A stretch of 59,982 bases of DNA, the filler included, from Dugesia japonica (Eukaryota), in NCBI GenBank assembly GCA_001938525.1. It is 5 parts of 5 records of this genome, joined end to end, with 100 filler letters (N's around TTAATTAATTAA, not from the genome) between each part and the next. Parts side by side here need not be neighbours in the genome. Positions count along the whole stretch, not along the records: positions 36,094 to 47,446 come from MQRL01606118.1; 4 more parts are not named here. One strand, 5' to 3'. The translations under genes and the position numbers were made by a program. The notes under the pieces were generated by a model. It had not been told where the DNA came from. It did no database searches and saw only the letters and a list, made by a program, of their open reading frames with translations. Each line of letters starts with the position of its first letter. The first letter of the stretch is position 1. Shown here piece by piece: positions 1-59,982 of the stretch.

Positions 1-1054
1 ACTTAACAATTATAATAAGCACACAACTAACATGACCGAATCCCGATCCGGAGCAAGCACAACGTTTGAATTGCGGATTCTTCAGATGAAATTAACGATT
101 CGAGGGGTCCACCATAACTGTTCATCCTTGAGTCAGAAATCGTTGCGTTTTATCAACAACAAGAAATTGCCGTTGAATTCGCCTTTGAATCAAGTCATCG
201 CTTCAAAATTCGATAAATTAGTGAAATCTGTTACACTTGGTAAATTATTAATAATTTTGATGAAAATGCATCGGTATTTATACCGGTTTTTGCTACACCT
301 TCATCCTTTCCATTGGCTAATTTTCATTCTTTTGTGTTCTATATGTTAATTATTTTAATTTCATCACATGATTTCTTCGGATTGGCTACTATTTTGGGAT
401 TCCAAAATTATTGTTCAATCTTTCATAAATCTTCTTTCGTTCTGCCATGACTCTCTAACCTTGATTTTCGAAATCTCCAATTTTTTCTCGACCAGAATTT
501 TTTTAATTGATAATTTTAGCGTAANNNNNNNNNNNNNNNNNNNNNNNNNNNNNNNNNNNNNNNNNNNNNNNNNNNNNNNNNNNNNNNNNNNNNNNNNNNN
601 NNNNNNNNNNNNNNNNNNNNNNNNNNNNNNNNNNNNNNNNNNNNNNNNNNNNNNNNNNNNNNNNNNNNNNNNNNNNNNNNNNNNNNNNNNNNNNNNNNNT
701 AATTCATTTAATTAATTTTTCTTTCCTCATAAATTAATTCCATGTGATTTTGACTAATGTAATAATGGTTATTTATTATCTTTTTTTGTACTGTTACAGC
801 TTCTATTACTTATTTTCTTCTTTGGTTTGCTTATTTCTGAGTGGTTTCTTGTTGTAAATTTTTGGGTTTTGTTGGTTGTTTCGTTGGTTTTAGCTACCAA
901 TCTTGGTTTTCTTTTTAATTATCTCTTACTTTCCCTGAATTATGTTCTTCATAGGTCCGAGTGCTTTGCTTTCTTTTCTGACGACGATTTTTTGAATTTC
1001 GAGTATACCTATTCCCATTTTTATTTTCGATACCAGGTGTAATTATTTTTAACA
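1..1054 (-). mobile_element. Solo-LTR-like repeat (family A), copy 1
   Basis: Minus strand starts TGTT at 1054. It has CCAAT boxes (plus-strand attggc at ~312, ~381) upstream of a TATAAAT in context aaaaccggtataaatacc (~270-290). Blocks of similarity to 1130-1846 and 28120-29282. Confidence 0.45.
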
Positions 1055-1129
1055 TTTAAACTGTTTCTCTTCATACCCTCGTTCTTTTCATTGGTGACTT
1101 AACATCGTACGATTTTTCTAATGTTTCTA

Positions 1130-1846
1130 TTGGCTTGATCGCTAAATTAGTACTTATTATTGGTTGGTATTTTAGGATTCCAAAATTATTGGTCAATCTT
1201 CAAACGCTTGTATCTTCTTTCTGGATTTTCAAAATTTCCGATTTTTCCTTGACAATAATTTTCTTACTAGCTAATTTTTCCACCATGACAAGTCGTCGTT
1301 TTTTCCATATTTCACAAAATTTTTAATTTTCTTTTAAAAAGAAATCATTTTAATTTGTTCGATTTATTTTATTTAAATAAACAAATTATTTATTTTATTT
1401 TTGTCTTAATTAATAATTTGATGTTCATTTTTTCGTTTACTGATCTGAAATTAATTTACGTTTGTCGTTTTTTTTCTTTCATTAATCAATTTAATTAATT
1501 CCTTAAATTTATTTTTTCTTTCTCCAATTATTAGTTCAATATAATTTCTTAGTTTTGGCTTATAAACTAATTTTTATTCATTATTTTCTTTATCTGGCTA
1601 ATAGCTTCAAATACTTCTTTTTGACTTTCTTATTTCTGAGTAGTTTCTTGCTGTAACTTTAGATTTTGCTGTTTATTACGTTGGTTTTAACTACCAATCT
1701 TGGTTTGTTTTAAGAATTTCTTTCTTTCAATACACTGTGACTTTCCTTTGTTTTGATTCTTTTTTTCCTCATTTGGTGACTATATTTTCACTTTAGGCTT
1801 TACCTACCACCATTTTTATTCTCCGTACCCGGTGTTTCACCTTAAA
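1130..1846 (-). mobile_element. Diverged partial copy of family A LTR-like repeat
   Basis: Direct similarity to 360-1054: ggattccaaaattattg, ttatttctgagt.gtttcttg, ctaccaatcttggttt and tacc.ggtgt are shared in the same order. Confidence 0.5.
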
Positions 1847-2268
1847 AATATTGTTTTATTTATGTAAACTTATTAATTATTAGTTTAGATCCGATGTGTA
1901 ATGTCAAAGAGTCAAACCAACACCATGTTTCTTGGTTGTTGAAGACATTATTTTACTTTTTATTGTTAAATGTTGCAAAAATATTGTTATACCTTTATGC
2001 GTTGTTTTTCAATGTGTTAATAAATATTATGTAATAAATCATATTTAATCAAACTCTTTTTTTATTTTATTTCATAAATATAGTTTTTAATTAATTATAT
2101 AATTAAATCATATAATATTTTTTAATTACATTCTTCAATTTTGGTAATATTTTAAGTTCAGGTACAAAATAATTTCTATCAATATTTTCCAATATTTCTT
2201 CTATAATAAGATTTAAATTCATTATTAATAAGCATTTAAAATAATTTTGTTTATATTCAACATGTATA

Positions 2269-2346
2269 ATGCATGCTGACGTCATATATGATGCATACTG
2301 ACGTCAGGCACAATGCATGCTGGCTTCATGCCTAATGCATGTTAGC
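2269..2346. repeat. 22-bp tandem repeat (~3.5 units) containing two TGACGTCA palindromes
   Basis: Units atgcatgctgacgtcatatatg / atgcatactgacgtcaggcaca / atgcatgctggcttcatgccta / atgcatgttagc. Confidence 0.8.
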
Positions 2347-2762
2347 AATAAGCTTATAAAATACAACTTAATAAATAAATAATAAGAAATAGTAATAACA
2401 TCTTTTTATTTAAAAACATTTCAAAATTTATTTTGATTCTAAAGAGGACAATGTTTTTTACTCATCATAATCTAAATAGAAATAATTAAATTAACATTTA
2501 AAAACTAATAAATAAATACCATTTTTTGAGGTTTTGTTCTTAACCAGGCTGGATCGAATGTATGTTTTATGTGCTAATTTATTCGACTTAATAACTGTAT
2601 AATTGATGTTTTTTGGTGGTTATCCTAAATTATTACACAAAGATCGACGTTCTCATTATAACAGTCAACGTAGGACTGATGAGAAATTTCTGTGTTTTTC
2701 AATGTTATACCTTTTGTTCTCATGCTGTTCTTATCGCCGAGCAGGCTATAACATTTCGGCTT

Positions 2763-3040
2763 TGTTAGGTAAATCTTCAATTGGTAGTTCATTTTGCAAA
2801 TANCAATTTATATTTTTNGACATCATTTATTTTACTTTTACAAAACATGCTTAGTAAGATAATTATACTATAATAGCACTGATTACATATTAAAAAGGAT
2901 TTATATCACTTTTGATTCGCTAAAACTAATAAATAATAAATTAAATAATAATTATTTCCTTAAAGGTCTCAAAAATACCCATTCTTGATACTTCTTTCCT
3001 TTATTCTCATCTTTGAATTTATCTATTACTGAATTCATGT
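2763..3040 (-). mobile_element. Gypsy LTR 3'-end fragment (family B)
   Basis: Reverse complement matches 10320-10519, the LTR ending CCTAACA just before a PBS. Left boundary is TGTTAGG at 2763; right boundary approximate. Confidence 0.7.
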
Positions 3041-3059
3041 NNNNNNTATAAAGAGTGTG

Positions 3060-4570
3060 ATCTTTATTATAATTCGAAGTATCAAGTAGCTGATCTCTCA
3101 CCATACTTGCTGTTATTGTTTCTAAACTTATATTTTCTATTTCTAGAAAAAAGACTATCTGTGTCGCCGGCTATAATATTTATTTTACAATTATATTCCT
3201 TCCTGTAATTATTCAATTCAATGCACTGAAGTATGTAAATTCTCAATTTTGAGTGGTCAAGTACAGTTTGTCTTATGTAGCTTGGACGATCTAAACAAAC
3301 GATATCCTTTTTGAGAAGAACTACTATCAAATCATCATCAATTTTTGTGGTTTTTTTAAATCCGGCTTTTGATGTGTAAGTAATCAACATTTTAGCTGAA
3401 TTAGATATGCGCAGATTGATCCTATTCTTAAGATTTCCCACTGAATTTTCATAAAAACTGTAGTTTAACAGTTTATAATAGTTTCTATTCAATACAGTAA
3501 CGCAATTTGATCTGAGAATTGTGTTTGTATTTTGTATATATTTGTATATATTTGTATATATCTCAAAACATGAGACTTGACTGAATTTAAAATCTATGAA
3601 CCTCTGTTACTCGAACCCTTTAACTTAAATACATTTGCAGAAATCTCAGTGCACTACGTAAGTGATCTTGGAGTAGTGCGGTAACATTAATTTCTTCACT
3701 TTTGAACCTGGAGCGCTTTTATGTTCAAATGCAACCGGGAAATCATTCAAATAATCGTGTATTTCTGCTGGAATCATCATGTGTACTTCTAGTGTGTATC
3801 AATATGTTAATGATTCTAGGTCTGCATTCTTACACTCTTTCAAAACCCTATCTAATCCACAATACATCCACTAAAGATTTTTATAGGACAACCTTTGACT
3901 CAGTGCCCAACTATACAGATTATTAATATATATATACAACAAGTCAACATTTTCACTAGTGGCGAGATTATGATTATTTACAAATATTAGCTCTCCTCTT
4001 ATAGCTCCTTCAAAAAAGGTATACATATCGTTATCTTGCAGCAATTAAATAGATTTATTTCAACGAAGTCAACGCAGATGCACATGAAATTCCTGGTATA
4101 CCGAAATAATTCAACGATTCCAAATAGTTTTGCGCTAAAGACTTTGCTGGGAATTGTTGGAAAAAATTGGCTAACAAATACACATCCAGCTTTAAATACA
4201 ACATCATATATTCCAACAAACTTTTATAACAAAATATTTCCCACAACGATAATACTTTTTCATATTCTTCCCTACTAATTTCCTCTCATTTTAGTGGTAT
4301 TTGTTTTGTGTCTTCCAAGAACCTGTAATCTCGTTGCAAAATTGTACAGAAATATTCCCTTTGATTTTGTAATAATCTGATTCTTAAAATCCTTTTAGTC
4401 AAAGGTGTCGCTTTTAAGAATTTAACAGCAGATTCCAATGATAAATTTATAAACTGGTAACTGTCAATGATTTTAATTGTTGTTTCATTTTCACGTACAA
4501 TTAAACATAGAAATTTTTATGTTGTCAATGGCATGCATGATATTGACCGATTCTTAAATTTATTAATATT
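3060..4570 (-). pseudogene. polB: Degenerate Polinton-type protein-primed DNA polymerase B
   Basis: Frameshifted minus-strand motifs in the correct order: IDSYQF, KGIF, YLKLDVYLLA (ExoIII), AIRG, NLYSWALSQ (motif A), KLLNYSFY...NLKNR (motif B), LDRPSYIRQTVLDHSK, GDTDSLF (motif C). Confidence 0.85.
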
Positions 4571-6743
4571 GTTGGGTATTTAAACTCAACAAGAGATTTT
4601 ATGGTTCGTATTTGATATTAGTAAAATAAATAATTGGTTTGTGATTTTACGGGTGTTTATTTTATCCTTGTGTATGTGTGGATACAATATAATATAATCA
4701 ATATATTACTGAAAATGATGAAATAGGGTAATTTATTGTCTTTATTGCCTTATATAAATAAATAATCACACACCTTTTAAATATCCTTTATTTTTGGTAT
4801 ATAATACAGTAGAGCTTAGCTATTCAACACCTTATACGCAGTAATATAATTTACCAGAGTACATCTTCCCTGAGAGGTCAGTGTCTATGTAAATGAAATG
4901 CCTGCCTGATACTAAAAAGTTCTCAGTATTTATACTGATTTCATATGTACAACCCACCACCAATCATAGACATAGCAAATGGGAAAAATGAAAACACATT
5001 AATTTTACAAAACATTCCTTTAGTTTTATTTACTTTTACTTAAAACGAAAATTATTTTTATTAATTTTTTACAAAATTCAGAAAATTTTTGTTATTTATT
5101 TTCTTTTTTCCCATATTTACACAAGTGCATTTCAATTTGCATTTCAACACACGGCATAGAATAAACAAGTGAAATGCGTAAACTATAATGAAAATCATTA
5201 AATAAAATATAGACCATATTTTGAAAAATAATAATTAATTACAAAAATGTTCAGATTAAAATACTCAAATCATAAACAATTTTCTTCAATATCAGAATAT
5301 TAAAGTTTGAAGAATTAATATACACAACATAACTCAAATAAAATGTATATCAAATTTATATCGATTATTTTCAAATGTCTAATAATCGAAAAGTGCTTCT
5401 TAAATATAGAACTGAGTTTGATTGGGTATTAATTGGATCTGCTTGGTTGAGATGTGTGATGCTATGTTTGAGTGCTATGTGATATGATTTTGTATTTATG
5501 CTGTGTTTTGTATGTTATATTCTTACCAATACTATATTTGAGGATTTGATGAAGATCATATCCTCTTAAATTATGGAAGACCACCAAGCAACGAAGTATT
5601 GGTATGATGCCTAAGATATCTGGTCTAGGGAAAATGTTTTTGAATTATAGAAGGGATCTGTCTGTACCAAGTCCTTCATCAATAAACTTTACAAGACCAG
5701 AAAGGTATGTGGAATTAGTTCTTTATGATACAGGCAAAAATTTTCCTGATAGAATTTTAAGTGAATTTTTAAGTGAATTAAAGAAGTACATGATATTTGT
5801 AAATCGAACTTTCGATAACGCCCAAGATATTTTTTTATCAACTTTAAACGTTGTATGCTTGTGTAGGTAAATCATATCCACCCTGCGTATATTTTTTGTT
5901 ACAGAACAAAACTTTAACATAACAACACTTTAAGACTATTGGATGATCGAAATTTTAATGTTATTATTCCCAGATTTAGCATCTTGGAAAGTATTGGTGG
6001 ATTTCGTAAAGGCTCCGATAAGAGTAGTTACTAACGCTTTATCAAAATGCCAAAATTAATGGTTATATTTTGATCTGTTACAAATCATAATAAGAAAAGT
6101 TAATAATATTGGACTAAAAAGTACTTTTAAACGTAGATATTAAACTTAAAACTTTGGAAGCTTAAGCATTTGAATCCATAGTAGATGTGAGAACGTTGTT
6201 TACTCAACCGGCTGAAATTTTTCTAAATGAAGAAAGTAACAAAGAAAATTTGAGTTATTACATTGAAGGTCTAGCGAGTAGAGATGCACAGTTTTGATTG
6301 AAGGTATGGAACCATTATAATGTAGCGTTGGAAGAGTCTCCCAATGCAGCCAACTGTCCTGAAAGTTTTTATAATTGTCTTAATTCATTATTCTTTTATG
6401 ATCATTCTAATATATGGAATTTATTTGATGAATTAAAACGAGATATGGCTTATCATCGGTAAAAATTAGCAAATATTACATCTTCTCGTTCAAAAAGACT
6501 TTTGCTCTATTCCAAAAGTCGTAATTAAGATACCAGACCTGATCTTTTGCAGGATCCTTAATCTCTTATTACTTGTTAACCAATTGTGAACCTTCCTCTT
6601 TCGTATTGAATGATTTTACTACCATTGTGTTTTCAATCCTGAAGATTTTTCAATATTCCAACTGTGATATTTTCTGATAATTCATGTGATACCAGTAGTA
6701 TTGAAACTGGTATTGATCACAAAAGATTTTTGGTAATACTAAT

Positions 6744-6935
6744 TGTTAGGTAAATCTTCAATTGGTAATTCATTTTCCAAAATACAACTAATATTTTTAG
6801 ATATCATTATTTTACTACTACAACACATTTTAGATAAAATAAAAATTAATGATTACAATAATTTCAATATTAATATTTTTTTAACTCGATTTCTATTGGA
6901 TAAAATTATTAAATAATAATTATTTCCTCATACTA
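6744..6935 (-). mobile_element. Gypsy LTR 3'-end fragment (family B), second copy
   Basis: Direct repeat of 2763-2960 and reverse complement of 10320-10519; starts TGTTAGG at 6744. Confidence 0.7.
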
Positions 6936-8649
6936 ATAATATGGAGTTTAAATACCGGTATTAAATATCAAGAATTATATAATTTATAATTATGAGTTCA
7001 ATCATATAATTATAATAAAAAGTAATCAAATAATCAATTATAAATTATATGGATACTATGCAAAAATTTTTAAAAAAGTCGATTATAAGTTTTGGATCAG
7101 CCGATAATTTGTTTATATATTTTTACTAAATTAAATTTAAATGAAGGTCTTAGTTTATGGACTACTTAAACATTTTAGTTTCTTATTCATTAATGCTAAA
7201 GTTAAGCGAATTCAGTATTTCTATTCATTGTATTACATTTCTTAATATATAAAAATTTTAAATTGAACAACTCTTCATAGTGTTTTCATACTTAGTAAGT
7301 TATTTGATTTCTATAATTACTAAAAATCTGCTGCTTCTATTCGTATACTTATTTTCGTCTATTTCCTTGGAGTTGAAGAAAGGTATAAATTTGTAAAAAT
7401 TTATCTATCCTCGCAAAAAAATTACAGATTTATCATTTAAGCTGATTTCAGATAATTGCATGTTGAAAGGACATCCTTTCAACTTGACAGGATTCCGAAA
7501 TCAAAAAAAAGTAGTAAATGATAATAGATAATAGTACTTGATAGGTATATGTTATTTTTTTTATAAAGAAACACATGTTATATTGATAGACGTCACATAG
7601 TTTTTCTGTATCAATCTCAACAGTCATCATGTTTTATTTTGTTAGTATAACTTCTTGCATACACTTTTTCTCTGTTTTGATTTTACAACTTCTAAACTCT
7701 TTCACCGCATGATCTCTACTGTAGTCATGCATTTCTTCTGATATGGTTTGTTCGATTCAATTTACGCATGAATTTCTTTTATTTTCAATGGATTATCAAT
7801 CGTTGGAAAAATTTAATTAATTGATTATTGGTCAACTATTGTTAATCCCTGTTATATTAATACTAGGTATTATATGAGCGACAAGCCACCCAATGATCAA
7901 AGAATGCGCGTAGAAAAAAAACATTTGAAAATAATTTTGGAATTAAATTTTATTTATGAACCTCATTTTTGTCTTATTCATTTTTTGGCTTATGATTTGC
8001 TCAGGAAATCTTTTTTTCTCGCTATTAATTTCTTTCACATGTTTTCTTTCTTCCTGTTTTTCAATAGACCTTATGTCCGCTTTGATTTTCCCACCAACCA
8101 TCCACCTTATTTGGTACATCAATTTCTTCAGGAAGTTGCATGATCACACATTTTTTCCATTTTTTGACCCCTTTTGTCCTACCACATTTTGAAATCTAAA
8201 AAAACAAATCATGAAAATAACACTTTTCATGCAATTTACCATAAAATAATGTCTGTTTAAAACTTTAAAATTTTACTAAATATTTTACAATTGCAATTAT
8301 TTCGAGAATAATTGTTGGACATAACCATTTACCAAATGTGCTCAGGATTTATTGTCGTTTTTACAAGACGTTATTTATTTATTCAACAACTTTTAAAAAA
8401 ATTTTAAAATAAAAAAAATTGAACATTTAACCTTGAAATTTCAAATCAGTTGATCTTGAGAACTCATATAGAGACTTCACACAAATTGTTATTGATATTT
8501 GATTTTGAACAAGATAATTTTAAGATTTCAAACCAGTTAATCTTGATTTGGGGTAGTGGAGTTATGAGCTCAAGTCTACATACTGTTGGGAGACACAAAA
8601 TAAATCTAAATAGCCATACGTCAGCCAGGTCTATGTTGAATACCACACA

Positions 8650-9000
8650 TGAAACCATAGAGTATTCTAAAGCTGTAGAATACTTAGAAAACTATATAGT
8701 ATCCTAAAAACATAGAGTATCTTAAAGCTATAGAATAGCCAGAAAACCATATAACAGTGTAAAAGTTATAGTAAAGTTTTAATTTTTAGTTTACAGTAAA
8801 TCAATGGATAGAATAAGCAAAGGGGTACAGAAAGTCAATGTAATACAGTAAAACCAATGAATATAGTGGAATTATTGTGACAACGTAAACCAATGGGATA
8901 TAGTAAACCTATGGGTATAGTAAATTAATAGATATAGTGTGTATAGTAAACTAGTGGACATGGTAAACCAATGAACACCGCACATTGCAAAACAAGTAGT
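8650..9000. repeat. Degenerate ~17-19 bp minisatellite (atagtaaaccaatgg-like)
   Basis: Repeated agtaaac.aatgg.tat units; the block is duplicated at 9540-9830. Confidence 0.7.
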
Positions 9001-9539
9001 ATTTTATCATAATGCCCGATTAAATCAAATTGTTCAAGTAAATTATATGACTTAACTCATAAATAGAACATGCACCAAGTCCAATCTTCCATAGACTAAT
9101 TTTTAGGTCATGTGCAAATTGTAACTACTTATATACAAATTATAACCACCTATGTAAAAATAATAACCACCTATTGTATATTCAGACATTAGTTTGAAAT
9201 TTTTAGGTCTAAATTTTATTTGGATAACAAATTTTATAAAATTTCTTTAGATTTAGACAAAATATTAATAAATATATACTAAGTCCATAAGCCATTTCAC
9301 TAAAATGTATAAAACCGTGATTAAAATATAGACTAATTTTATTAAGATTAATATAATTTCCTAAATTTTCCTAAGTTTCATAAATTTCATTAATTAAAAT
9401 GAATTACTTTCACTAAAGTTAATTAAATTTCTCAAAGGTCTTTTTAATTTATTCGAACATAATAGATTTAATTGATTTATAGTGTTCTTTAGATGTTCTT
9501 TTTTGTATTTGTTTCATAAAATTCAGCCGTTATATTTAC

Positions 9540-9830
9540 ACAGTTGGTCAATGATTATTGTAAAATAGTAGAAAGCAATAATTTAATGGACACTATACGT
9601 TAATGGATGCATGCAGCTGATGAACATAGTGTCCAAATGAATACAGAAAGCCAATGTAATACAGTAATCAAATCGGTAGAGTAAACCAATGTGATACTAT
9701 ACGAATAGGTACAGTAAACTTGTAGACATATTAAACCAATGTATTAAGTAAGCTAATAGATGCAGAAAATCAATAGGTGTAGCAAACCAATGTACACCAC
9801 GCATTACATAACAGGTAGTATTTTGTCTCA
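9540..9830. repeat. Second block of the same degenerate minisatellite
   Basis: Shares tacagaaag.caatgtaatacagtaa and aaaccaatg.acacc...cattrca.aaca.gtagtatttt with 8826-9005. Confidence 0.7.
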
Positions 9831-10229
9831 GTATATGCTAAAATCAGTCAATTCAAGCAAGTTATCTGATTTATTATTACAATAATTCAATGCATTTATT
9901 TTTAGACTGTCGATTTTTAAATATAGCTCAGATTTAATCAGATAAAGATTTTTTGTCAAGAAACAATATTTTTTTTGGAAAAAATCTTGTAATTTAAATG
10001 TTTCAATTTTTATAGTTTTGTTTATTTCAATTTTTATGGTAAAGAGTATGAATTTGAACTTAATTAAAGTTTTTTGGTATTTGTTGTTAAATTTTCTGTT
10101 ACTTACTTATAATTTTATTGTTAATTTTATCAGTGTAAATAGGTTTAATTTATAATAATGTCAAATTTGAAAATTTTAATTATTTATTTAATTATAAAAC
10201 TTAAACAATGAAAAATATGTGAAAATTTT

Positions 10230-12566
10230 CTACAACCTTTTCATCAAGAAGGAAGCATTTTTCGAAAGGAGATCATTATAGGTAATCTTTTAATTTGATT
10301 TTTATGGGTTTTTAATAAAAATAATTATTATAAGGAAATAATTATTATTTAATAATTTCACGCAATAGAAAGTGATCAAATTCCATTTTAAAATGTAATC
10401 AGTTCTATTTTAATTATAATTATCTTACTAAGCATGTGTTGTAGTAGTAAAATAAATGATGTCTAAAGATATTAGTTGTGATTTTCAAAATGAATTACTA
10501 ATTGAAGATTAACCTAACATGGTGGCAGCGGTAAATACCAAAATTTTATTTTGACGCTAAAATTATCACCCAGGTGAAACAACAAGAGAGATTATTCTCT
10601 TATTTGATAAATGTAGATTTTTTGGAAGAATATGCAAAGACGTTGAAAAAAGTTGAACATTTTCAGTCTCGTTTACGTATGGCATTTGAAAAAGAGAAAG
10701 ATGTTATCAAAGATTTTCAAAATTTAATTAACTACAGGTGTGGAAATGTAGAGGTTCAAGTTCTTTTAAAAAATGTAAAAGATTTAGTAAAAAGATTTTT
10801 TACAAATAAAGATTTTACTGAAGAAAAATGGTAGCAAAGATGCTAGTATATTGTTCAGATAACAACAAAGATGAAGAAGAAGTGATTTTGCGGAAACGAG
10901 AGAATAAAGAAGAAATTGAAGAAACAATGACGTTGGTAGATCAAGTAGAGAAAAACAGAGATCGAGTTAATGCAGTTAGAAGTTGCGCAAGAGTTACAAA
11001 TCGAAATTATCAGAAACCTGTATTTCATACCTTGAATAGACATGTGGATCAAAGAAAGAGAAAAAAATATCGAATGTTAGTTATGTCATAAGATCGGTCA
11101 TACTAAAGGAAATTGTCCTACCAAAAAAGTGGTAGATTGTTGAACTTGTCATAAAACAGGACATATAAATCGAGGTTTTCCAAATAAAAAGCAGCAAAAT
11201 GTTTTGGTTGTGGAAAGGTTGGCCATATTAGAAGGTTATGTCAAGAAGTGAGGTGTAAACGATGTGGTAATGGTGGACATAGGTCCAAAGAGTGCTAAAC
11301 AAATTTGAAAAGGAAAAGAACGAGTGAGAAATTTATAACTGTAGATAGATCAAGAAACCGATGTAATCGAGTACGTGCGATTGAAGAAGAAAATGTCAAT
11401 ACAAACGATGGATATGAGGAAGTGTATGAAAGTGATTTCGAAAGGCAGTACCCAAAAAGCAGGGCTCTACCAGTAGAGGAGTTAATTGGAGCCATCCATT
11501 GTTAAATAAAGTGATTAATTATCCTCAAGGGGTCGAAAAATGGGATGATATCGGGAAATTTTCAGAGAAATTTTACAGGTTCTTATAGAGGGAAACTGTT
11601 GCAAATGATAGAAAAATAGAATGGGTTGGATCAATTGAAACAAAACAAAAAACAAATATTTTGTACCATAAATTGCAAGGTAGACCAAGTGTTACTGTAT
11701 CGATTCAATGAAATAAAATTGAATGTCTATTATATACAGGGATTTAAATTAACGCGATGACTTTGAGTTGTTTTAATAAATTACGAGAAGTTCATTTAGA
11801 AATGAGTGATGAAAGGTGTTGTGCAAATAATAGTACACTGGAAGTTGTTGGAAAAGTTAGAAATGGAGTAATAATTGATGAATTTTGCATAGACTGACTT
11901 TCTTATTTGCTGAAAGAGTGACATCAGATCTGATAGAATTTTTGGATACCAGCTTAAGCAAAAGATGATAGCAAAACGGATGAAAAAGTGGAAAATTAGA
12001 TTTGCAATATTGAAGCAAAATTTGGGAGAAAAATTAAAAAATTTCGATTTAACAAGAGCCTTAAATACTTTGAAGATTAAAGACGATCAACGGCTATTAA
12101 AAATTTTTGGAAGTAAAGAAGATGCTTTTATGGCAGATAAATTGGATGTAGGACGCACACATCTGACAAGACACAAAATAATCACAAGTGGTGAACCAAT
12201 CAATGTAAAATCATACAGGCAATCAATGAACCTAGAATCTAAAATTGAAGAAGCTATTCACAACCTTTTCGAGAATAATATTATCNGGAAATGCAACTCT
12301 CCATGGAATACCCCACTGATTTGTGTTTGGAAAAGGAAAAGAAGAACATAGGAATGTTTGGAGTTTAGACAATTGAATGCAGTAACGAAAAGACATGCCT
12401 TTTAGATGCTTAATGTCGATGAAATGCTGAACAAGTTAGATGGTGCCAAATATTTCAGTTCAATAGATTTGGGAAATGCATACTATCAGGTAGAGGTTGA
12501 AGAAGAATCTCAAGAAAAACGGCGTTTTCAACAAAACACGGACAATATTTTTTTAATAGAATGCCA
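10230..12566 (+). mobile_element. Decayed Ty3/Gypsy LTR retrotransposon (5' LTR, PBS, gag, pro, RT N-terminal part)
   Basis: LTR ends CCTAACA at 10519, then the PBS. Gag has several CCHC knuckles (e.g. CFGCGKVGHIRRLC, CKRCGNGGHRSKEC). RT motifs SPWNTPL and YFSSIDLGNAYYQV. Broken by stops and frameshifts, and truncated at a (TAT)n tract. LTR start approximate. Confidence 0.9.
10520..10532 (+). promoter_or_regulatory. Primer-binding site, tRNA-Leu type (TGGTGGCAGCGGT)
   Basis: Immediately follows the LTR terminal CA; complementary to the ...ACCGCTGCCACCA 3' end of animal tRNA-Leu(AAG/UAG). Confidence 0.75.
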
Positions 12567-12764
12567 TTATTATTATTATTATGAAATTCATTTCCAAATT
12601 ATTATTAGAATTTGGCATGTTTGAACACAGAAATTTATTTTATTGCTTAGTCAATTTTGCAATATCAATAAATGTTTTTTATAAAGGAAAAACAATTAAA
12701 AAACAAATAGATAAATATTTATTTATAACATATTATATTTGATCTTTGTATAATTAATACATTC

Positions 12765-14518
12765 TCAAATCGGTAATGATAAATCTAATGTGCCCCATAA
12801 TGAAATTCTGATACTTTTGACTAGTCCTATTTGATGCATTACATCATAAATTTTATTCACCAATTCTTTTGTTTCAATTACCATACTCATTCTTGGGCAT
12901 CGATTAAAACACAAATCGAGTATTTGTAAATGACAATCCGGTTCTGAGGCTTGTCGTAAAAGAATAAGAATACCATGAAGAGATATGTTACATCGTTTTA
13001 AATAAACTTCACGTAGAGTTCGTTTCATCGTTAAAATATCTTTTAAAATCTCAACGCCTTCATCTCCAATAGCATTATCACTGAGATCTATAGACGTTAA
13101 ACCTTTATTCATTAATAAAGCATTATTAATTGTTAAACAATCAGATTTCGATAAACCAATCATAGCAAGAGAAATCGATTTCAAATTATTATTATATGCT
13201 AACCCAGATGCTAAATATGTTATATCTTTATTTTGAAGTTTATTCATACTCATATTTAACTGTTTTAATGAATAATTGAGTTTTAATGATTCATACAGTG
13301 TTTTTTGATATTTCATATTTGTTAATTTCAACTCTAAACTAATTAATGGCAATTTCGTTAAAATATAAATACTATTTTCTGACATATTTTCAAGATCATT
13401 ATGACTGAGACTCAATGATTTTAAATGAAACTTCAAAGTATTCTGTGAAAGAACGTCTAAAAACTCTTCAATTCCAGTAGCAGTCAACGAGCAACAAGTT
13501 AAATCTAAAGTTTCAATACTATTTTTCAATTGAAACAATGACTGAATATGCTTCAATCCAACATCAGTAACTGGATTTGTACTGATATCAAGTTTCTTTA
13601 AAACTTTCAACGATTTTAAGCCTTGTATGAGATTGTATGTATCTTCTCCATTTAGATTACATGAGGAAATTATAATTTCTTGACAACATTGAAAATCTTC
13701 ATTGATTTTCGAAAATAAATACCAAAATTGATTTGGTAAATTCAAATCATTCAAATGAATATTAATAAATAGCATTTTCTGACTTTCCGGTTTTATAATA
13801 AAGTTTTCAGTTTGATAATTAATATGGATTAAAGATGAATTATAAATCAATGATTTAATTCTTTCAGTTTCATCTGTCGAATTCTGTAATAAACTAATAA
13901 AATTGATTACGTAATAAATCTGATCGATTACAGATGAAAGAAATTTTTCTGATCTATTTAAATTGTAAAACAAAGACGATTTCTCATTGATTATAACAAA
14001 AAGAAACGTTGATAGTTTGCAAATATTTGCTTCGGAAAACACGAATTTATTGAAGAATAATTGNNNNNNNNNNNNNNNNNNNNNNNNNNNNNNNNNNNNN
14101 NNNNNNNNNNNNNNNNNNNNNNNNNNNNNNNNNNNNNNNNNNNNNNNNNNNNNNNNNNNNNNNNNNTAAACAGATTTCAGAAAATTTTGAAAAAGAAATT
14201 CATAAACATGATTTCCATATTCGTTTAGCTGGGAATTTGTTGAAAACTTTTCCGATTCTGGTGTGAATACAGAGTCATGTTCATTTCCAATTGAACTATA
14301 ATTAAATGATGGACGTTTTTTAATTCTAGAATATGATGATTCAACTGTCGACTGAAGTTCTGGAGTTATTGGATATTCTTCGACAAAATCTTCATTTACT
14401 TTTAATGTTATATAATTATCGCTATTTATTGTATTAACAAATGGGCCATTTTCATAGGGTGTTGTTATTTGTGGTTTGTCAATTATATCGACTTTGAGAT
14501 TCGGTTGATAATTGAAAT
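12765..14518 (-). CDS. Ribonuclease-inhibitor-type leucine-rich repeat protein (probably the last exon of a host gene)
   Basis: Repeats LxxLdLsxNxixdxG (LKKLDISTNPVTDVG, LTSIDLSDNAIGDEG, LREVYLKRCNISLHG). A pyrimidine-rich acceptor ttttatatctag precedes 14518, and AATAAA follows the stop. There is an internal N gap. Confidence 0.8.
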
Positions 14519-14657
14519 CTAGATATAAAATACAAAACATGAGAAAGTTATCTAAAATTTCTTTTTACTAAAACAATAAAATTAAATCATTTGTCAACAT
14601 TAAGGCAACGATGCTCCGGTTATAATAAACAATAATAAATAATAATTGTTTTGTGGT

Positions 14658-14757
14658 NNNNNNNNNNNNNNNNNNNNNNNNNNNNNNNNNNNNNNNNNNN
14701 NTTAATTAATTAANNNNNNNNNNNNNNNNNNNNNNNNNNNNNNNNNNNNNNNNNNNN
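14658..14757. other. Artificial scaffold linker N44-TTAATTAATTAA-N44
   Basis: Exact 100-bp spacer with stops in all six frames; occurs four times. Confidence 0.97.
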
Positions 14758-17700
14758 TATTATTATTATTATTATTATTATTGAATATTAGCGATGTCAC
14801 AAGTGTCCATAATAAATTTTTTCAAATACAATTTAAATTGGTTTTTGTAAAAAGTCTAAAAAATGAGTATTCATTGTGAGAAAAAGTTAAAACATATATT
14901 AAAATTAAATTGTAATTTAAAATTAAATTGTAAATCGATTATTTAATCATGTTTATTTAATCAATTGATTTTTATTTATTTATTTTATTATAAAAATCTT
15001 TATTTTGATTTTTTTTATATAAGACGCAAAAGAATTAAGTAATATTGGCAAGAAAATAAATCAAGGATAATTTCTCCCCAATGATTTATCGTTTGATCAA
15101 ATTTTAGTTAATATATCTAAGATTCATCTCTTATCATTTGATTATTCCAAATCAATGAATATTCACTCCCCCATAATAATTGTTCGTCCTAGAGTAATAA
15201 TTAACTAAACTCTATTTTCAATTTGTAATGACCCTGGTGAAGTTTGATTATCATTTGACTGATAGTCATTTTTACTATTATTTTCGCTGAAAAAGAAAAT
15301 CTTTTGTAACTATTTTATAAAAATTAAAATGTATTCATAAATTTAATTTGTTATTTGTTGTAATTATGTCAATGCAAAATTTTTTATTCAAATATTTTAT
15401 TTGTTTGAATTTAACAGAGAAATTTTAATTCAAATCTTCTAGAAAAATCGTAATTCCTTAATTTAGTTTGGAAAAATATGTAAACAAATCTTAAGTTTGT
15501 GTTAATAAACACTAAATTGTAAATTGAAATTTGATTGATGAACGCATGTAAATAATTGTGTTATAAAATATTCGAATTTCATATTTAGTGTTTGTGTGTA
15601 ATCTAATACTATTGGTCAGTTCGTGATTATTTGTGAAATTGAGTATAAGTGCATAATTATCAATGAAACCTCTTTTGTATGTGCATATTCGAGTGTGTGT
15701 ACGTGTGTGTATTAATACAACAATTTACATTAAACAAAAACAGAAATTATAAAAATAGACATTATTTATAATTTCCAAGAGATTGAATAGTAGCCGACAA
15801 GGAATAATATAAATTTAAAGAAGTATAATTGAAATATACAAATAAATTCATTCTAAACATTTCCAGCACGGAATGTTTACTTGTTTGTTGTATAAGATTT
15901 TGTTATTATTTTCCGAACTATTTCTCAATTCACGGGTACAACAAACCTAAAATTTTGGAGAAAATATTATATTTAAGCTTTTTTATTGAACTAATCGACC
16001 ATAAGATTATTTGTTGGATTTGGTCATAGATCGCTTTTTATAAAGATTTTCATTAATTTCTTGTTAAAGATCCGAATGTTATCAAATTAGTTAAGGATTT
16101 TGATTAAAAGCTATTTAAAATTTGCTTGCTAAACAAGATTATCAATTTAATTGTGACGAGTGTGATGTAACTTACATTGTTGAGAAAAAACTTCATTTTC
16201 GCACACGTGTTAGTTAGCATATGCAATTGAGTTGAAAAAGTTTGGTGTGAAAAAAGTCTTTTGTTGTAGAAAAAGAAAAAGCAATATAAGCATTGATGAG
16301 TTTTTACTATTTTGAACAATGGTTTTGGTAATTGATTTTAAAAAATTCCGGGCGAATCTTTGATATTTGGGTAACATAACCAAATTATTCTTAATTACGC
16401 GCTTTTACTTTAGAATTAATTTTAACATTTATTTTATTGGATTGATTATGTTAAAGGTTTCATTGGCCAGTATATAAACAGTTCTCTGTCTTGGTTTACG
16501 ACATTAACTAATTATGGTCATAATTTATTCAAAACGTATTTTATAAATAAGAAATGTTATTTAATATTTTTGAGATTTGGTAAACTGAGGAAAAAACGGA
16601 ATTCAGAAATTAGTTTCTTCCGCTTTTGATTAAACTACAGAAGCATCACCAAATAGTTCATTCAATCACTTGACCTTCATCAACCAAACCAGAGACGAAC
16701 TAACAATCATTCTACACAATCAATATTCAACTAAACAATTTTGCAAAACAATTTCAGACTCTTCTAGTCTAAATGGCATCAATTTCCATCACCTCAAGAG
16801 ATATTCCATCTAAATTATTGATATGTTAATTCTTTTGTAAATGTTTACCATTATTTCTATATCGTCATTATCGCAATCTACTTAGCTGAGTGAATTTCGA
16901 GGTTAACCTTCAAAATGTTTTAGTTTGGTAGCAAAAGGATCTGAAGTGGTGGATTTTTCCAAAAATAAAGGAGTGCCAATAATTACGGTTTGGCGTGGTT
17001 TGTAAAAGATCGTGTGACGGAACCATAGTTCATTAATAATCATATTGTATCACATTAAATTGAGGAACCAAATAATACCCAAATTGAAAATTTATTACGT
17101 GTATTTTTTCTACTACTCTCTCATAGTAGTCCCAAACAAGCAGACACTCCACTGCAACAAGAGATTAATTGAATGACAATGTTTCTATCTGGATTGTAAG
17201 ATGTGATTGTCTGGAAATTGTAAATCGCTACCACATGTAAATGTTTACTGACAGAAAGCCCTGTGAATAAATGAGCTCAAATTGGTAGAAATATGGAAAT
17301 GCTGCATCAAATTCCTGAGATTCTTTCATAAATTATAAACCGAAAACACAATTTTTAAATAAATTTTGCGAATCAACTCATAAACTTTTATAAAAATTGA
17401 AACCTACGCCTACACTCCAAATTATCTTATTGACTCGATTATAAGATCAGATTTCCCGCCAAAATATTAATTAAAAACAAAAGTTATCTCGCATTCGGTC
17501 TTATCGATTGTTCAGAGGTTTTGTACATGAATTTTCACAGAATAAGAATTATCTAATAATACCTCGAATCGGACTCGTCTTATATTCGGATAATATCCTA
17601 GTGTCACTGGCATCATTATACCATGTTTCGTTTATTACAAGCCATTCNNNNNNNNNNNNNNNNNNNNNNNNNNNNNNNNNNNNNNNNNNNNNNNNNNNNN

Positions 17701-17879
17701 NNNNNNNNNNNNNNNNNNNNNNNNNNNNAAATTTTAATTAAAAATTTCATCTTTTAGGCCAATCCATGATTACATTTTGCACACCAAAGATGTTTTACAC
17801 GAGAATGGTTAGGTGACGGAAATCTAATGAACATTGATTATTAAATTTAGTCGATTGTGGATGAACTGTGAGAGCAGAG

Positions 17880-18270
17880 TATAGTGAGAGAAAGCTGTTA
17901 CTTCCGATATTTAAAGAAATTTTGTTCGATTAGATAATCGATTGCATAATAACGTACTTAATCGTAAAATGTTCAAAAATATACGAACAAGCAATCCAAT
18001 TCTATAAACAAGACAATGATATAAGTTTATCTGCTTCAAATAAATAATTTGACGGGTTTTTTAAGAGATATGAGCTAACACTAAGAAGATCTATTTCTCT
18101 TTATAAATTATAGAATATATAATTATTCAAATAGCTTTAACAAACAAATAATTCATTGATCAGCTGGATGTCGGTAAATATTTGCCCGAATACTGTAAAA
18201 CTATGGACGAAACGGCGGTTTTTTAAGGTGAGAATGCGCAAACAACTACTGATATGCGTGGAAGTATTAG
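17880..18270 (+). pseudogene. pogo/Tigger-like transposase remnant
   Basis: SASNK*FDGFFKRYELTLRR resembles the end of a CENP-B-type HTH, followed by MDETAVF*...TTTDMRGS (first Asp of a DDD domain); many stops. Confidence 0.6.
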
Positions 18271-19139
18271 GTAGTTGCATTAATTCTCGCTGTTTTTTAA
18301 TAATAAGAAGAGATGTAAATAAAAACTCCAAAAACATTTATTTTTACATAACATCTCATTCAAAGTAGCGTCCATCATTGCTAACAACATTTTCCCACTT
18401 TCTGCAACAAGCAAATTCCACGTGGAAAAAATGTTCTTCTTTGGAATTTCCCCGGACCTGGACGTTGTTTGTCCTGCAAATCAAAGTCAGCCATTTTGAA
18501 TTGCCGAAACTATTNNNNNNNNNNNNNNNNNNNNNNNNNNNNNNNNNNNNNNNNNNNNNNNNNNNNNNNNNNNNNNNNNNNNNNNNNNNNNNNNNNNNNN
18601 NNNNNNNNNNNNNNNNNNNNNNNNAAATGTGCGTTTTTTGGAATAAAACTAGTCATATTAAATGAATCAGTTTTCGTTTGCTTTACAACTTAACTAAATA
18701 ATAGATCATTATTGTAACGTTTACATATTAATACTTAACAAATCTTGCCAATTGATTTATATTATCGCTGAAATATTTAATAAGTTAGTTAAATAAAATA
18801 AACATCGATAATTAATGCAACTACCTAATACATAAATATATTTTCCATCAAATAGTTATGAAAATGCAAGGATTACATGTATTTTTGGGCATCAACTGAA
18901 TTTTACAATTTATTCCTGTTTTACTATATTACTAAGACTCGAAAATTTATTTTTCTACTTTATACAAATCATTCTCCTGTTTTTTTTATTTTTTATTAAA
19001 GAAATTACAAGTCATGGCTTTTAATATGTGAAATATTAACAAACAAATCAGTTCAATAATTCGAACTAAATAGGAAATTACAAAGATTTATTTGTTGTAT
19101 TGAATTTCTATTTTACTTTACAATTACAATTATTGTGAG

Positions 19140-21080
19140 AATAATTCTTGGACGTAGCAATTAATCGTTTTTCAGATTTCATTAAAAGGAAAGCGTCGAT
19201 AATTTTTTTTATTTTTCAAAATGTCTGGACGTTCGTTATTCACATTCGTATTTGCTTAATTTTTGAACTTATTTCTGAAAACTTTCATTTTCCAGTTTTT
19301 TATTTCTTTGTGTTCCTGATAATTCGTGTAAGACAATTCTTCTTCTAAAGAGAATTCCAAAAGGAGATGTACAAGTCAATTTTTGTTGTGTTGCATTTAT
19401 TACAAACTGAGTTCGTGGAAGTAATTTGTCCCAACCTGATTCCGTGCAGCCATTCTTTATCTTTGTTACCATCATATCTCGAAGTGTTCTAATATTTCGT
19501 TCTGCTAAACCATTTGATTGATGCTGATATTGGGACGAAAATTCTTGTTGAATCTCAAACATCTATGCAAGTGACCGCATTAACTCTCCTTCAATAATTT
19601 TTGCTCTGTCGGTCAAAAATGATTTTGGGTTACCTAAACAATATATCCAGTTTTCCTTTATTGTCTCAACTACCGATGTTTTATCCTGTTTACTTAACAC
19701 TACGAATGACACTAACTTACTATACCTATCAATCATAACGAGAACATATTTCCTTTTGGTTTTCACTTCTGGAAAGTAAGCGATGTCCATGATAACCTGT
19801 TCTAATGGTCCAAATTCTGTTCTTNGAATAAGAAATTCCTTTGTTTGTCCAGTATGCGTTTTACGCATGTTACATTTCATACATTTTGTAGTTCATGTTT
19901 TACATTTCTTCGCATATTTGGCCAAAAATAACTTATATTCAAATATATCATAAATTTTTGGCCTCCCATGTGACATAATTCATCGTGCATGAGATCTATA
20001 AGGTCGGGTATCAATTTTCCTTCCAATAAAATTCTTTTCATGTCTCCTTCATTGATATTCCGTATCTTATACTCCAACTCAAACTTTACTGTTTGGAAAA
20101 ATATTTACTTTTGGTGATCATTATGCCAAGTTTATTATTTCTCATTTCACTTTCAATATATCCAATGATTTCTCTCGTTATTGGATCGTTTCTCTGTACT
20201 TCTTTAATATGGATTCTATCAAATTTTTATTTTTTCTGAAATGTTGATTTTTTTNNAACTCGGGATCGTTTCCATTTGGCGTCTTGGTGTATAGTTTGAC
20301 ATTGCGAACAAAGACTCTCTCCTATCCTTGAAAGTCCATAAGCATTTCCATGAGCTGGTTTTTTCAGAATACTAGATCAAAATTAAATTTTGCTAAATTT
20401 TTCACCCATGTTTGAAACGGAGAACTAATGAGCTTACTAGTCTTCATCATAAAAATCAATGCTTTGTGATCCGTTCTAGCTCTAAATTTCTTGCCATACA
20501 AATANNNNNNNNNNNNNNNNNNNNNNNNNNNNNNNNNNNNNNNNNNNNNNNNNNNNNNNNNNNNNNNNNNNNNNNNNNNNNNNNNNNNNNNNNNNNNNNN
20601 NNNNNNNNNNNNNNNNNNNNNNNNNNNNNNNNNNNNNNNNNNNNNNNNNNNNNNNNNNNAAATGCTTTAAAAGTAGCATCAGTATCCAATATTATTTCGC
20701 CCATATTATTTGGAAAAGTCAAGATCAGAGCACCACACAATTTTATTTTCAAAGATTGAAAACTATTTTCGCATTTTTTGTCCATTCAATGTTATTTTCT
20801 TGTCCTTTTCGTAATTGCTTACAATAGTGATTCAACTAAAGCATAATCTTTTAAAAAACGTCTGTAATACTTTGTTAATCCTAAAAACACTCGTATTTGC
20901 TTGACCAATTTTAGCGTTACGGTTTCTTGAATTTTTTGGATAGTTTTATCATTTCTTTGTACACCTGTAGCGCTAATTGTATTTCCTAAAAATTTCAGTA
21001 ACAACGATAAATCAGGTGATTCGATTCTTCTCCAAACATCCACACCCATGACTGATATTGCTGCTCCTGAATCCCACAAC
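19140..21080 (-). mobile_element. Decayed Ty3/Gypsy pol (protease fragment fused by deletion to RT thumb, RNase H, integrase)
   Basis: WDSGAAISV, FLGLTKYYRRF, ILDTDA, HDELCHMG...YFWPNM, MDIAY...IDRYSK, LTDR, QSNGLAERNIRT. Confidence 0.9.
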
Positions 21081-21203
21081 NNNNNNNNNNNNNNNNNNNN
21101 NNNNNNNNNNNNNNNNNNNNNNNNNNNNNNNNNNNNNNNNNNNNNNNNNNNNNNNNNNNNNNNNNNNNNNNNNNNNNNNNNNNNNNNNNNNNNNNNNNNN
21201 NNN

Positions 21204-24200
21204 AAGCTTATTATTATCTAATGTGTCAAGATGGTATTGTAACTGGCGAACACGCCGGAATCACAGTTCTCACAAAAAGTCAGTAGCGGATGCAAATTGT
21301 AGAATCGTTGCCAAAGAATGTTCAAGAAACAATTTGTTCAATAATAAAAAGTATTTTGGCTACAAGAAAGAAGATGCTAAAGAGTGGCTACAATCAATTG
21401 AAGATTTTGTAACCATAAATTCTTTAAATTTATCTGCAGCATTCAATTTATTGCTGCACGGTGACGCAAAGTACATCAAGTCAAAAACATTTTTGTAAAA
21501 ATCGGCGATTTGAGCCAAGTAAATCAACGATCAAATGAAAGGTATGAGGATTTTGCTATTAGAGTGAGGAAGTTGTTAAGAGAAGTTTTATCGGTGAAGC
21601 AAACAGAAGACATGATCGTGAAGGATATAATTTCAAAAGAAATGTGCTCCGGCAAAGTAAAGGAGTCAATCGCAATGAACCCAGATATGTCCTTGGAAGG
21701 AATTGAGAAATTGACGATAAATTTTGAAAATTCAATGAGTATTGAAGGAAAATCAGAGGTTATTGCAATTGGAGATAGCAAACGAGAATATAGGCCGACA
21801 TACGCAGCAGTAACAAGTATTAAAAGACCAATTAGACACAATATACCACAGGTAATCAAACCATTGGTAAATAATCAAGGAAGACAGTATTCCAACTCAA
21901 ATTGAGGACTGCAGGTTTAAGAGAGAAGACAACCTGTGGAGAGGTTGAACGAATACGATAAGTCCTAAAGACCTATGGTTTCCATGAAGCATATAGCAAG
22001 AAGAGTATATAACAAAGAGAAAGGGTTACTGCGACTTCAATCAGGGGAATGTTATTGTTGTGGTGAGTCCGGTCATGTCAGAAACAAGTGTCGATTGAAT
22101 AAGTGTTGTTTGATATGTGGTAAGGAAAATCATTTTTTTAATAATTGTAGCTTATTGAAAAATAACACAAGAAAAGTTCAGTGTATTCATGAAGAAAATA
22201 ATTCAGACGATCTAGCATATAATTATGACGATATGAAACATGATGAAAGCAGAGATTTCGAAGAAAANNNNNNNNNNNNNNNNNTATATGATCAAAACAC
22301 AAATAGACAAGATCATAATTTAAACGACAGACGCTCAATGGCATACATTTCGTCTATGGAGTGGTTGAATTAAATGCTGCAGATGCAGGAAATCGAAATG
22401 CTATGATGTTCATGAAGGCAGATGGTAGATGGTGGAGTTTGGTTGAATGTTGTGGAAAGGTGATAGAGATATTATAAGATACAGGCGCAGCAGTAACGGT
22501 GATGTTAGAAGATAAGTAGAGAATGTGCGGAAATCAGTGCTATTAGAAGGTTTTTTAGGAGTAGAAGGCGAGCTAAATTTATGAGCATGGAGGTCCATGA
22601 TAGATTTGTAAAGACCAGTGTCAGGTAGATTATAGTGCGAAATAGTTTCGGCTAAAACGTCGATGAGTATAGAAAGGAAATCTGAAAGCTTTATTGATTA
22701 AGACGCTATCTTAGATATGTCGACTGATAGGGCTTTAAAGAAAACTTTTCTTTTCACAGAAAAGCCGAAGATACGATTATTGAGGCACCACATAGTTTTT
22801 TGGAGAAGATAAGCAAGGGTGCGATTGTGGTTTCTAATTTTGATGAGATTACCGTCAATATTACGGTAATCATACATATCTATTAGAGCAGCATTCAGTG
22901 CTAAAGCAATAACATGTTTAGGAGAGTTCAAAGCTTTGGTTAGTTGGAATGGAATGATTAAGAATATCTAGATTACGGTAGTTAAAGATATAAATCCGAG
23001 TTTTGTTGGTGGTATGAATATTATTTCAGGTTTTGGATTGAAGCTTTTTTTTGAGAGTTGCAATGAATTCGATAGATTTGGAAGTCTTAGGTTTCACATA
23101 TCGGGGTGAAGAAAGAGGACAAAGAACTTTAAATATTTTTGGATCCAATAATTTGTCAAAGTGCACAGAATTAGTATTGAAATATGGTACTATTTTTATG
23201 GCTTCGGAGTTCGATTTAGAATGTACAAATATGGTAGCACATTGTATAAAAACCGTAGGGACTCCAATAAGTCAAAATCCAAGACGAATGGAGATGCAAA
23301 TGGAATCTAAAGTGGATGATATGATCTCGAATTTGTTGAAAATGGGGATAATTAGGAAATGTCATAGTCCATGGAACTCGCCATTCGTAGTTGTGGGAAA
23401 AAAGGGCGGGACGATTAGAATGGTCAGGACTATAAGAAGATTAATGAGGTTACAGAGAAATTTAGTTTCCTCATAACAGATCCGCAAACCATATTCAATA
23501 TGTTGGCTGGAGCTTCCATTTTTTCGTCATTAGATTTAGGACAAGCGTATTATCAAGTATGATTGGATGAATCTTCATAATTAAAAACAGCATTTTTGAC
23601 AAAAAATGGTCAGTTTTGCTATAACCAAATGCCATTCTGGTTGTCAACAGCCCCAGCGACTTTTCAAAGTCTCATGCATTATTCGAGTATATCCTTTATA
23701 ACGGAGTCGCGGCTTATTTAGACGATGTCTTGGTTTACGGGGCAACAGTAGCCAAACACGATAGAAACCTAGGAGGTTTATAGACAAATACAAAAAGCTG
23801 GATTAAGACTCAATCCAAAGAAGTGTAGTTTGTATAAAACTGAACTTAGTTTTTAGGTCATAAAATATCAAAAGAGGGAATAAGTACAAATAATGATATG
23901 ATTAAGAAAATTGCTGAAGCGGAAATTACAAAGTGCACTAAACAATTACGGTCATTTCTTGGCTTGGCAAATTACTACCGTAAATTTGATTTTAACTTTG
24001 CTCAAATTGCCAAACCATTATATGACGCTACTAGGAGACATGTGAAAGACAAACAATGGAATGAAGAGTGTCAAGAAATTTTCCAGAAACTCAAACATTC
24101 TTTATCAAATACTCCAGTATTGGCATTCCCAAACAAATATGATTATTTTATCTTAGACACAGATGTATGTTTTAGCGGTATTGGTGCTGTTCTTAGTCAG

Positions 24201-24975
24201 GTACAAGATGGATATGAAAAGTTTATCGCATATGGATCGAAGCTTTTAAGTGCTCATGATAAAGGGTATTGTGTGACACGGAAGGAGTTACTGGTTATAT
24301 ATAAGTATGTGCTTTACTTCAAGCGCTACTTATACGATAAGAAATTTGATATACGTACAGATCACAAAGCACTCAAATTTTTGAAGTCCACNNNNNNNNN
24401 NNNNNNNNNNNNNNNNNNNNNNNNNNNNNNNNNNNNNNNNNNNNNNNNNNNNNNNNNNNNNNNNNNNNNNNNNNNNNNTCATAACAATGCAGACGGATTA
24501 TCTAGAATATTATTGAGCTATTGCTCTCAATGTTAAAGTGAACACGTAGAAGGAAAAATAGAAAAATGCAGAGTAAGATTTTTAAATGCAATTGCATCAG
24601 ACGAATTTAATATTGAAACGTACCGTGCCGCTTAAGATGAGTATTCTGTTTTGGAAGCGATTAAATTTTTTATTATGAACCCTTCTTCGATAGTATTGTC
24701 AAAGGTACGCGGTAATATTGAGATTTCAGTGGAAAGAATGAAAGGTCAAGATGTTGAGAAGAAGGTACACAGAGTTTTTGAAGTGGGACAGGAAGTGTTG
24801 GTAAAAATAGATTCACAAAAAAGAAGAAAAGACGGTAATGTATATGAAGGTCCTATAAAAATCGTTGCTTTCTCGACGGATCATCAAGTCAAACTAGAGT
24901 ATTCAGATGGAATGAAATACAGAAGAATAGAATGGCTGAAAGATTATCACAGTTCTTAAAGAAAAGGAGAGTAAC
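21204..24975 (+). mobile_element. Decayed Ty3/Gypsy element (PBS, gag, pro, RT, RNase H, internally deleted integrase, PPT)
   Basis: PBS-like TGGCGAACACGCCGG at 21244. Knuckles CYCCGESGHVRNKC and CLICGKENHFFNNC. RT motifs SPWNSP, DLGQAYYQ, YLDD; RNase H LDTD...AYGS...RKELL; integrase tail GP..I...RRIEWLK; purine tract at 24958-24970. Confidence 0.9.
22380..22905 (-). mobile_element. Probable non-LTR (LINE) RT fragment inserted antisense into the Gypsy gag-pro junction
   Basis: More GC-rich insert replacing the protease N-terminus. Minus-strand TPKKPSNSTDFRTFS resembles the LINE RT PK...DFRPIS motif. Confidence 0.4.
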
Positions 24976-24977
24976 AA

Positions 24978-25077
24978 NNNNNNNNNNNNNNNNNNNNNNN
25001 NNNNNNNNNNNNNNNNNNNNNTTAATTAATTAANNNNNNNNNNNNNNNNNNNNNNNNNNNNNNNNNNNNNNNNNNNN
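24978..25077. other. Artificial scaffold linker
   Basis: N44-TTAATTAATTAA-N44. Confidence 0.97.
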
Positions 25078-28000
25078 AACCAAGACTAGTAGAGAGAATA
25101 AACAATTTTAAAAGCGAACAACAAACAAAAAATTGGAGTCGGACCAAACAAATTCATGCCACTCGAGAAGAGGATGATAATGAGAATGACGAGATATTTT
25201 CTGAGACCATAATAGAAAATGAAGATCCGAGAAGAAAATACCCAAAATGCAGTGAGCTCCATCAGTAGAAGAGTTGATCGTAGCCATTCATTAAACAAGA
25301 TGGTATTTGATTAATCTCAAATGGCCGAGAAATTTAATGAGATGACCAAAGTTTGAGAAAAAGTTAGACTTTAGAGAGCTCAATGCATTAACAGAAAGAC
25401 AAGCTTTTCCTATGCCAAATGTGAACGAAATGCTAGATGCTTTGGAGGGTTCGCAATATTTTAGTTCAACAACNNNNNNNNNNNNNNNNNNNNNNNNNNA
25501 ACTCAGTTAAGATTCTCAAGAGAATACAGCTTTTTAGACAAAACATGGACAGTTTTGTTTTAATAGAATGCCTTTTAAAATTGCAGTACCACAAGGTAGG
25601 TTCCAGGATATGATAAATACAGCAATCGGGAAAATAAAAGGAGCAATAGTTTATCTGGACAATATTCTTATATTTAGCGAAACAAAGGAGCATCAATATG
25701 AAATAATCAATAAAGTGTTGACAGAAATTAANNNNNNNNNNNNNNNNNNNNNNNNNNNNNNNNNNNNNNNNNNNNNNNNNNCTCAAGAGAATACAGCTTT
25801 TTAGACAAAACATGGACAGTTTTGTTTTAATAGAATGCCTTTTAAAATTGCAGCACCACAAGGTAGGTTCCAGGATATGATAAATACAGCAATCGGGAAA
25901 ATAAAAGGAGCAATAGTTTATCTAGACAATATTCTTATATTTAGCGAAACAAAGGAGCATCAATATGAAATAATCAATAAAGTGTTGACAGAAATTAAGA
26001 AAGCTAGTTTAAGAGTTAATCCGGAGAAATGTCAATTCATACGAAAGGAGATCAAATTTTTGGGACACGTCATCAGTAAAGAAGATGTCAAAACAGATCC
26101 AACTAAAATAGAAGCAATTAAAAACTTTGGTAAACCAAAATGCGTTAAGAAGATGAAGTCTTTTAGTAATTTGCAATTACTAATTACTATCGCAAGTTTA
26201 TTAAAGATTATTCGAAAACAGCTAGATTGTTGTAACAACTGTGTAGTGGGCCAAGTAACAAGAAAATTGAATGGGCGAATGAATTAGAAAAAGTTTTTAA
26301 TGTAGTGAAAGAAGCACTAATGATGTCTCTAATATTATGTTTTCCAGATATAAATAGAGGATTNNNNNNNNNNNNNNNNNNNNNNNNNNNNNNNNNNNNN
26401 NNNNNNNNNNNNNNNNNGGACAACAATGGTCAATGAAGAGTAATTGGATATGGGTCGCACGCAATGACGAGCCACAAAAAAGGATATTGTACTACGCAGA
26501 AGGAATTACTCGGAATTTACTACTTTCGTATTCTTTTCAAACACTACTTATATGGGAAGAGATTTATTCTTAGAACAGACCACAAGGCTATCACTTTTAT
26601 GCTAAATACCAAGAAACCGATTACATCACAGTTTCAAACCTGGATGAATTATTTGAGCAGTTTAGATATAAAATTGGAATATAGAAAAGAATCGCTTCAT
26701 ACAAATGCAGATATATTATCAAGAAGTAAATGTGATACATGTGCACAATGTCTAATGTCACATGAAAATCCCAAAAGTGGAAAATTAAAAACAACGAACT
26801 TAAATACAGTAAATATTTAAGAGAAAAAAGGCGATTTTAGAGAAAAATATGAAGGAACATGGATTCCTGATGATAAAGTAGAAGAAGTTATAATGAAGAT
26901 ACACCACCTTTTGTGTCAAGCTGGAACATAAAAGGTAGCAGCGTATTAAAGCATAAATATATAGCAAAACTTTTGTGGAGCAAATTAAGAGGTTGTACAA
27001 AGCTGTATAACATGCCAGAAAGCTAAAGTGTTGACAACAAAAACGATGGAAGAAACGAAAATGACACAGCAAGCCGACATTTTTGAGATGTTATTTATAG
27101 ATGTGTGTGGAACACTACAGGAGACAAGAGGTCGAAAAAATATGTTCTCGGTATAATAGATCAATGCAGGTATATAGTCTTGATAGCAATGACAAAACAA
27201 TATGAAGATACCATACGGAAAGTAATAATGGAGAAGTGAATATTAAAGTTCGAGTGTCCGAGAGAAATTTNAGTTTATTGTGGAAAAGCATTTGAGTCTA
27301 AATCAATGAAAGATTTGGCAGCTGAACATGGAATTACCCTTAGGTTTTTAAGTCAATATCATCATAACATAAATAAAGAAATCAAGAGACAATTTAGAAC
27401 TATGCAGCATATGATAAATGAGACACTTAAAGAAAGACAAACCTTGGATTGAGTGGGTGTGTTGCCAGCGATAGAATTTACCTTGAATGCTACAAAACAG
27501 AAAACCATCGGGAAAATCCCTGCTAAAGTCGTATTTGGGAAGAGAATTAGCAGAAAAAGATGAACAGAAACAAATTCTCAAAGATTAAACACAAAGCAAG
27601 ATGAAGAGATTCTAATCAAAATGACTATTCGCGGTCATTTATGATGTCTTAGTGAAAGTTAAAACAAGAAACAGGAACCAAGATCTGGTTTGAAGGACCC
27701 TATAAGATCAAAAGAAACGTTCGTGACAGACATTACATCCTAAAAGATACAGACGGAAAACAGCTTGAAGAAAAGATAGAGAAGATCAAAAAATTTCTTA
27801 AAATGGGGATATAAGATAGTTTTTTAAAACAGATTAAAATTTTTTGTTTTATAAGGCGAAATTTATTAAAGTTAAATTTGTATTTAAAATTTGTATTAGA
27901 AGAATAAAATATAAAATTAAATAAATAACATATGTATTTTAGTGTATTTTAAAATTTGGTAATAAAGATTTAAAATTAAAATTTAAAAACTGCTGATATT

Positions 28001-28110
28001 TAATATTTTTCGCTTTAAAATATGAATTTTTAAGTTTGTTTGAAAAAAGCAAATTTATGTATTTAGTTTTTGTTTGAGAATAAATTTTGTTATGGAATCA
28101 AGTTTTGATA
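25078..28110 (+). mobile_element. Decayed Ty3/Gypsy pol (RT, RNase H, integrase), PPT and probable 3' LTR
   Basis: MPFKI...VYLDNILIF, KCQF...FLGHVIS, KGYCTTQKELL...RTDHKA; integrase remnants with EGPYKI; aaaatgggga PPT at ~27801, then an AT-rich LTR-like tract. Confidence 0.88.
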
Positions 28111-28119
28111 TTAATGATC

Positions 28120-29282
28120 AAATGACTTCTCCAAACTCATCTAATAACCATGACGATCCGATTTAAATTTTTCTAAGTCCGATTGAACACCACTATTGAA
28201 AAAATTCATTATGAATTCATTTACACACCCACTTATTGATTTCGCTATCACACACCCTCGTAGATTTCGCAACTTCATTATATTCTTAGGCCCTTCTTAT
28301 CCCATTCACTGATTTCTGAACCGAAAACCATTGCAATACTTTGAATTTTATAAATCACCTTTTGTTTCTTAAGTAAACGTGAATTTACTTGATTCAGTTT
28401 TTGATTCAAAATTTTGGATTGCCTTCTACTGAAAATTGCAACGGCATTTATACCAGTTTTTCGGTACGCCCCCATTCTTTCTATTGGTTAATATGTATGG
28501 CTAGATTTTTCTAGCGTTCTTATTGGCTAGATTATTCAAGTTCTGTCCAACGAGTTCTTNNNNNNNAGCAATATTCTAGAATTCCAAAACTGCTGGAATC
28601 CAATTGGCTAATCCTAAAATTCCTGTAACTTCTTTGTTGGTCAAGCTGTGATTGTCTAGCTTAAACTTTCGAAATCCATGAAGTTTTTTTGAATATAATT
28701 TTCTTAACCACTACTTTTTCCTTAATAGGAAGTCTTCATTTTCTTATATTTTCGTATAAATTTAATTTCTTTTTATCATACATTTTAATTTGCATGATTT
28801 ATTTTATTTAATAAATTAATTATTTATTTTTCTTTTCTTCTCGATTTATTAATTAGATCTCCATTTTTCATTTCTAAGCTGAAATTTAATTTAATTTAGG
28901 CTATTCTTCCCTTAATCAATTCATTTAATTTATTTCCTACCTCTTCAATTATTAATTTAAATCAATTATCTTAATAAATTATTTGCTCCAGTTATTATTT
29001 GCCATTTTCTTTGTTTTCTCAGTCTACTAGTGACTTCTGTCATTTCCTTTCTTCTTTGGTTTCCTCACTTCCAAGTTGTTTCCTTTTTTGTTTCAAGATT
29101 TTACGGGTCATTTCATGTTTTAATTCCATAATCTTTATTTTTCTTTAATTACTACTTTTTAAACTCATCTTTGACCTTTTATTTTCTGGATTCTTTGATT
29201 CCCTTTCTTATATCACCCTCTTTAATTTCAACCTTACCTATCGCTATGATTAACCTCCAATACCAGGTATTTTACCCTAACA
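28120..29282 (-). mobile_element. Solo-LTR-like repeat (family A), copy 3
   Basis: Minus strand starts TGTTAGGGTAAAATACCTGGT at 29282 (compare 1054). Several CCAAT boxes at 28483-28610 precede aaaactggtataaatgcc. Left end approximate. Confidence 0.45.
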
Positions 29283-29730
29283 AATCTATAACCCCTTTGG
29301 GCTTGTGCTCTGATCTGTTCTATTAATTGAAATGTGGTTGTTGTAACGCCACATAAATTGGAGAGACTTCCCGNNNNNNNNNNNNNNNNNNNNNNNNNNN
29401 NNNNNNNNNNNNNNNNNNNNNNNNNNNNNNNNNNNNNNNNNNNNNNNNNNNGTTTTCTGATTTTAAAATCTTGTGCAGTAGATTTAATAATTATTGGGAG
29501 AGAGTGATATGTAAAGCTTTGTTGATAAGGGTATTAAATCCTAGAATTAATGTTCAGTTGACGGATTCAATATCGCTCTTAAAATTATTTTATTGCTTAT
29601 TTATTGAGATTACATAATTAGAATTATTTAATCATTCAAACTTTATAAATATTTTGTTTTAATATTCTTAAATTGCCTGCTGATGACGGTTATTCCATTG
29701 AAATTGATCGCAACTAATAAATATTTTAAA
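29283..29730 (+). mobile_element. Penelope-like element 3' end: GIY-YIG endonuclease remnant plus pLTR
   Basis: LFY*LKCGCCNAT*IGETSR [gap] FSDFKILCSRFNNYWERVICKALLIRVLNPRINVQL...LLKLF, the typical PLE GIY-YIG layout. It is followed by a hammerhead-like motif and AATAAA. Confidence 0.85.
29673..29713 (+). ncRNA. Decayed minimal type-I hammerhead ribozyme
   Basis: ttgc-CTGCTGA-tgacgg ttatt ccatt-GAAA-ttga-TC-gcaa: stem I ttgc/gcaa, a one-mismatch CUGANGA core, an imperfect stem II, GAAA and a UC cleavage site. This is the expected position in a Penelope pLTR. Confidence 0.6.
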
Positions 29731-30129
29731 ATATTATGTTCAATTATTTATTTAAAAAAATTAGCATTATTTTTTGAGTTTTTACTCCATTATTTTTAAT
29801 AATTGTAATTAATTCTTATGTAAAAATAGAAAGTTCGACATCTATTGTTGAACACAAATAACAGTTCTACAAATCTTTAATTAGAGCAATAAAAAAACCA
29901 TTAAATACTGCAAATATCTCGAAGAATGTAATTTATAGTTAAATTAAATTAAGCAAAGTCGATAGCTAAAAGCGCACTGTCCCAAAGATTTTGTCTAGGC
30001 AAAGTGGAATAGAATTTTAAGCGTTTTGATTTGTCAAAATTTTTTTAAGGTCAAGTGAGATAAAATTGGAATAATTTTAATTAATGGAAACCTTTTTTTT
30101 NNNNNNNNNNNNNNNNNNNNNNNNNNNNN

Positions 30130-31912
30130 NNNNNATTGGTAGAAACTTTTCCAGAAACTATTCCAGATTTTTGTTGAGTCATGGGCGTGAAATTTAACTT
30201 TTTGTTTAAATTTACAGATTTTTATGATTTCTTGTTTAAATTAAGTGAAATTATATATTTTTTGGATTTTTTCATGAAAAATCTGTAAAATTACAATATC
30301 TAGTTACAATATCTTTGTTCCTTATCATACTTGAAGAATAAGTAAGTGCTTAGAATATTTAATAAATATGAATTACGTTAATTCGTATTATTCAAACAAC
30401 GGTATTTCAAATTTTCATAACTCTTACTTCTTTCAAAACGTTTTCCATCTTTTCAGCCATTCTATTCTTCTGGTTTTCAAACCATTTGGAAACTTGATTT
30501 CTACTTGATGTTCTGATATAAACCTCACTATCTGGTATAGCTCTTATTATAGCAAACCGTTTTCGCTTTTTTGCTCCGCCTTCTTCAAATTCTATTGCAT
30601 TATCTCTTCTCTGTCTGTCCTTCCTCTTGAGAGCGTTTCATCTTTGGTATAGAGATTTATTTTTCGACCAAATACGATTTCCAAAGGAGAGGATTTTGTT
30701 GAGTCCTGTATTGTAGCATTAACACTAAATTCTATTCTCGGTAATAATGTCCCCGACTCCTTCTCATTACATTTCCTTTTCATTGATATCGTAATCATGT
30801 CCTTCACTGTTTGGATCATCCGTTCTACCAAACAATTTGACTGGTGTTGATACGGAAAACTAAATTCCTGTACAATTCCAAATTTTCCTAGTTTCTTTGC
30901 CATCACTTGAATTTCAAATACTTTACCACTGTCTGTCANAATGGATTTTGGTTTACAAAAACCGTATATTCATTTGTTCAAAATAATCATAAAAATCGTC
31001 TCTTAATTCATTTTTAAAACTGCAAGTAAACTGACTAGTTTGCTAAAATTATCAATAATTAACATCATATATTTCCTTCCAGACTTGCCCTGTTCCATAT
31101 GAGTTATACAACTACAATTTGTTNNNNNNNNNNNNNNNNNNNNNNNNNNNNNNNNNNNNNNNNNNNNNNNNNNNNNNNNNNNNNNNNNNNNNNNNNNNNN
31201 NNNNNNNNNNNNTAATTGTCTCGCACAGCCCTGGCCAGAAATAACCATCTTGTACATATGAAAAGAACTCGTTACTTCCCACATGACATAAATCTTCATG
31301 AATGTCCTTTACCACTTTATCAACTATGTTTGTCGGAACCACTAACAAATTATCCACTATTTTTAATTCGTGCTTTAGTTTATTCCAGTAGCTTCCTTGT
31401 TCACTATTTTTAGTCTCTGAACCTTCTTCTCAAAACAAGCTCTGTATTTTTGAATCTTCTGCCTGAGTCTATCAAATCATTGTTATTATATCGATCTCAT
31501 GTTAAATTCCATTGCTATGTTTCAATCTGGCTTTTTTCTCTTTTTGCGACTGTGTTTCATGCTACATTGTGAACATAAATTCTCCTTTAGCCTCGACAAC
31601 CCATTCGCATTGTTGTGCTCTTCACATTTTCTATACTTGAGTTCAAGATCTTACTCTCCCAAATTCTNAATCCACGTCTGGAATTGTCGACTGATTGGTT
31701 TCTTTATGCTGTTTAGAAATACCAACGCTTTGTCGCATGTTCATACTAGAAATCACTTTCCATACAGATAATGTCCCTTGGCATCTTTTGACTTTCCCGT
31801 TAACTCCACTTAGTAATAAGCTTGGCCATTATCAATCGATGAAAATATTTTATAAAATAAATTATAACGTTCATTCGTATTATTCAAACAACGTTATTTA
31901 GAATTTCCATAA
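30130..31912 (-). mobile_element. Internally deleted Ty3/Gypsy element (RNase H end, integrase, LTR remnants)
   Basis: HEDLCHVG...YFWPGL, IIDNFSK, QSNCLVERMIQT. The direct repeat attcgtattattcaaacaacg...cataac at ~30381-30421 and ~31873-31913 marks the two LTR starts. Confidence 0.85.
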
Positions 31913-34900
31913 CCTTTTTTAAATTAACCAACATTTTAAATTTTTTAAGTGAAATTCCAGGGAACAACATTAACATTAGAAGATCGTGGACAATATTAAC
32001 ATCAAAATTAGTCCCCCACGAGCAATATTAGTATTAACGTCTCTCAAAGTTAATCAGTTTGGTCTCACGAGAAAAATCATTGTTAATTTTTAGGCTTAAA
32101 TAATATAATAACAGTTTTAATAATGGTTTTGTTTTTATTCCATACCATTACCTCCTCCACATGTACAGTCCAACAGAACATATCTAGTAAGGTCCATTAG
32201 AATCCAACCGAGTCCGTTCATAATTGGACTTATCAATTAGTATGCGTAGTATTAACTAAACCAAGCTCGATTACAATATGTGCATCTTCAGCAGTCNTGC
32301 TCCCAATCATACACATTCGGTCTCAAATGGACACTGCCACAACTGTCTTTATCTAATCTTTATGTGCCTCCTTTCTTTAAACCATTAGCTGTAATAACAA
32401 TTTCTGTATAAGCTGATGGGATTAATTTATGAGCACCAGCCACAATCCAGTTATAATCCGGTAAACTAACACGGTATTAAACGTGTATGAACAATATACT
32501 TTGCTTTTTTGCAGCTGTTAGGTCAATATGTACTCAACATTTGTCATCCAGATTGATAAAGCAAACTTCGGCTGGCCCGAGCATAACAGCCAACTCTTTC
32601 AAATGTCTGATTTTGGCTGTACAGAATCTATATCTACATGTACTACATAAAAATCCATTCATAATTTGATCAATTTAACTGAAATCTTGCTAATTACCTT
32701 CCAATAAACAATTGCGCTTTGGCAGAGAATGTAAATACTGAGTATTTCGACTAATCTGGAATCAATCCTCATGTATTTTTTCAGTCAGTTTATCAAGGGT
32801 TTTAATACTTCTGCATATGTCACTTAGCTTCTTTTCTTGTGCTACGAAGTCATAAATGACAATGTTAACAATTATTTTCAGTAGCATTGGTTGACCTTCT
32901 TCGACTTGCGGTATCCCCAAACTGTTTCTAACGCTTAAGACACGGCGAAATTCTGGCTTGTCTGACAAAATAGTCTCAAGTTTCCTCTTCTTATTGTCCC
33001 TTGCGTTCTTGGACTGTATCTGATAATCTCTTTCATTTCAGCGTAACTTCCAATTTTGTTTTCTTTGCCTGCATAAGCATTTTACTCTGATCCCCTTTCA
33101 GTAGCCAGTGTTCTGCGTTCAACAAATAAAGATGTGACTGCAACTGAAGATGGACTGTTGTAATTCATTGCGGCAATATTCCATGCACACTACTTGTATT
33201 CGGAAAATGTATTTTAGTTGTCACATTACTGTTGGTCATCACAGATGCGCCTTTAATAACATGAGAGTTATCAATTAATTTACCAGTAAATGATGTTGAG
33301 TAAGTGCTTTTTATATGCATCGGAAATTATGATATCTCCCTATCGTATTTACTCCATGTTCTCGTTATTTCCTTTCTATTTCTATTAAAAGTAAAATATA
33401 ATGTCACATTATTGTCCTCCCTATACGCCAAAACTTGAAACCCCCTCCTCAACCTAACTAGTATTTAAATATTGTTCGTTACTGTTGAGATGTCTTTGGG
33501 ATTTCGCAAAGGCAAATCAACAAGATCGTGACTTTATTTTTATTAGAAAGTATTGAAATCCAATAGTAGTATTTTATGCGTGTCTCATCCTTAATATGAT
33601 TATTATAGATAAAATAATATTATATAAATATGCTATATAGTTTCCTTATGTATATAAAAAAGAATTTTTACTTTTCAAAATTTATTAACAATAAAAGCGT
33701 TTTAGTTTACTAGCGTCTTTTATTTTATCTTAGATTTTGCCGCTGAAGAAGCTTTAGCTCTTGTTTTTAGATTCTTAAGGGTGGTATAAATGAGACTGTA
33801 GTCTCTATTTATACTAAAGAGGTATACTTGCAAATCGTAAATATTTACAAAAATTACATAGTGATTTATTAAAATTATAAATATTTATAAAAATTTTTTA
33901 ATAAAATTTTTTATTTTGATAAAATTATCTATTTTCATAAAGTAAAATTTTCTATTTTTGCAATTATTTACAGAATTATCGATAATTAATACAATATCCG
34001 TATGGTTTATAAATAAACTTTGTACCATTATAATAAAATGAAATTTGTTAAATAAAATTTACATATCTATAATAAGATAATGAAATTTGTACATATAGAA
34101 TGGAATAAAAATTGATAATGAAATTTGTACATAAAACATAAAAATAAAGGATGCAAATTGAAACAAAGTCAGAAGGTTCGAATAATTGAATCAATTAATA
34201 AAAAGTCAGATATAGTTTGTNGGATCAATTAAAATTTGAATAATTGAATCAGTTAGAATTGGTTTGGATTTGGAAAACTAGCTTTCTGAATAATTGTTGT
34301 TGCTGGATTAATGTTGGTTCGAATTTATTGGTTATACTGTTTATGTATGTATGAGTGTTTATGAGCTTTCTTCAACATTACTATGAATTTTCGATTTGAT
34401 AATAGAACTTTGCATCATACTTATTTAACGTGCTTGATTTAATTAAATTTGAACTTGTACGATAAGAGGATGCTATTCTCAATATTCCACCATGATTGAA
34501 TTCAATATTATCTTAATTTAAATAGTGAATTTTGTTTTCGCAATCGTGTTCAGTTCTGTAGTAATGCGTCACAAAATACCAAATTCGAAATTAGGCGACT
34601 TTTTGCTGAATTTCATTACTATTTCCGCCATACTTTTCTCCTAATTTCTTCCTGTTTTATCCTATTTTTACTCAATTTATTACTATAACCCGAAATCGTA
34701 CTTCCTAAAGAGCCTTTTTTCACATACTACTATTATTATTACAATTTTATCTTCATTAAGTTTATTTTGATTCGATTAAGTATTATTATATTGTAAATGT
34801 AAAAGTCCAGTGGAAATTTACTCTTCGCAAATAAACATATTTCGCTCAAAATAACCAAATATATATCGAATTTACTTATCGAAATATGAAAGCAATGAGT

Positions 34901-35475
34901 TTTTAGCTAATTTACAAAATATTTTTAATACTTTCTCATTTTCGATATTTTCAAAAAATATAAATTTACTGTTGCAAAATATCTAAGTGTAATAAACTAT
35001 TTTTTATTAAAATTTGGTCATTTTGGATATTGAATATAATTTTATTGTCTATTTCTGAAAATCCATAAATTAAGTAAATCTGATTTATTATATTTTATTT
35101 AATAAATTTTTTTATGAACATTTATATAAAAAGTTACAATAAAATAAATCTTATTCAAATAACTTAAAACACTAATAAATCTATTAATATTCATAAGCAT
35201 ATGTTAAATAATTAATCACAAATGAAATTATTTTTAAAATGGATATCGACGTTAATAAAACTTTTTTATTACGGCCATTCATTTTATAATGCGGTCAGAG
35301 GTTAATAGGCAATTTTTGAATGTTGGAAAATATTGAAAATTGTTTCTTTATTTATATTTCTGTATAATAAACCATATCTTTTTACAATTAATTTAATTTA
35401 TAGGCGCAATTAAAGAAAAAGCAGAATATATAAGAATTTTTTCTTAAACTTAAGTTATTGAATTCATTATTCATA

Positions 35476-35823
35476 ATGCTTACAACTAATTTATTACTTT
35501 GTTTTGGCGCTTTCTTTATACAAGTTTTTTGTCTTGACGATGTTTTGAAAAACAGTTTACTTAATAGCCACAATGAATATAGGAGAACCATTGCTCTTGG
35601 GAAAGGAGGACAAACAACTGCTTCAAATATGAGAGAACTTGTGAGTTACTTTTAATATTTATCTATCTATCTATATATAATGTAGACCTGGGATGCAGAT
35701 TTAGAAGCCAAAGCACAAGAACATGCAAACAGATGTACAATTAACCATGATACATATACTGATCGCCGAACATTGACTTTTAAAATGGTTGGACAAAACA
35801 CTTGTCTCAGTCCTGATGAAAAC
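35476..35823 (+). CDS. Secreted CAP/SCP/TAPS (venom allergen-like) protein, 5' two exons, truncated by scaffold end
   Basis: Exon 1 (35476-35640) has a signal peptide and HNEYRR...ASNMREL. A 45-nt GT-AG intron (35641-35685) follows. Exon 2 reads TWDADLEAKAQEHANRC...HD...VGQN in frame. Confidence 0.9.
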
Positions 35824-35923
35824 GTGTAATTTTAAGTTGCTGTTATATTTTTTACTTAATTCTAATATTATATCGTTACTTAATGAAAAGTTTTAATAAA
35901 AATTAATTTTAAATGAATGCAGT

Positions 35924-35924
<1 letters not shown>

Positions 35925-35993
<69 letters not shown>
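35925..35993. repeat. (AAT)n microsatellite
   Basis: Perfect TAA/AAT run up to the scaffold end. Confidence 0.97.
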
Positions 35994-36093
35994 NNNNNNN
36001 NNNNNNNNNNNNNNNNNNNNNNNNNNNNNNNNNNNNNTTAATTAATTAANNNNNNNNNNNNNNNNNNNNNNNNNNNNNNNNNNNNNNNNNNNN
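35994..36093. other. Artificial scaffold linker
   Basis: N44-TTAATTAATTAA-N44. Confidence 0.97.
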
Positions 36094-36333
36094 AGTATTA
36101 AAGATTGGACAAGTTTTTATCCAATATTCTGTTTTGATTGTTCTGCACAAGATGAAAAACTAACTGTTAATAATGTAGATTTAACATGCCACATGACTAA
36201 AGATTCTGAATTAAGTGGTAATTTGTATTGGTTAATACTATTAGAGAAACATGTTGAATTGAAAATAAGTAATGGTAAAGTAATGTTTGTTGAAAATATT
36301 AAAGGAGAAGATGTTAGAAAAATTAAATTATAA
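36094..36333 (+). CDS. Major capsid protein (double jelly-roll, hexon/PY-like), C-terminal 79 aa
   Basis: Open frame from the scaffold edge: SIKDWTSFYPIFCFDCSAQDEKLTVNNVDL...LYWLILLEKHVELKI. This resembles the YPIFxFDxSxQxE end of Polinton MCPs. Missing from the ORF track because it has no start codon. Confidence 0.75.
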   Translation, partial: SIKDWTSFYPIFCFDCSAQDEKLTVNNVDLTCHMTKDSELSGNLYWLILLEKHVELKISNGKVMFVENIKGEDVRKIKL

Positions 36334-36357
36334 TTAGGTTAAATTATTATTAAAAAA

Positions 36358-36786
36358 ATGGTTGGTGAAAAACAATTGTGTTTAATATGTAATAGATATT
36401 TATCAAAATCATATATAGTAAAACATAATAAACTTTGTGTAGAAAAGCATTCATCTACTGGTGATGAACCTATTCAATCGACTCTAGGATCAGATTTACA
36501 AAATAGTAAAATAACAAATACTTTATTAAAACCTTTTACAACAGAAAAGTATCCTGGTGAAAGACATTTGTTTAATCATAATTATACTGGACCAGGAACT
36601 AGATTGGATATTAGATTGGATGAGAATATGCATCCAAAACCAGGTGAAGAACCTGTAAATAGAGTTGATCAAGCTGCTTTAAAACATGATATTAGTTATA
36701 ATAGTAATGATATTAGAGATAGACATTTGGCTGATGTTAATCTAATACATGATTTAAATAATATAGAAAATCCATCATTGGGTTAA
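36358..36786 (+). CDS. Zinc-finger + parvovirus-VP1u-type phospholipase A2 (N-terminal part of a probable PLA2-integrase fusion)
   Basis: CLIC-x12-HNKLC finger; Ca-binding loop NYTGPG; DQAALKHDISY (catalytic HD); RHLAD. Confidence 0.9.
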   Translation: MVGEKQLCLICNRYLSKSYIVKHNKLCVEKHSSTGDEPIQSTLGSDLQNSKITNTLLKPFTTEKYPGERHLFNHNYTGPGTRLDIRLDENMHPKPGEEPVNRVDQAALKHDISYNSNDIRDRHLADVNLIHDLNNIENPSLG

Positions 36787-36810
36787 AAAGTTCAAAGAGG
36801 ACTAGTTAAA

Positions 36811-37740
36811 ATGGCAATGAAGGGTAAAATAATGTTTGGTGGTGGATTAAAGAAAGAATTAAAGTCTACTGAATTACAGGCTATTGAACTACAGGCTACT
36901 GAATTACATAAACCTTTTAATAAAAATAAAAAGTTTGTCAAAGTTGTATTATACTTTAAAGATGAAACATGGTCAGCTGATTTAATGTTTATAGGACAAT
37001 TAAGAAAACTTGTTCCAGTTTTAATTGTAATTGATTTATATACTAGATTTTTATTTATTGATGTTTTGGAAAATAAAACTGGACAAGAAGTAACAAATGG
37101 ATTTGAAAATATAATTGAAAAAAGTAATCGTATACCAAATAATTTATGGGTTGATCATGGACGAGAATTTTACAACAAAACATTTCAAGAGTTTTGTGAT
37201 GAAAATAATATTAATTTATATTCAACTTCATTAAATACAGAAATGAAAGGTAAAGCAGTTTTTGTTGAACGTGTAATTAGAACATTCAAAAGAAGATTGT
37301 ACAAATTATTTACTAAACAAGGAAATCAAAAGTGGGATGAAGATTTATTAAATTCAATAGTTGATGATTATAATAATACAGTTCATAGTTCGATAAACAA
37401 AACACCAACTGCAGCCAGCAATCATGTTAATGATAAAGTTAGTAAACAAGTTGAAAAGAAAACAGTTAAATGGAATCAAACTAATAAAAATTTCAAAACA
37501 CCAATCAAGAATAAATTAAAGATTGGTGATAGAGTTAGAATATTTAGATTTAAAGACAAGTTTGAAAAAGGTTACACAATAAACTGGACAAAAGAAATTT
37601 ATACAATTTATAAAATCAATAGAGAAAATAATACATCACAACCATTTGATGGAATATTAACTTATAGTATTATAGATAAAGATGGAAATGAAATTTTGGG
37701 TAGGTTTTATAGAAATGAATTACAGTTAACTAGTTTGTAG
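36811..37740 (+). CDS. Retroviral-type (rve) DDE integrase of Polinton type
   Basis: LHKP, WSADL (D), LWVDHGREF (D), VERVIRTFK (E), YNNTVHSSI, KIGDRVRI...KGY..NWT.EIY. No chromodomain. In frame with the upstream PLA2 ORF. Confidence 0.96.
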   Translation: MAMKGKIMFGGGLKKELKSTELQAIELQATELHKPFNKNKKFVKVVLYFKDETWSADLMFIGQLRKLVPVLIVIDLYTRFLFIDVLENKTGQEVTNGFENIIEKSNRIPNNLWVDHGREFYNKTFQEFCDENNINLYSTSLNTEMKGKAVFVERVIRTFKRRLYKLFTKQGNQKWDEDLLNSIVDDYNNTVHSSINKTPTAASNHVNDKVSKQVEKKTVKWNQTNKNFKTPIKNKLKIGDRVRIFRFKDKFEKGYTINWTKEIYTIYKINRENNTSQPFDGILTYSIIDKDGNEILGRFYRNELQLTSL

Positions 37741-37766
37741 CTAATAGCTAATTTACTTTTAATAAA

Positions 37767-38549
37767 ATGGCTCAAGTAAATCCAATTTGGAAAAGTAGTA
37801 CAAGTAAATTTAAACATGAAATATTTCCACCACAATTTAGATGTTTAATTATTGGTTCAAGTGGATGTGGTAAAAATGTTTTACTATTAAAGATTTTACT
37901 AACACCAAATTTTATTGATTATAATAATTTGATTATATTTTCAACTACTATTAATCAAACTGAAATCCAATTACTTTACCATGGATTTAGTCAAGGTTTA
38001 AGTAAACAAGATTTAGTAAATTTATTTTCAGATGAAATGCAAGATAAAATTCCTAAAGATTTAAATCCGCAAGAAATAATCTTTTGGTATTCGAGTGAAG
38101 TATTATCAAGAAGTACTGATGAGTTAAAAGAAGATTTAGATAGTTGGATAAACATTACACTATCAACTAAAGCATCTGAAATTGTTCCATGTGATAAATT
38201 ACCTAGTAATAAAAAGAATTTAATTATTTTTGATGATGTAGTAAATGAAAAAAATCAATCAATACAGAAATCTTACTTTACTAGAGGAAGACATAACAAT
38301 TGTAATGTAATTTATATATCACAAACATATTATGATCTAGATAAAAATAGTATAAGGAATAATAGTAATTGTTTTATTTTCTTTAAATTAGGCAAAAGAG
38401 ATAAAGATAATGTTTATCATGATTTATTCAGTAATATTTTTAATAGTAAAGAAGAATATGATTTTGAAACCAATCACCATTGGAAAACAAAGTATAATTA
38501 TTTTTATCTTGATAAAGAAAAAGAAATGTTAGTTGACTCACTATTCTAG
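37767..38549 (+). CDS. A32/FtsK-like DNA packaging ATPase
   Basis: Walker A GSSGCGKN (atypical N), Walker B LIIFDD, RGRH arginine finger, YISQ motif, IRNN. Confidence 0.93.
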   Translation: MAQVNPIWKSSTSKFKHEIFPPQFRCLIIGSSGCGKNVLLLKILLTPNFIDYNNLIIFSTTINQTEIQLLYHGFSQGLSKQDLVNLFSDEMQDKIPKDLNPQEIIFWYSSEVLSRSTDELKEDLDSWINITLSTKASEIVPCDKLPSNKKNLIIFDDVVNEKNQSIQKSYFTRGRHNNCNVIYISQTYYDLDKNSIRNNSNCFIFFKLGKRDKDNVYHDLFSNIFNSKEEYDFETNHHWKTKYNYFYLDKEKEMLVDSLF

Positions 38550-38576
38550 TTCATAAGCTAAATTATTATATAAAAA

Positions 38577-39206
38577 ATGGCAAGTAACACAACTGAACAA
38601 GAATTATTAGACTTGATAAATAGTAACAAAAGTAAATCAATTAAAATTGATGGTAAAAATTATTGGATAGGTAAAAGAAGTAAAGAATTAATAAAAAAGA
38701 GTATACATGATAATAAACTAGAAGTAGAAGGTGGACTATTTCCATTATTAGGATTAATACCAGCAATTTTGGCAGGAATTGGAGCAGCTGCACCTACAAT
38801 CGCAGGAGTAACTGCAGCTGTTGCAGGAACTGCAGGCGCTGCTGCAGGAATTGCGAAAGTTGTTTCAAATTCCCGTGAAGCTAATAACAAACTTAAAGAA
38901 CCTAAATTGTTGGATCAACGATTGATGGAAAATAAAGTTGATAATAAAGTTGATAATAAAGCTATTGAAAATAAACCTATTGAAAATAAAGTTGAAAATA
39001 CATTACCCCAGTCTGTAGGAACTGGAATATATTTAAATCCCTATCAAGGATCAGCTATCCACAAATATCTAAAACCTTATTTAATTAATAATGTTAATGG
39101 TTCTAAAGTAATAAAGAAAAAGAAATTTAAAAAAGGAATTGAAATTATTCCAAGTGGTAAAGGATTATATTTAAATCCATATTCGTATGAAAGTGAATAC
39201 AAATAA
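38577..39206 (+). CDS. Adenovirus pX-like core/membrane-active virion protein
   Basis: VEGG-LFPLLGLIPAILAGIGAA resembles adenovirus pX GG-ILPLLIPLIAAAIGA; Gly/Ala-rich hydrophobic helix; two GxG(I/L)YLNPY motifs. Confidence 0.7.
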   Translation: MASNTTEQELLDLINSNKSKSIKIDGKNYWIGKRSKELIKKSIHDNKLEVEGGLFPLLGLIPAILAGIGAAAPTIAGVTAAVAGTAGAAAGIAKVVSNSREANNKLKEPKLLDQRLMENKVDNKVDNKAIENKPIENKVENTLPQSVGTGIYLNPYQGSAIHKYLKPYLINNVNGSKVIKKKKFKKGIEIIPSGKGLYLNPYSYESEYK

Positions 39207-39218
39207 AACTTAATTAAA

Positions 39219-40130
39219 ATGAGTGATTGGATTGAAAGTAGAATAAAGTGTTTAAAAGAACAAATTATTGGAATTGAAAAATATGACAAGTTTATAGTTG
39301 ATCAAGTTTCATTTGGTAATAACTTTGGAATTAACAACTTTCCAACTAGTTTGGTTAATAACTTAAGTGAACAACCTATTAAAGATCAAGTTAAAGACCA
39401 AGTTAATGAACAACCTATTAAAGTTCAACCATTAACAAAATCTATAGGTTCTACAGAAGATTCAAAAAATGAAGAAAAAAATGAACTTATTAAAAATCTA
39501 ATTAATAAAACAATCAAGGATGGTAGATTAAAATTGAATAAAAAAGATTTTATAGTTAGTAAAAAGTATGATTTACCTCCAACTTTAACTCCTCACCTTA
39601 TTTTAAATGATGAAGATTCTTTTGATTCTTTTCAAATTGGTTCATATATTATTTGTATAAGAGAAAGAATTAAAAATGTTAATTCTGAAAAATATTTTTC
39701 ATTTGATAACCAATCTGGATATATTAAAGAAACATTATTTAATCAAGAATTATTAAATTTAATGTTTGGCTATGGATCTAATGATGATGAAGCTAAATCA
39801 ATTTATTTAAAATTATTTAATAACTCCAATTTAAATTCAAGTAATTATATTAGAACATGTGGAAGAAAAGGAAATTTTGATGAAGTGTTTAAGAAATTTA
39901 AAAAAGTACCTGAATATAAAGAAATTGATACTGTAAAAATTAGTGGTGAAGGATTTAAAATAACTAATAATCCAATTAAATTATTAGAAAAGTTTGTTAT
40001 AATAACTAGTGCAATGAAAGCTGGTCATGATGGAATGACGACAGAGTTTAACAAAACAGTTGATCAAATGTTGGATAGAAAATTAATAACTGAAGCAAAA
40101 TATAATAGACTTAAAGAAAAGTATAATTAA
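39219..40130 (+). CDS. Conserved Polinton protein of unknown function
   Basis: Intact 303-aa ORF. C-terminal NPIKLLEKFVIITSAMKAGHDGMTTEF resembles the PxxLxxRLxLLxASxxAGN helix motif I recognise from Polinton proteins. Confidence 0.65.
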   Translation: MSDWIESRIKCLKEQIIGIEKYDKFIVDQVSFGNNFGINNFPTSLVNNLSEQPIKDQVKDQVNEQPIKVQPLTKSIGSTEDSKNEEKNELIKNLINKTIKDGRLKLNKKDFIVSKKYDLPPTLTPHLILNDEDSFDSFQIGSYIICIRERIKNVNSEKYFSFDNQSGYIKETLFNQELLNLMFGYGSNDDEAKSIYLKLFNNSNLNSSNYIRTCGRKGNFDEVFKKFKKVPEYKEIDTVKISGEGFKITNNPIKLLEKFVIITSAMKAGHDGMTTEFNKTVDQMLDRKLITEAKYNRLKEKYN

Positions 40131-40832
40131 ATGTCACATCAATTTTTAATATATGGTCAAGAACATGAATTAGAAACTAAATTATCAAATGGTTTAAATT
40201 TAAAAGGTAATTGGGAAATTGCTTTAATTTGGTTCACTACTTCTAATATGATTTTAAATATAAATAATAAAAATAATAAATATAAAATTAATAATGTTGT
40301 AAAAGAATTAACGCCAGGCGCTTATGAAATTAAACAAATTGCCGAGCGTTTGGCTATTGATTATATACAATTAACATTTGATGTTTCAACAGGCAAAGCC
40401 TTTATTCAAGTTAGTGAAAAATTTTCTGATAAAGGTGAATTAAAACTTGAATTTGATTCAACTTCTTTTTTTCATACCATATTAGGATATAATACTTTTA
40501 GTGGTTATAGTTATTTACTTGTAAAAGATAAGATTTTCATTTCAGAAAATAAAATAAACATTATTGACATTAATACAATTAATATTATTTGTAATATTGT
40601 TCAAGGTAATTATTTGAATAATAAAGAATCTAATTTGTTACATAGTTTACCAATGGGAACAGTTCCTTATGGATATCGTATAACAGACAGACCAGCTAAT
40701 CCAATTTACTCTCAAATTAATACAGATTTTATATCTAGAATTAAATTAAATATAGTAGATGAAAATTTTAATACAATAGATTTTGATGGTGAAAAAATAA
40801 ACATTTTAATTCACTTGAGGAAAGTGGTTTGA
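40131..40832 (+). CDS. Minor capsid protein (penton, single jelly-roll; PX)
   Basis: L..NWEIAL, PGAYEI, INIICNIV, VPYGYRI..P..PIY, I.L.IVDEN...IDF.GE....IHLR. Confidence 0.88.
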   Translation: MSHQFLIYGQEHELETKLSNGLNLKGNWEIALIWFTTSNMILNINNKNNKYKINNVVKELTPGAYEIKQIAERLAIDYIQLTFDVSTGKAFIQVSEKFSDKGELKLEFDSTSFFHTILGYNTFSGYSYLLVKDKIFISENKINIIDINTINIICNIVQGNYLNNKESNLLHSLPMGTVPYGYRITDRPANPIYSQINTDFISRIKLNIVDENFNTIDFDGEKINILIHLRKVV

Positions 40833-40853
40833 TCAACTAAAGTTGGTTAATAA

Positions 40854-41447
40854 ATGACTACTAACACAAATTACAACATAACAGACTTTTTAAAAACATT
40901 TGGTATTACATCAACTACTAATTTTGATTTGATGGATCATGTTAAATTTTTACAATTCAAATGCCCAGTTTATATTTTAATGAAAAATGAAATGGAAGAT
41001 TATGCAAACGCAAATGCAAACGCGAATGCGAACGCAAACGCGAATGCAGATGCTAACACAGATCCAATTAATTGTTTTATAATAAATTATCAAAATACAA
41101 ATCAAAAAGGTAGTCATTGGGTTGCTTATGTTCAATGTTGTATACCAACTACGAATGCAAACGTGAATGCAGCTTGTAAATTACATGGTTTTTATTTTGA
41201 TTCTTATGGACTAACTCCATTGGATTGTATTAAAAAGATTTCAAATTATTCCTTAAAATGGAATACAACTAGAGTTCAACCTTGGAATACTAAAATATGT
41301 GGTATTTTATGTTTATACTTTATTTATAAAATACAACTAGTATTAGTTGATAGACTGTCTTTTAATTCACCTGGAATAGCAAACTATAAAATGAAATTTG
41401 ATTTAATAATTAAAGAATTAAAAACTACTTTCAAAGATTGGTTATAA
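40854..41447 (+). CDS. Adenain-like cysteine protease (virion maturation)
   Basis: IIN...GSHWVA (His), YFDSYG (Asp), VQ...ICGILC (Gln/Cys); contains an (Asn-Ala)n insertion. Confidence 0.93.
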   Translation: MTTNTNYNITDFLKTFGITSTTNFDLMDHVKFLQFKCPVYILMKNEMEDYANANANANANANANADANTDPINCFIINYQNTNQKGSHWVAYVQCCIPTTNANVNAACKLHGFYFDSYGLTPLDCIKKISNYSLKWNTTRVQPWNTKICGILCLYFIYKIQLVLVDRLSFNSPGIANYKMKFDLIIKELKTTFKDWL

Positions 41448-41467
41448 CAAAGTTATAGCTTTAATAA

Positions 41468-42637
41468 ATGACTCATAGTTTTTCAAATGTTATAATGAAT
41501 AGGTTTGGTGAAACATTGGACAATAAAAATACTAGCCAATTACTTGAAGCATTTGATGGTAAAGTTGAAAGTAAAATTAATTTAAAATTAAAAATACATG
41601 AACATCAAGAAGAAATTAAAAATAAAAAATATGATGATAGAGAATATGTTGATAAAGTAGTAGATAAAAAAGTTGAACAATTGACTGTAAAGTTTAATAG
41701 TCAACTAACTAAACAACAAGTTACTATTGATACTTTATTAGAATCCAACAAAATACAATTGAGTGATAGGAAAAAGGAATTCATTAATCTAAAAAGTGAA
41801 ATGTTAATTCAAATTGAAAACTTTAAACAAATTAAAAACTTTTATAAAGATGAATTTGATACCAAGATAAATAAATTAAATAAACAAGTTGATAGTTTAA
41901 AAGTTGAAGTTGATAAATTAACAAGTAAATGTAGTGAAGTTAAATGTAAAGAGCTAAAAGAAAAAGTAGATAAATTAAAATATGATTTTGATTATTTAAA
42001 ACAAACTAAAAATGATGTATTAAAAGATTTGGGATTTAAATTATCTCAACTTCCATGTATGTATCATGAAGATTATATTGATATTCTGAAGATTAAAGAA
42101 AATTTAATAAAAGAAAGAGAAGAAAAGAAAATTTATTCCCAAGATTTAATTAATGAATTAAGAAATAAAATTGAAAATTATTTTCCATTTAAATTAGATG
42201 AAAATACAAAAACAAACAAGAATATATTATTTAAATTAACAACAGATAAAATTATAAATGACTTACCAACTGTTGTAGTTTATAGATTAAAAAAATTTCA
42301 AGCTAATAAAAATAATACACCTTTAGTGTGGAATTATATTATTAATTCTGCTTACTTGTTAAATAATACTTTGGATTTAACTTTTAATTTACTTTCAAAA
42401 GAAAAAAAATTATTTTTCCATTTCACTTTCGGTAAATCATTTTATAAAGTTGAAATATATATAGAATCTATGTTTGGCTATGTTTATAAATTTTTAATAC
42501 CACTAAATAATTTAAATGAAAAAGGATATATTGTAGATACTGATAGTTTACTGCGTGATAAATGGGATTATGTAAAAATAACCATTACTGGAAAATGTTA
42601 TTTTAAATCTTTAACTATATCAACTCAAATTAAATAA
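41468..42637 (+). CDS. Coiled-coil protein with beta-rich C-terminus (candidate fibre/spike)
   Basis: Intact 389-aa ORF; heptad-rich K/E/L region over about aa 30-235, then an aromatic, beta-strand-like domain. Function is inferred only. Confidence 0.6.
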   Translation: MTHSFSNVIMNRFGETLDNKNTSQLLEAFDGKVESKINLKLKIHEHQEEIKNKKYDDREYVDKVVDKKVEQLTVKFNSQLTKQQVTIDTLLESNKIQLSDRKKEFINLKSEMLIQIENFKQIKNFYKDEFDTKINKLNKQVDSLKVEVDKLTSKCSEVKCKELKEKVDKLKYDFDYLKQTKNDVLKDLGFKLSQLPCMYHEDYIDILKIKENLIKEREEKKIYSQDLINELRNKIENYFPFKLDENTKTNKNILFKLTTDKIINDLPTVVVYRLKKFQANKNNTPLVWNYIINSAYLLNNTLDLTFNLLSKEKKLFFHFTFGKSFYKVEIYIESMFGYVYKFLIPLNNLNEKGYIVDTDSLLRDKWDYVKITITGKCYFKSLTISTQIK

Positions 42638-42644
42638 TTTAAAA

Positions 42645-43307
42645 ATGGAAGCTGTTAAATTATATCCAGATTTAGATTTAAATAATGATTTAAATAAACC
42701 AAAACCAAATTCATTGGAAGAATTAAAAAATAAATTAAATCAAACAAGAATTAAAGATTTTGAAAATGATCTAGAGTGGATAGAAGATAAACTAAAACAT
42801 TATAAAAAATTAAAAAGAAGATGGTCAACATTTGATAATGGAGTTAGATTTACTGATGTTGGTATTTCAACATTTGTAGGCATTGCTTCAGGAACTGTAA
42901 TAATAATGTCAACTTTATCATTTACAATACCTTTAATTGCAACTGCTATAATAACTGGAATACCAATTATTTATTCAATTGCCCATGGTTCATTGCGAGT
43001 TGGTTTAATTAAAAAGAGAATAACCAAATACAATAATAAAATTAAATTATTAGAAGAAACTAAAAATAAATTGTTTCTCTTTCAAACCAAAGCATTAGAA
43101 GATGATGAATTAAGTAATGAAGAAATTAAAATTAGTAAAGATATAATTACTAAACTTAAAACACAATTAGTTGGTCAACAAGTTGAAGCCGATAGTTCAA
43201 AGCAAATATCTGATCAACAATTGTCTGATCAATTGGGTCAACTATCAAAAACATTTCCAATAATGATGGAGCAAATTGCTAACCAACTCAAAAAGAAAAA
43301 TTTATAA
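42645..43307 (+). CDS. GasderminX-like membrane protein of adintoviruses
   Basis: Basic helix, then a double hydrophobic segment (VGISTFVGIASGTVIIMSTLSFTIPLIATAIITGIPII), then a coiled coil ending KALEDDELSNEE. Confidence 0.7.
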   Translation: MEAVKLYPDLDLNNDLNKPKPNSLEELKNKLNQTRIKDFENDLEWIEDKLKHYKKLKRRWSTFDNGVRFTDVGISTFVGIASGTVIIMSTLSFTIPLIATAIITGIPIIYSIAHGSLRVGLIKKRITKYNNKIKLLEETKNKLFLFQTKALEDDELSNEEIKISKDIITKLKTQLVGQQVEADSSKQISDQQLSDQLGQLSKTFPIMMEQIANQLKKKNL

Positions 43308-43383
43308 AAAAATGATCAAGTAAAAAAAATTGTGGTTTAATACCCCAACCCGTCAAGCCAAAGATTTATTATAATAAAAGAAC

Positions 43384-46300
43384 ATGTCAACTGAAAATGA
43401 TGACCTTAATATTATTATTGAAAGAGCAATTTTAGAAAATAGATATTGTGATATTTGTAATCAATGTTTTAGAACAAACTATCATTTAAAGACTCATCTA
43501 GAAGGTAAATACCACAAAAGAAAAGTTGAATTATCAAATATAGGTGATTATTGGAGAACATGTCACAGATGTAATTTACAATTTAATAATTTAATAAACT
43601 ATAATAGACATATAAATGGACGTAGACATCTTTCCAACGTCCATTTTAATAGAAATATTGAACAAGAGAAAAATCTTAAAGAATTATACAAGGATTATAT
43701 TCAACCTGAAGGTTATTATAAAGTAGAAACATGTCATCAATCAATGATTAAATTAAAACAAGACTTTATAGTTTGTAAAAATGATAAACAACCTGCTATT
43801 GAAAACATTCATCAATTTGAAGATAGAATTAATTTTAATCTTTTAAAAGAATATTCAAATGAAATGAAGAACTTGGTTGATATATTTTTCAGCAAATATC
43901 ATAAAGTTGCAGTTTCAATAACTTGTTCTACAACATATACAAAAGATTTTGTTGGAGAAGATAGTATCACTAATCAACAATGGATAAAGGATTATGATGC
44001 ACATTCACAGAAAATTACAATGTTTAGTCAAATTTCTGAAATGATTGATAAAATGTTGGATCAACTTTCAGAAGATATTTTCACAACAGAGACTCAAGGA
44101 TCAGGTTGGTCATTTGATAGATTTAATTCTTTTACAATTGAACTCTCTAATTATGAATCTCTTGTTGGCCAAGGATATGTTCCATTGCCTATAGAATGGA
44201 AAAATATTCCTGGAATTTTAAATATCAAGAATCCAGAATATGATTTAAATTGTTTTAAATATTGTATAATGTCACATCTTGATCCTTTATTAAATGATTT
44301 AGTTGCCAGTTATCAAAATCTTAAAACTATTAAAACAATTGGTTTAAATTGGACTGATATTAAAATGCCAATGTCTATAAAAGATATTCCTAAATTTGAA
44401 AGATTAAATGATTTTCAAGTTAATGTCTTTGAAGTAATTCCAAGTAAAACTAGTCCTAAAATTCAAAAACTATATTCTTCACACTTGGAAACTAATCCAC
44501 TTTCTACTGTTAGAAAATGTAATTTACTTTTACATGAAAAACATTACATTTTAATTAGAAATTTAAACAAAATAAATACAAAATCTAAACATGTAAATGA
44601 ATTGTGTATTAACTGCATGAACTGGAAACGTGATAAAGAATCATTAACGAATCATCAACTACTTTGTTTAAAACAGAAAGATGCACAAATTAAATTTACT
44701 TTTGCAGATAAATACAAATTTTCTAAATACTACATGAAAAATAAAAATCCATTTGTAATTTATTTTGATATTGAAACTTATAAACAAGGAGATAATTATT
44801 CTAGTGATTATTCAAATGAATTAATTCCATTCGCTTTAGGATTGTATTTAGTTAGTAATCATCCTAAAGTTAATAATATTTACAAATCATTCCAAGGACC
44901 TAATTGTATTTCTAAATTCATTGATTGGTTATTAAAATTTAATCATTTATTTGAACAATTAATTAACAAATCTTTTAAATCTTATTGTTTAGATGATGAT
45001 GATCTTGTAGAGTTAGAATCCAGTAAATGTTATTATTGTGCATCAAATGCACTAATGTGCGATGCACTTTCGATAAATCCTTGGACAGGATCTTCTAGAG
45101 GCTATGCACATAGTGAATGTATTAAAGTTTATGAAGATCCAAAGAAGTTTTTCATCCCAGTATATGCACATAATTCTAGTAAATTTGATAATCATTTTAT
45201 ATTTAAAGAAATATGTAAACTTCATTCAAGTAAAATTAGTAATTTAATTCCATTGAATGATGATGTTTACATTTCATTTTCTTTAGAAAGAATGAGATTT
45301 TTAGATTCTTTAAGAATGTGCAGTGGTCATTCGATTGAAAAGATGGGTCAGGATTTATTAAAAAGTAAAAATCATCCACATCTTGATAGTTTTAATCTAA
45401 AACCATGTAAAGGAATCTATCCATATGATTATGTAAGTGGTAATAATTATAAAGAAGTGAAACTAAAGTTAATAAACTACTATCCACTTATTGATGATTT
45501 TTACAATGTTTTGAAACAATCTGAACTATCTGAATCTGATTTTCAAACATTTCAAAATGATTATTCAAAATTTGATAATTTATTAGATTATACAATGCAT
45601 TACATGAAGCTTGATGTAATAATTCTAGCAGACTTTTTCGAAAACTTTAGGTCTTTATCACTAGATAGGAATGAAATTGATCCAACATATTGTTATTCTG
45701 CACCAGGTTTAACTTGGGAAATTGGAATGAAAGTATCAAAAGTTAAATTAATGAATGCCAATAACTTTAACTTTGACATGTTTCTAACTATAGAACAAGG
45801 AATTCGAGGTGGTTTTTCAGGAGTATGTGGTAATAGACATGTTGTAGCAGATGAAAATCATACACTAAAATGTTTAGATGAGAACAGTTTATATGCTGCA
45901 TCAATGACAAAACGATTACCTTGGGGTGAAATGAGTTGGGATAATGACAAAACTTATGTTAGAACTAATGATAATTTTACAATTAATGAACTTGGTGAAA
46001 AGATTTATATGGATTATATTTATACAGTTGATTTAATTTATCCTGATGAAATAAAAGAAAGGACTAAATATTATCCATTAGCAGTAGAAAAACAATCTAT
46101 TGAGTATAAAGAGCTGAGTGACTATCAAAAACATTTATTAAAAATTATGAATCAAAATCAATCCAATAATGAAAAGTTGATAATGACTCAGAAAAATAAA
46201 TATAATTATATAGTTATGGGCCAAGTTTTGGATTTGTATTTAGATCAGGGATTGATTTTAACAAAAGTTCATAGTAAAATTAATATTCCAACAAAATATT

Positions 46301-47130
46301 GGTTAAAAGATTATATACAATCTAATATTAATTCTAGAGATGAAGCTAAAGTTAATAATGATGATTTCGGAAACTCATTTTTCAAACTATTAAACAATGC
46401 ATTTTTTGGCAAAACTTTGGAAAATGTTAGAAATCGTATCAATTTATTTCTAGCTACAACTAAAAAGGAATTATTAAATCAAGTTTCTAAACCTGGTTAC
46501 AAATCTTCAATAATAATTAATGAACAAGTTGCTTTGATAAAATCATTCAAGAAACAAATAATGTACAACAAGTTTCAATATATTGGATTCTTTGTTCTAG
46601 ATTATGCTAAACTAATCATGTACGATTTTGTTTATAATCAATTAAATGTAAGAATTCCCAACTCAATCAACAATGAACAATGGAAAATACACTACTCTGA
46701 TACAGATTCTTTATTTATTGAATTTATACATCCAAACATGAATTGGAAAGAATTAGATAATAAAACACAAATTTCAAATCTATTTGGCAATAACTTGTTT
46801 CAAATGAAGGATGAATATCCTAATGAAATAATTAAGGAAGCATTCTTTATAAAAGCCAAATCATATTATCTAGTAAAAGAAAAGAAAGATTTAAAGAAAC
46901 ACAAAGGAATAAGTAATACAAACAAGTTTACAGCGAATCAATATAAAAATGTATTGTATAAAAATATAAGAATAGCTGGAACAAACTATACAATTAATTC
47001 TAAATTACATCAAGTTGTACAATCTCATCAAAACAAACAAGCTTTAACAGCATTTGATGACAAAAGATTTATTCTAGATGATGGAATAACTACATTACCA
47101 TTTGGATATTTAGTAAATAATCAACAATAA
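43384..47130 (+). CDS. polB: Protein-primed family B DNA polymerase with two N-terminal C2H2 fingers
   Basis: GSGW, CFKYC, ExoI YFDIET, ExoII HNSSKFD, KGIYPYDY, ExoIII YMKLDV, IRGG, motif A DENSLY, motif B KLLNNAFFGK, motif C YSDTDS, KGI, DDKR...TLPFG; 1248 aa uninterrupted. Confidence 0.98.
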   Translation: MSTENDDLNIIIERAILENRYCDICNQCFRTNYHLKTHLEGKYHKRKVELSNIGDYWRTCHRCNLQFNNLINYNRHINGRRHLSNVHFNRNIEQEKNLKELYKDYIQPEGYYKVETCHQSMIKLKQDFIVCKNDKQPAIENIHQFEDRINFNLLKEYSNEMKNLVDIFFSKYHKVAVSITCSTTYTKDFVGEDSITNQQWIKDYDAHSQKITMFSQISEMIDKMLDQLSEDIFTTETQGSGWSFDRFNSFTIELSNYESLVGQGYVPLPIEWKNIPGILNIKNPEYDLNCFKYCIMSHLDPLLNDLVASYQNLKTIKTIGLNWTDIKMPMSIKDIPKFERLNDFQVNVFEVIPSKTSPKIQKLYSSHLETNPLSTVRKCNLLLHEKHYILIRNLNKINTKSKHVNELCINCMNWKRDKESLTNHQLLCLKQKDAQIKFTFADKYKFSKYYMKNKNPFVIYFDIETYKQGDNYSSDYSNELIPFALGLYLVSNHPKVNNIYKSFQGPNCISKFIDWLLKFNHLFEQLINKSFKSYCLDDDDLVELESSKCYYCASNALMCDALSINPWTGSSRGYAHSECIKVYEDPKKFFIPVYAHNSSKFDNHFIFKEICKLHSSKISNLIPLNDDVYISFSLERMRFLDSLRMCSGHSIEKMGQDLLKSKNHPHLDSFNLKPCKGIYPYDYVSGNNYKEVKLKLINYYPLIDDFYNVLKQSELSESDFQTFQNDYSKFDNLLDYTMHYMKLDVIILADFFENFRSLSLDRNEIDPTYCYSAPGLTWEIGMKVSKVKLMNANNFNFDMFLTIEQGIRGGFSGVCGNRHVVADENHTLKCLDENSLYAASMTKRLPWGEMSWDNDKTYVRTNDNFTINELGEKIYMDYIYTVDLIYPDEIKERTKYYPLAVEKQSIEYKELSDYQKHLLKIMNQNQSNNEKLIMTQKNKYNYIVMGQVLDLYLDQGLILTKVHSKINIPTKYWLKDYIQSNINSRDEAKVNNDDFGNSFFKLLNNAFFGKTLENVRNRINLFLATTKKELLNQVSKPGYKSSIIINEQVALIKSFKKQIMYNKFQYIGFFVLDYAKLIMYDFVYNQLNVRIPNSINNEQWKIHYSDTDSLFIEFIHPNMNWKELDNKTQISNLFGNNLFQMKDEYPNEIIKEAFFIKAKSYYLVKEKKDLKKHKGISNTNKFTANQYKNVLYKNIRIAGTNYTINSKLHQVVQSHQNKQALTAFDDKRFILDDGITTLPFGYLVNNQQ

Positions 47131-47215
47131 TCAATAGTCAATAGCCAATAGTCAATCAACAATAGCCAATCAACAATAATCAATAAATAATAAACAATAA
47201 TAAATAGTCAATAAA
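47118..47215. repeat. Low-complexity (CAATAGY/CAAT)n tract with AATAAA signals after polB
   Basis: caatagtcaatagccaatagtcaatcaacaatagccaat...aataaa. Confidence 0.7.
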
Positions 47216-47446
47216 CTAGCATTTCCAAACTACAAACACTTTTGAACAACAAAAAACATTAATCATACTCCAGAAAACAGTTTATAAACTGCTGTTTTTA
47301 ACTACAGATTACAGTAAATAAACACTGAAAACAGATGATAAACTACATTTTTATTTTAATATTTTTAGTAAAAAACCACGCATTTACAGACTATTTGCTA
47401 CAGTCTACAGTTAAATAACGCCAGAAAAGCGCCTTTTTTACTTCAT

Positions 47447-47546
47447 NNNNNNNNNNNNNNNNNNNNNNNNNNNNNNNNNNNNNNNNNNNNTTAATTAATT
47501 AANNNNNNNNNNNNNNNNNNNNNNNNNNNNNNNNNNNNNNNNNNNN
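47447..47546. other. Artificial scaffold linker
   Basis: N44-TTAATTAATTAA-N44. Confidence 0.97.
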
Positions 47547-47617
47547 TTACATCACTAATCGGCGGGGGGGGGGTTCACTGAATGTGTGCTGGCTATTACT
47601 CCTACTATCTATCTACT
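47547..47617 (-). repeat. Element terminus-like repeat ending ...TACTATCTATCTACT; inverted copy of 59888-59952
   Basis: ttacatcactaatcggcggggggg is the exact reverse complement of 59929-59952. tgtgtgctg and ctactatctatctact also match, and similarity stops abruptly after ACT. Confidence 0.8.
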
Positions 47618-47799
47618 CAATCCTGCATTCTAATTGAGAATTTCTTGCAAGTGTTGTTAATATGCGTGTTCAGTTCTTTCAAATAATAAAACAAACACAA
47701 TAGGTAAAACTTCACCATTTATAAAGCGTGTATCGTGAAAAGTTGTTCATATACAATCAAACTTAAAATCTTCCATCATCGAACCAATTTTGACTTCTC

Positions 47800-48940
47800 A
47801 AAAGGAATACAAGGTCATCATCAGTTGCAAAGATGATCATATTTTCTTGGTTGATGCGGATGAAGTGGCAGTTACTCCGTGTAAGAGAATAAACTATGAT
47901 GTCCAGTTAAACATTTGGAGCAGCCATTTGAGGATACCTCCATACATCTCTTGATAAGGTAAGTCATTTTGGAAGTAGATGAGCGGCTGGAATTTGCACT
48001 TTCAGCAGCTCGTTCTGAACAATAGATTGCGTTGCTTCTTCAATATTGATCGTTTGTACAATGATTCTGTTTTCTGTTTTCACTTTTTCGTCTTTCAGGT
48101 TCTCGAAAATTCTGGTTTGTTTATTTATATTTCTATAACAATCTTCAATACGGTGCCCTTTTCTCATACACCTTAAACAACTGACTTTATTACAGTCCCG
48201 TCTTAAATGCTGTTCTGATCCGCATGTATTACATCTCTTATTCTTTACTGGGCAATATCTATTTCTACTTGTTCTGGTATTCTCTCTTTTGAATCTTTAT
48301 TGATCTGTACTACATTGGCATCATCCATTGTCATTTCTTCTTTTAAGTTGTCCCAGTCTTTAATTGTTTGAAATATCTCGTCTACTTTATCCTTTTTTTC
48401 AGACTTGATTTTAAGCTTCATCTTATTAACATCGCAACTGTTTATTATTAATTCCTTTGTTAAATATTCCTTGTTCCATTTGTAAGACATTATCTTATCC
48501 ACCATTTCTTCAATCCTTTTTTTTATATATACTGACATGCTCTCCATTCCTTCGGTAACTTAGAGCTTCTTCCATGTCTTTAATTATTGATGATGGCTTT
48601 AAGAAAGCTTTTCTCAATCTTTAATCATATCCCAGAGCTACATTTTCGTTTTCATAAATTTCTCGTAGTTCTTTATCAAGAAAAGCTCCTACAATTTCGC
48701 ATCTACAACTTGTCAATATTCCGGTCTCATCATAATATTTTGTAAGCTTTTTAATAAACATTTCAACATCGTCACCTTTCTTGAAGATTCCATGAAATAT
48801 TGCTTCGTTAAGCAGATCCATTGGTACGTTGGTCGTCTTCTTGTTCGTTTTCTCATCGAAATAGTATATTTTATCACATTTGCATTGATCATCTTTTTCA
48901 TCATCTACTTTATTAACATATCTTGAATTTTGTTGCATAT
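47800..48940 (-). pseudogene. Decayed LTR-retrotransposon gag (two CCHC knuckles), possibly followed by a protease remnant
   Basis: IFKKGDDVEMFIKKL; CNTCGSEQHLRRDC; CLRCMRKGHRIEDC; fragmented ORFs. Confidence 0.7.
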
Positions 48941-49208
48941 AGGATGATCGTTTTGATTTTATGTGTATTTCACTTTAAATATAAAAATCAAAAAAGAAGG
49001 AATGTTGCGTGTATATTATTTTGAATGTGGGTTTATGAGTTGAATTATTTAAATTTTATCATCAACAGACAGAGATTATTTGAGACTATTTTAGAGGTTA
49101 TTTTAGACTATTTAGTTTTGGTAATCAGTCGAAAATTTGGTCCTTATGTTAGTAACTTTGTAAAATCATATGAAATGACTAATCATCAACAAATCAGTTA
49201 TTTTCCAC

Positions 49209-49212
49209 AATG

Positions 49213-49279
<67 letters not shown>

Positions 49280-49440
49280 NNNNNNNNNNNNNNNNNNNNN
49301 NNNNNNNNNNNNNNNNNNNNNNNNNNNNNNATTATAGTATATTTTATTATTATAATAATAATTATAATTATAAGAGTAATAATTATTATTAGTATATTAA
49401 TTACAATTATTATTATTACAATTATAATAATAATAAAAAT
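49209..49440. repeat. (AAT)n microsatellite and degenerate flank
   Basis: Perfect AAT run from 49214 to the gap, then degenerate AAT/ATT. Confidence 0.95.
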
Positions 49441-50147
49441 TAATGGCTTGTTCTCGAATTCAGAGGACCCCTAAAAGGGATTATATTTTATTTTTTCAAT
49501 ATCTTACCAATTCTATTTTCTGGTCCCCAATTAATAGTGAAAATTATCCTTACATATTTTATTTCAAATTTAACAAATTTCATTTATTAATATTGTAAGA
49601 TTTCTATAAAAGATATTTTTAATGTCTACAGAAAATGGTTCGCAATTCGATTTTATGTAATATTTTTCTTCAACGCTTAAAAATAGATAAATCTTTCTAG
49701 TGAAGAAATAATTTGTTTTAAATAAGTTCTAGTAGAAATTCTGTAATTATTGTTTGTTGCTGGTAAATGTAAAACACAATAGAATTACTGTCTCTGTTTA
49801 TTTGTTTACAAGTATATCTCTAGGGAATGAAAGTTCAGCCTAATATTACTTAAAGGTTAGGCAGCATGTTTCACTATTTGACTAATTCGTCTGATGCTGA
49901 TGTTTCCGTGTTCAAGTGTTCTACTTGACACAAAGTAACTTATCAAAATTGAATAATTGATCAACAATTATTAATTAATAGTTAAAGATTTGTCATCTCC
50001 ATAATAAATGGTGGCATTTGAGTTATTCAGAGGGTCAAATAATAGATATTTTTTAAGCAATAAATTGTAAAGTTATTTCTCTTTAATCGTTCATTCCAAG
50101 AAATAAGGCAAAACAATTATTTAATTTGAGCAATTAAAACAACTTAC

Positions 50148-51275
50148 CACTGACCTTGTTACCCCAATTATTGTATGCAACTTATTGCTAATATAGAAAC
50201 ACTCGTGAGACAGTTGCTTTGCATTTCTTTGAACAATGTTACTGATGCACAGTTTGAAACCGATAAATCCGTATCCCGGAATAACGTAATGCTTTTCTTC
50301 CGGGTCAAGAGCCAATGTTAGAGATGTATCTGACAAGATATTTGTTTAAATGATGTAATAATAATTTATACTGCCTACCCATTTTGTGAAGAACAATTTG
50401 GTCACAAAATCGGTTATGATACCAAACCTTATTGAAATTATGGGAATTACAATTTTTCAATCCTAGATAACACCTGCAAAATAGTATAAAACTTGAACAA
50501 TGCACAAAAAACAACTATATTGACCCACCATTTTAACATGTTTTCTAAATTGTGTGAAGCATTAATAAGAATGGATTTTGGTAAAAGATAATTTGAATCG
50601 TCTCTATAAGAAATTGTTGCTTTCTGCCATTTGTCAACGAATTCGTCGTACAATTTCGATCCATTTGGTAATTGATATATTCGGTCTCCTCTTATAAAAT
50701 TAAAGAAATATTTGTTTAATTATGTTATAAAATGGTTGTGAAATACCTTATTGGATTAAGATTACAAAGCGTTATTAAAATTTGAGAAGAACTCCACGCT
50801 GAGGATGACGATGATGATGATGATTCATTAGTATTTTCGTTAGCATGAGACTGAAAATTGATCCGATTTTGAGTGTACCAAATTGATATCCGATAGAAGA
50901 TCAAGATGATAATGCTGACGCATAGCACAGCGCTAAGAATTCTGTAGAAAATACATAATTATCTGTATTGAATATATAAATTTCATATTAATAATGATAA
51001 TAAAGAAATGGCGTCTGTTAAAGTAAAAGATATTCATTAACTATAAGGCAGAACTATTCCCAATAGAATAATTTGGGTTCTATTTAAAAAACGAGAGAGT
51101 GACTACCAATATCCAAATTTTATCCTTTCTCTTATTTAGATAACTCTAGGATTATTGTCCCATTGATATTGACTTTGTTTTTTAACTAACTGGAAATTCA
51201 AATTATTGTTGGGGAAAATATGTCAATTTTCATGAAATTATCGAATACTCACCGTATGGTCCATAATTTCCGCAT
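50148..51275 (-). CDS. Divergent DEG/ENaC (amiloride-sensitive channel)-like gene, five exons identified, 3' part unresolved
   Basis: Exons 51275-51253, 50941-50747, 50690-50529, 50473-50379 and 50329-50148 join in frame via GT-AG introns. Product has a TM helix, ITLCNLNPIR (cf. FPAVTxCNxN), SHNLENMLKWCYLGLKNC...NF, and LTLALDPEEKHY...GFKLCI. Confidence 0.75.
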
Positions 51276-52237
51276 AGTATTCGTTAATCAACACTGGAGA
51301 TTAATAAATAAATCAATGGTGATAACATTTAACTGGGACAACATGGACAAATCAATGGCAACATTACCACACGATATTGATGCCCCAAATTAATCAATTG
51401 AATCGTATTGAGAATAATTCAAATTATAATCAATTGTGAATTAGTATTAACTAATAACCATTCAACCAATCAAATTAAAAATAAAATTATTATGATGTTT
51501 ACCAATATATTTTTAACCAATCATTAACAAAGATTAATACAGACAATTTCCCATTTATTATCAATTTATTGGAATATGTTTTATCCTTCCTTCAATATAT
51601 AAAGTTCAATTAAAACTAAAAATAAAAATATCAAAACTGTATACATTTTATTGTGTATCAATATAATTTATATATTTATGTATTATTATCAAAATATTCT
51701 CAATTAAAAATTGTGGAAAAAGCAAACAGTAAAACAAAAATTTTAAATGATAACTTGTTGAATATTCCAACATGTACAAATTGTAGAATTTAAAATCAAA
51801 TGTAAATTAGAAAAAACAAATAATTTGAACGTTTTTACAAGGCGAATTTTGTTTGAAATAAATAAATAAAAATAAAACTATTAAATCGATAAATATAAAA
51901 TTATTTTCTGCTCATAAAATAAATTATTAAAATTAAATGATTCAATCAATTTAAACAACAAAAATTTATGTTTGAAAATACTGAAATATTGAAAAGTAAA
52001 AAAAATTGTTTCTAAATGGCATTAACATGTAAATCCGCAAAATACATGAAAAAATGTTTACTTAGCAGAAAATGTGTGAAAAAAATTGATATTCGCTGAT
52101 GAACGACAGAGATTCACAAAAATAAATAAATTATTAACAAATTATTTAATAATTTAAATGACGTGAAAATCCAATATGATATTGGTATTATAAATACTAA
52201 AAATAATATCAATATTCTCAATATTACCAATACTATC

Positions 52238-52337
52238 AGTTAGATTTTGTAATTCAAAATTAGACATTTTCAAAATTTATTAAAATATAATAAATCAATA
52301 ATATTTTAACAAATATGTTTAAATATTATATCTAACA
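52238..52337 (-). repeat. 3' LTR (100 bp)
   Basis: TGTTAGAT...ATCTAACT on the minus strand; direct repeat of 56114-56212. Confidence 0.85.
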
Positions 52338-55300
52338 TCGCTCCTATTTAATCTTTTTGAACATCTGTTTCTAGCCATTCGATCCTTCATCGCTTAGGGA
52401 TTCCAGAATAATTTAAAAGCATCTGATGTGGGCTTAGAAATTTTATTATTTCAAAAGGACCTTCATATCTGTATCCATTTTTCTTCAAGTTGTGAGGTTC
52501 TACCTTTACTAGAACTTCTTCCCCTTCAACAAAATTCNNNNNNACTCTTTTATCTGATTCATATTCATTTAATTTCAGAGCCACATTTTTCCAATTTTTA
52601 GCAACTAATTCTCTAACTTCTCCACTACTTGTATTGTCATTTACTAATTGTCCATGAATCATAATTTTTCTTCCATAAATTATTTCAAACGGTGATACTG
52701 TAGTTGCATTTTGTTGGGTTGCATATATTGAAAATTGAATTCGAGGTAATAGCTTATCCCAACTAACTTCTTCACATCCACTTCTTATTGTAGTGACAAT
52801 CATATCACGTAGAGTCCTGATCGTTCTTTCTGCCAATCCGTTTGATTAATGTTGGTATGGAGACGCAAATTCTTGGGTAATTCCAAATTTCTGAGTCATT
52901 CCTTTCATCAATTTTCCTTCNAATATCTTGCCTCTATCGGTCAGTATGGATTTGGGCTTGCCTTGGTTCATCAAAAATAAGCTATATCAATGACAATATG
53001 TTCTAATGCTCCAAATTCGGTTCGAGGTAATAAAAATTCTTTTGTTTGGTCTGTATGTGTTTTCCTTTATTTGAAAATTAAGCATTTCTTAACATATGTT
53101 CAATTGTTCTAAACATATCAGGCCAAAAAAAAGTTCTTTGATTATATTCAGTTAATTTTCTCGTTCCCAATTGACATAATTCTTCATGAATGTAATTTAT
53201 TAAATCAACTACTGATTTACCTGCTAAAACAATCCTCTTCGAATTTTTATCAAGAAACAGCAATATATCTTTTTCCATAACGAATTTATCAATATCTCTG
53301 AAGTATTTACTTTTATTTAACTTTTTATTAACTTGGAAGCTTTGATCTTTAATATATGCAATTATCTCTTTGATAATTCGATCATTACTTTGAATTTTTA
53401 TGATACTTTCTTTATCATAACTTGAGCTTCCTACAATATTAATTCTTCTAACTCTAGATTTTTCACCTTTTGCATCGTGATGAGTCGTCAAACATTGGGC
53501 ATATAAACTTTATCCTATTCTTGATAATCTATCAGCATTACCATGATCAATTCTTTTGCAAAGTTGAAGATCAAAATCAAATTCTGCTAGATTTGTAATC
53601 CACGTCTGGAACTGTGAACTAATTGGTTTACTTATTTTTTTCATAAACACTAATGCCTTATGATCAGTTCGGGCGATGAACATTTTTCTGTAAAGATCAT
53701 GCTTGAAATGAATCATAAATTCGTGTAGTGCCAATAATCCTTTTCTGGTTACACAATAACCCTTTTCATGATTATTCAAATTGCGAGATGCATAAGCAAT
53801 AACAATTTCTACACTATCTCTCGACAATTGACTCAAAACAATACCAATTGCATTGAAACTCTAATATTATTTTACTTTGAGGATTTGGAAATACCAAGAT
53901 TGGTAAATTACATAATTTTTCTTTTAGTAGTTTAAAACTGCTGTCACATTCATCAGTCTACTCTACGACTTCTTTTGATCCAGTTATTGCAGTAATTGTT
54001 GCGTAATCTTTAATAAATCTACGATAATAATTTGTCAATGCCAAGAAAGTTTGACTTTGGGTTGCACATTTTGGAATAACAGTTTCTTTTACTTTATTAA
54101 TAATGTCATCATTTGTTTCAACACCTTTAGAACAGATTTTATGACCAAAAAACATTAGTTTTGATACACTAAATATACAATTTTCAGGATTAATTTTTAG
54201 TTTAGATTGTTCAATTAATTCCAACACATTTTCTAAAAAATGTCATCAAGATAAATGAGCATTCCAGTAAATAACATCTTGTTGAAAAGTTTTTATGCAT
54301 TAATACTTGAAATGTTGCAGGAGCGGTGCGTAATCCAAACATCATGAGATTGAAACAAAATTTTTCCATTTTTGTGCTGAAAGGTGTTTTTAATTTTGAC
54401 TTCTCAGTTAATTCAATTTGATAATATGCCTGCACTAGATCAATTGATGAGAAAAACATAGAGCCATTTAATGTATCCAATAACATATTTATATCTGGAA
54501 CAGAAAATGAATATTTTTCAGTTACCGAATTCAATTTCCTAAAAATCAAAGCACATTTTTAGAGAACCATCTTTTTTTGGAACAATCACTAATGAAGAAT
54601 TCCATGGACTTCGACAAGGTTTTATAACATTTACTGATAATAGATTTTGTATTAAGTCTTCTATCTTGTCTTCTAAGTGCATTGGTTGTCTTCTTGGATT
54701 TATCAATACGGGTTCTCCTTTAGTTTCTATGTTATGCATTGTCATATTTGTTAACCTTACATCAAATTTTGAATTCATAAATATGTTATCATCTATTAAT
54801 TATTCTATTGCTGGCATTTAGTTTGAGTGCATTCATTTTTTTATTATCAAGTTTGTTATTTTTGCATATAACATCTTTTGAATCTATGAAATTGATCTAT
54901 TTTATTCTCATTTTAAACGCTTCCATTATGTCTATCCCACAAATAAAATTTTGACAAATGTCTTTAACAATAATTATTTTTTTTCAATATGCTTTTTAAT
55001 CCAAAATAATTTAATTCTAGCGTTTCCTATGCTTATTTTACTTTTCTCAGAAAATAAGGATTCTTCCCTTTCTTGTTCTTCTATACATAATATTCTTTGA
55101 TTATTGTGCCTTCTTTGTAATAATGCACAATTTCTGACAGCCCGGCCTTCTTTACCGCATATTAAACACCTATTTTTTAAAGTACAGTTTATTCTTCTAT
55201 GGTTTGCTTCTCCACAGCCAAAACAAGCACCATGCTGTAGAAATTCTACTCTTGGAGGAGCTTTACCATCACATATAAACTTGTGTTGCTACATATTTCA

Positions 55301-56113
55301 GAATGTTTTGAAAATTCTCTTCTTTGTTCTTCATTTATATCTTTTAATTGTTGCATATTATTACCTATCGTTGAATCGTTTGTCGGTTTTCTAGAAATTG
55401 TAGAATATTTTGGAGTATTTTCTTTTTTATGAAAATATTGTCTTCTGTAATCATTTCCCATTTTATTAAATTTTGGTTCAAAAGCTGATTTCTTAACTGC
55501 ACTTGCATAGCTTTCGTTGACAACATATACATTACTTTTCGCTACAAATTTATCAAGGTTTGCAGCCAATTCTTGACGTTTTTCGTCATTTAATTCTGGT
55601 TGGAGTGCACAGGAATCTTTAAGTTTCTCGCTTCTTAAACCATTCAGAATAAAAACTCTTGATATTTCCTTGTTGATCTTTTGCTTTCAAATATGTCGTG
55701 AACAAGTTTGTTTACTCTTATTTCGAAATTCCGATATTTTTCATCAATTCTTTGTTTAACTGATGATAGATCTGTAATTTTGTCAACCAGAGATTTATCA
55801 TTAATAAATGTTGATCGAAACCAACTTTCGCACTTTTCATTTGAGTTGAAATCCTCGTTTGTGTTAGTTTCTTGACACAATTCCTTGGCATCGTCTCGTA
55901 ATAGCATATCAAATGCAAAAGAAATCCCTATTTGATTAAATATGGCAAATTACTTAGTGGTTTGCATCCAATCTTCTGAAGTATCTGAAGAACTATAAAA
56001 AATGTAGGCTTCGGAATCAGTATTTCTTGCGTAGCTTGTGGAAGATTTTTAAAAATCTTTTGTCGCTCTTCTTTCCGCTGCCTAGTAATGGCACTAACTT
56101 CTAAATAATCGCA

Positions 56114-56212
56114 AGTTAGATTTTGTAAATCAAAAGTACACATTTATTATTAAAGTTTATTATAATAAATCAATAATATTTAAACAAAAATGTTTAAATA
56201 TCATATCTAACA
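56114..56212 (-). repeat. 5' LTR (99 bp)
   Basis: TGTTAGAT...ATCTAACT on the minus strand, followed by a degenerate PBS (ttgcga) and gag. Confidence 0.85.
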
Positions 56213-56282
56213 TTATCAATATTCTCAATATTACCAATACTATAAATACTATCAATACTATTAATATAGTCAATTTTAAATG

Positions 56283-56436
56283 AAAGTAAAAAGCATCAAA
56301 GGAAAAGATTTTCTATAATTCATTTAAATATCCGAATTTAAGATAATCCGAATAAAATAAGTTCAGTAAATCTGTCAAAATTCAGATATATAATAAGAAA
56401 TTTATGAAAATCCTTTCCACTTACGCTTTTTACTTT
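56283..56436. mobile_element. Imperfect palindrome, MITE-like
   Basis: Nested inverted pairs aaagtaaaaagc/gctttttacttt, ggaaaagattttctataa/ttatgaaaatcctttcc and tatccgaattt/aaattcagata. Confidence 0.55.
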
Positions 56437-57189
56437 TAACAAAAAATTTTAAAATCAGCACAGTTATTCTCGAAATTATTATAAGTTAAACATTGTTAAT
56501 AAACTCAATATTAACAACACTGTCCATAATATCAATTTAGATAATGTCAATACCATCAACACTGAAAGATGTGGATGTAATTGGTGAATTGTATATGTGT
56601 GTGTGTGTGATATCTGAATACATAATTATGAGTGCTGTATAGCACATGTATCCCTCTTATAACGCGATTTAAAAATTGTGTAAATTCTTGGATACCGCAG
56701 TTTTATGAATTATGAAATTATGAATTAATCAAGTTTGCTAGTAATTTATTGTAATTAATAAAAATTAATGAAATGTATATGTAAATCAATAGATTTCATG
56801 AAATGACATGTAAATTGTGCAGATTATGATAATTTTATTTATTAAGATGTAGTTTAAAGGAATTTATTGGACAAATTTAATGTTCATTGAATATTTTAAT
56901 TATTTAAAATATTNNNNNNNNNNNNNNNNNNNNNNNNNNNNNNNNNNNNNNNNNNNNNNNNNNNNNNNNNNNNNNNNNNNNNNNNNNNNNNNNNNNNNNN
57001 NNNNNNNNNNNNNNNNNNNNNNNNNNNNNNNNNGAATATGCTTTTTCATGATAAAATAAATAAAAATAACCAAAGAGAGGAGTCTTTGTAATATTTTTAT
57101 GTTAAAATATATGAAAAAAGTTCAAAGAGTAGAATCTTTGTGATATTTGCATGATACAATATCAAATACAAAGTTTTCTTTACAAAATA

Positions 57190-57560
57190 ATAAAAACAGA
57201 ACTTTTTTCATAATAAAAAAAACATTAACTACGTAATTTTGTCTAATAAAAAAAACATTAGTCATGTAATGTTTCTATAAAAAACATTACTAGTGATAAT
57301 TGTCTATAAAAATAAATCTCATTACCGATGTAATTTTAAATAAAAAATCTCATTAGTATTGCAAATTTAATAAAAAGTATCATTAGTGTTGCAATTTTTA
57401 ATAACAAATCTCATAACCAATGCAATTTTTCATTACAAACATGTTGACAATGAAACTTTCCAAAATAAAACATATTGGTGATGCAATTTTCTTATAAAAC
57501 ATATTAGTCATGCAGTTTGTCTATTAAAAACACATATTACTAGTGACAATATTTTTACAA
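57190..57560. repeat. Degenerate ~30-bp tandem repeat (aaacattag.gatgcaatttt)
   Basis: Repeated cattag/catta...tgcaatttt units. Confidence 0.75.
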
Positions 57561-57569
57561 GAGTTTTAT

Positions 57570-58560
57570 ATTTGTATAGCATTCTTGTAATATGTACATA
57601 GCAGCCATGAAATATACGGTTTATGAGTTTATTATTTACATAGCAACTATCTACTATAAGAGTTATGAGTGTGTTATTACATAGAAACCATGTATTATAG
57701 GGTCTATGAGTATATTATTTGCATAGTTACCTTGTATAATTTACGCAACAACAATTATAAGTGTATTAATACATAGTACCCTAGTATTTTAGGTTTTATG
57801 TGTATATTATTTACATTATAACCGTATAATATAAGGTTTATGAGTGTTATGTTTACATAGCAATCTTGTATTATTTACATAGCAACCATGAAATATATGG
57901 TTTCTGAAATAATACCCTCATAAACCATATATTTATGTTATATAATACACGGTTACTATGTAAACTTTATAATATGTAAATAATATTAAACCCTATATTA
58001 TATGGTTGCTAACTCAATAAAATATGGTTACTATGATTTGGTATCTTAATTATATAAATAAACCCTATAATACTTTCTTAAACCATATATTACATGGTTG
58101 ATATGTAAATAATACAAACATAAACCTTAAAATACACTCATAATGCCTATAATATACGCTTACTAAGTAATTAATAAAGAATCACACAAGTAATAAACTC
58201 ATAAACCCTATATTACATGGTTGCTATTTCAATTAAACATGGTAACTATGATTTGTTATCTTAATTATAAAAATAAACCCTATAATACAAATAATACCCT
58301 CATAAACCATATATTTCCTGGCTGTTATGTAAATAATACAAACATAAACCTAATAATACGCGGTTACTATATAAACCTTATGATTATGGTTACTATGTAG
58401 ATATTACACTTATAAAGCCTATAATACATGGTTATTATGTAAATAATACAAACATCAACCTTATAATACACGGTTACTATATAAACGATATAATATATGG
58501 TTACTATAATACAGCATTATTATGTAAATAATACACTCATTAACCATATATAGTCATAAC
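57570..58560. repeat. ~42-bp satellite that switches orientation near 57908
   Basis: catagcaaccatg...ggtttatgagtgtattattta units up to ~57905, then their reverse complement (catggttgctatgtaaataatacactcataaacc) to ~58550. Confidence 0.8.
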
Positions 58561-59382
58561 AACATTTACCTATAAGTTTTATAAAGGCTTTTGTGTATTT
58601 TTACAGTATTCCTTAGTAATATGCATGAAAGATTGTCACTCTCACAAATCTTATAATGTAAATTGTTATGTAAATAATGCAAGGTATCTATACAAATAAA
58701 ATCACTCATAAATCCTTTACACTTATAAACCCTAAAGATATCAAAATATTTACTTATAAGTCTTTTTATATAGACCTATTAGTTATATATTGAAAGATCC
58801 CATGAATTTTTGATTTTTATGAAAAAGGTCTGTTTATTTTAAAAATTCTAATTTAAAAATACATTCTTATTTTTTTAAAAAAAGACTAAATAAAACTAAA
58901 TAAAAAAGAAAAGACTCAATAATAATAAAACATTTATTTACCTATAACAAAAATCAAACGCTTCCAGATTGTTCTGCGTGGCGACATAAAAGTTGAACAC
59001 CCGATACAATAAGGTTCACAAATTCAGCCTCCATGAACTCATTGACAATGCAGTCCGGAAGCATTGGTTTTCGTTCTTCATCAAGCCTATTTCTTTTCTC
59101 CATTATGTCAATAAACATTCCTAAATTATAAAATTAATAAANTNATAAAATTAGTAAAAATCAAACCTCGTTTGCTAAATTATTCTTCCATTTCTTTACT
59201 TTCTCAATAATTGTTGAATTCATTTTTTTAAATACAAGAAACACTAATGAAAAGCAATATGTATATGCATAATAAAAAAACCACAACGTAATATATTAAG
59301 TATTAGAAATTTAAATTTCTAAATTTTAATTGATATTTTTTGTACTTGAATTGTAAACGTTTGTAACAGTGTTACGAATTTT

Positions 59383-59817
59383 CTAAATTTTTTCAATCAA
59401 ATTGAATAAATCTGAAGTAATGTTATCCACATCTCCTTGAAAATACAAATTTTAAAGCTCTAGTATTACTAGTTTTCCTGTTGAAAACACATTTCCACAT
59501 AAATTACCATATTTTACAAGTCTTAGAGCAGAAAATAACTTTAATTCGAACAAACATGCGAGTATTCTTACTTATTTAAACATGTTTATTAAAGGTCTCA
59601 TATTTACGACAATAAATATCTATTGAAATTGTAAATTATTTATATTATAGATTTCAAATCATGTGGTTTCATACAACTCATTATTCTACATTTTTCTCAT
59701 CTGAAGTAAATCATTGTAAATTTTGACTTTAAATTGACATGGTTTACCTGTAGGAAAGCTTATTTTCTTTGTTACTTCTTGCTTCACTTCACCTCTGTAA
59801 TTAATATTCGTTATCAT
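59383..59817 (-). pseudogene. Degenerate, intronless miniature TATA-binding-protein-like gene
   Basis: ATG at 59817: MITNINYRG...GKP, frameshift, MIYFR*EKCRIMSC (repeat 1), then FELKLFSALRL...NVFSTGKLVIL (repeat 2; cf. TBP YEPELFPGL...IFxSGKxVxTG). Confidence 0.65.
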
Positions 59818-59887
59818 AATTAATGAATTAAAGAGGGACATTTGGGTTTTGACTGATTTAAAGTATGAATAAATAAGGGAAAATCAA

Positions 59888-59982
59888 AGTAGATAGATAG
59901 TAGCGGGAAAGAACAGCACACACGCAGACCCCCCCGCCGATTAGTGATGTAATTAGTGCGATTATCTGAAATTTGATAGTTA
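59888..59982 (+). repeat. Element terminus-like repeat starting AGTAGATAGATAGTAG, running off the window
   Basis: Inverted copy of 47547-47617; GC-rich core cccccccgccgattagtgatgtaa. Confidence 0.75.

Follow-up and report, generated by a model that had tools for sequence, protein, structure and literature searches.

A well-preserved but incomplete Polinton (Maverick) copy from Dugesia japonica, with PLA2 and integrase in one frame and a TAAA(A) motif at gene starts

One scaffold of Dugesia japonica DNA, at positions 36094-47446 of the window (the whole stretch analysed, 59,982 nucleotides), most probably (probability roughly 0.78) represents 11.35 kb from the interior of a single Polinton (Maverick) copy, which belongs to a very large endogenous family of the alpha-adintovirus type in an AT-rich eukaryotic host. 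It is a well-preserved yet incomplete inner part of a Polinton copy. Endogenous Polintons are a common and well-known class; the unusual extras are a PLA2 gene in one frame with the integrase and a TAAA(A) motif linked to gene starts. By position and strand, the features are:

35994..36093, no strand: artificial scaffold linker N44-TTAATTAATTAA-N44, left limit of the element
36094..36333, plus: C-terminal 79 codons of a double-jelly-roll (DJR) major capsid protein, truncated where the scaffold begins
36344..43386, plus: TAAA(A) motif at most 14 nt from the start codon of all ten genes, the first before 36358 and the last before 43384
36358..36786, plus: N-terminal Cys/His zinc-binding-like segment and parvovirus-type PLA2 domain (PF08398, E 6e-9)
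36787..37740, plus: rve integrase, in a frame shared with PLA2 (PF00665, E 1e-10)
37767..38549, plus: A32/FtsK-like packaging ATPase (PF04665, E 2e-9; Walker A, Walker B and arginine motif)
38577..39206, plus: ORF4, likely pX-like amphipathic core protein, a separate gene
39219..40130, plus: ORF5, 303 aa, no assigned function
40131..40832, plus: ORF6, probable penton (minor capsid, PX-type), by homology
40854..41447, plus: adenain-like C5 cysteine protease (His88, Gln142 and Cys149 present)
41468..42637, plus: ORF8, 389 aa, orphan, coiled-coil-like in its middle part
42645..43307, plus: ORF9, 220 aa, predicted membrane protein common to three related contigs
43384..47130, plus: protein-primed DNA polymerase B (pPolB), 1248 aa (PF03175, E 4e-23)
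47131..47446, plus: non-coding 3' stretch, 316 nt, with a 7-bp tandem repeat (47125-47216) and five AATAAA
47447..47546, no strand: artificial scaffold linker, right limit of the element

The scaffold is bounded on both sides by artificial linkers, which occur four times in the window. Self-BLAST found no terminal repeat of the element, and no target-site duplication or host junction is visible within the scaffold, which stops at the linkers. A search of the scaffold ends for long inverted repeats gave a single pair, 100% identical, which proved to be the two linkers and not the termini of the element. Eleven plus-strand frames were found, namely ten complete ORFs and a 5'-truncated frame of 79 codons (36094-36333), with spacers of 0-27 nt except for 76 nt 5' of pPolB. 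Coding sequence makes up 95% of the scaffold, with no frameshift and a single in-frame stop (36784-36786), and a sequence-only reading had described this tight packing correctly. It had also called the element near-intact with a full virion module, which is not confirmed, because linkers stand at both ends and only the last 79 capsid codons are present. The contrast that it drew with the rest of the window is real in part: frames of at least 100 aa without a stop cover 0.93 of this scaffold versus 0.11-0.27 of the other four, but part of this is assembly quality, since the other four carry 180-576 N each and the Polinton scaffold none. The CpG o/e is 0.30 in the element versus 0.76-0.96 in neighbouring scaffolds, which indicates that the element is compositionally foreign. 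The unidirectional gene order, likewise claimed, is genuine over the visible part and uncommon; it is shared by one of 13 related loci with at least five labelled core genes, and two further loci have only one or two genes reversed. Rfam gave no match anywhere in the window, none of eight window proteins matched PHROGs, and exact look-up in the protein collection returned none of ten. A decayed pPolB lies on another scaffold of the window (3148-4294, minus strand).

The gene list of Polintons/Mavericks in PMC4028283 comprises pPolB, rve integrase, packaging ATPase, cysteine protease, DJR capsid and PX-type penton. Of these genes, the element shares with Polintons (Polintoviricetes, Amphintovirales, Eupolintoviridae) a protein-primed polymerase B, an rve integrase, an A32/FtsK-like ATPase and an adenain-like protease, all with catalytic motifs; the capsid is a tail only and the penton is called by homology, and to this extent the earlier assignment of Polinton/adintovirus genes is supported. 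It differs from Polintons in that only 11.35 kb lies in the window, all visible genes are on one strand, and the nearest pPolB proteins are 35-37% identical. Alpha adintoviruses are described in PMC8502044 as having a pfam03175-type PolB with an OTU, and PLA2-like and pX-like genes as typical of virion modules. The window resembles them (Alphadintovirus) in its pfam03175-type PolB with candidate OTU residues and its PLA2-like and pX-like genes. In Alphadintovirus, however, PLA2X is one gene, whereas here the X-like protein has a gene of its own, ORF4 (38577-39206), apart from PLA2 (36358-36786). A C-terminal integrase chromodomain, given as a distinctive feature in 10.1101/2024.03.25.586562, is absent from the window integrase. 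The window PLA2 differs further by its N-terminal zinc-binding-like segment and its frame shared with the integrase, and PolB by two C2H2 fingers at its start.

The nearest protein relatives of the window proteins are P0002-P0004, P0122, P0125 and P0137. Four environmental Polintons, L005/L032, L016/L033 and L018/L031 (IMG/VR) and L052, have in common with the window a zinc-ribbon-PLA2 without X and the start-linked TAAA(A) motif; PLA2 adjoins the integrase in three of the four, and an ORF9-like gene occurs in three. The window PLA2 and ATPase score best against these four (70-84 and 108-126 bits), compared with 46-51 and 77-80 bits for L014, L027, L029 and L046. Unlike in the window, their PLA2 faces away from the ATPase and their three integrases keep a chromodomain-like tail, and the window pPolB does not cluster with theirs.

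The capsid tail amounts to 17-19% of the length of its relatives, with 81-83% of the gene beyond the scaffold edge. An index-free search matched it to the C-termini of proteins of 413-460 aa (best E 1e-15), nine of nine scanned relatives match the DJR-like Pfam family PF21738, and a profile built without the tail matched it at positions 350-416 of 418 (E 1e-24). A BFVD search with the model of a capsid relative returned distant capsids only (7-16% identity), a word-index protein search for the tail gave none among 88 candidates, and no other capsid piece was found elsewhere in the window. As judged through its relatives, the tail belongs to the DJR family. The ATPase matched in 20 of 30 related loci, and viral-contig scans with the ATPase alone or with ORF6 alone found none. 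Homologues of ORF6 occur in 10 of 30 related loci (E down to 1e-17), and a profile excluding ORF6 itself matched its full length (E 6e-32). Its nearest ESM Atlas clusters, from arthropods and Preplasmiviricota, are unnamed. ORF6 had no Pfam match and none among 1,062 candidates in the word-index search, and PDB sequence searches with ORF6 or with the alignments A3 (penton) and A2 gave nothing under E 0.05. ORF6 is a probable penton, called by homology and not by fold. Jelly-roll modelling, suggested earlier as a check, worked for the capsid relative P0122, whose predicted structure matches the PBCV-1, mavirus and Sputnik capsids, but the single-sequence model of ORF6 has a pLDDT of 31, too poor for a fold call. 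The protease falls under the cut-off against PF00770 (E 0.023) and has homologues in 13 of 30 related loci. Motifs of the adenain cleavage type lie just 5' of the integrase and within ORF4, but also in ORF5 and pPolB, so they were given no weight.

The exonuclease and polymerase motifs of pPolB are intact, and it has Cys290 and His387 motifs, which are candidate vOTU residues. This assignment leans in part on 10.1101/2024.03.18.585575. In a tree of 47 sequences and 772 columns (FastTree, midpoint root, without an Alpha or Beta reference), pPolB groups with P0002-P0004 (support 1.0), and the deeper nodes are weak. In phmmer searches ORF4 weakly resembled the C-terminal regions of PLA2X proteins (E 0.002-0.03) and matched a syntenic ORF at E 0.12, whose own Pfam match is Adeno_PX (E 0.007); a hydrophobic stretch spans residues 48-93. 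These weak similarities make it likely that ORF4 is a pX-like protein, which is fused to PLA2 (PLA2X) in other adintoviruses. ORF5 has no Pfam or PHROG family, and its C-terminus is weakly like ORFs that adjoin the capsid gene in relatives (E 0.05-0.2 only). For ORF8 no homologue was found, with sub-threshold zipper matches only in Pfam and no lead in the ESM Atlas (best 0.79), and a fibre-like role is a guess. ORF9 matches at E 3e-6 to 3e-4 and has a hydrophobic stretch at residues 72-115. The 3' stretch appears in read contigs as a 330-nt match with one difference, joined to different upstream sequence, at a depth of 7.2 versus 3.3-4.4 for exact pieces elsewhere. It might conceivably belong to a terminal repeat, as its inner portion.

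The PLA2 domain retains its GPG and HDxxY motifs, and the in-frame stop cuts the conserved domain short by about 20 codons. The integrase has its DDE residues (D57, D115 and E153), is open from 36787 with a first ATG at 36811, contains a 15-bp tandem repeat (36856-36908) and ends 26 nt before the ATPase. The protein ends where the chromodomain-like tail of its relatives begins; a Chromo match was found in the L031 and L032 integrases and none in the window integrase. Three distinct related contigs (L031, L032 and L052) have PLA2 directly 5' of the integrase and on the same strand. In two of these no ATG precedes the first catalytic Asp in the integrase frame, and none of the three has the start motif at the first integrase-frame ATG. 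An intact PLA2-integrase fusion ORF was not found in any locus examined. A single ribosomal frameshift common to the PLA2-integrase junctions was rejected, since relatives have different frame offsets. Because PLA2 shares its frame with an integrase that has no chromodomain of the usual kind, the integrase would most likely arise as part of a PLA2-integrase polyprotein and travel inside the particle, a reading to which we give slightly better than even odds. In this copy, the stop removes the conserved end of PLA2.

The TAAA(A) motif stands at 10 of 10 window starts versus 0.16 of other ATGs, the pattern having been derived from these window starts, and the background ATGs being mostly coding and less AT-rich than spacers. 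It recurs in independent loci at 10/12 (L005), 13/13 (L016), 9/13 (L018) and 8/12 (L024) starts; enrichment reached P <1e-6 in four and P <0.01 in eight of 26 loci examined, and the motif is absent from L014, L027 and L029, loci of like GC. Eight of the ten window starts have A[AT]TAAA. The motif as merely the poly(A) signal of the upstream gene was rejected as the sole reading, since in relatives it is also found at divergent junctions; it further occurs there after 400-nt spacers. Late promoters of vaccinia have TAAATG, whereas its intermediate promoters combine TAAA ahead of the start with a block rich in AT that lies 15-19 nt upstream (PMC11980589). At the sequence level, the motif resembles such poxvirus intermediate/late promoters. 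Each gene probably has its own short TA-rich promoter/initiator at the start codon, which would in the simplest case be read by host RNA polymerase II.

Two host DNA runs contain 9,705 and 10,170 related contig records, which cover all 30 bins at 88-100% identity, mostly 90-95% (5,055 and 5,308 records), with 883 and 914 records at an identity of at least 99%; summed depth gives no copy number. Zero-difference pieces of 147-328 nt occur in both runs at a depth of 3.3-4.4, and this low depth indicates that the scaffold is an individual minority variant rather than a majority consensus. On divergence, raised as a check with the earlier claim, each DNA run shows about 10,000 related contigs, with the exact copy a low-depth minority. 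Eight runs from four studies (2014-2025), all of one organism, were listed as containing the sequence, with no RNA run among them. The endogenous state, also claimed before, is drawn from the DNA read data and is not visible in the window. Synonymous changes account for 18 of 40 family differences versus 6.2 expected (0 of 5,000 simulations reach 18) and third-position changes for 25, the 40 being tool-chosen from 317 and neighbouring changes within one codon being scored singly. This synonymous excess and third-position bias suggest that the family diversified under purifying selection. One stop per 3,597 codons corresponds to 0.18% neutral divergence (95% range 0.005-1.0%), and the copy is best read as recently inserted, at about 0.2% and up to 1%. 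The earlier word "young" fits this copy but not the family, which is old and diverse and not a young lineage. RNA run X10 gave 55 reads in 13.6 million records (54 only partly aligned, two at an identity of at least 99%) and X13 gave 23 in 11.6 million (23 only partly aligned, none at that identity), counts that cover a quarter of each run. About 19 of the X10 reads come from a diverged PLA2 copy, mostly in sense orientation under usual stranded libraries. The suggestion that the element is possibly still active gains no support from these two runs, and the copy is best read as largely silent and part of a large Polinton/alpha-adintovirus-like family.

As judged from their families, pPolB would copy the linear genome by protein priming and the rve integrase would insert it into host chromosomes. 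Capsid, penton and ATPase would build and fill an icosahedral particle that the protease would mature, and PLA2 and the pX-like protein may breach membranes on entry. This copy would be a recent insertion, now largely silent.

The stop could instead be a fixed feature of the lineage, either splitting the gene or setting the integrase amount by low-rate read-through, with the visible part then free of lesions; we regard this as possible but not probable. The integrase ATG at 36811 carries the start motif and a 24-nt spacer typical of other genes, each of the four coupled elements has an interruption of its own kind no more than about 150 nt from the junction while its other genes are open, and among the 40 of 317 differences listed none falls at 36784-36786. 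The remaining 277 differences, however, lie outside that list, codon content by itself can create the motif ahead of the integrase ATG, and the stop cuts a conserved part of PLA2, where six of six aligned relatives read through and the spacer 3' of the stop still encodes conserved PLA2 sequence. A helper-dependent, virophage-like element seems unlikely; such an element would be silent until a poxvirus- or asfarvirus-like virus co-infects the cell and the RNA polymerase of that virus, recognising TAAA(A), transcribes its genes in the cytoplasm. This reading would fit the motif at every window start (exactly TAAATG at three of ten), its recurrence in independent loci, at divergent junctions and after 400-nt spacers, the extra A-rich block 20-26 nt before the ATG in L031, L032, L033 and L052, the vaccinia promoters and the near-zero RNA in X10 and X13. 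TAAAN initiators cause slippage in yeast linear plasmids (PMC6211774), and Maverick-clade elements occur with entomopoxviruses (PMC11296320); these entomopoxvirus-associated Polinton-like viruses, grouped here with protist virophages, share Maverick-clade capsids, a protease and a PLA2-like gene with the window element. They offer an animal precedent for dependence on a large DNA virus, but the window element has no known helper, and the words "motif" and "transcription" are absent from the main text of PMC11296320, so that it contains no promoter comparison. The origin of the pattern in the window's own starts and the less AT-rich background also count against a helper, an A-rich start context with a TATA-like box suits host polymerase II equally, and the window shows no clear A-block upstream of its own starts. 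As a variant, polymerase slippage on A-runs could also join the PLA2 and integrase frames in relatives, but the offsets differ among the three and the L031 stop rules out nearby A-runs.

It is very unlikely that the scaffold represents free viral DNA (episomal or from particles), contamination from another organism or many copies collapsed into one mosaic, as might be read from the absent host flank, the lack of N, the low CpG and the fact that no listed read-contig piece spans the stretch. Exact pieces recur at similar low depth in 2015 and 2025 runs of different studies and sit amid thousands of diverged relatives, all from one organism, and the scaffold differs from nearly all the family depth at many sites, as a consensus would not. 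A currently active, particle-forming virus lineage, the strong form of the sequence-only reading, is also improbable. Its enzymes are intact, the insertion is recent, the family bears the mark of purifying selection and the X10 reads from the PLA2 copy are mostly sense-oriented, all of which speaks for it, whereas the few reads in both RNA runs, the scarcity of near-identical siblings and a capsid gene mostly beyond the scaffold edge speak against it.

A largely silent, recently inserted endogenous copy is our preferred account. More speculatively, and improbably on present evidence, one branch of the animal Polintons might consist of endogenous virophages of poxvirus- or asfarvirus-like viruses, with all genes on intermediate/late-type TAAA(A) promoters, the amount of particle-borne PLA2-integrase set by recoding, and hundreds or more silent copies forming an infection-responsive reservoir. 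The element is a distant-branch Polinton (pPolB 35-37% identical to the nearest) in a very large family, and its host has many public RNA runs. The start motif and the PLA2-integrase frame make both the transcription of animal Polintons and their need for a helper virus testable. The former predicts transcript start sites and the presence or absence of non-templated 5' A-leaders; the latter predicts a particle-borne integrase that, without a chromodomain, would choose its insertion sites unlike its relatives.

The scaffold at 36094-47446 works like a Polinton and passed the gene-content tests that were run. Its placement among Polintons and adintoviruses by the sequence-only reading is borne out by gene content and by catalytic motifs, which are present in five of five genes (PLA2, integrase, ATPase, pPolB, and protease). 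The domain matches were as follows.

Pfam matches of the element's genes
36358-36786, plus strand: PLA2-like domain, E 6e-9
36787-37740, plus strand: rve integrase, E 1e-10
43384-47130, plus strand: pPolB, E 4e-23
Plus strand: A32 ATPase, E 2e-9
Plus strand: C5 protease, E 0.023, below cut-off

Both limits of the element are artificial linkers (N44-TTAATTAATTAA-N44, at 35994-36093 and 47447-47546). The identical linker occurs four times, also at 14658-14757 and 24978-25077; the window therefore consists of five unrelated scaffolds, of which the element is one, and neighbourhood across linkers carries no meaning. The element scaffold comprises 11,353 nt (GC 24.6%, zero N) with a coding share of 95%. 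Ten complete ORFs, all on the plus strand, and a 79-codon frame truncated at the left edge are separated by spacers of 0-27 nt, except for 76 nt ahead of pPolB. The CpG observed/expected ratio is 0.30 versus 0.76-0.96 in the neighbouring scaffolds, which marks the foreign composition of the element. CpG at codon junctions numbers 17, against 44 ± 5 in synonymous shuffles, a depletion exceeding codon use. The ratio is similarly low in some related contigs (L016 0.13, L003 0.08) and reaches 1.5-1.7 in L014, L027, and L029. The other scaffolds carry the following features.

Features elsewhere in the window
3148-4294, minus strand: fragment of a Polinton-type pPolB gene, decayed and spread over two frames (25-34% identical to the pPolB of the element, E 2e-17)
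12768-14063, minus strand: leucine-rich-repeat open frame of 432 codons (LRR_6, E 1.5e-11), probably a host gene exon
19272-27449, 30595-30969, and 52543-55949: several LTR retrotransposons of Gypsy type, in fragments, with matches to RT, RNase H, and integrase
57043-58550: tandem and inverted repeats, densely packed and AT-rich, with periods of 29-52 bp

The truncated frame aligns to the C-termini of proteins of 413-460 aa (24 matches). Because a double-jelly-roll-like Pfam domain is found in nine of nine scanned relatives, and the structure model of a full-length relative, P0122 (pLDDT 76.5), resembles the PBCV-1, mavirus, and Sputnik capsids, the capsid gene is genuine, yet 81-83% of it lies beyond the scaffold edge. 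No further capsid piece was found anywhere in the window, and a search of the linker-bounded scaffold for terminal repeats and host flank found neither; "near-intact with a full virion module" was thus an overstatement. Homologues of ORF6 (40131-40832) occur in 10 of 30 related loci, and a profile built without ORF6 matches it over its full length. Its predicted role as penton follows from family membership and the accessible part of PMC4028283, not from fold, as modelling and structure-database comparison yielded no penton fold. ORF4 (38577-39206) shows weak similarity to the X portion of PLA2X proteins, ORF9 (42645-43307) has relatives in three contigs, the similarity of ORF5 (39219-40130) to other proteins is marginal, and ORF8 (41468-42637) is an orphan for which a homologue search gave none.

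The proposed unidirectional gene order holds over the visible part, and the left part beyond the scaffold may differ. Among the 13 related loci that have at least five labelled genes, one is arranged in this way, and L016 and L018 are almost one-directional. The pPolB shares 35-37% identity with its nearest proteins and clusters with three of them (support 1.0), while the best scores of PLA2 and ATPase are with L005, L016, L018, and L052. This is a hint of module exchange, which is beyond proof by the tree. Overall, the element is alpha-adintovirus-like; it was not filed under Alphadintovirus because two described features, an integrase chromodomain and a single PLA2X gene, are absent.

The in-frame stop at 36784-36786 lies inside the PLA2 domain, ahead of integrase. 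If codon 143 is translated as X, a single frame of 460 codons extends over 36358-37737 and contains a zinc-binding-like segment, PLA2, and integrase. The stop falls about 20 codons short of the conserved PLA2 domain end, where six of six aligned relatives read through, and the integrase terminates where the relatives' chromodomain-like tail starts. PLA2 is immediately upstream of integrase on the same strand in three distinct related contigs (L031, L032, and L052, the last a Polinton contig inside a bacterial metagenome-assembled genome and probably mis-binned). In L032 and L052 the change of frame falls on or close to a stretch of seven A, and in L031 it falls inside the conserved N-terminal integrase motif; the integrase frames of L031 and L052 have no ATG ahead of the first catalytic Asp. 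We consider a PLA2-integrase polyprotein lineage somewhat favoured by these observations, with a probability of roughly 55%. That the two are split genes, or that the stop undergoes read-through, is a weaker though serious candidate. Among other loci that have both genes, PLA2 and integrase are separated or on opposite strands in L013, L014, L019, L027, L029, L035, L046, and L054. No uninterrupted fusion was found among the related loci.

Gene fusions as such are not unusual in the class, since other neighbouring genes are fused in related loci and the available part of 10.1101/2024.03.25.586562 mentions possible frameshifted penton and hexon-adenain products. Related elements contain PLA2X joined to protease (L019:10220-11251) and a weakly protease-like segment joined to integrase (L026:2740-4248), and in another related viral contig an ORF of 463 aa (L024:6207-7595) combines PLA2 and ADP-ribosyltransferase-like domains. 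A PLA2-integrase fusion is not described in the accessible portions of PMC3671162, PMC5803895, 10.1101/2024.03.25.586562, and PMC8502044 or in topic searches; supplementary genome maps could show one.

Each of the element's starts (10 of 10) has a TAAA(A)-type motif no more than 14 nt away, versus a fraction of 0.16 of other ATGs, a background that lies mostly in coding DNA and is lower in AT than the spacers. The pattern was derived from the element's own starts, and the relatives provide an independent test: P was below 1e-6 in 4 and below 0.01 in 8 of 26 loci, and the motif was absent from L014, L027, and L029. It also occurs at divergent junctions and beyond long spacers, and four relatives have an A-rich block 20-26 nt upstream of the ATG. 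Dependence on a helper, a poxvirus- or asfarvirus-like virus supplying RNA polymerase, seems unlikely. Motif and block agree with vaccinia intermediate and late promoters, the motif with the initiator at which slippage occurs in yeast linear plasmids, and Maverick-clade elements accompany entomopoxviruses (PMC11980589, PMC6211774, and PMC11296320, respectively, each in its accessible part), but host polymerase II would also be served by a TATA-like box and an A-rich start context. Judged by title and abstract opening, no paper on such promoters in animal Polintons was found.

Eight sequencing runs contain part of the stretch, all from one organism and from four studies; the comparison covered 4 of 24 listed runs, two DNA-type and two oligo-dT RNA. 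One quarter of each RNA run (tissue and condition unspecified) gave 55 element-related reads per 13.6 million records and 23 per 11.6 million. Only partial alignments were obtained for 54 of 55 and 23 of 23, 2 and 0 reached 99% identity, and about 19 derive from a diverged PLA2 copy. The element copy is next to silent in these samples, and the suggestion of possible continuing activity went too far.

If the stop is a lesion, one stop in 3,597 codons gives a neutral divergence of about 0.18%, up to 1%. The claim of youth stands for the copy and fails for the family, which is old and diverse; the decayed pPolB on a second scaffold shows older insertions. We infer that the element copy is integrated into host DNA. 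Among 40 family differences listed of 317, each scored singly, 18 are synonymous (6.2 expected), 21 nonsynonymous, and 1 a stop. Related contigs reach by far their greatest summed depth over the PLA2 core (36473-36851) and ATPase (37989-38746) and their lowest over the end of ORF8 and the pPolB start, which conservation or partial elements could explain. Related contig records in the DNA-type runs (9,705 and 10,170) cover 30 of 30 bins; about half are 90-95% identical to the element, and 9% at 99% or more. Difference-free pieces of 147-328 nt are present in both runs at depth 3.3-4.4, and diverged pieces at 13-83, with summed depth up to tens of thousands, which is no measure of copy number. 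This shows that the family is large and diverse, and that the scaffold is an individual minority variant within it.

Follow-up and report, generated by a model that had tools for sequence, protein, structure and literature searches.

The DNA analyzed here (the window) is a stretch of 59,982 nucleotides from Dugesia japonica (GenBank assembly GCA_001938525.1), in which the 11.35-kb scaffold MQRL01606118.1 (positions 36094–47446) is an integrated Polinton/Maverick. GC content is about 24% here, that of AT-rich eukaryotic DNA. The scaffold encodes a protein-primed DNA polymerase B, an rve-type DDE integrase, an A32/FtsK-type ATPase and a C5 cysteine protease, the genes by which Polintons are recognized, and the following features were assigned around the integrase gene:

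35994..36093, no strand: 100-nt assembly spacer N44-TTAATTAATTAA-N44, repeated at 14658, 24978 and 47447
36094..36333, + strand: probable 3' part of the gene for the major capsid protein, truncated at the scaffold edge (weak tblastn match, E 0.001)
36358..37740, + strand: zinc finger-PLA2-linker-rve integrase fusion gene, 460 codons with one in-frame stop (translation, Pfam, homologues)
37767..38549, + strand: A32-like packaging ATPase (PF04665, E 2e-9)
38577..39206, + strand: candidate stand-alone pX-like core protein, without PLA2; GG/GxG motifs (lead only)
40131..40832, + strand: penton/minor-capsid-like ORF, by assumption (homologues in the related loci L013, L015, L044, L081 and L105)
40854..41447, + strand: C5-family (adenain-like) cysteine protease (PF00770, E 0.023; H, D, Q and C motifs present)
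43384..47130, + strand: protein-primed DNA polymerase B, 1248 aa, open (PF03175, E 4e-23)

Several of these assignments are of lower strength. The 79-codon remnant at the scaffold edge weakly matches (tblastn, E 0.001) a 429-aa ORF of L044, which we take to be a major capsid protein. The ORF at 38577..39206 reached an ESM Atlas score of 0.87 to a cluster in which 20% of the members carry Adeno_PX, which serves as a lead only, and the ORF at 40131..40832, without any Pfam match, is presumably a penton/minor-capsid-like protein. The Pfam match of the C5 protease is weak (PF00770, E 0.023), but its homologues are found in many related loci. The scaffold lacks the left end of the element; as terminal repeats, the 104-nt inverted repeats found at 35991 and 47446 were considered and rejected, being N-spacers of the assembly, and the N44-TTAATTAATTAA-N44 unit appears to be a six-frame-stop spacer.

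Within the fusion gene, the following parts were distinguished:

36379..36441, + strand: small zinc-finger-like motif (C8, C11, H24, C28; weak Pfam match to zf-C2H2_ZN292, E 0.019)
36565..36837, + strand: parvovirus-type PLA2 domain including its last helix, spanning the stop (PF08398 and stand-alone PLA2 profile)
36784..36786, + strand: copy-specific TAA inside the PLA2 domain (in no contig covering 36784 from runs X1, X2 and X3)
36832..36846, + strand: MFGGG junction with a hydrophobic-G-x-G motif, candidate maturation-protease site (GxG/GG in 86 of 96 fused homologues)
36856..36908, + strand: 15-nt tandem repeat in the linker (3.5 copies, 84% match)
36901..37740, + strand: rve integrase from the ELH motif, with D208, D266 and E304 (Pfam, residue check)

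In a single frame, 36358–37740 (+) translates into 142 amino acids, one TAA and then 317 amino acids up to the TAG at 37738–37740, and translation of the 460 codons thus bore out the initial annotation, which had described a PLA2 and an integrase ORF in one frame split by a single TAA. Its statement that the catalytic residues of both enzymes are intact also held on residue check: the Ca-loop YxGPG (residues 76–80), HD (110–111) and D126, characteristic of parvovirus-type PLA2s, are present, as are D208, D266 and E304 of the integrase. The PLA2 domain matched PF08398 over residues 70–135 (E 6e-9, Pfam) and, weakly, AAV capsid proteins (E 0.024), and PF00665 (rve) was matched 3' of the stop (E 1e-10, Pfam), with no chromodomain matched in the integrase part. 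Weak zinc-finger matches comparable to the one here occur at the N-termini of two homologues, P0003 and P0005. MFGGG corresponds to residues 159–163. The linker that follows had been described as a 3x15-nt repeat; the repeat is real but lineage-specific, linker length across homologues ranging from 6 to 76 aa (median 17). Its last unit is the conserved N-terminal ELH motif of the integrase, and the repeat is a local duplication of this unit without conservation.

The TAA at 36784–36786 is, with high probability, a lesion private to this copy in a constitutive fusion. Contigs, rather than reads, were compared from three runs of the same organism from three studies (X1, X2 and X3), which show the state of the family; the runs, whose kinds are guessed, share at most 0.28 of sampled words with the window, and none is clearly its source. 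All 24 contigs covering 36784 (X1, 1; X2, 12; X3, 11) read another letter, and the depth of that letter equalled the total depth in each of the three runs; in one X1 contig the linker is 33 nt shorter with the frame kept. This comparison of other copies, which had been advised at the outset, indicates that the two ORFs are one gene. In addition, the peptide 3' of the stop reads as the tail of the PLA2 domain, as had been supposed together with a miscalled integrase start. Query residues 62–170, on both sides of the stop, align with a profile built only from 41 short stand-alone PLA2 proteins (E 1e-30), and columns 143–163, that is, the peptide after the stop, are filled in all 96 fused homologues, with shared residues at R147 (78/96), K157 (75/96), G161 (94/96) and G163 (79/96). 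Because this peptide belongs to the PLA2 tail, the last PLA2 helix contains the annotated integrase ATG (36811), and the TAA cuts this helix off from the upstream product. The TAA itself is ordinary decay, in this copy either a real mutation or an assembly error, and neither PLA2 nor integrase is probably made properly by this copy.

The joining of the two domains is not peculiar to this element. With an X placed at the stop, a homologue search among proteins of 253–805 aa returned 194 matches; PF08398 and PF00665 stand in one chain in 74 of the best 120 of these 194 according to precomputed Pfam, and both domains were recognized in 103 of the best 120 by our own profiles, which were built from these matches. 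A search for PLA2 and rve as single ORFs in related genomes had been advised in the initial annotation, and these results demonstrate that the PLA2-integrase fusion is a conserved and widespread architecture. Among the top 150 representatives at 50% identity, 34 carry both domains, with PLA2 first in 32 and the integrase first in 2, and the remaining 116 carry the integrase only; stand-alone integrases are thus the majority, and tethering is unneeded for Polintons generally. At the DNA level, 9 of 91 loci (L001–L091) are in-frame fusions without any lesion, four of which (L004, L010, L023 and L050) also carry the protease gene, and fused loci sit in Polinton neighbourhoods wherever the contig is long enough. 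The catalytic H, D and D of the PLA2 are kept in 96, 97 and 95 of 98 homologues, and each residue of the integrase D/D/E in 97 of 98. In one subgroup, comprising 20 fusions, the Ca-loop is changed, in most cases to AxGPF, and PLA2 activity is therefore not universal. The AlphaFold model of P0002, the homologue whose integrase is most similar to that of the window copy (56% identity), has a mean pLDDT of 85 and a pTM of 0.56, and consists of a helical PLA2, a lower-confidence break where the glycine motif lies, and a linker leading to an integrase whose fold matches the intasome integrases of PFV, RSV and Ty3 (best E 1e-14). P0002, P0003 and P0123, each scanned singly against viral contigs, gave no match.

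The boundary between the two domains carries a conserved glycine motif: 86 of 96 fusions have GxG/GG at the junction (chance, about 0.9%), 49 of the 56 fusions whose N-terminus is long enough have GG/GxG on the N-side of PLA2, and both reverse-order fusions have GxG at their junction. In the P0002 model the motif comes after the last PLA2 helix has ended, and pLDDT there drops to about 62. The initial annotation had read MFGG/G as an adenain site at the domain boundary, and of this reading the conserved glycine motif stands while the adenain consensus does not: the strict form, (M/L/I)xGG/x or (M/L/I)xGx/G, is present in the window copy and in just 10 of the 96 fused homologues, since K predominates at P4 and the hydrophobic residue stands at P3, the conserved motif at the junction being hydrophobic-G-x-G. 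The motif at the boundary is instead of the mavirus substrate type, GG|X or GX|G, in 86 of 96. In the available text on mavirus, the protease cuts GG|X and GX|G, virions contain the rve integrase together with the lipase-like hydrolase MV13, the latter in two fragments with a putative GK|G site, and two GxG sites are left uncut (PMC6048507). Stand-alone Polinton PLA2s also end in GxG (A2, with invariant G164 and G166; L040 and L086), and GxG is present in 5 of 9 small related genomes that lack the protease (L093–L101) but not in L109; for this reason GxG may be a structural helix cap. A census of GG/GxG over the ORFs of the element found no excess above chance and is therefore not counted as support, and a PDB search with the short-PLA2 profile gave no match. 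Cleavage at GxG by the protease of the element is plausible from these patterns.

A second arrangement was observed among relatives, in which 37 of 91 loci have the two domains in separate ORFs, many of them overlapping. With block-wise mapping, frame changes were found in 19 of 28 junction intervals versus 19 of 631 other intervals, the 28 including two spurious distant block matches (L014 and L065). In sister lineages the integrase frame goes to -1 just past the GxG motif. Among otherwise intact loci the integrase was at -1 in 12 (L012, L017, L020, L028, L033, L039, L044, L045, L051, L083, L106/107 and L108) and at +1 in 2 (L015 and L105; p 0.013), a tally in which L106 and L107 count as one element and from which L007 and L009, with most of PLA2 absent from the contig, are left out. 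Three loci with the shift inside the integrase (L032, L034 and L052) were not counted, and L082 was dropped as a junction frameshift, its shift lying past the WTDEL motif. When decayed copies are included, the -1:+1 ratio is 13:6 at the junction versus 10:9 elsewhere (p 0.51), without sign bias. Ten intact -1 loci span 43–76% integrase identity, and L083 and L044 have kept long open ORFs for other core genes. An in-phase slippery heptamer (X_XXY_YYZ) is present in 12 of 19 -1 loci versus 3 of 19 in-frame loci (p 0.007), with the frames overlapping, and 16 of 19 -1 junctions have no ATG in the integrase frame ahead of ELH.

Structure downstream of the heptamer was observed in part of these loci. 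Folding of 13 -1 loci yielded strong structures in L012, L106, L108, L009 and L039, a weaker one in L007, and none of significance downstream in the long-A-run loci L017, L020, L033, L044, L051 and L083 (z -1.2 to +0.9) or in L028. In the first five, hairpins begin 5–7 nt 3' of A_AAA_AAC, which ranks with the heptamers most prone to shifting on mammalian ribosomes in the available text of PMC5009743. Four of them (L012, L106, L108 and L009) share a common design in which A_AAA_AAC is followed, after 5 nt, by a 12-bp stem (z -2.9 to -4.5), and L039, distant in the tree, combines A_AAA_AAC with a different 9-bp stem (z -4.4). In the shared stem 47 of 48 cells are paired and 3 pairs have changed on both sides; three double changes were reached in 22 of 500 shuffles and the covariation score was reached in 146 of 500, for four related sequences, and the compensatory changes are thus suggestive. 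L018, which has kept the heptamer and lost part of the hairpin, is in frame, and the long-A-run group includes +1 or in-frame variants (L015, L105, L001 and L082). At the junction of the window itself neither a slippery site nor a hairpin was found.

Proteins that may be the products of termination at such junctions are abundant. A search with the L017 PLA2 protein returned 1601 matches, and one cluster has 2359 members. Among the short DUF5679-PLA2 proteins (101 top matches with the motif), K-K or K-N lies at most 9 residues past GxG in 95 of 101, versus 6 of 71 fused proteins, and these short proteins, which were seen as proteins without downstream DNA, stop a median of 8 residues past GxG. 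A quick integrase tree placed -1 and in-frame rows interspersed, with many forks open; it gives no direction of change, and the window row, a long branch, is insecurely placed. Taken together, the junction sequences make it likely that some sister lineages, at least, use programmed -1 frameshifting. The earlier idea that recoding sets the PLA2:integrase ratio is unsupported at this TAA and seems apt in sister lineages, as a -1 shift after GxG.

We propose that the integrase is encoded as the C-terminal part of a zinc finger-PLA2-GxG-linker-integrase polyprotein of the Polinton/Maverick. A place inside virions, with a role in entry, has been suggested for Polinton PLA2 (PMC4642659; PMC8502044, in the text available), and the PLA2 moiety, as a virion-interior entry protein, would take the integrase into the particle, where the C5 protease of the element may cut GX|G or GG|X at maturation, which would free PLA2 for membrane penetration and the integrase for integration. 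Most ribosomes in the frameshift lineages would terminate a few codons past GxG and yield free PLA2, and a minority would slip -1 at A_AAA_AAC or A_AAA_AAA and yield PLA2-integrase, the slip setting the PLA2:integrase ratio like that of Gag:Gag-Pol. It is fairly likely that PLA2 and integrase form a polyprotein of the Gag-Pol kind, which is constitutive here and, in sister lineages, probably regulated by frameshifting, and for tethered packaging plus cleavage we lean towards acceptance. The chances seem about even for the broadest reading, that a wide branch of Polintons independently evolved the full Gag-Pol logic by -1 frameshift, constitutive fusion or reverse-order fusion, with lineages switching among them, and that the integrase is a passenger released from PLA2 by the protease.

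Different explanations may account for parts of these observations. All other full-length ORFs of the element are open and three ATGs lie less than 50 nt 3' of the TAA, as might be expected if the stop were programmed for readthrough or re-initiation and in this way set the PLA2:integrase ratio. A programmed stop here, which had been offered as an alternative, is unsupported because the PLA2 fold is truncated by loss of its last helix and the stop is absent from other copies (0 of 24 covering contigs); the in-frame stops of relatives sit at scattered positions, ribosomes re-initiate poorly once they have translated an ORF of 142 codons, UAA leaks less than the other stops, and we regard such a signal as extremely improbable. 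The private lesion in one fused gene is thus preferred for the TAA. That the fusion is a neutral gene join, in which a stop was lost between adjacent genes with no packaging role, would agree with the prevalence of stand-alone Polinton integrases and with the unconstrained linker length; however, at least 32 clusters at 50% identity retain the fusion, it arose in the reverse order too, and an apparent recoding signal holds the link in other lineages, which makes a neutral join quite improbable beside a functional polyprotein.

Whether the polyprotein is cut may be viewed differently, as the fusion could be real and uncleaved, with GxG capping the PLA2 fold structurally and the uncut chain acting as a single protein of the virion or the intasome. 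The same GxG terminates stand-alone PLA2s, 86 of the 96 homologues do not have the strict adenain P4, and some mavirus GxG sites stayed uncut in the available account (PMC6048507), but the motif is also found N-side of PLA2 (49/56) and at both reverse-order junctions, and the P0002 model puts it past the last PLA2 helix, at lower confidence; an uncleaved chain is therefore unlikely, and cleavage remains the preferred reading. Similarly, the -1 arrangements might be unprogrammed, either as A-run contractions in decayed copies or assemblies or as transcriptional slippage on the A-run. The same pattern results when a Lys-Lys run loses 1 nt, the long-A-run group has +1 and in-frame variants, six long-run loci folded without a hairpin and the sign bias is gone once decayed loci are counted. 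Against this, the 6-A loci (L009, L012, L039, L106 and L108) keep an exact in-phase A_AAA_AAC with a strong hairpin, four of the five with compensatory changes in it, the ten otherwise intact -1 loci are as divergent as 43–76% integrase identity, the short PLA2 products form large families (as in the cluster of 2359 members), and L018, with the heptamer and a partly lost hairpin, is in frame. An unprogrammed origin throughout is conceivable and rather unlikely, and programmed frameshifting is retained for some sister lineages; for the long-A-run loci and L028, genomic A-run slippage or transcriptional slippage is possible.

These results bear on the route by which a Polinton integrase reaches the incoming genome and on whether Polintons truly work via particles. 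An integrase tied to a virion entry enzyme via a maturation-protease motif would be sensible mainly if particles are made. For annotation, both architectures lead to miscalled integrase starts, and a -1 junction may cause an element to be wrongly discarded as broken; if our interpretation is true, many "frameshifted, decayed" Polinton integrase genes would be intact and active. It would also mean that a DNA virus with a related integrase has converged on retroviral Gag-Pol expression.

Adintoviruses are among the closest known systems, with a parvovirus-type PLA2 beside pPolB, rve integrase, packaging ATPase and adenain-like protease (PMC8502044, available text). In Alpha adintoviruses PLA2X is described as a gene of its own, in which a pX-like domain forms the C-terminus of the PLA2 protein (Starrett et al., 2021; PMC8502044, available text), whereas here PLA2 is followed by and joined to the integrase, and the pX-like ORF (lead only) seems to stand alone. 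Predicted -1 frameshifts of adintovirus Penton and Hexon-Adenain concern the same virus group and other genes, and PLA2 and integrase are not named in this context in the text available (Buck et al., 2024; PMC11071296). Mavirus resembles the element in its clan CE protease with GG|X/GX|G specificity and in the presence of an rve integrase and a lipase-like hydrolase in mature virions, and differs in encoding these two by separate genes, the lipase being of the alpha/beta hydrolase type rather than a PLA2 (Born et al., 2018; PMC6048507, available text). No description of a PLA2-integrase fusion or frameshift was found in the portions available of the open full-text literature, which sets subscription papers, Repbase and annotation supplements outside the scope, nor in the accessible text of PMC8502044, PMC3671162, PMC5803895, PMC4642659, PMC11071296, PMC11131425, PMC8097293, PMC5009743 and the bioRxiv preprints 10.64898/2026.06.19.733378 and 10.64898/2026.10.13.758929.

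The PLA2 of the parvovirus VP1-unique region shares the YxGPG, HD and D motifs, a weak sequence match and tethering to another virion protein, but it is fused to the capsid protein, not to an integrase, and parvoviruses are not known to encode a maturation protease. In retroviral and LTR-retrotransposon Gag-Pol, the integrase is the C-terminal part of a virion protein, fused or -1 frameshifted, and is released by a protease. The likeness to the present system lies in an integrase as the C-terminal part, reached by constitutive fusion or by a -1 heptamer with RNA structure, and in the release by a protease that we propose. The Polinton differs in being a dsDNA element with a PLA2 entry enzyme as the carrier instead of a capsid, with a separately encoded cysteine protease and without reverse transcriptase. 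The finding here is the polyprotein architecture together with the probable programmed frameshift in relatives: the element itself is a Polinton, and its proposed expression logic is Gag-Pol-like.

At the junction between PLA2 and integrase of the related loci L012, L106, L108 and L009, A_AAA_AAC and a hairpin form a candidate -1 frameshift signal. Other frame states were observed in the following relatives:

L018, 670-750: in-frame fusion, with A_AAA_AAC kept and part of the hairpin 5' arm missing relative to these four loci
L032, 468-480, and L034, 1458-1470: in-frame junction, then a -1 offset at an A-run directly past ELH, the conserved integrase N-terminal motif

Judged from its sequence, L018 looks like a switch from frameshifting to constitutive fusion. 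The L032 and L034 elements are almost identical, and their offset may reflect either a relocated shift site or a lesion common to both. In the proteins P0115-P0117, a DUF5679 zinc ribbon is fused in frame to integrase, PLA2 being absent; in L024, a decayed copy, zinc ribbon and integrase, again without PLA2, are still connected by a -1 offset at an A-run (about 9900-10010).

Within P0080-P0119, a subgroup of 20 fusion proteins, located mostly on long contigs, carries an altered Ca-loop (mostly AxGPF in place of the usual YxGPG) and retains the catalytic HD of PLA2 and DDE of integrase, and PLA2 may have been kept in this subgroup as a carrier. Domain order also varied: P0294 and P0362 (491 aa each; two clusters at 50% identity) are reverse-order fusions, comprising, from N- to C-terminus, integrase, a chromodomain-like region, the glycine motif GxG and PLA2. 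In P0120, labeled Lottia gigantea by its source record, PLA2 is fused straight to the C-terminal part of integrase, a probable internal deletion of the PLA2-integrase fusion.

Further features were noted in the element and in the rest of the window, which is a eukaryotic, AT-rich assembly whose short scaffolds are separated by 100-nt spacers:

38577-39206: candidate pX-like ORF without PLA2 (lead only)
41002-41057: (Ala-Asn)n repeat insert inside the protease
47125-47216: 7-nt tandem array past the polymerase stop
3148-4294, minus strand: decayed fragment of a second polymerase of Polinton type, matching the element's PolB at E 2e-17
23898-26820: reverse transcriptase and RNase H remnants
12765-14540, minus strand: leucine-rich-repeat ORF, 591 aa

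As a lead only, the pX-like ORF suggests that a PLA2X gene was split when PLA2 joined integrase.

Among related contigs, L093-L101 are viral, about 3.3 kb, and carry a related PLA2; none matched the element's remaining proteins when these were compared. Polinton contigs L105-L108 are placed in bacterial and archaeal MAGs of a genome collection, probably through mis-binning. Over the PLA2 core (window 36514-36765) and the ATPase C-terminus (38194-38529), contig depth in three runs of the same organism sums to tens of thousands. This summed depth, which is not a copy number, suggests that the organism's Polinton population is very large and diverse.
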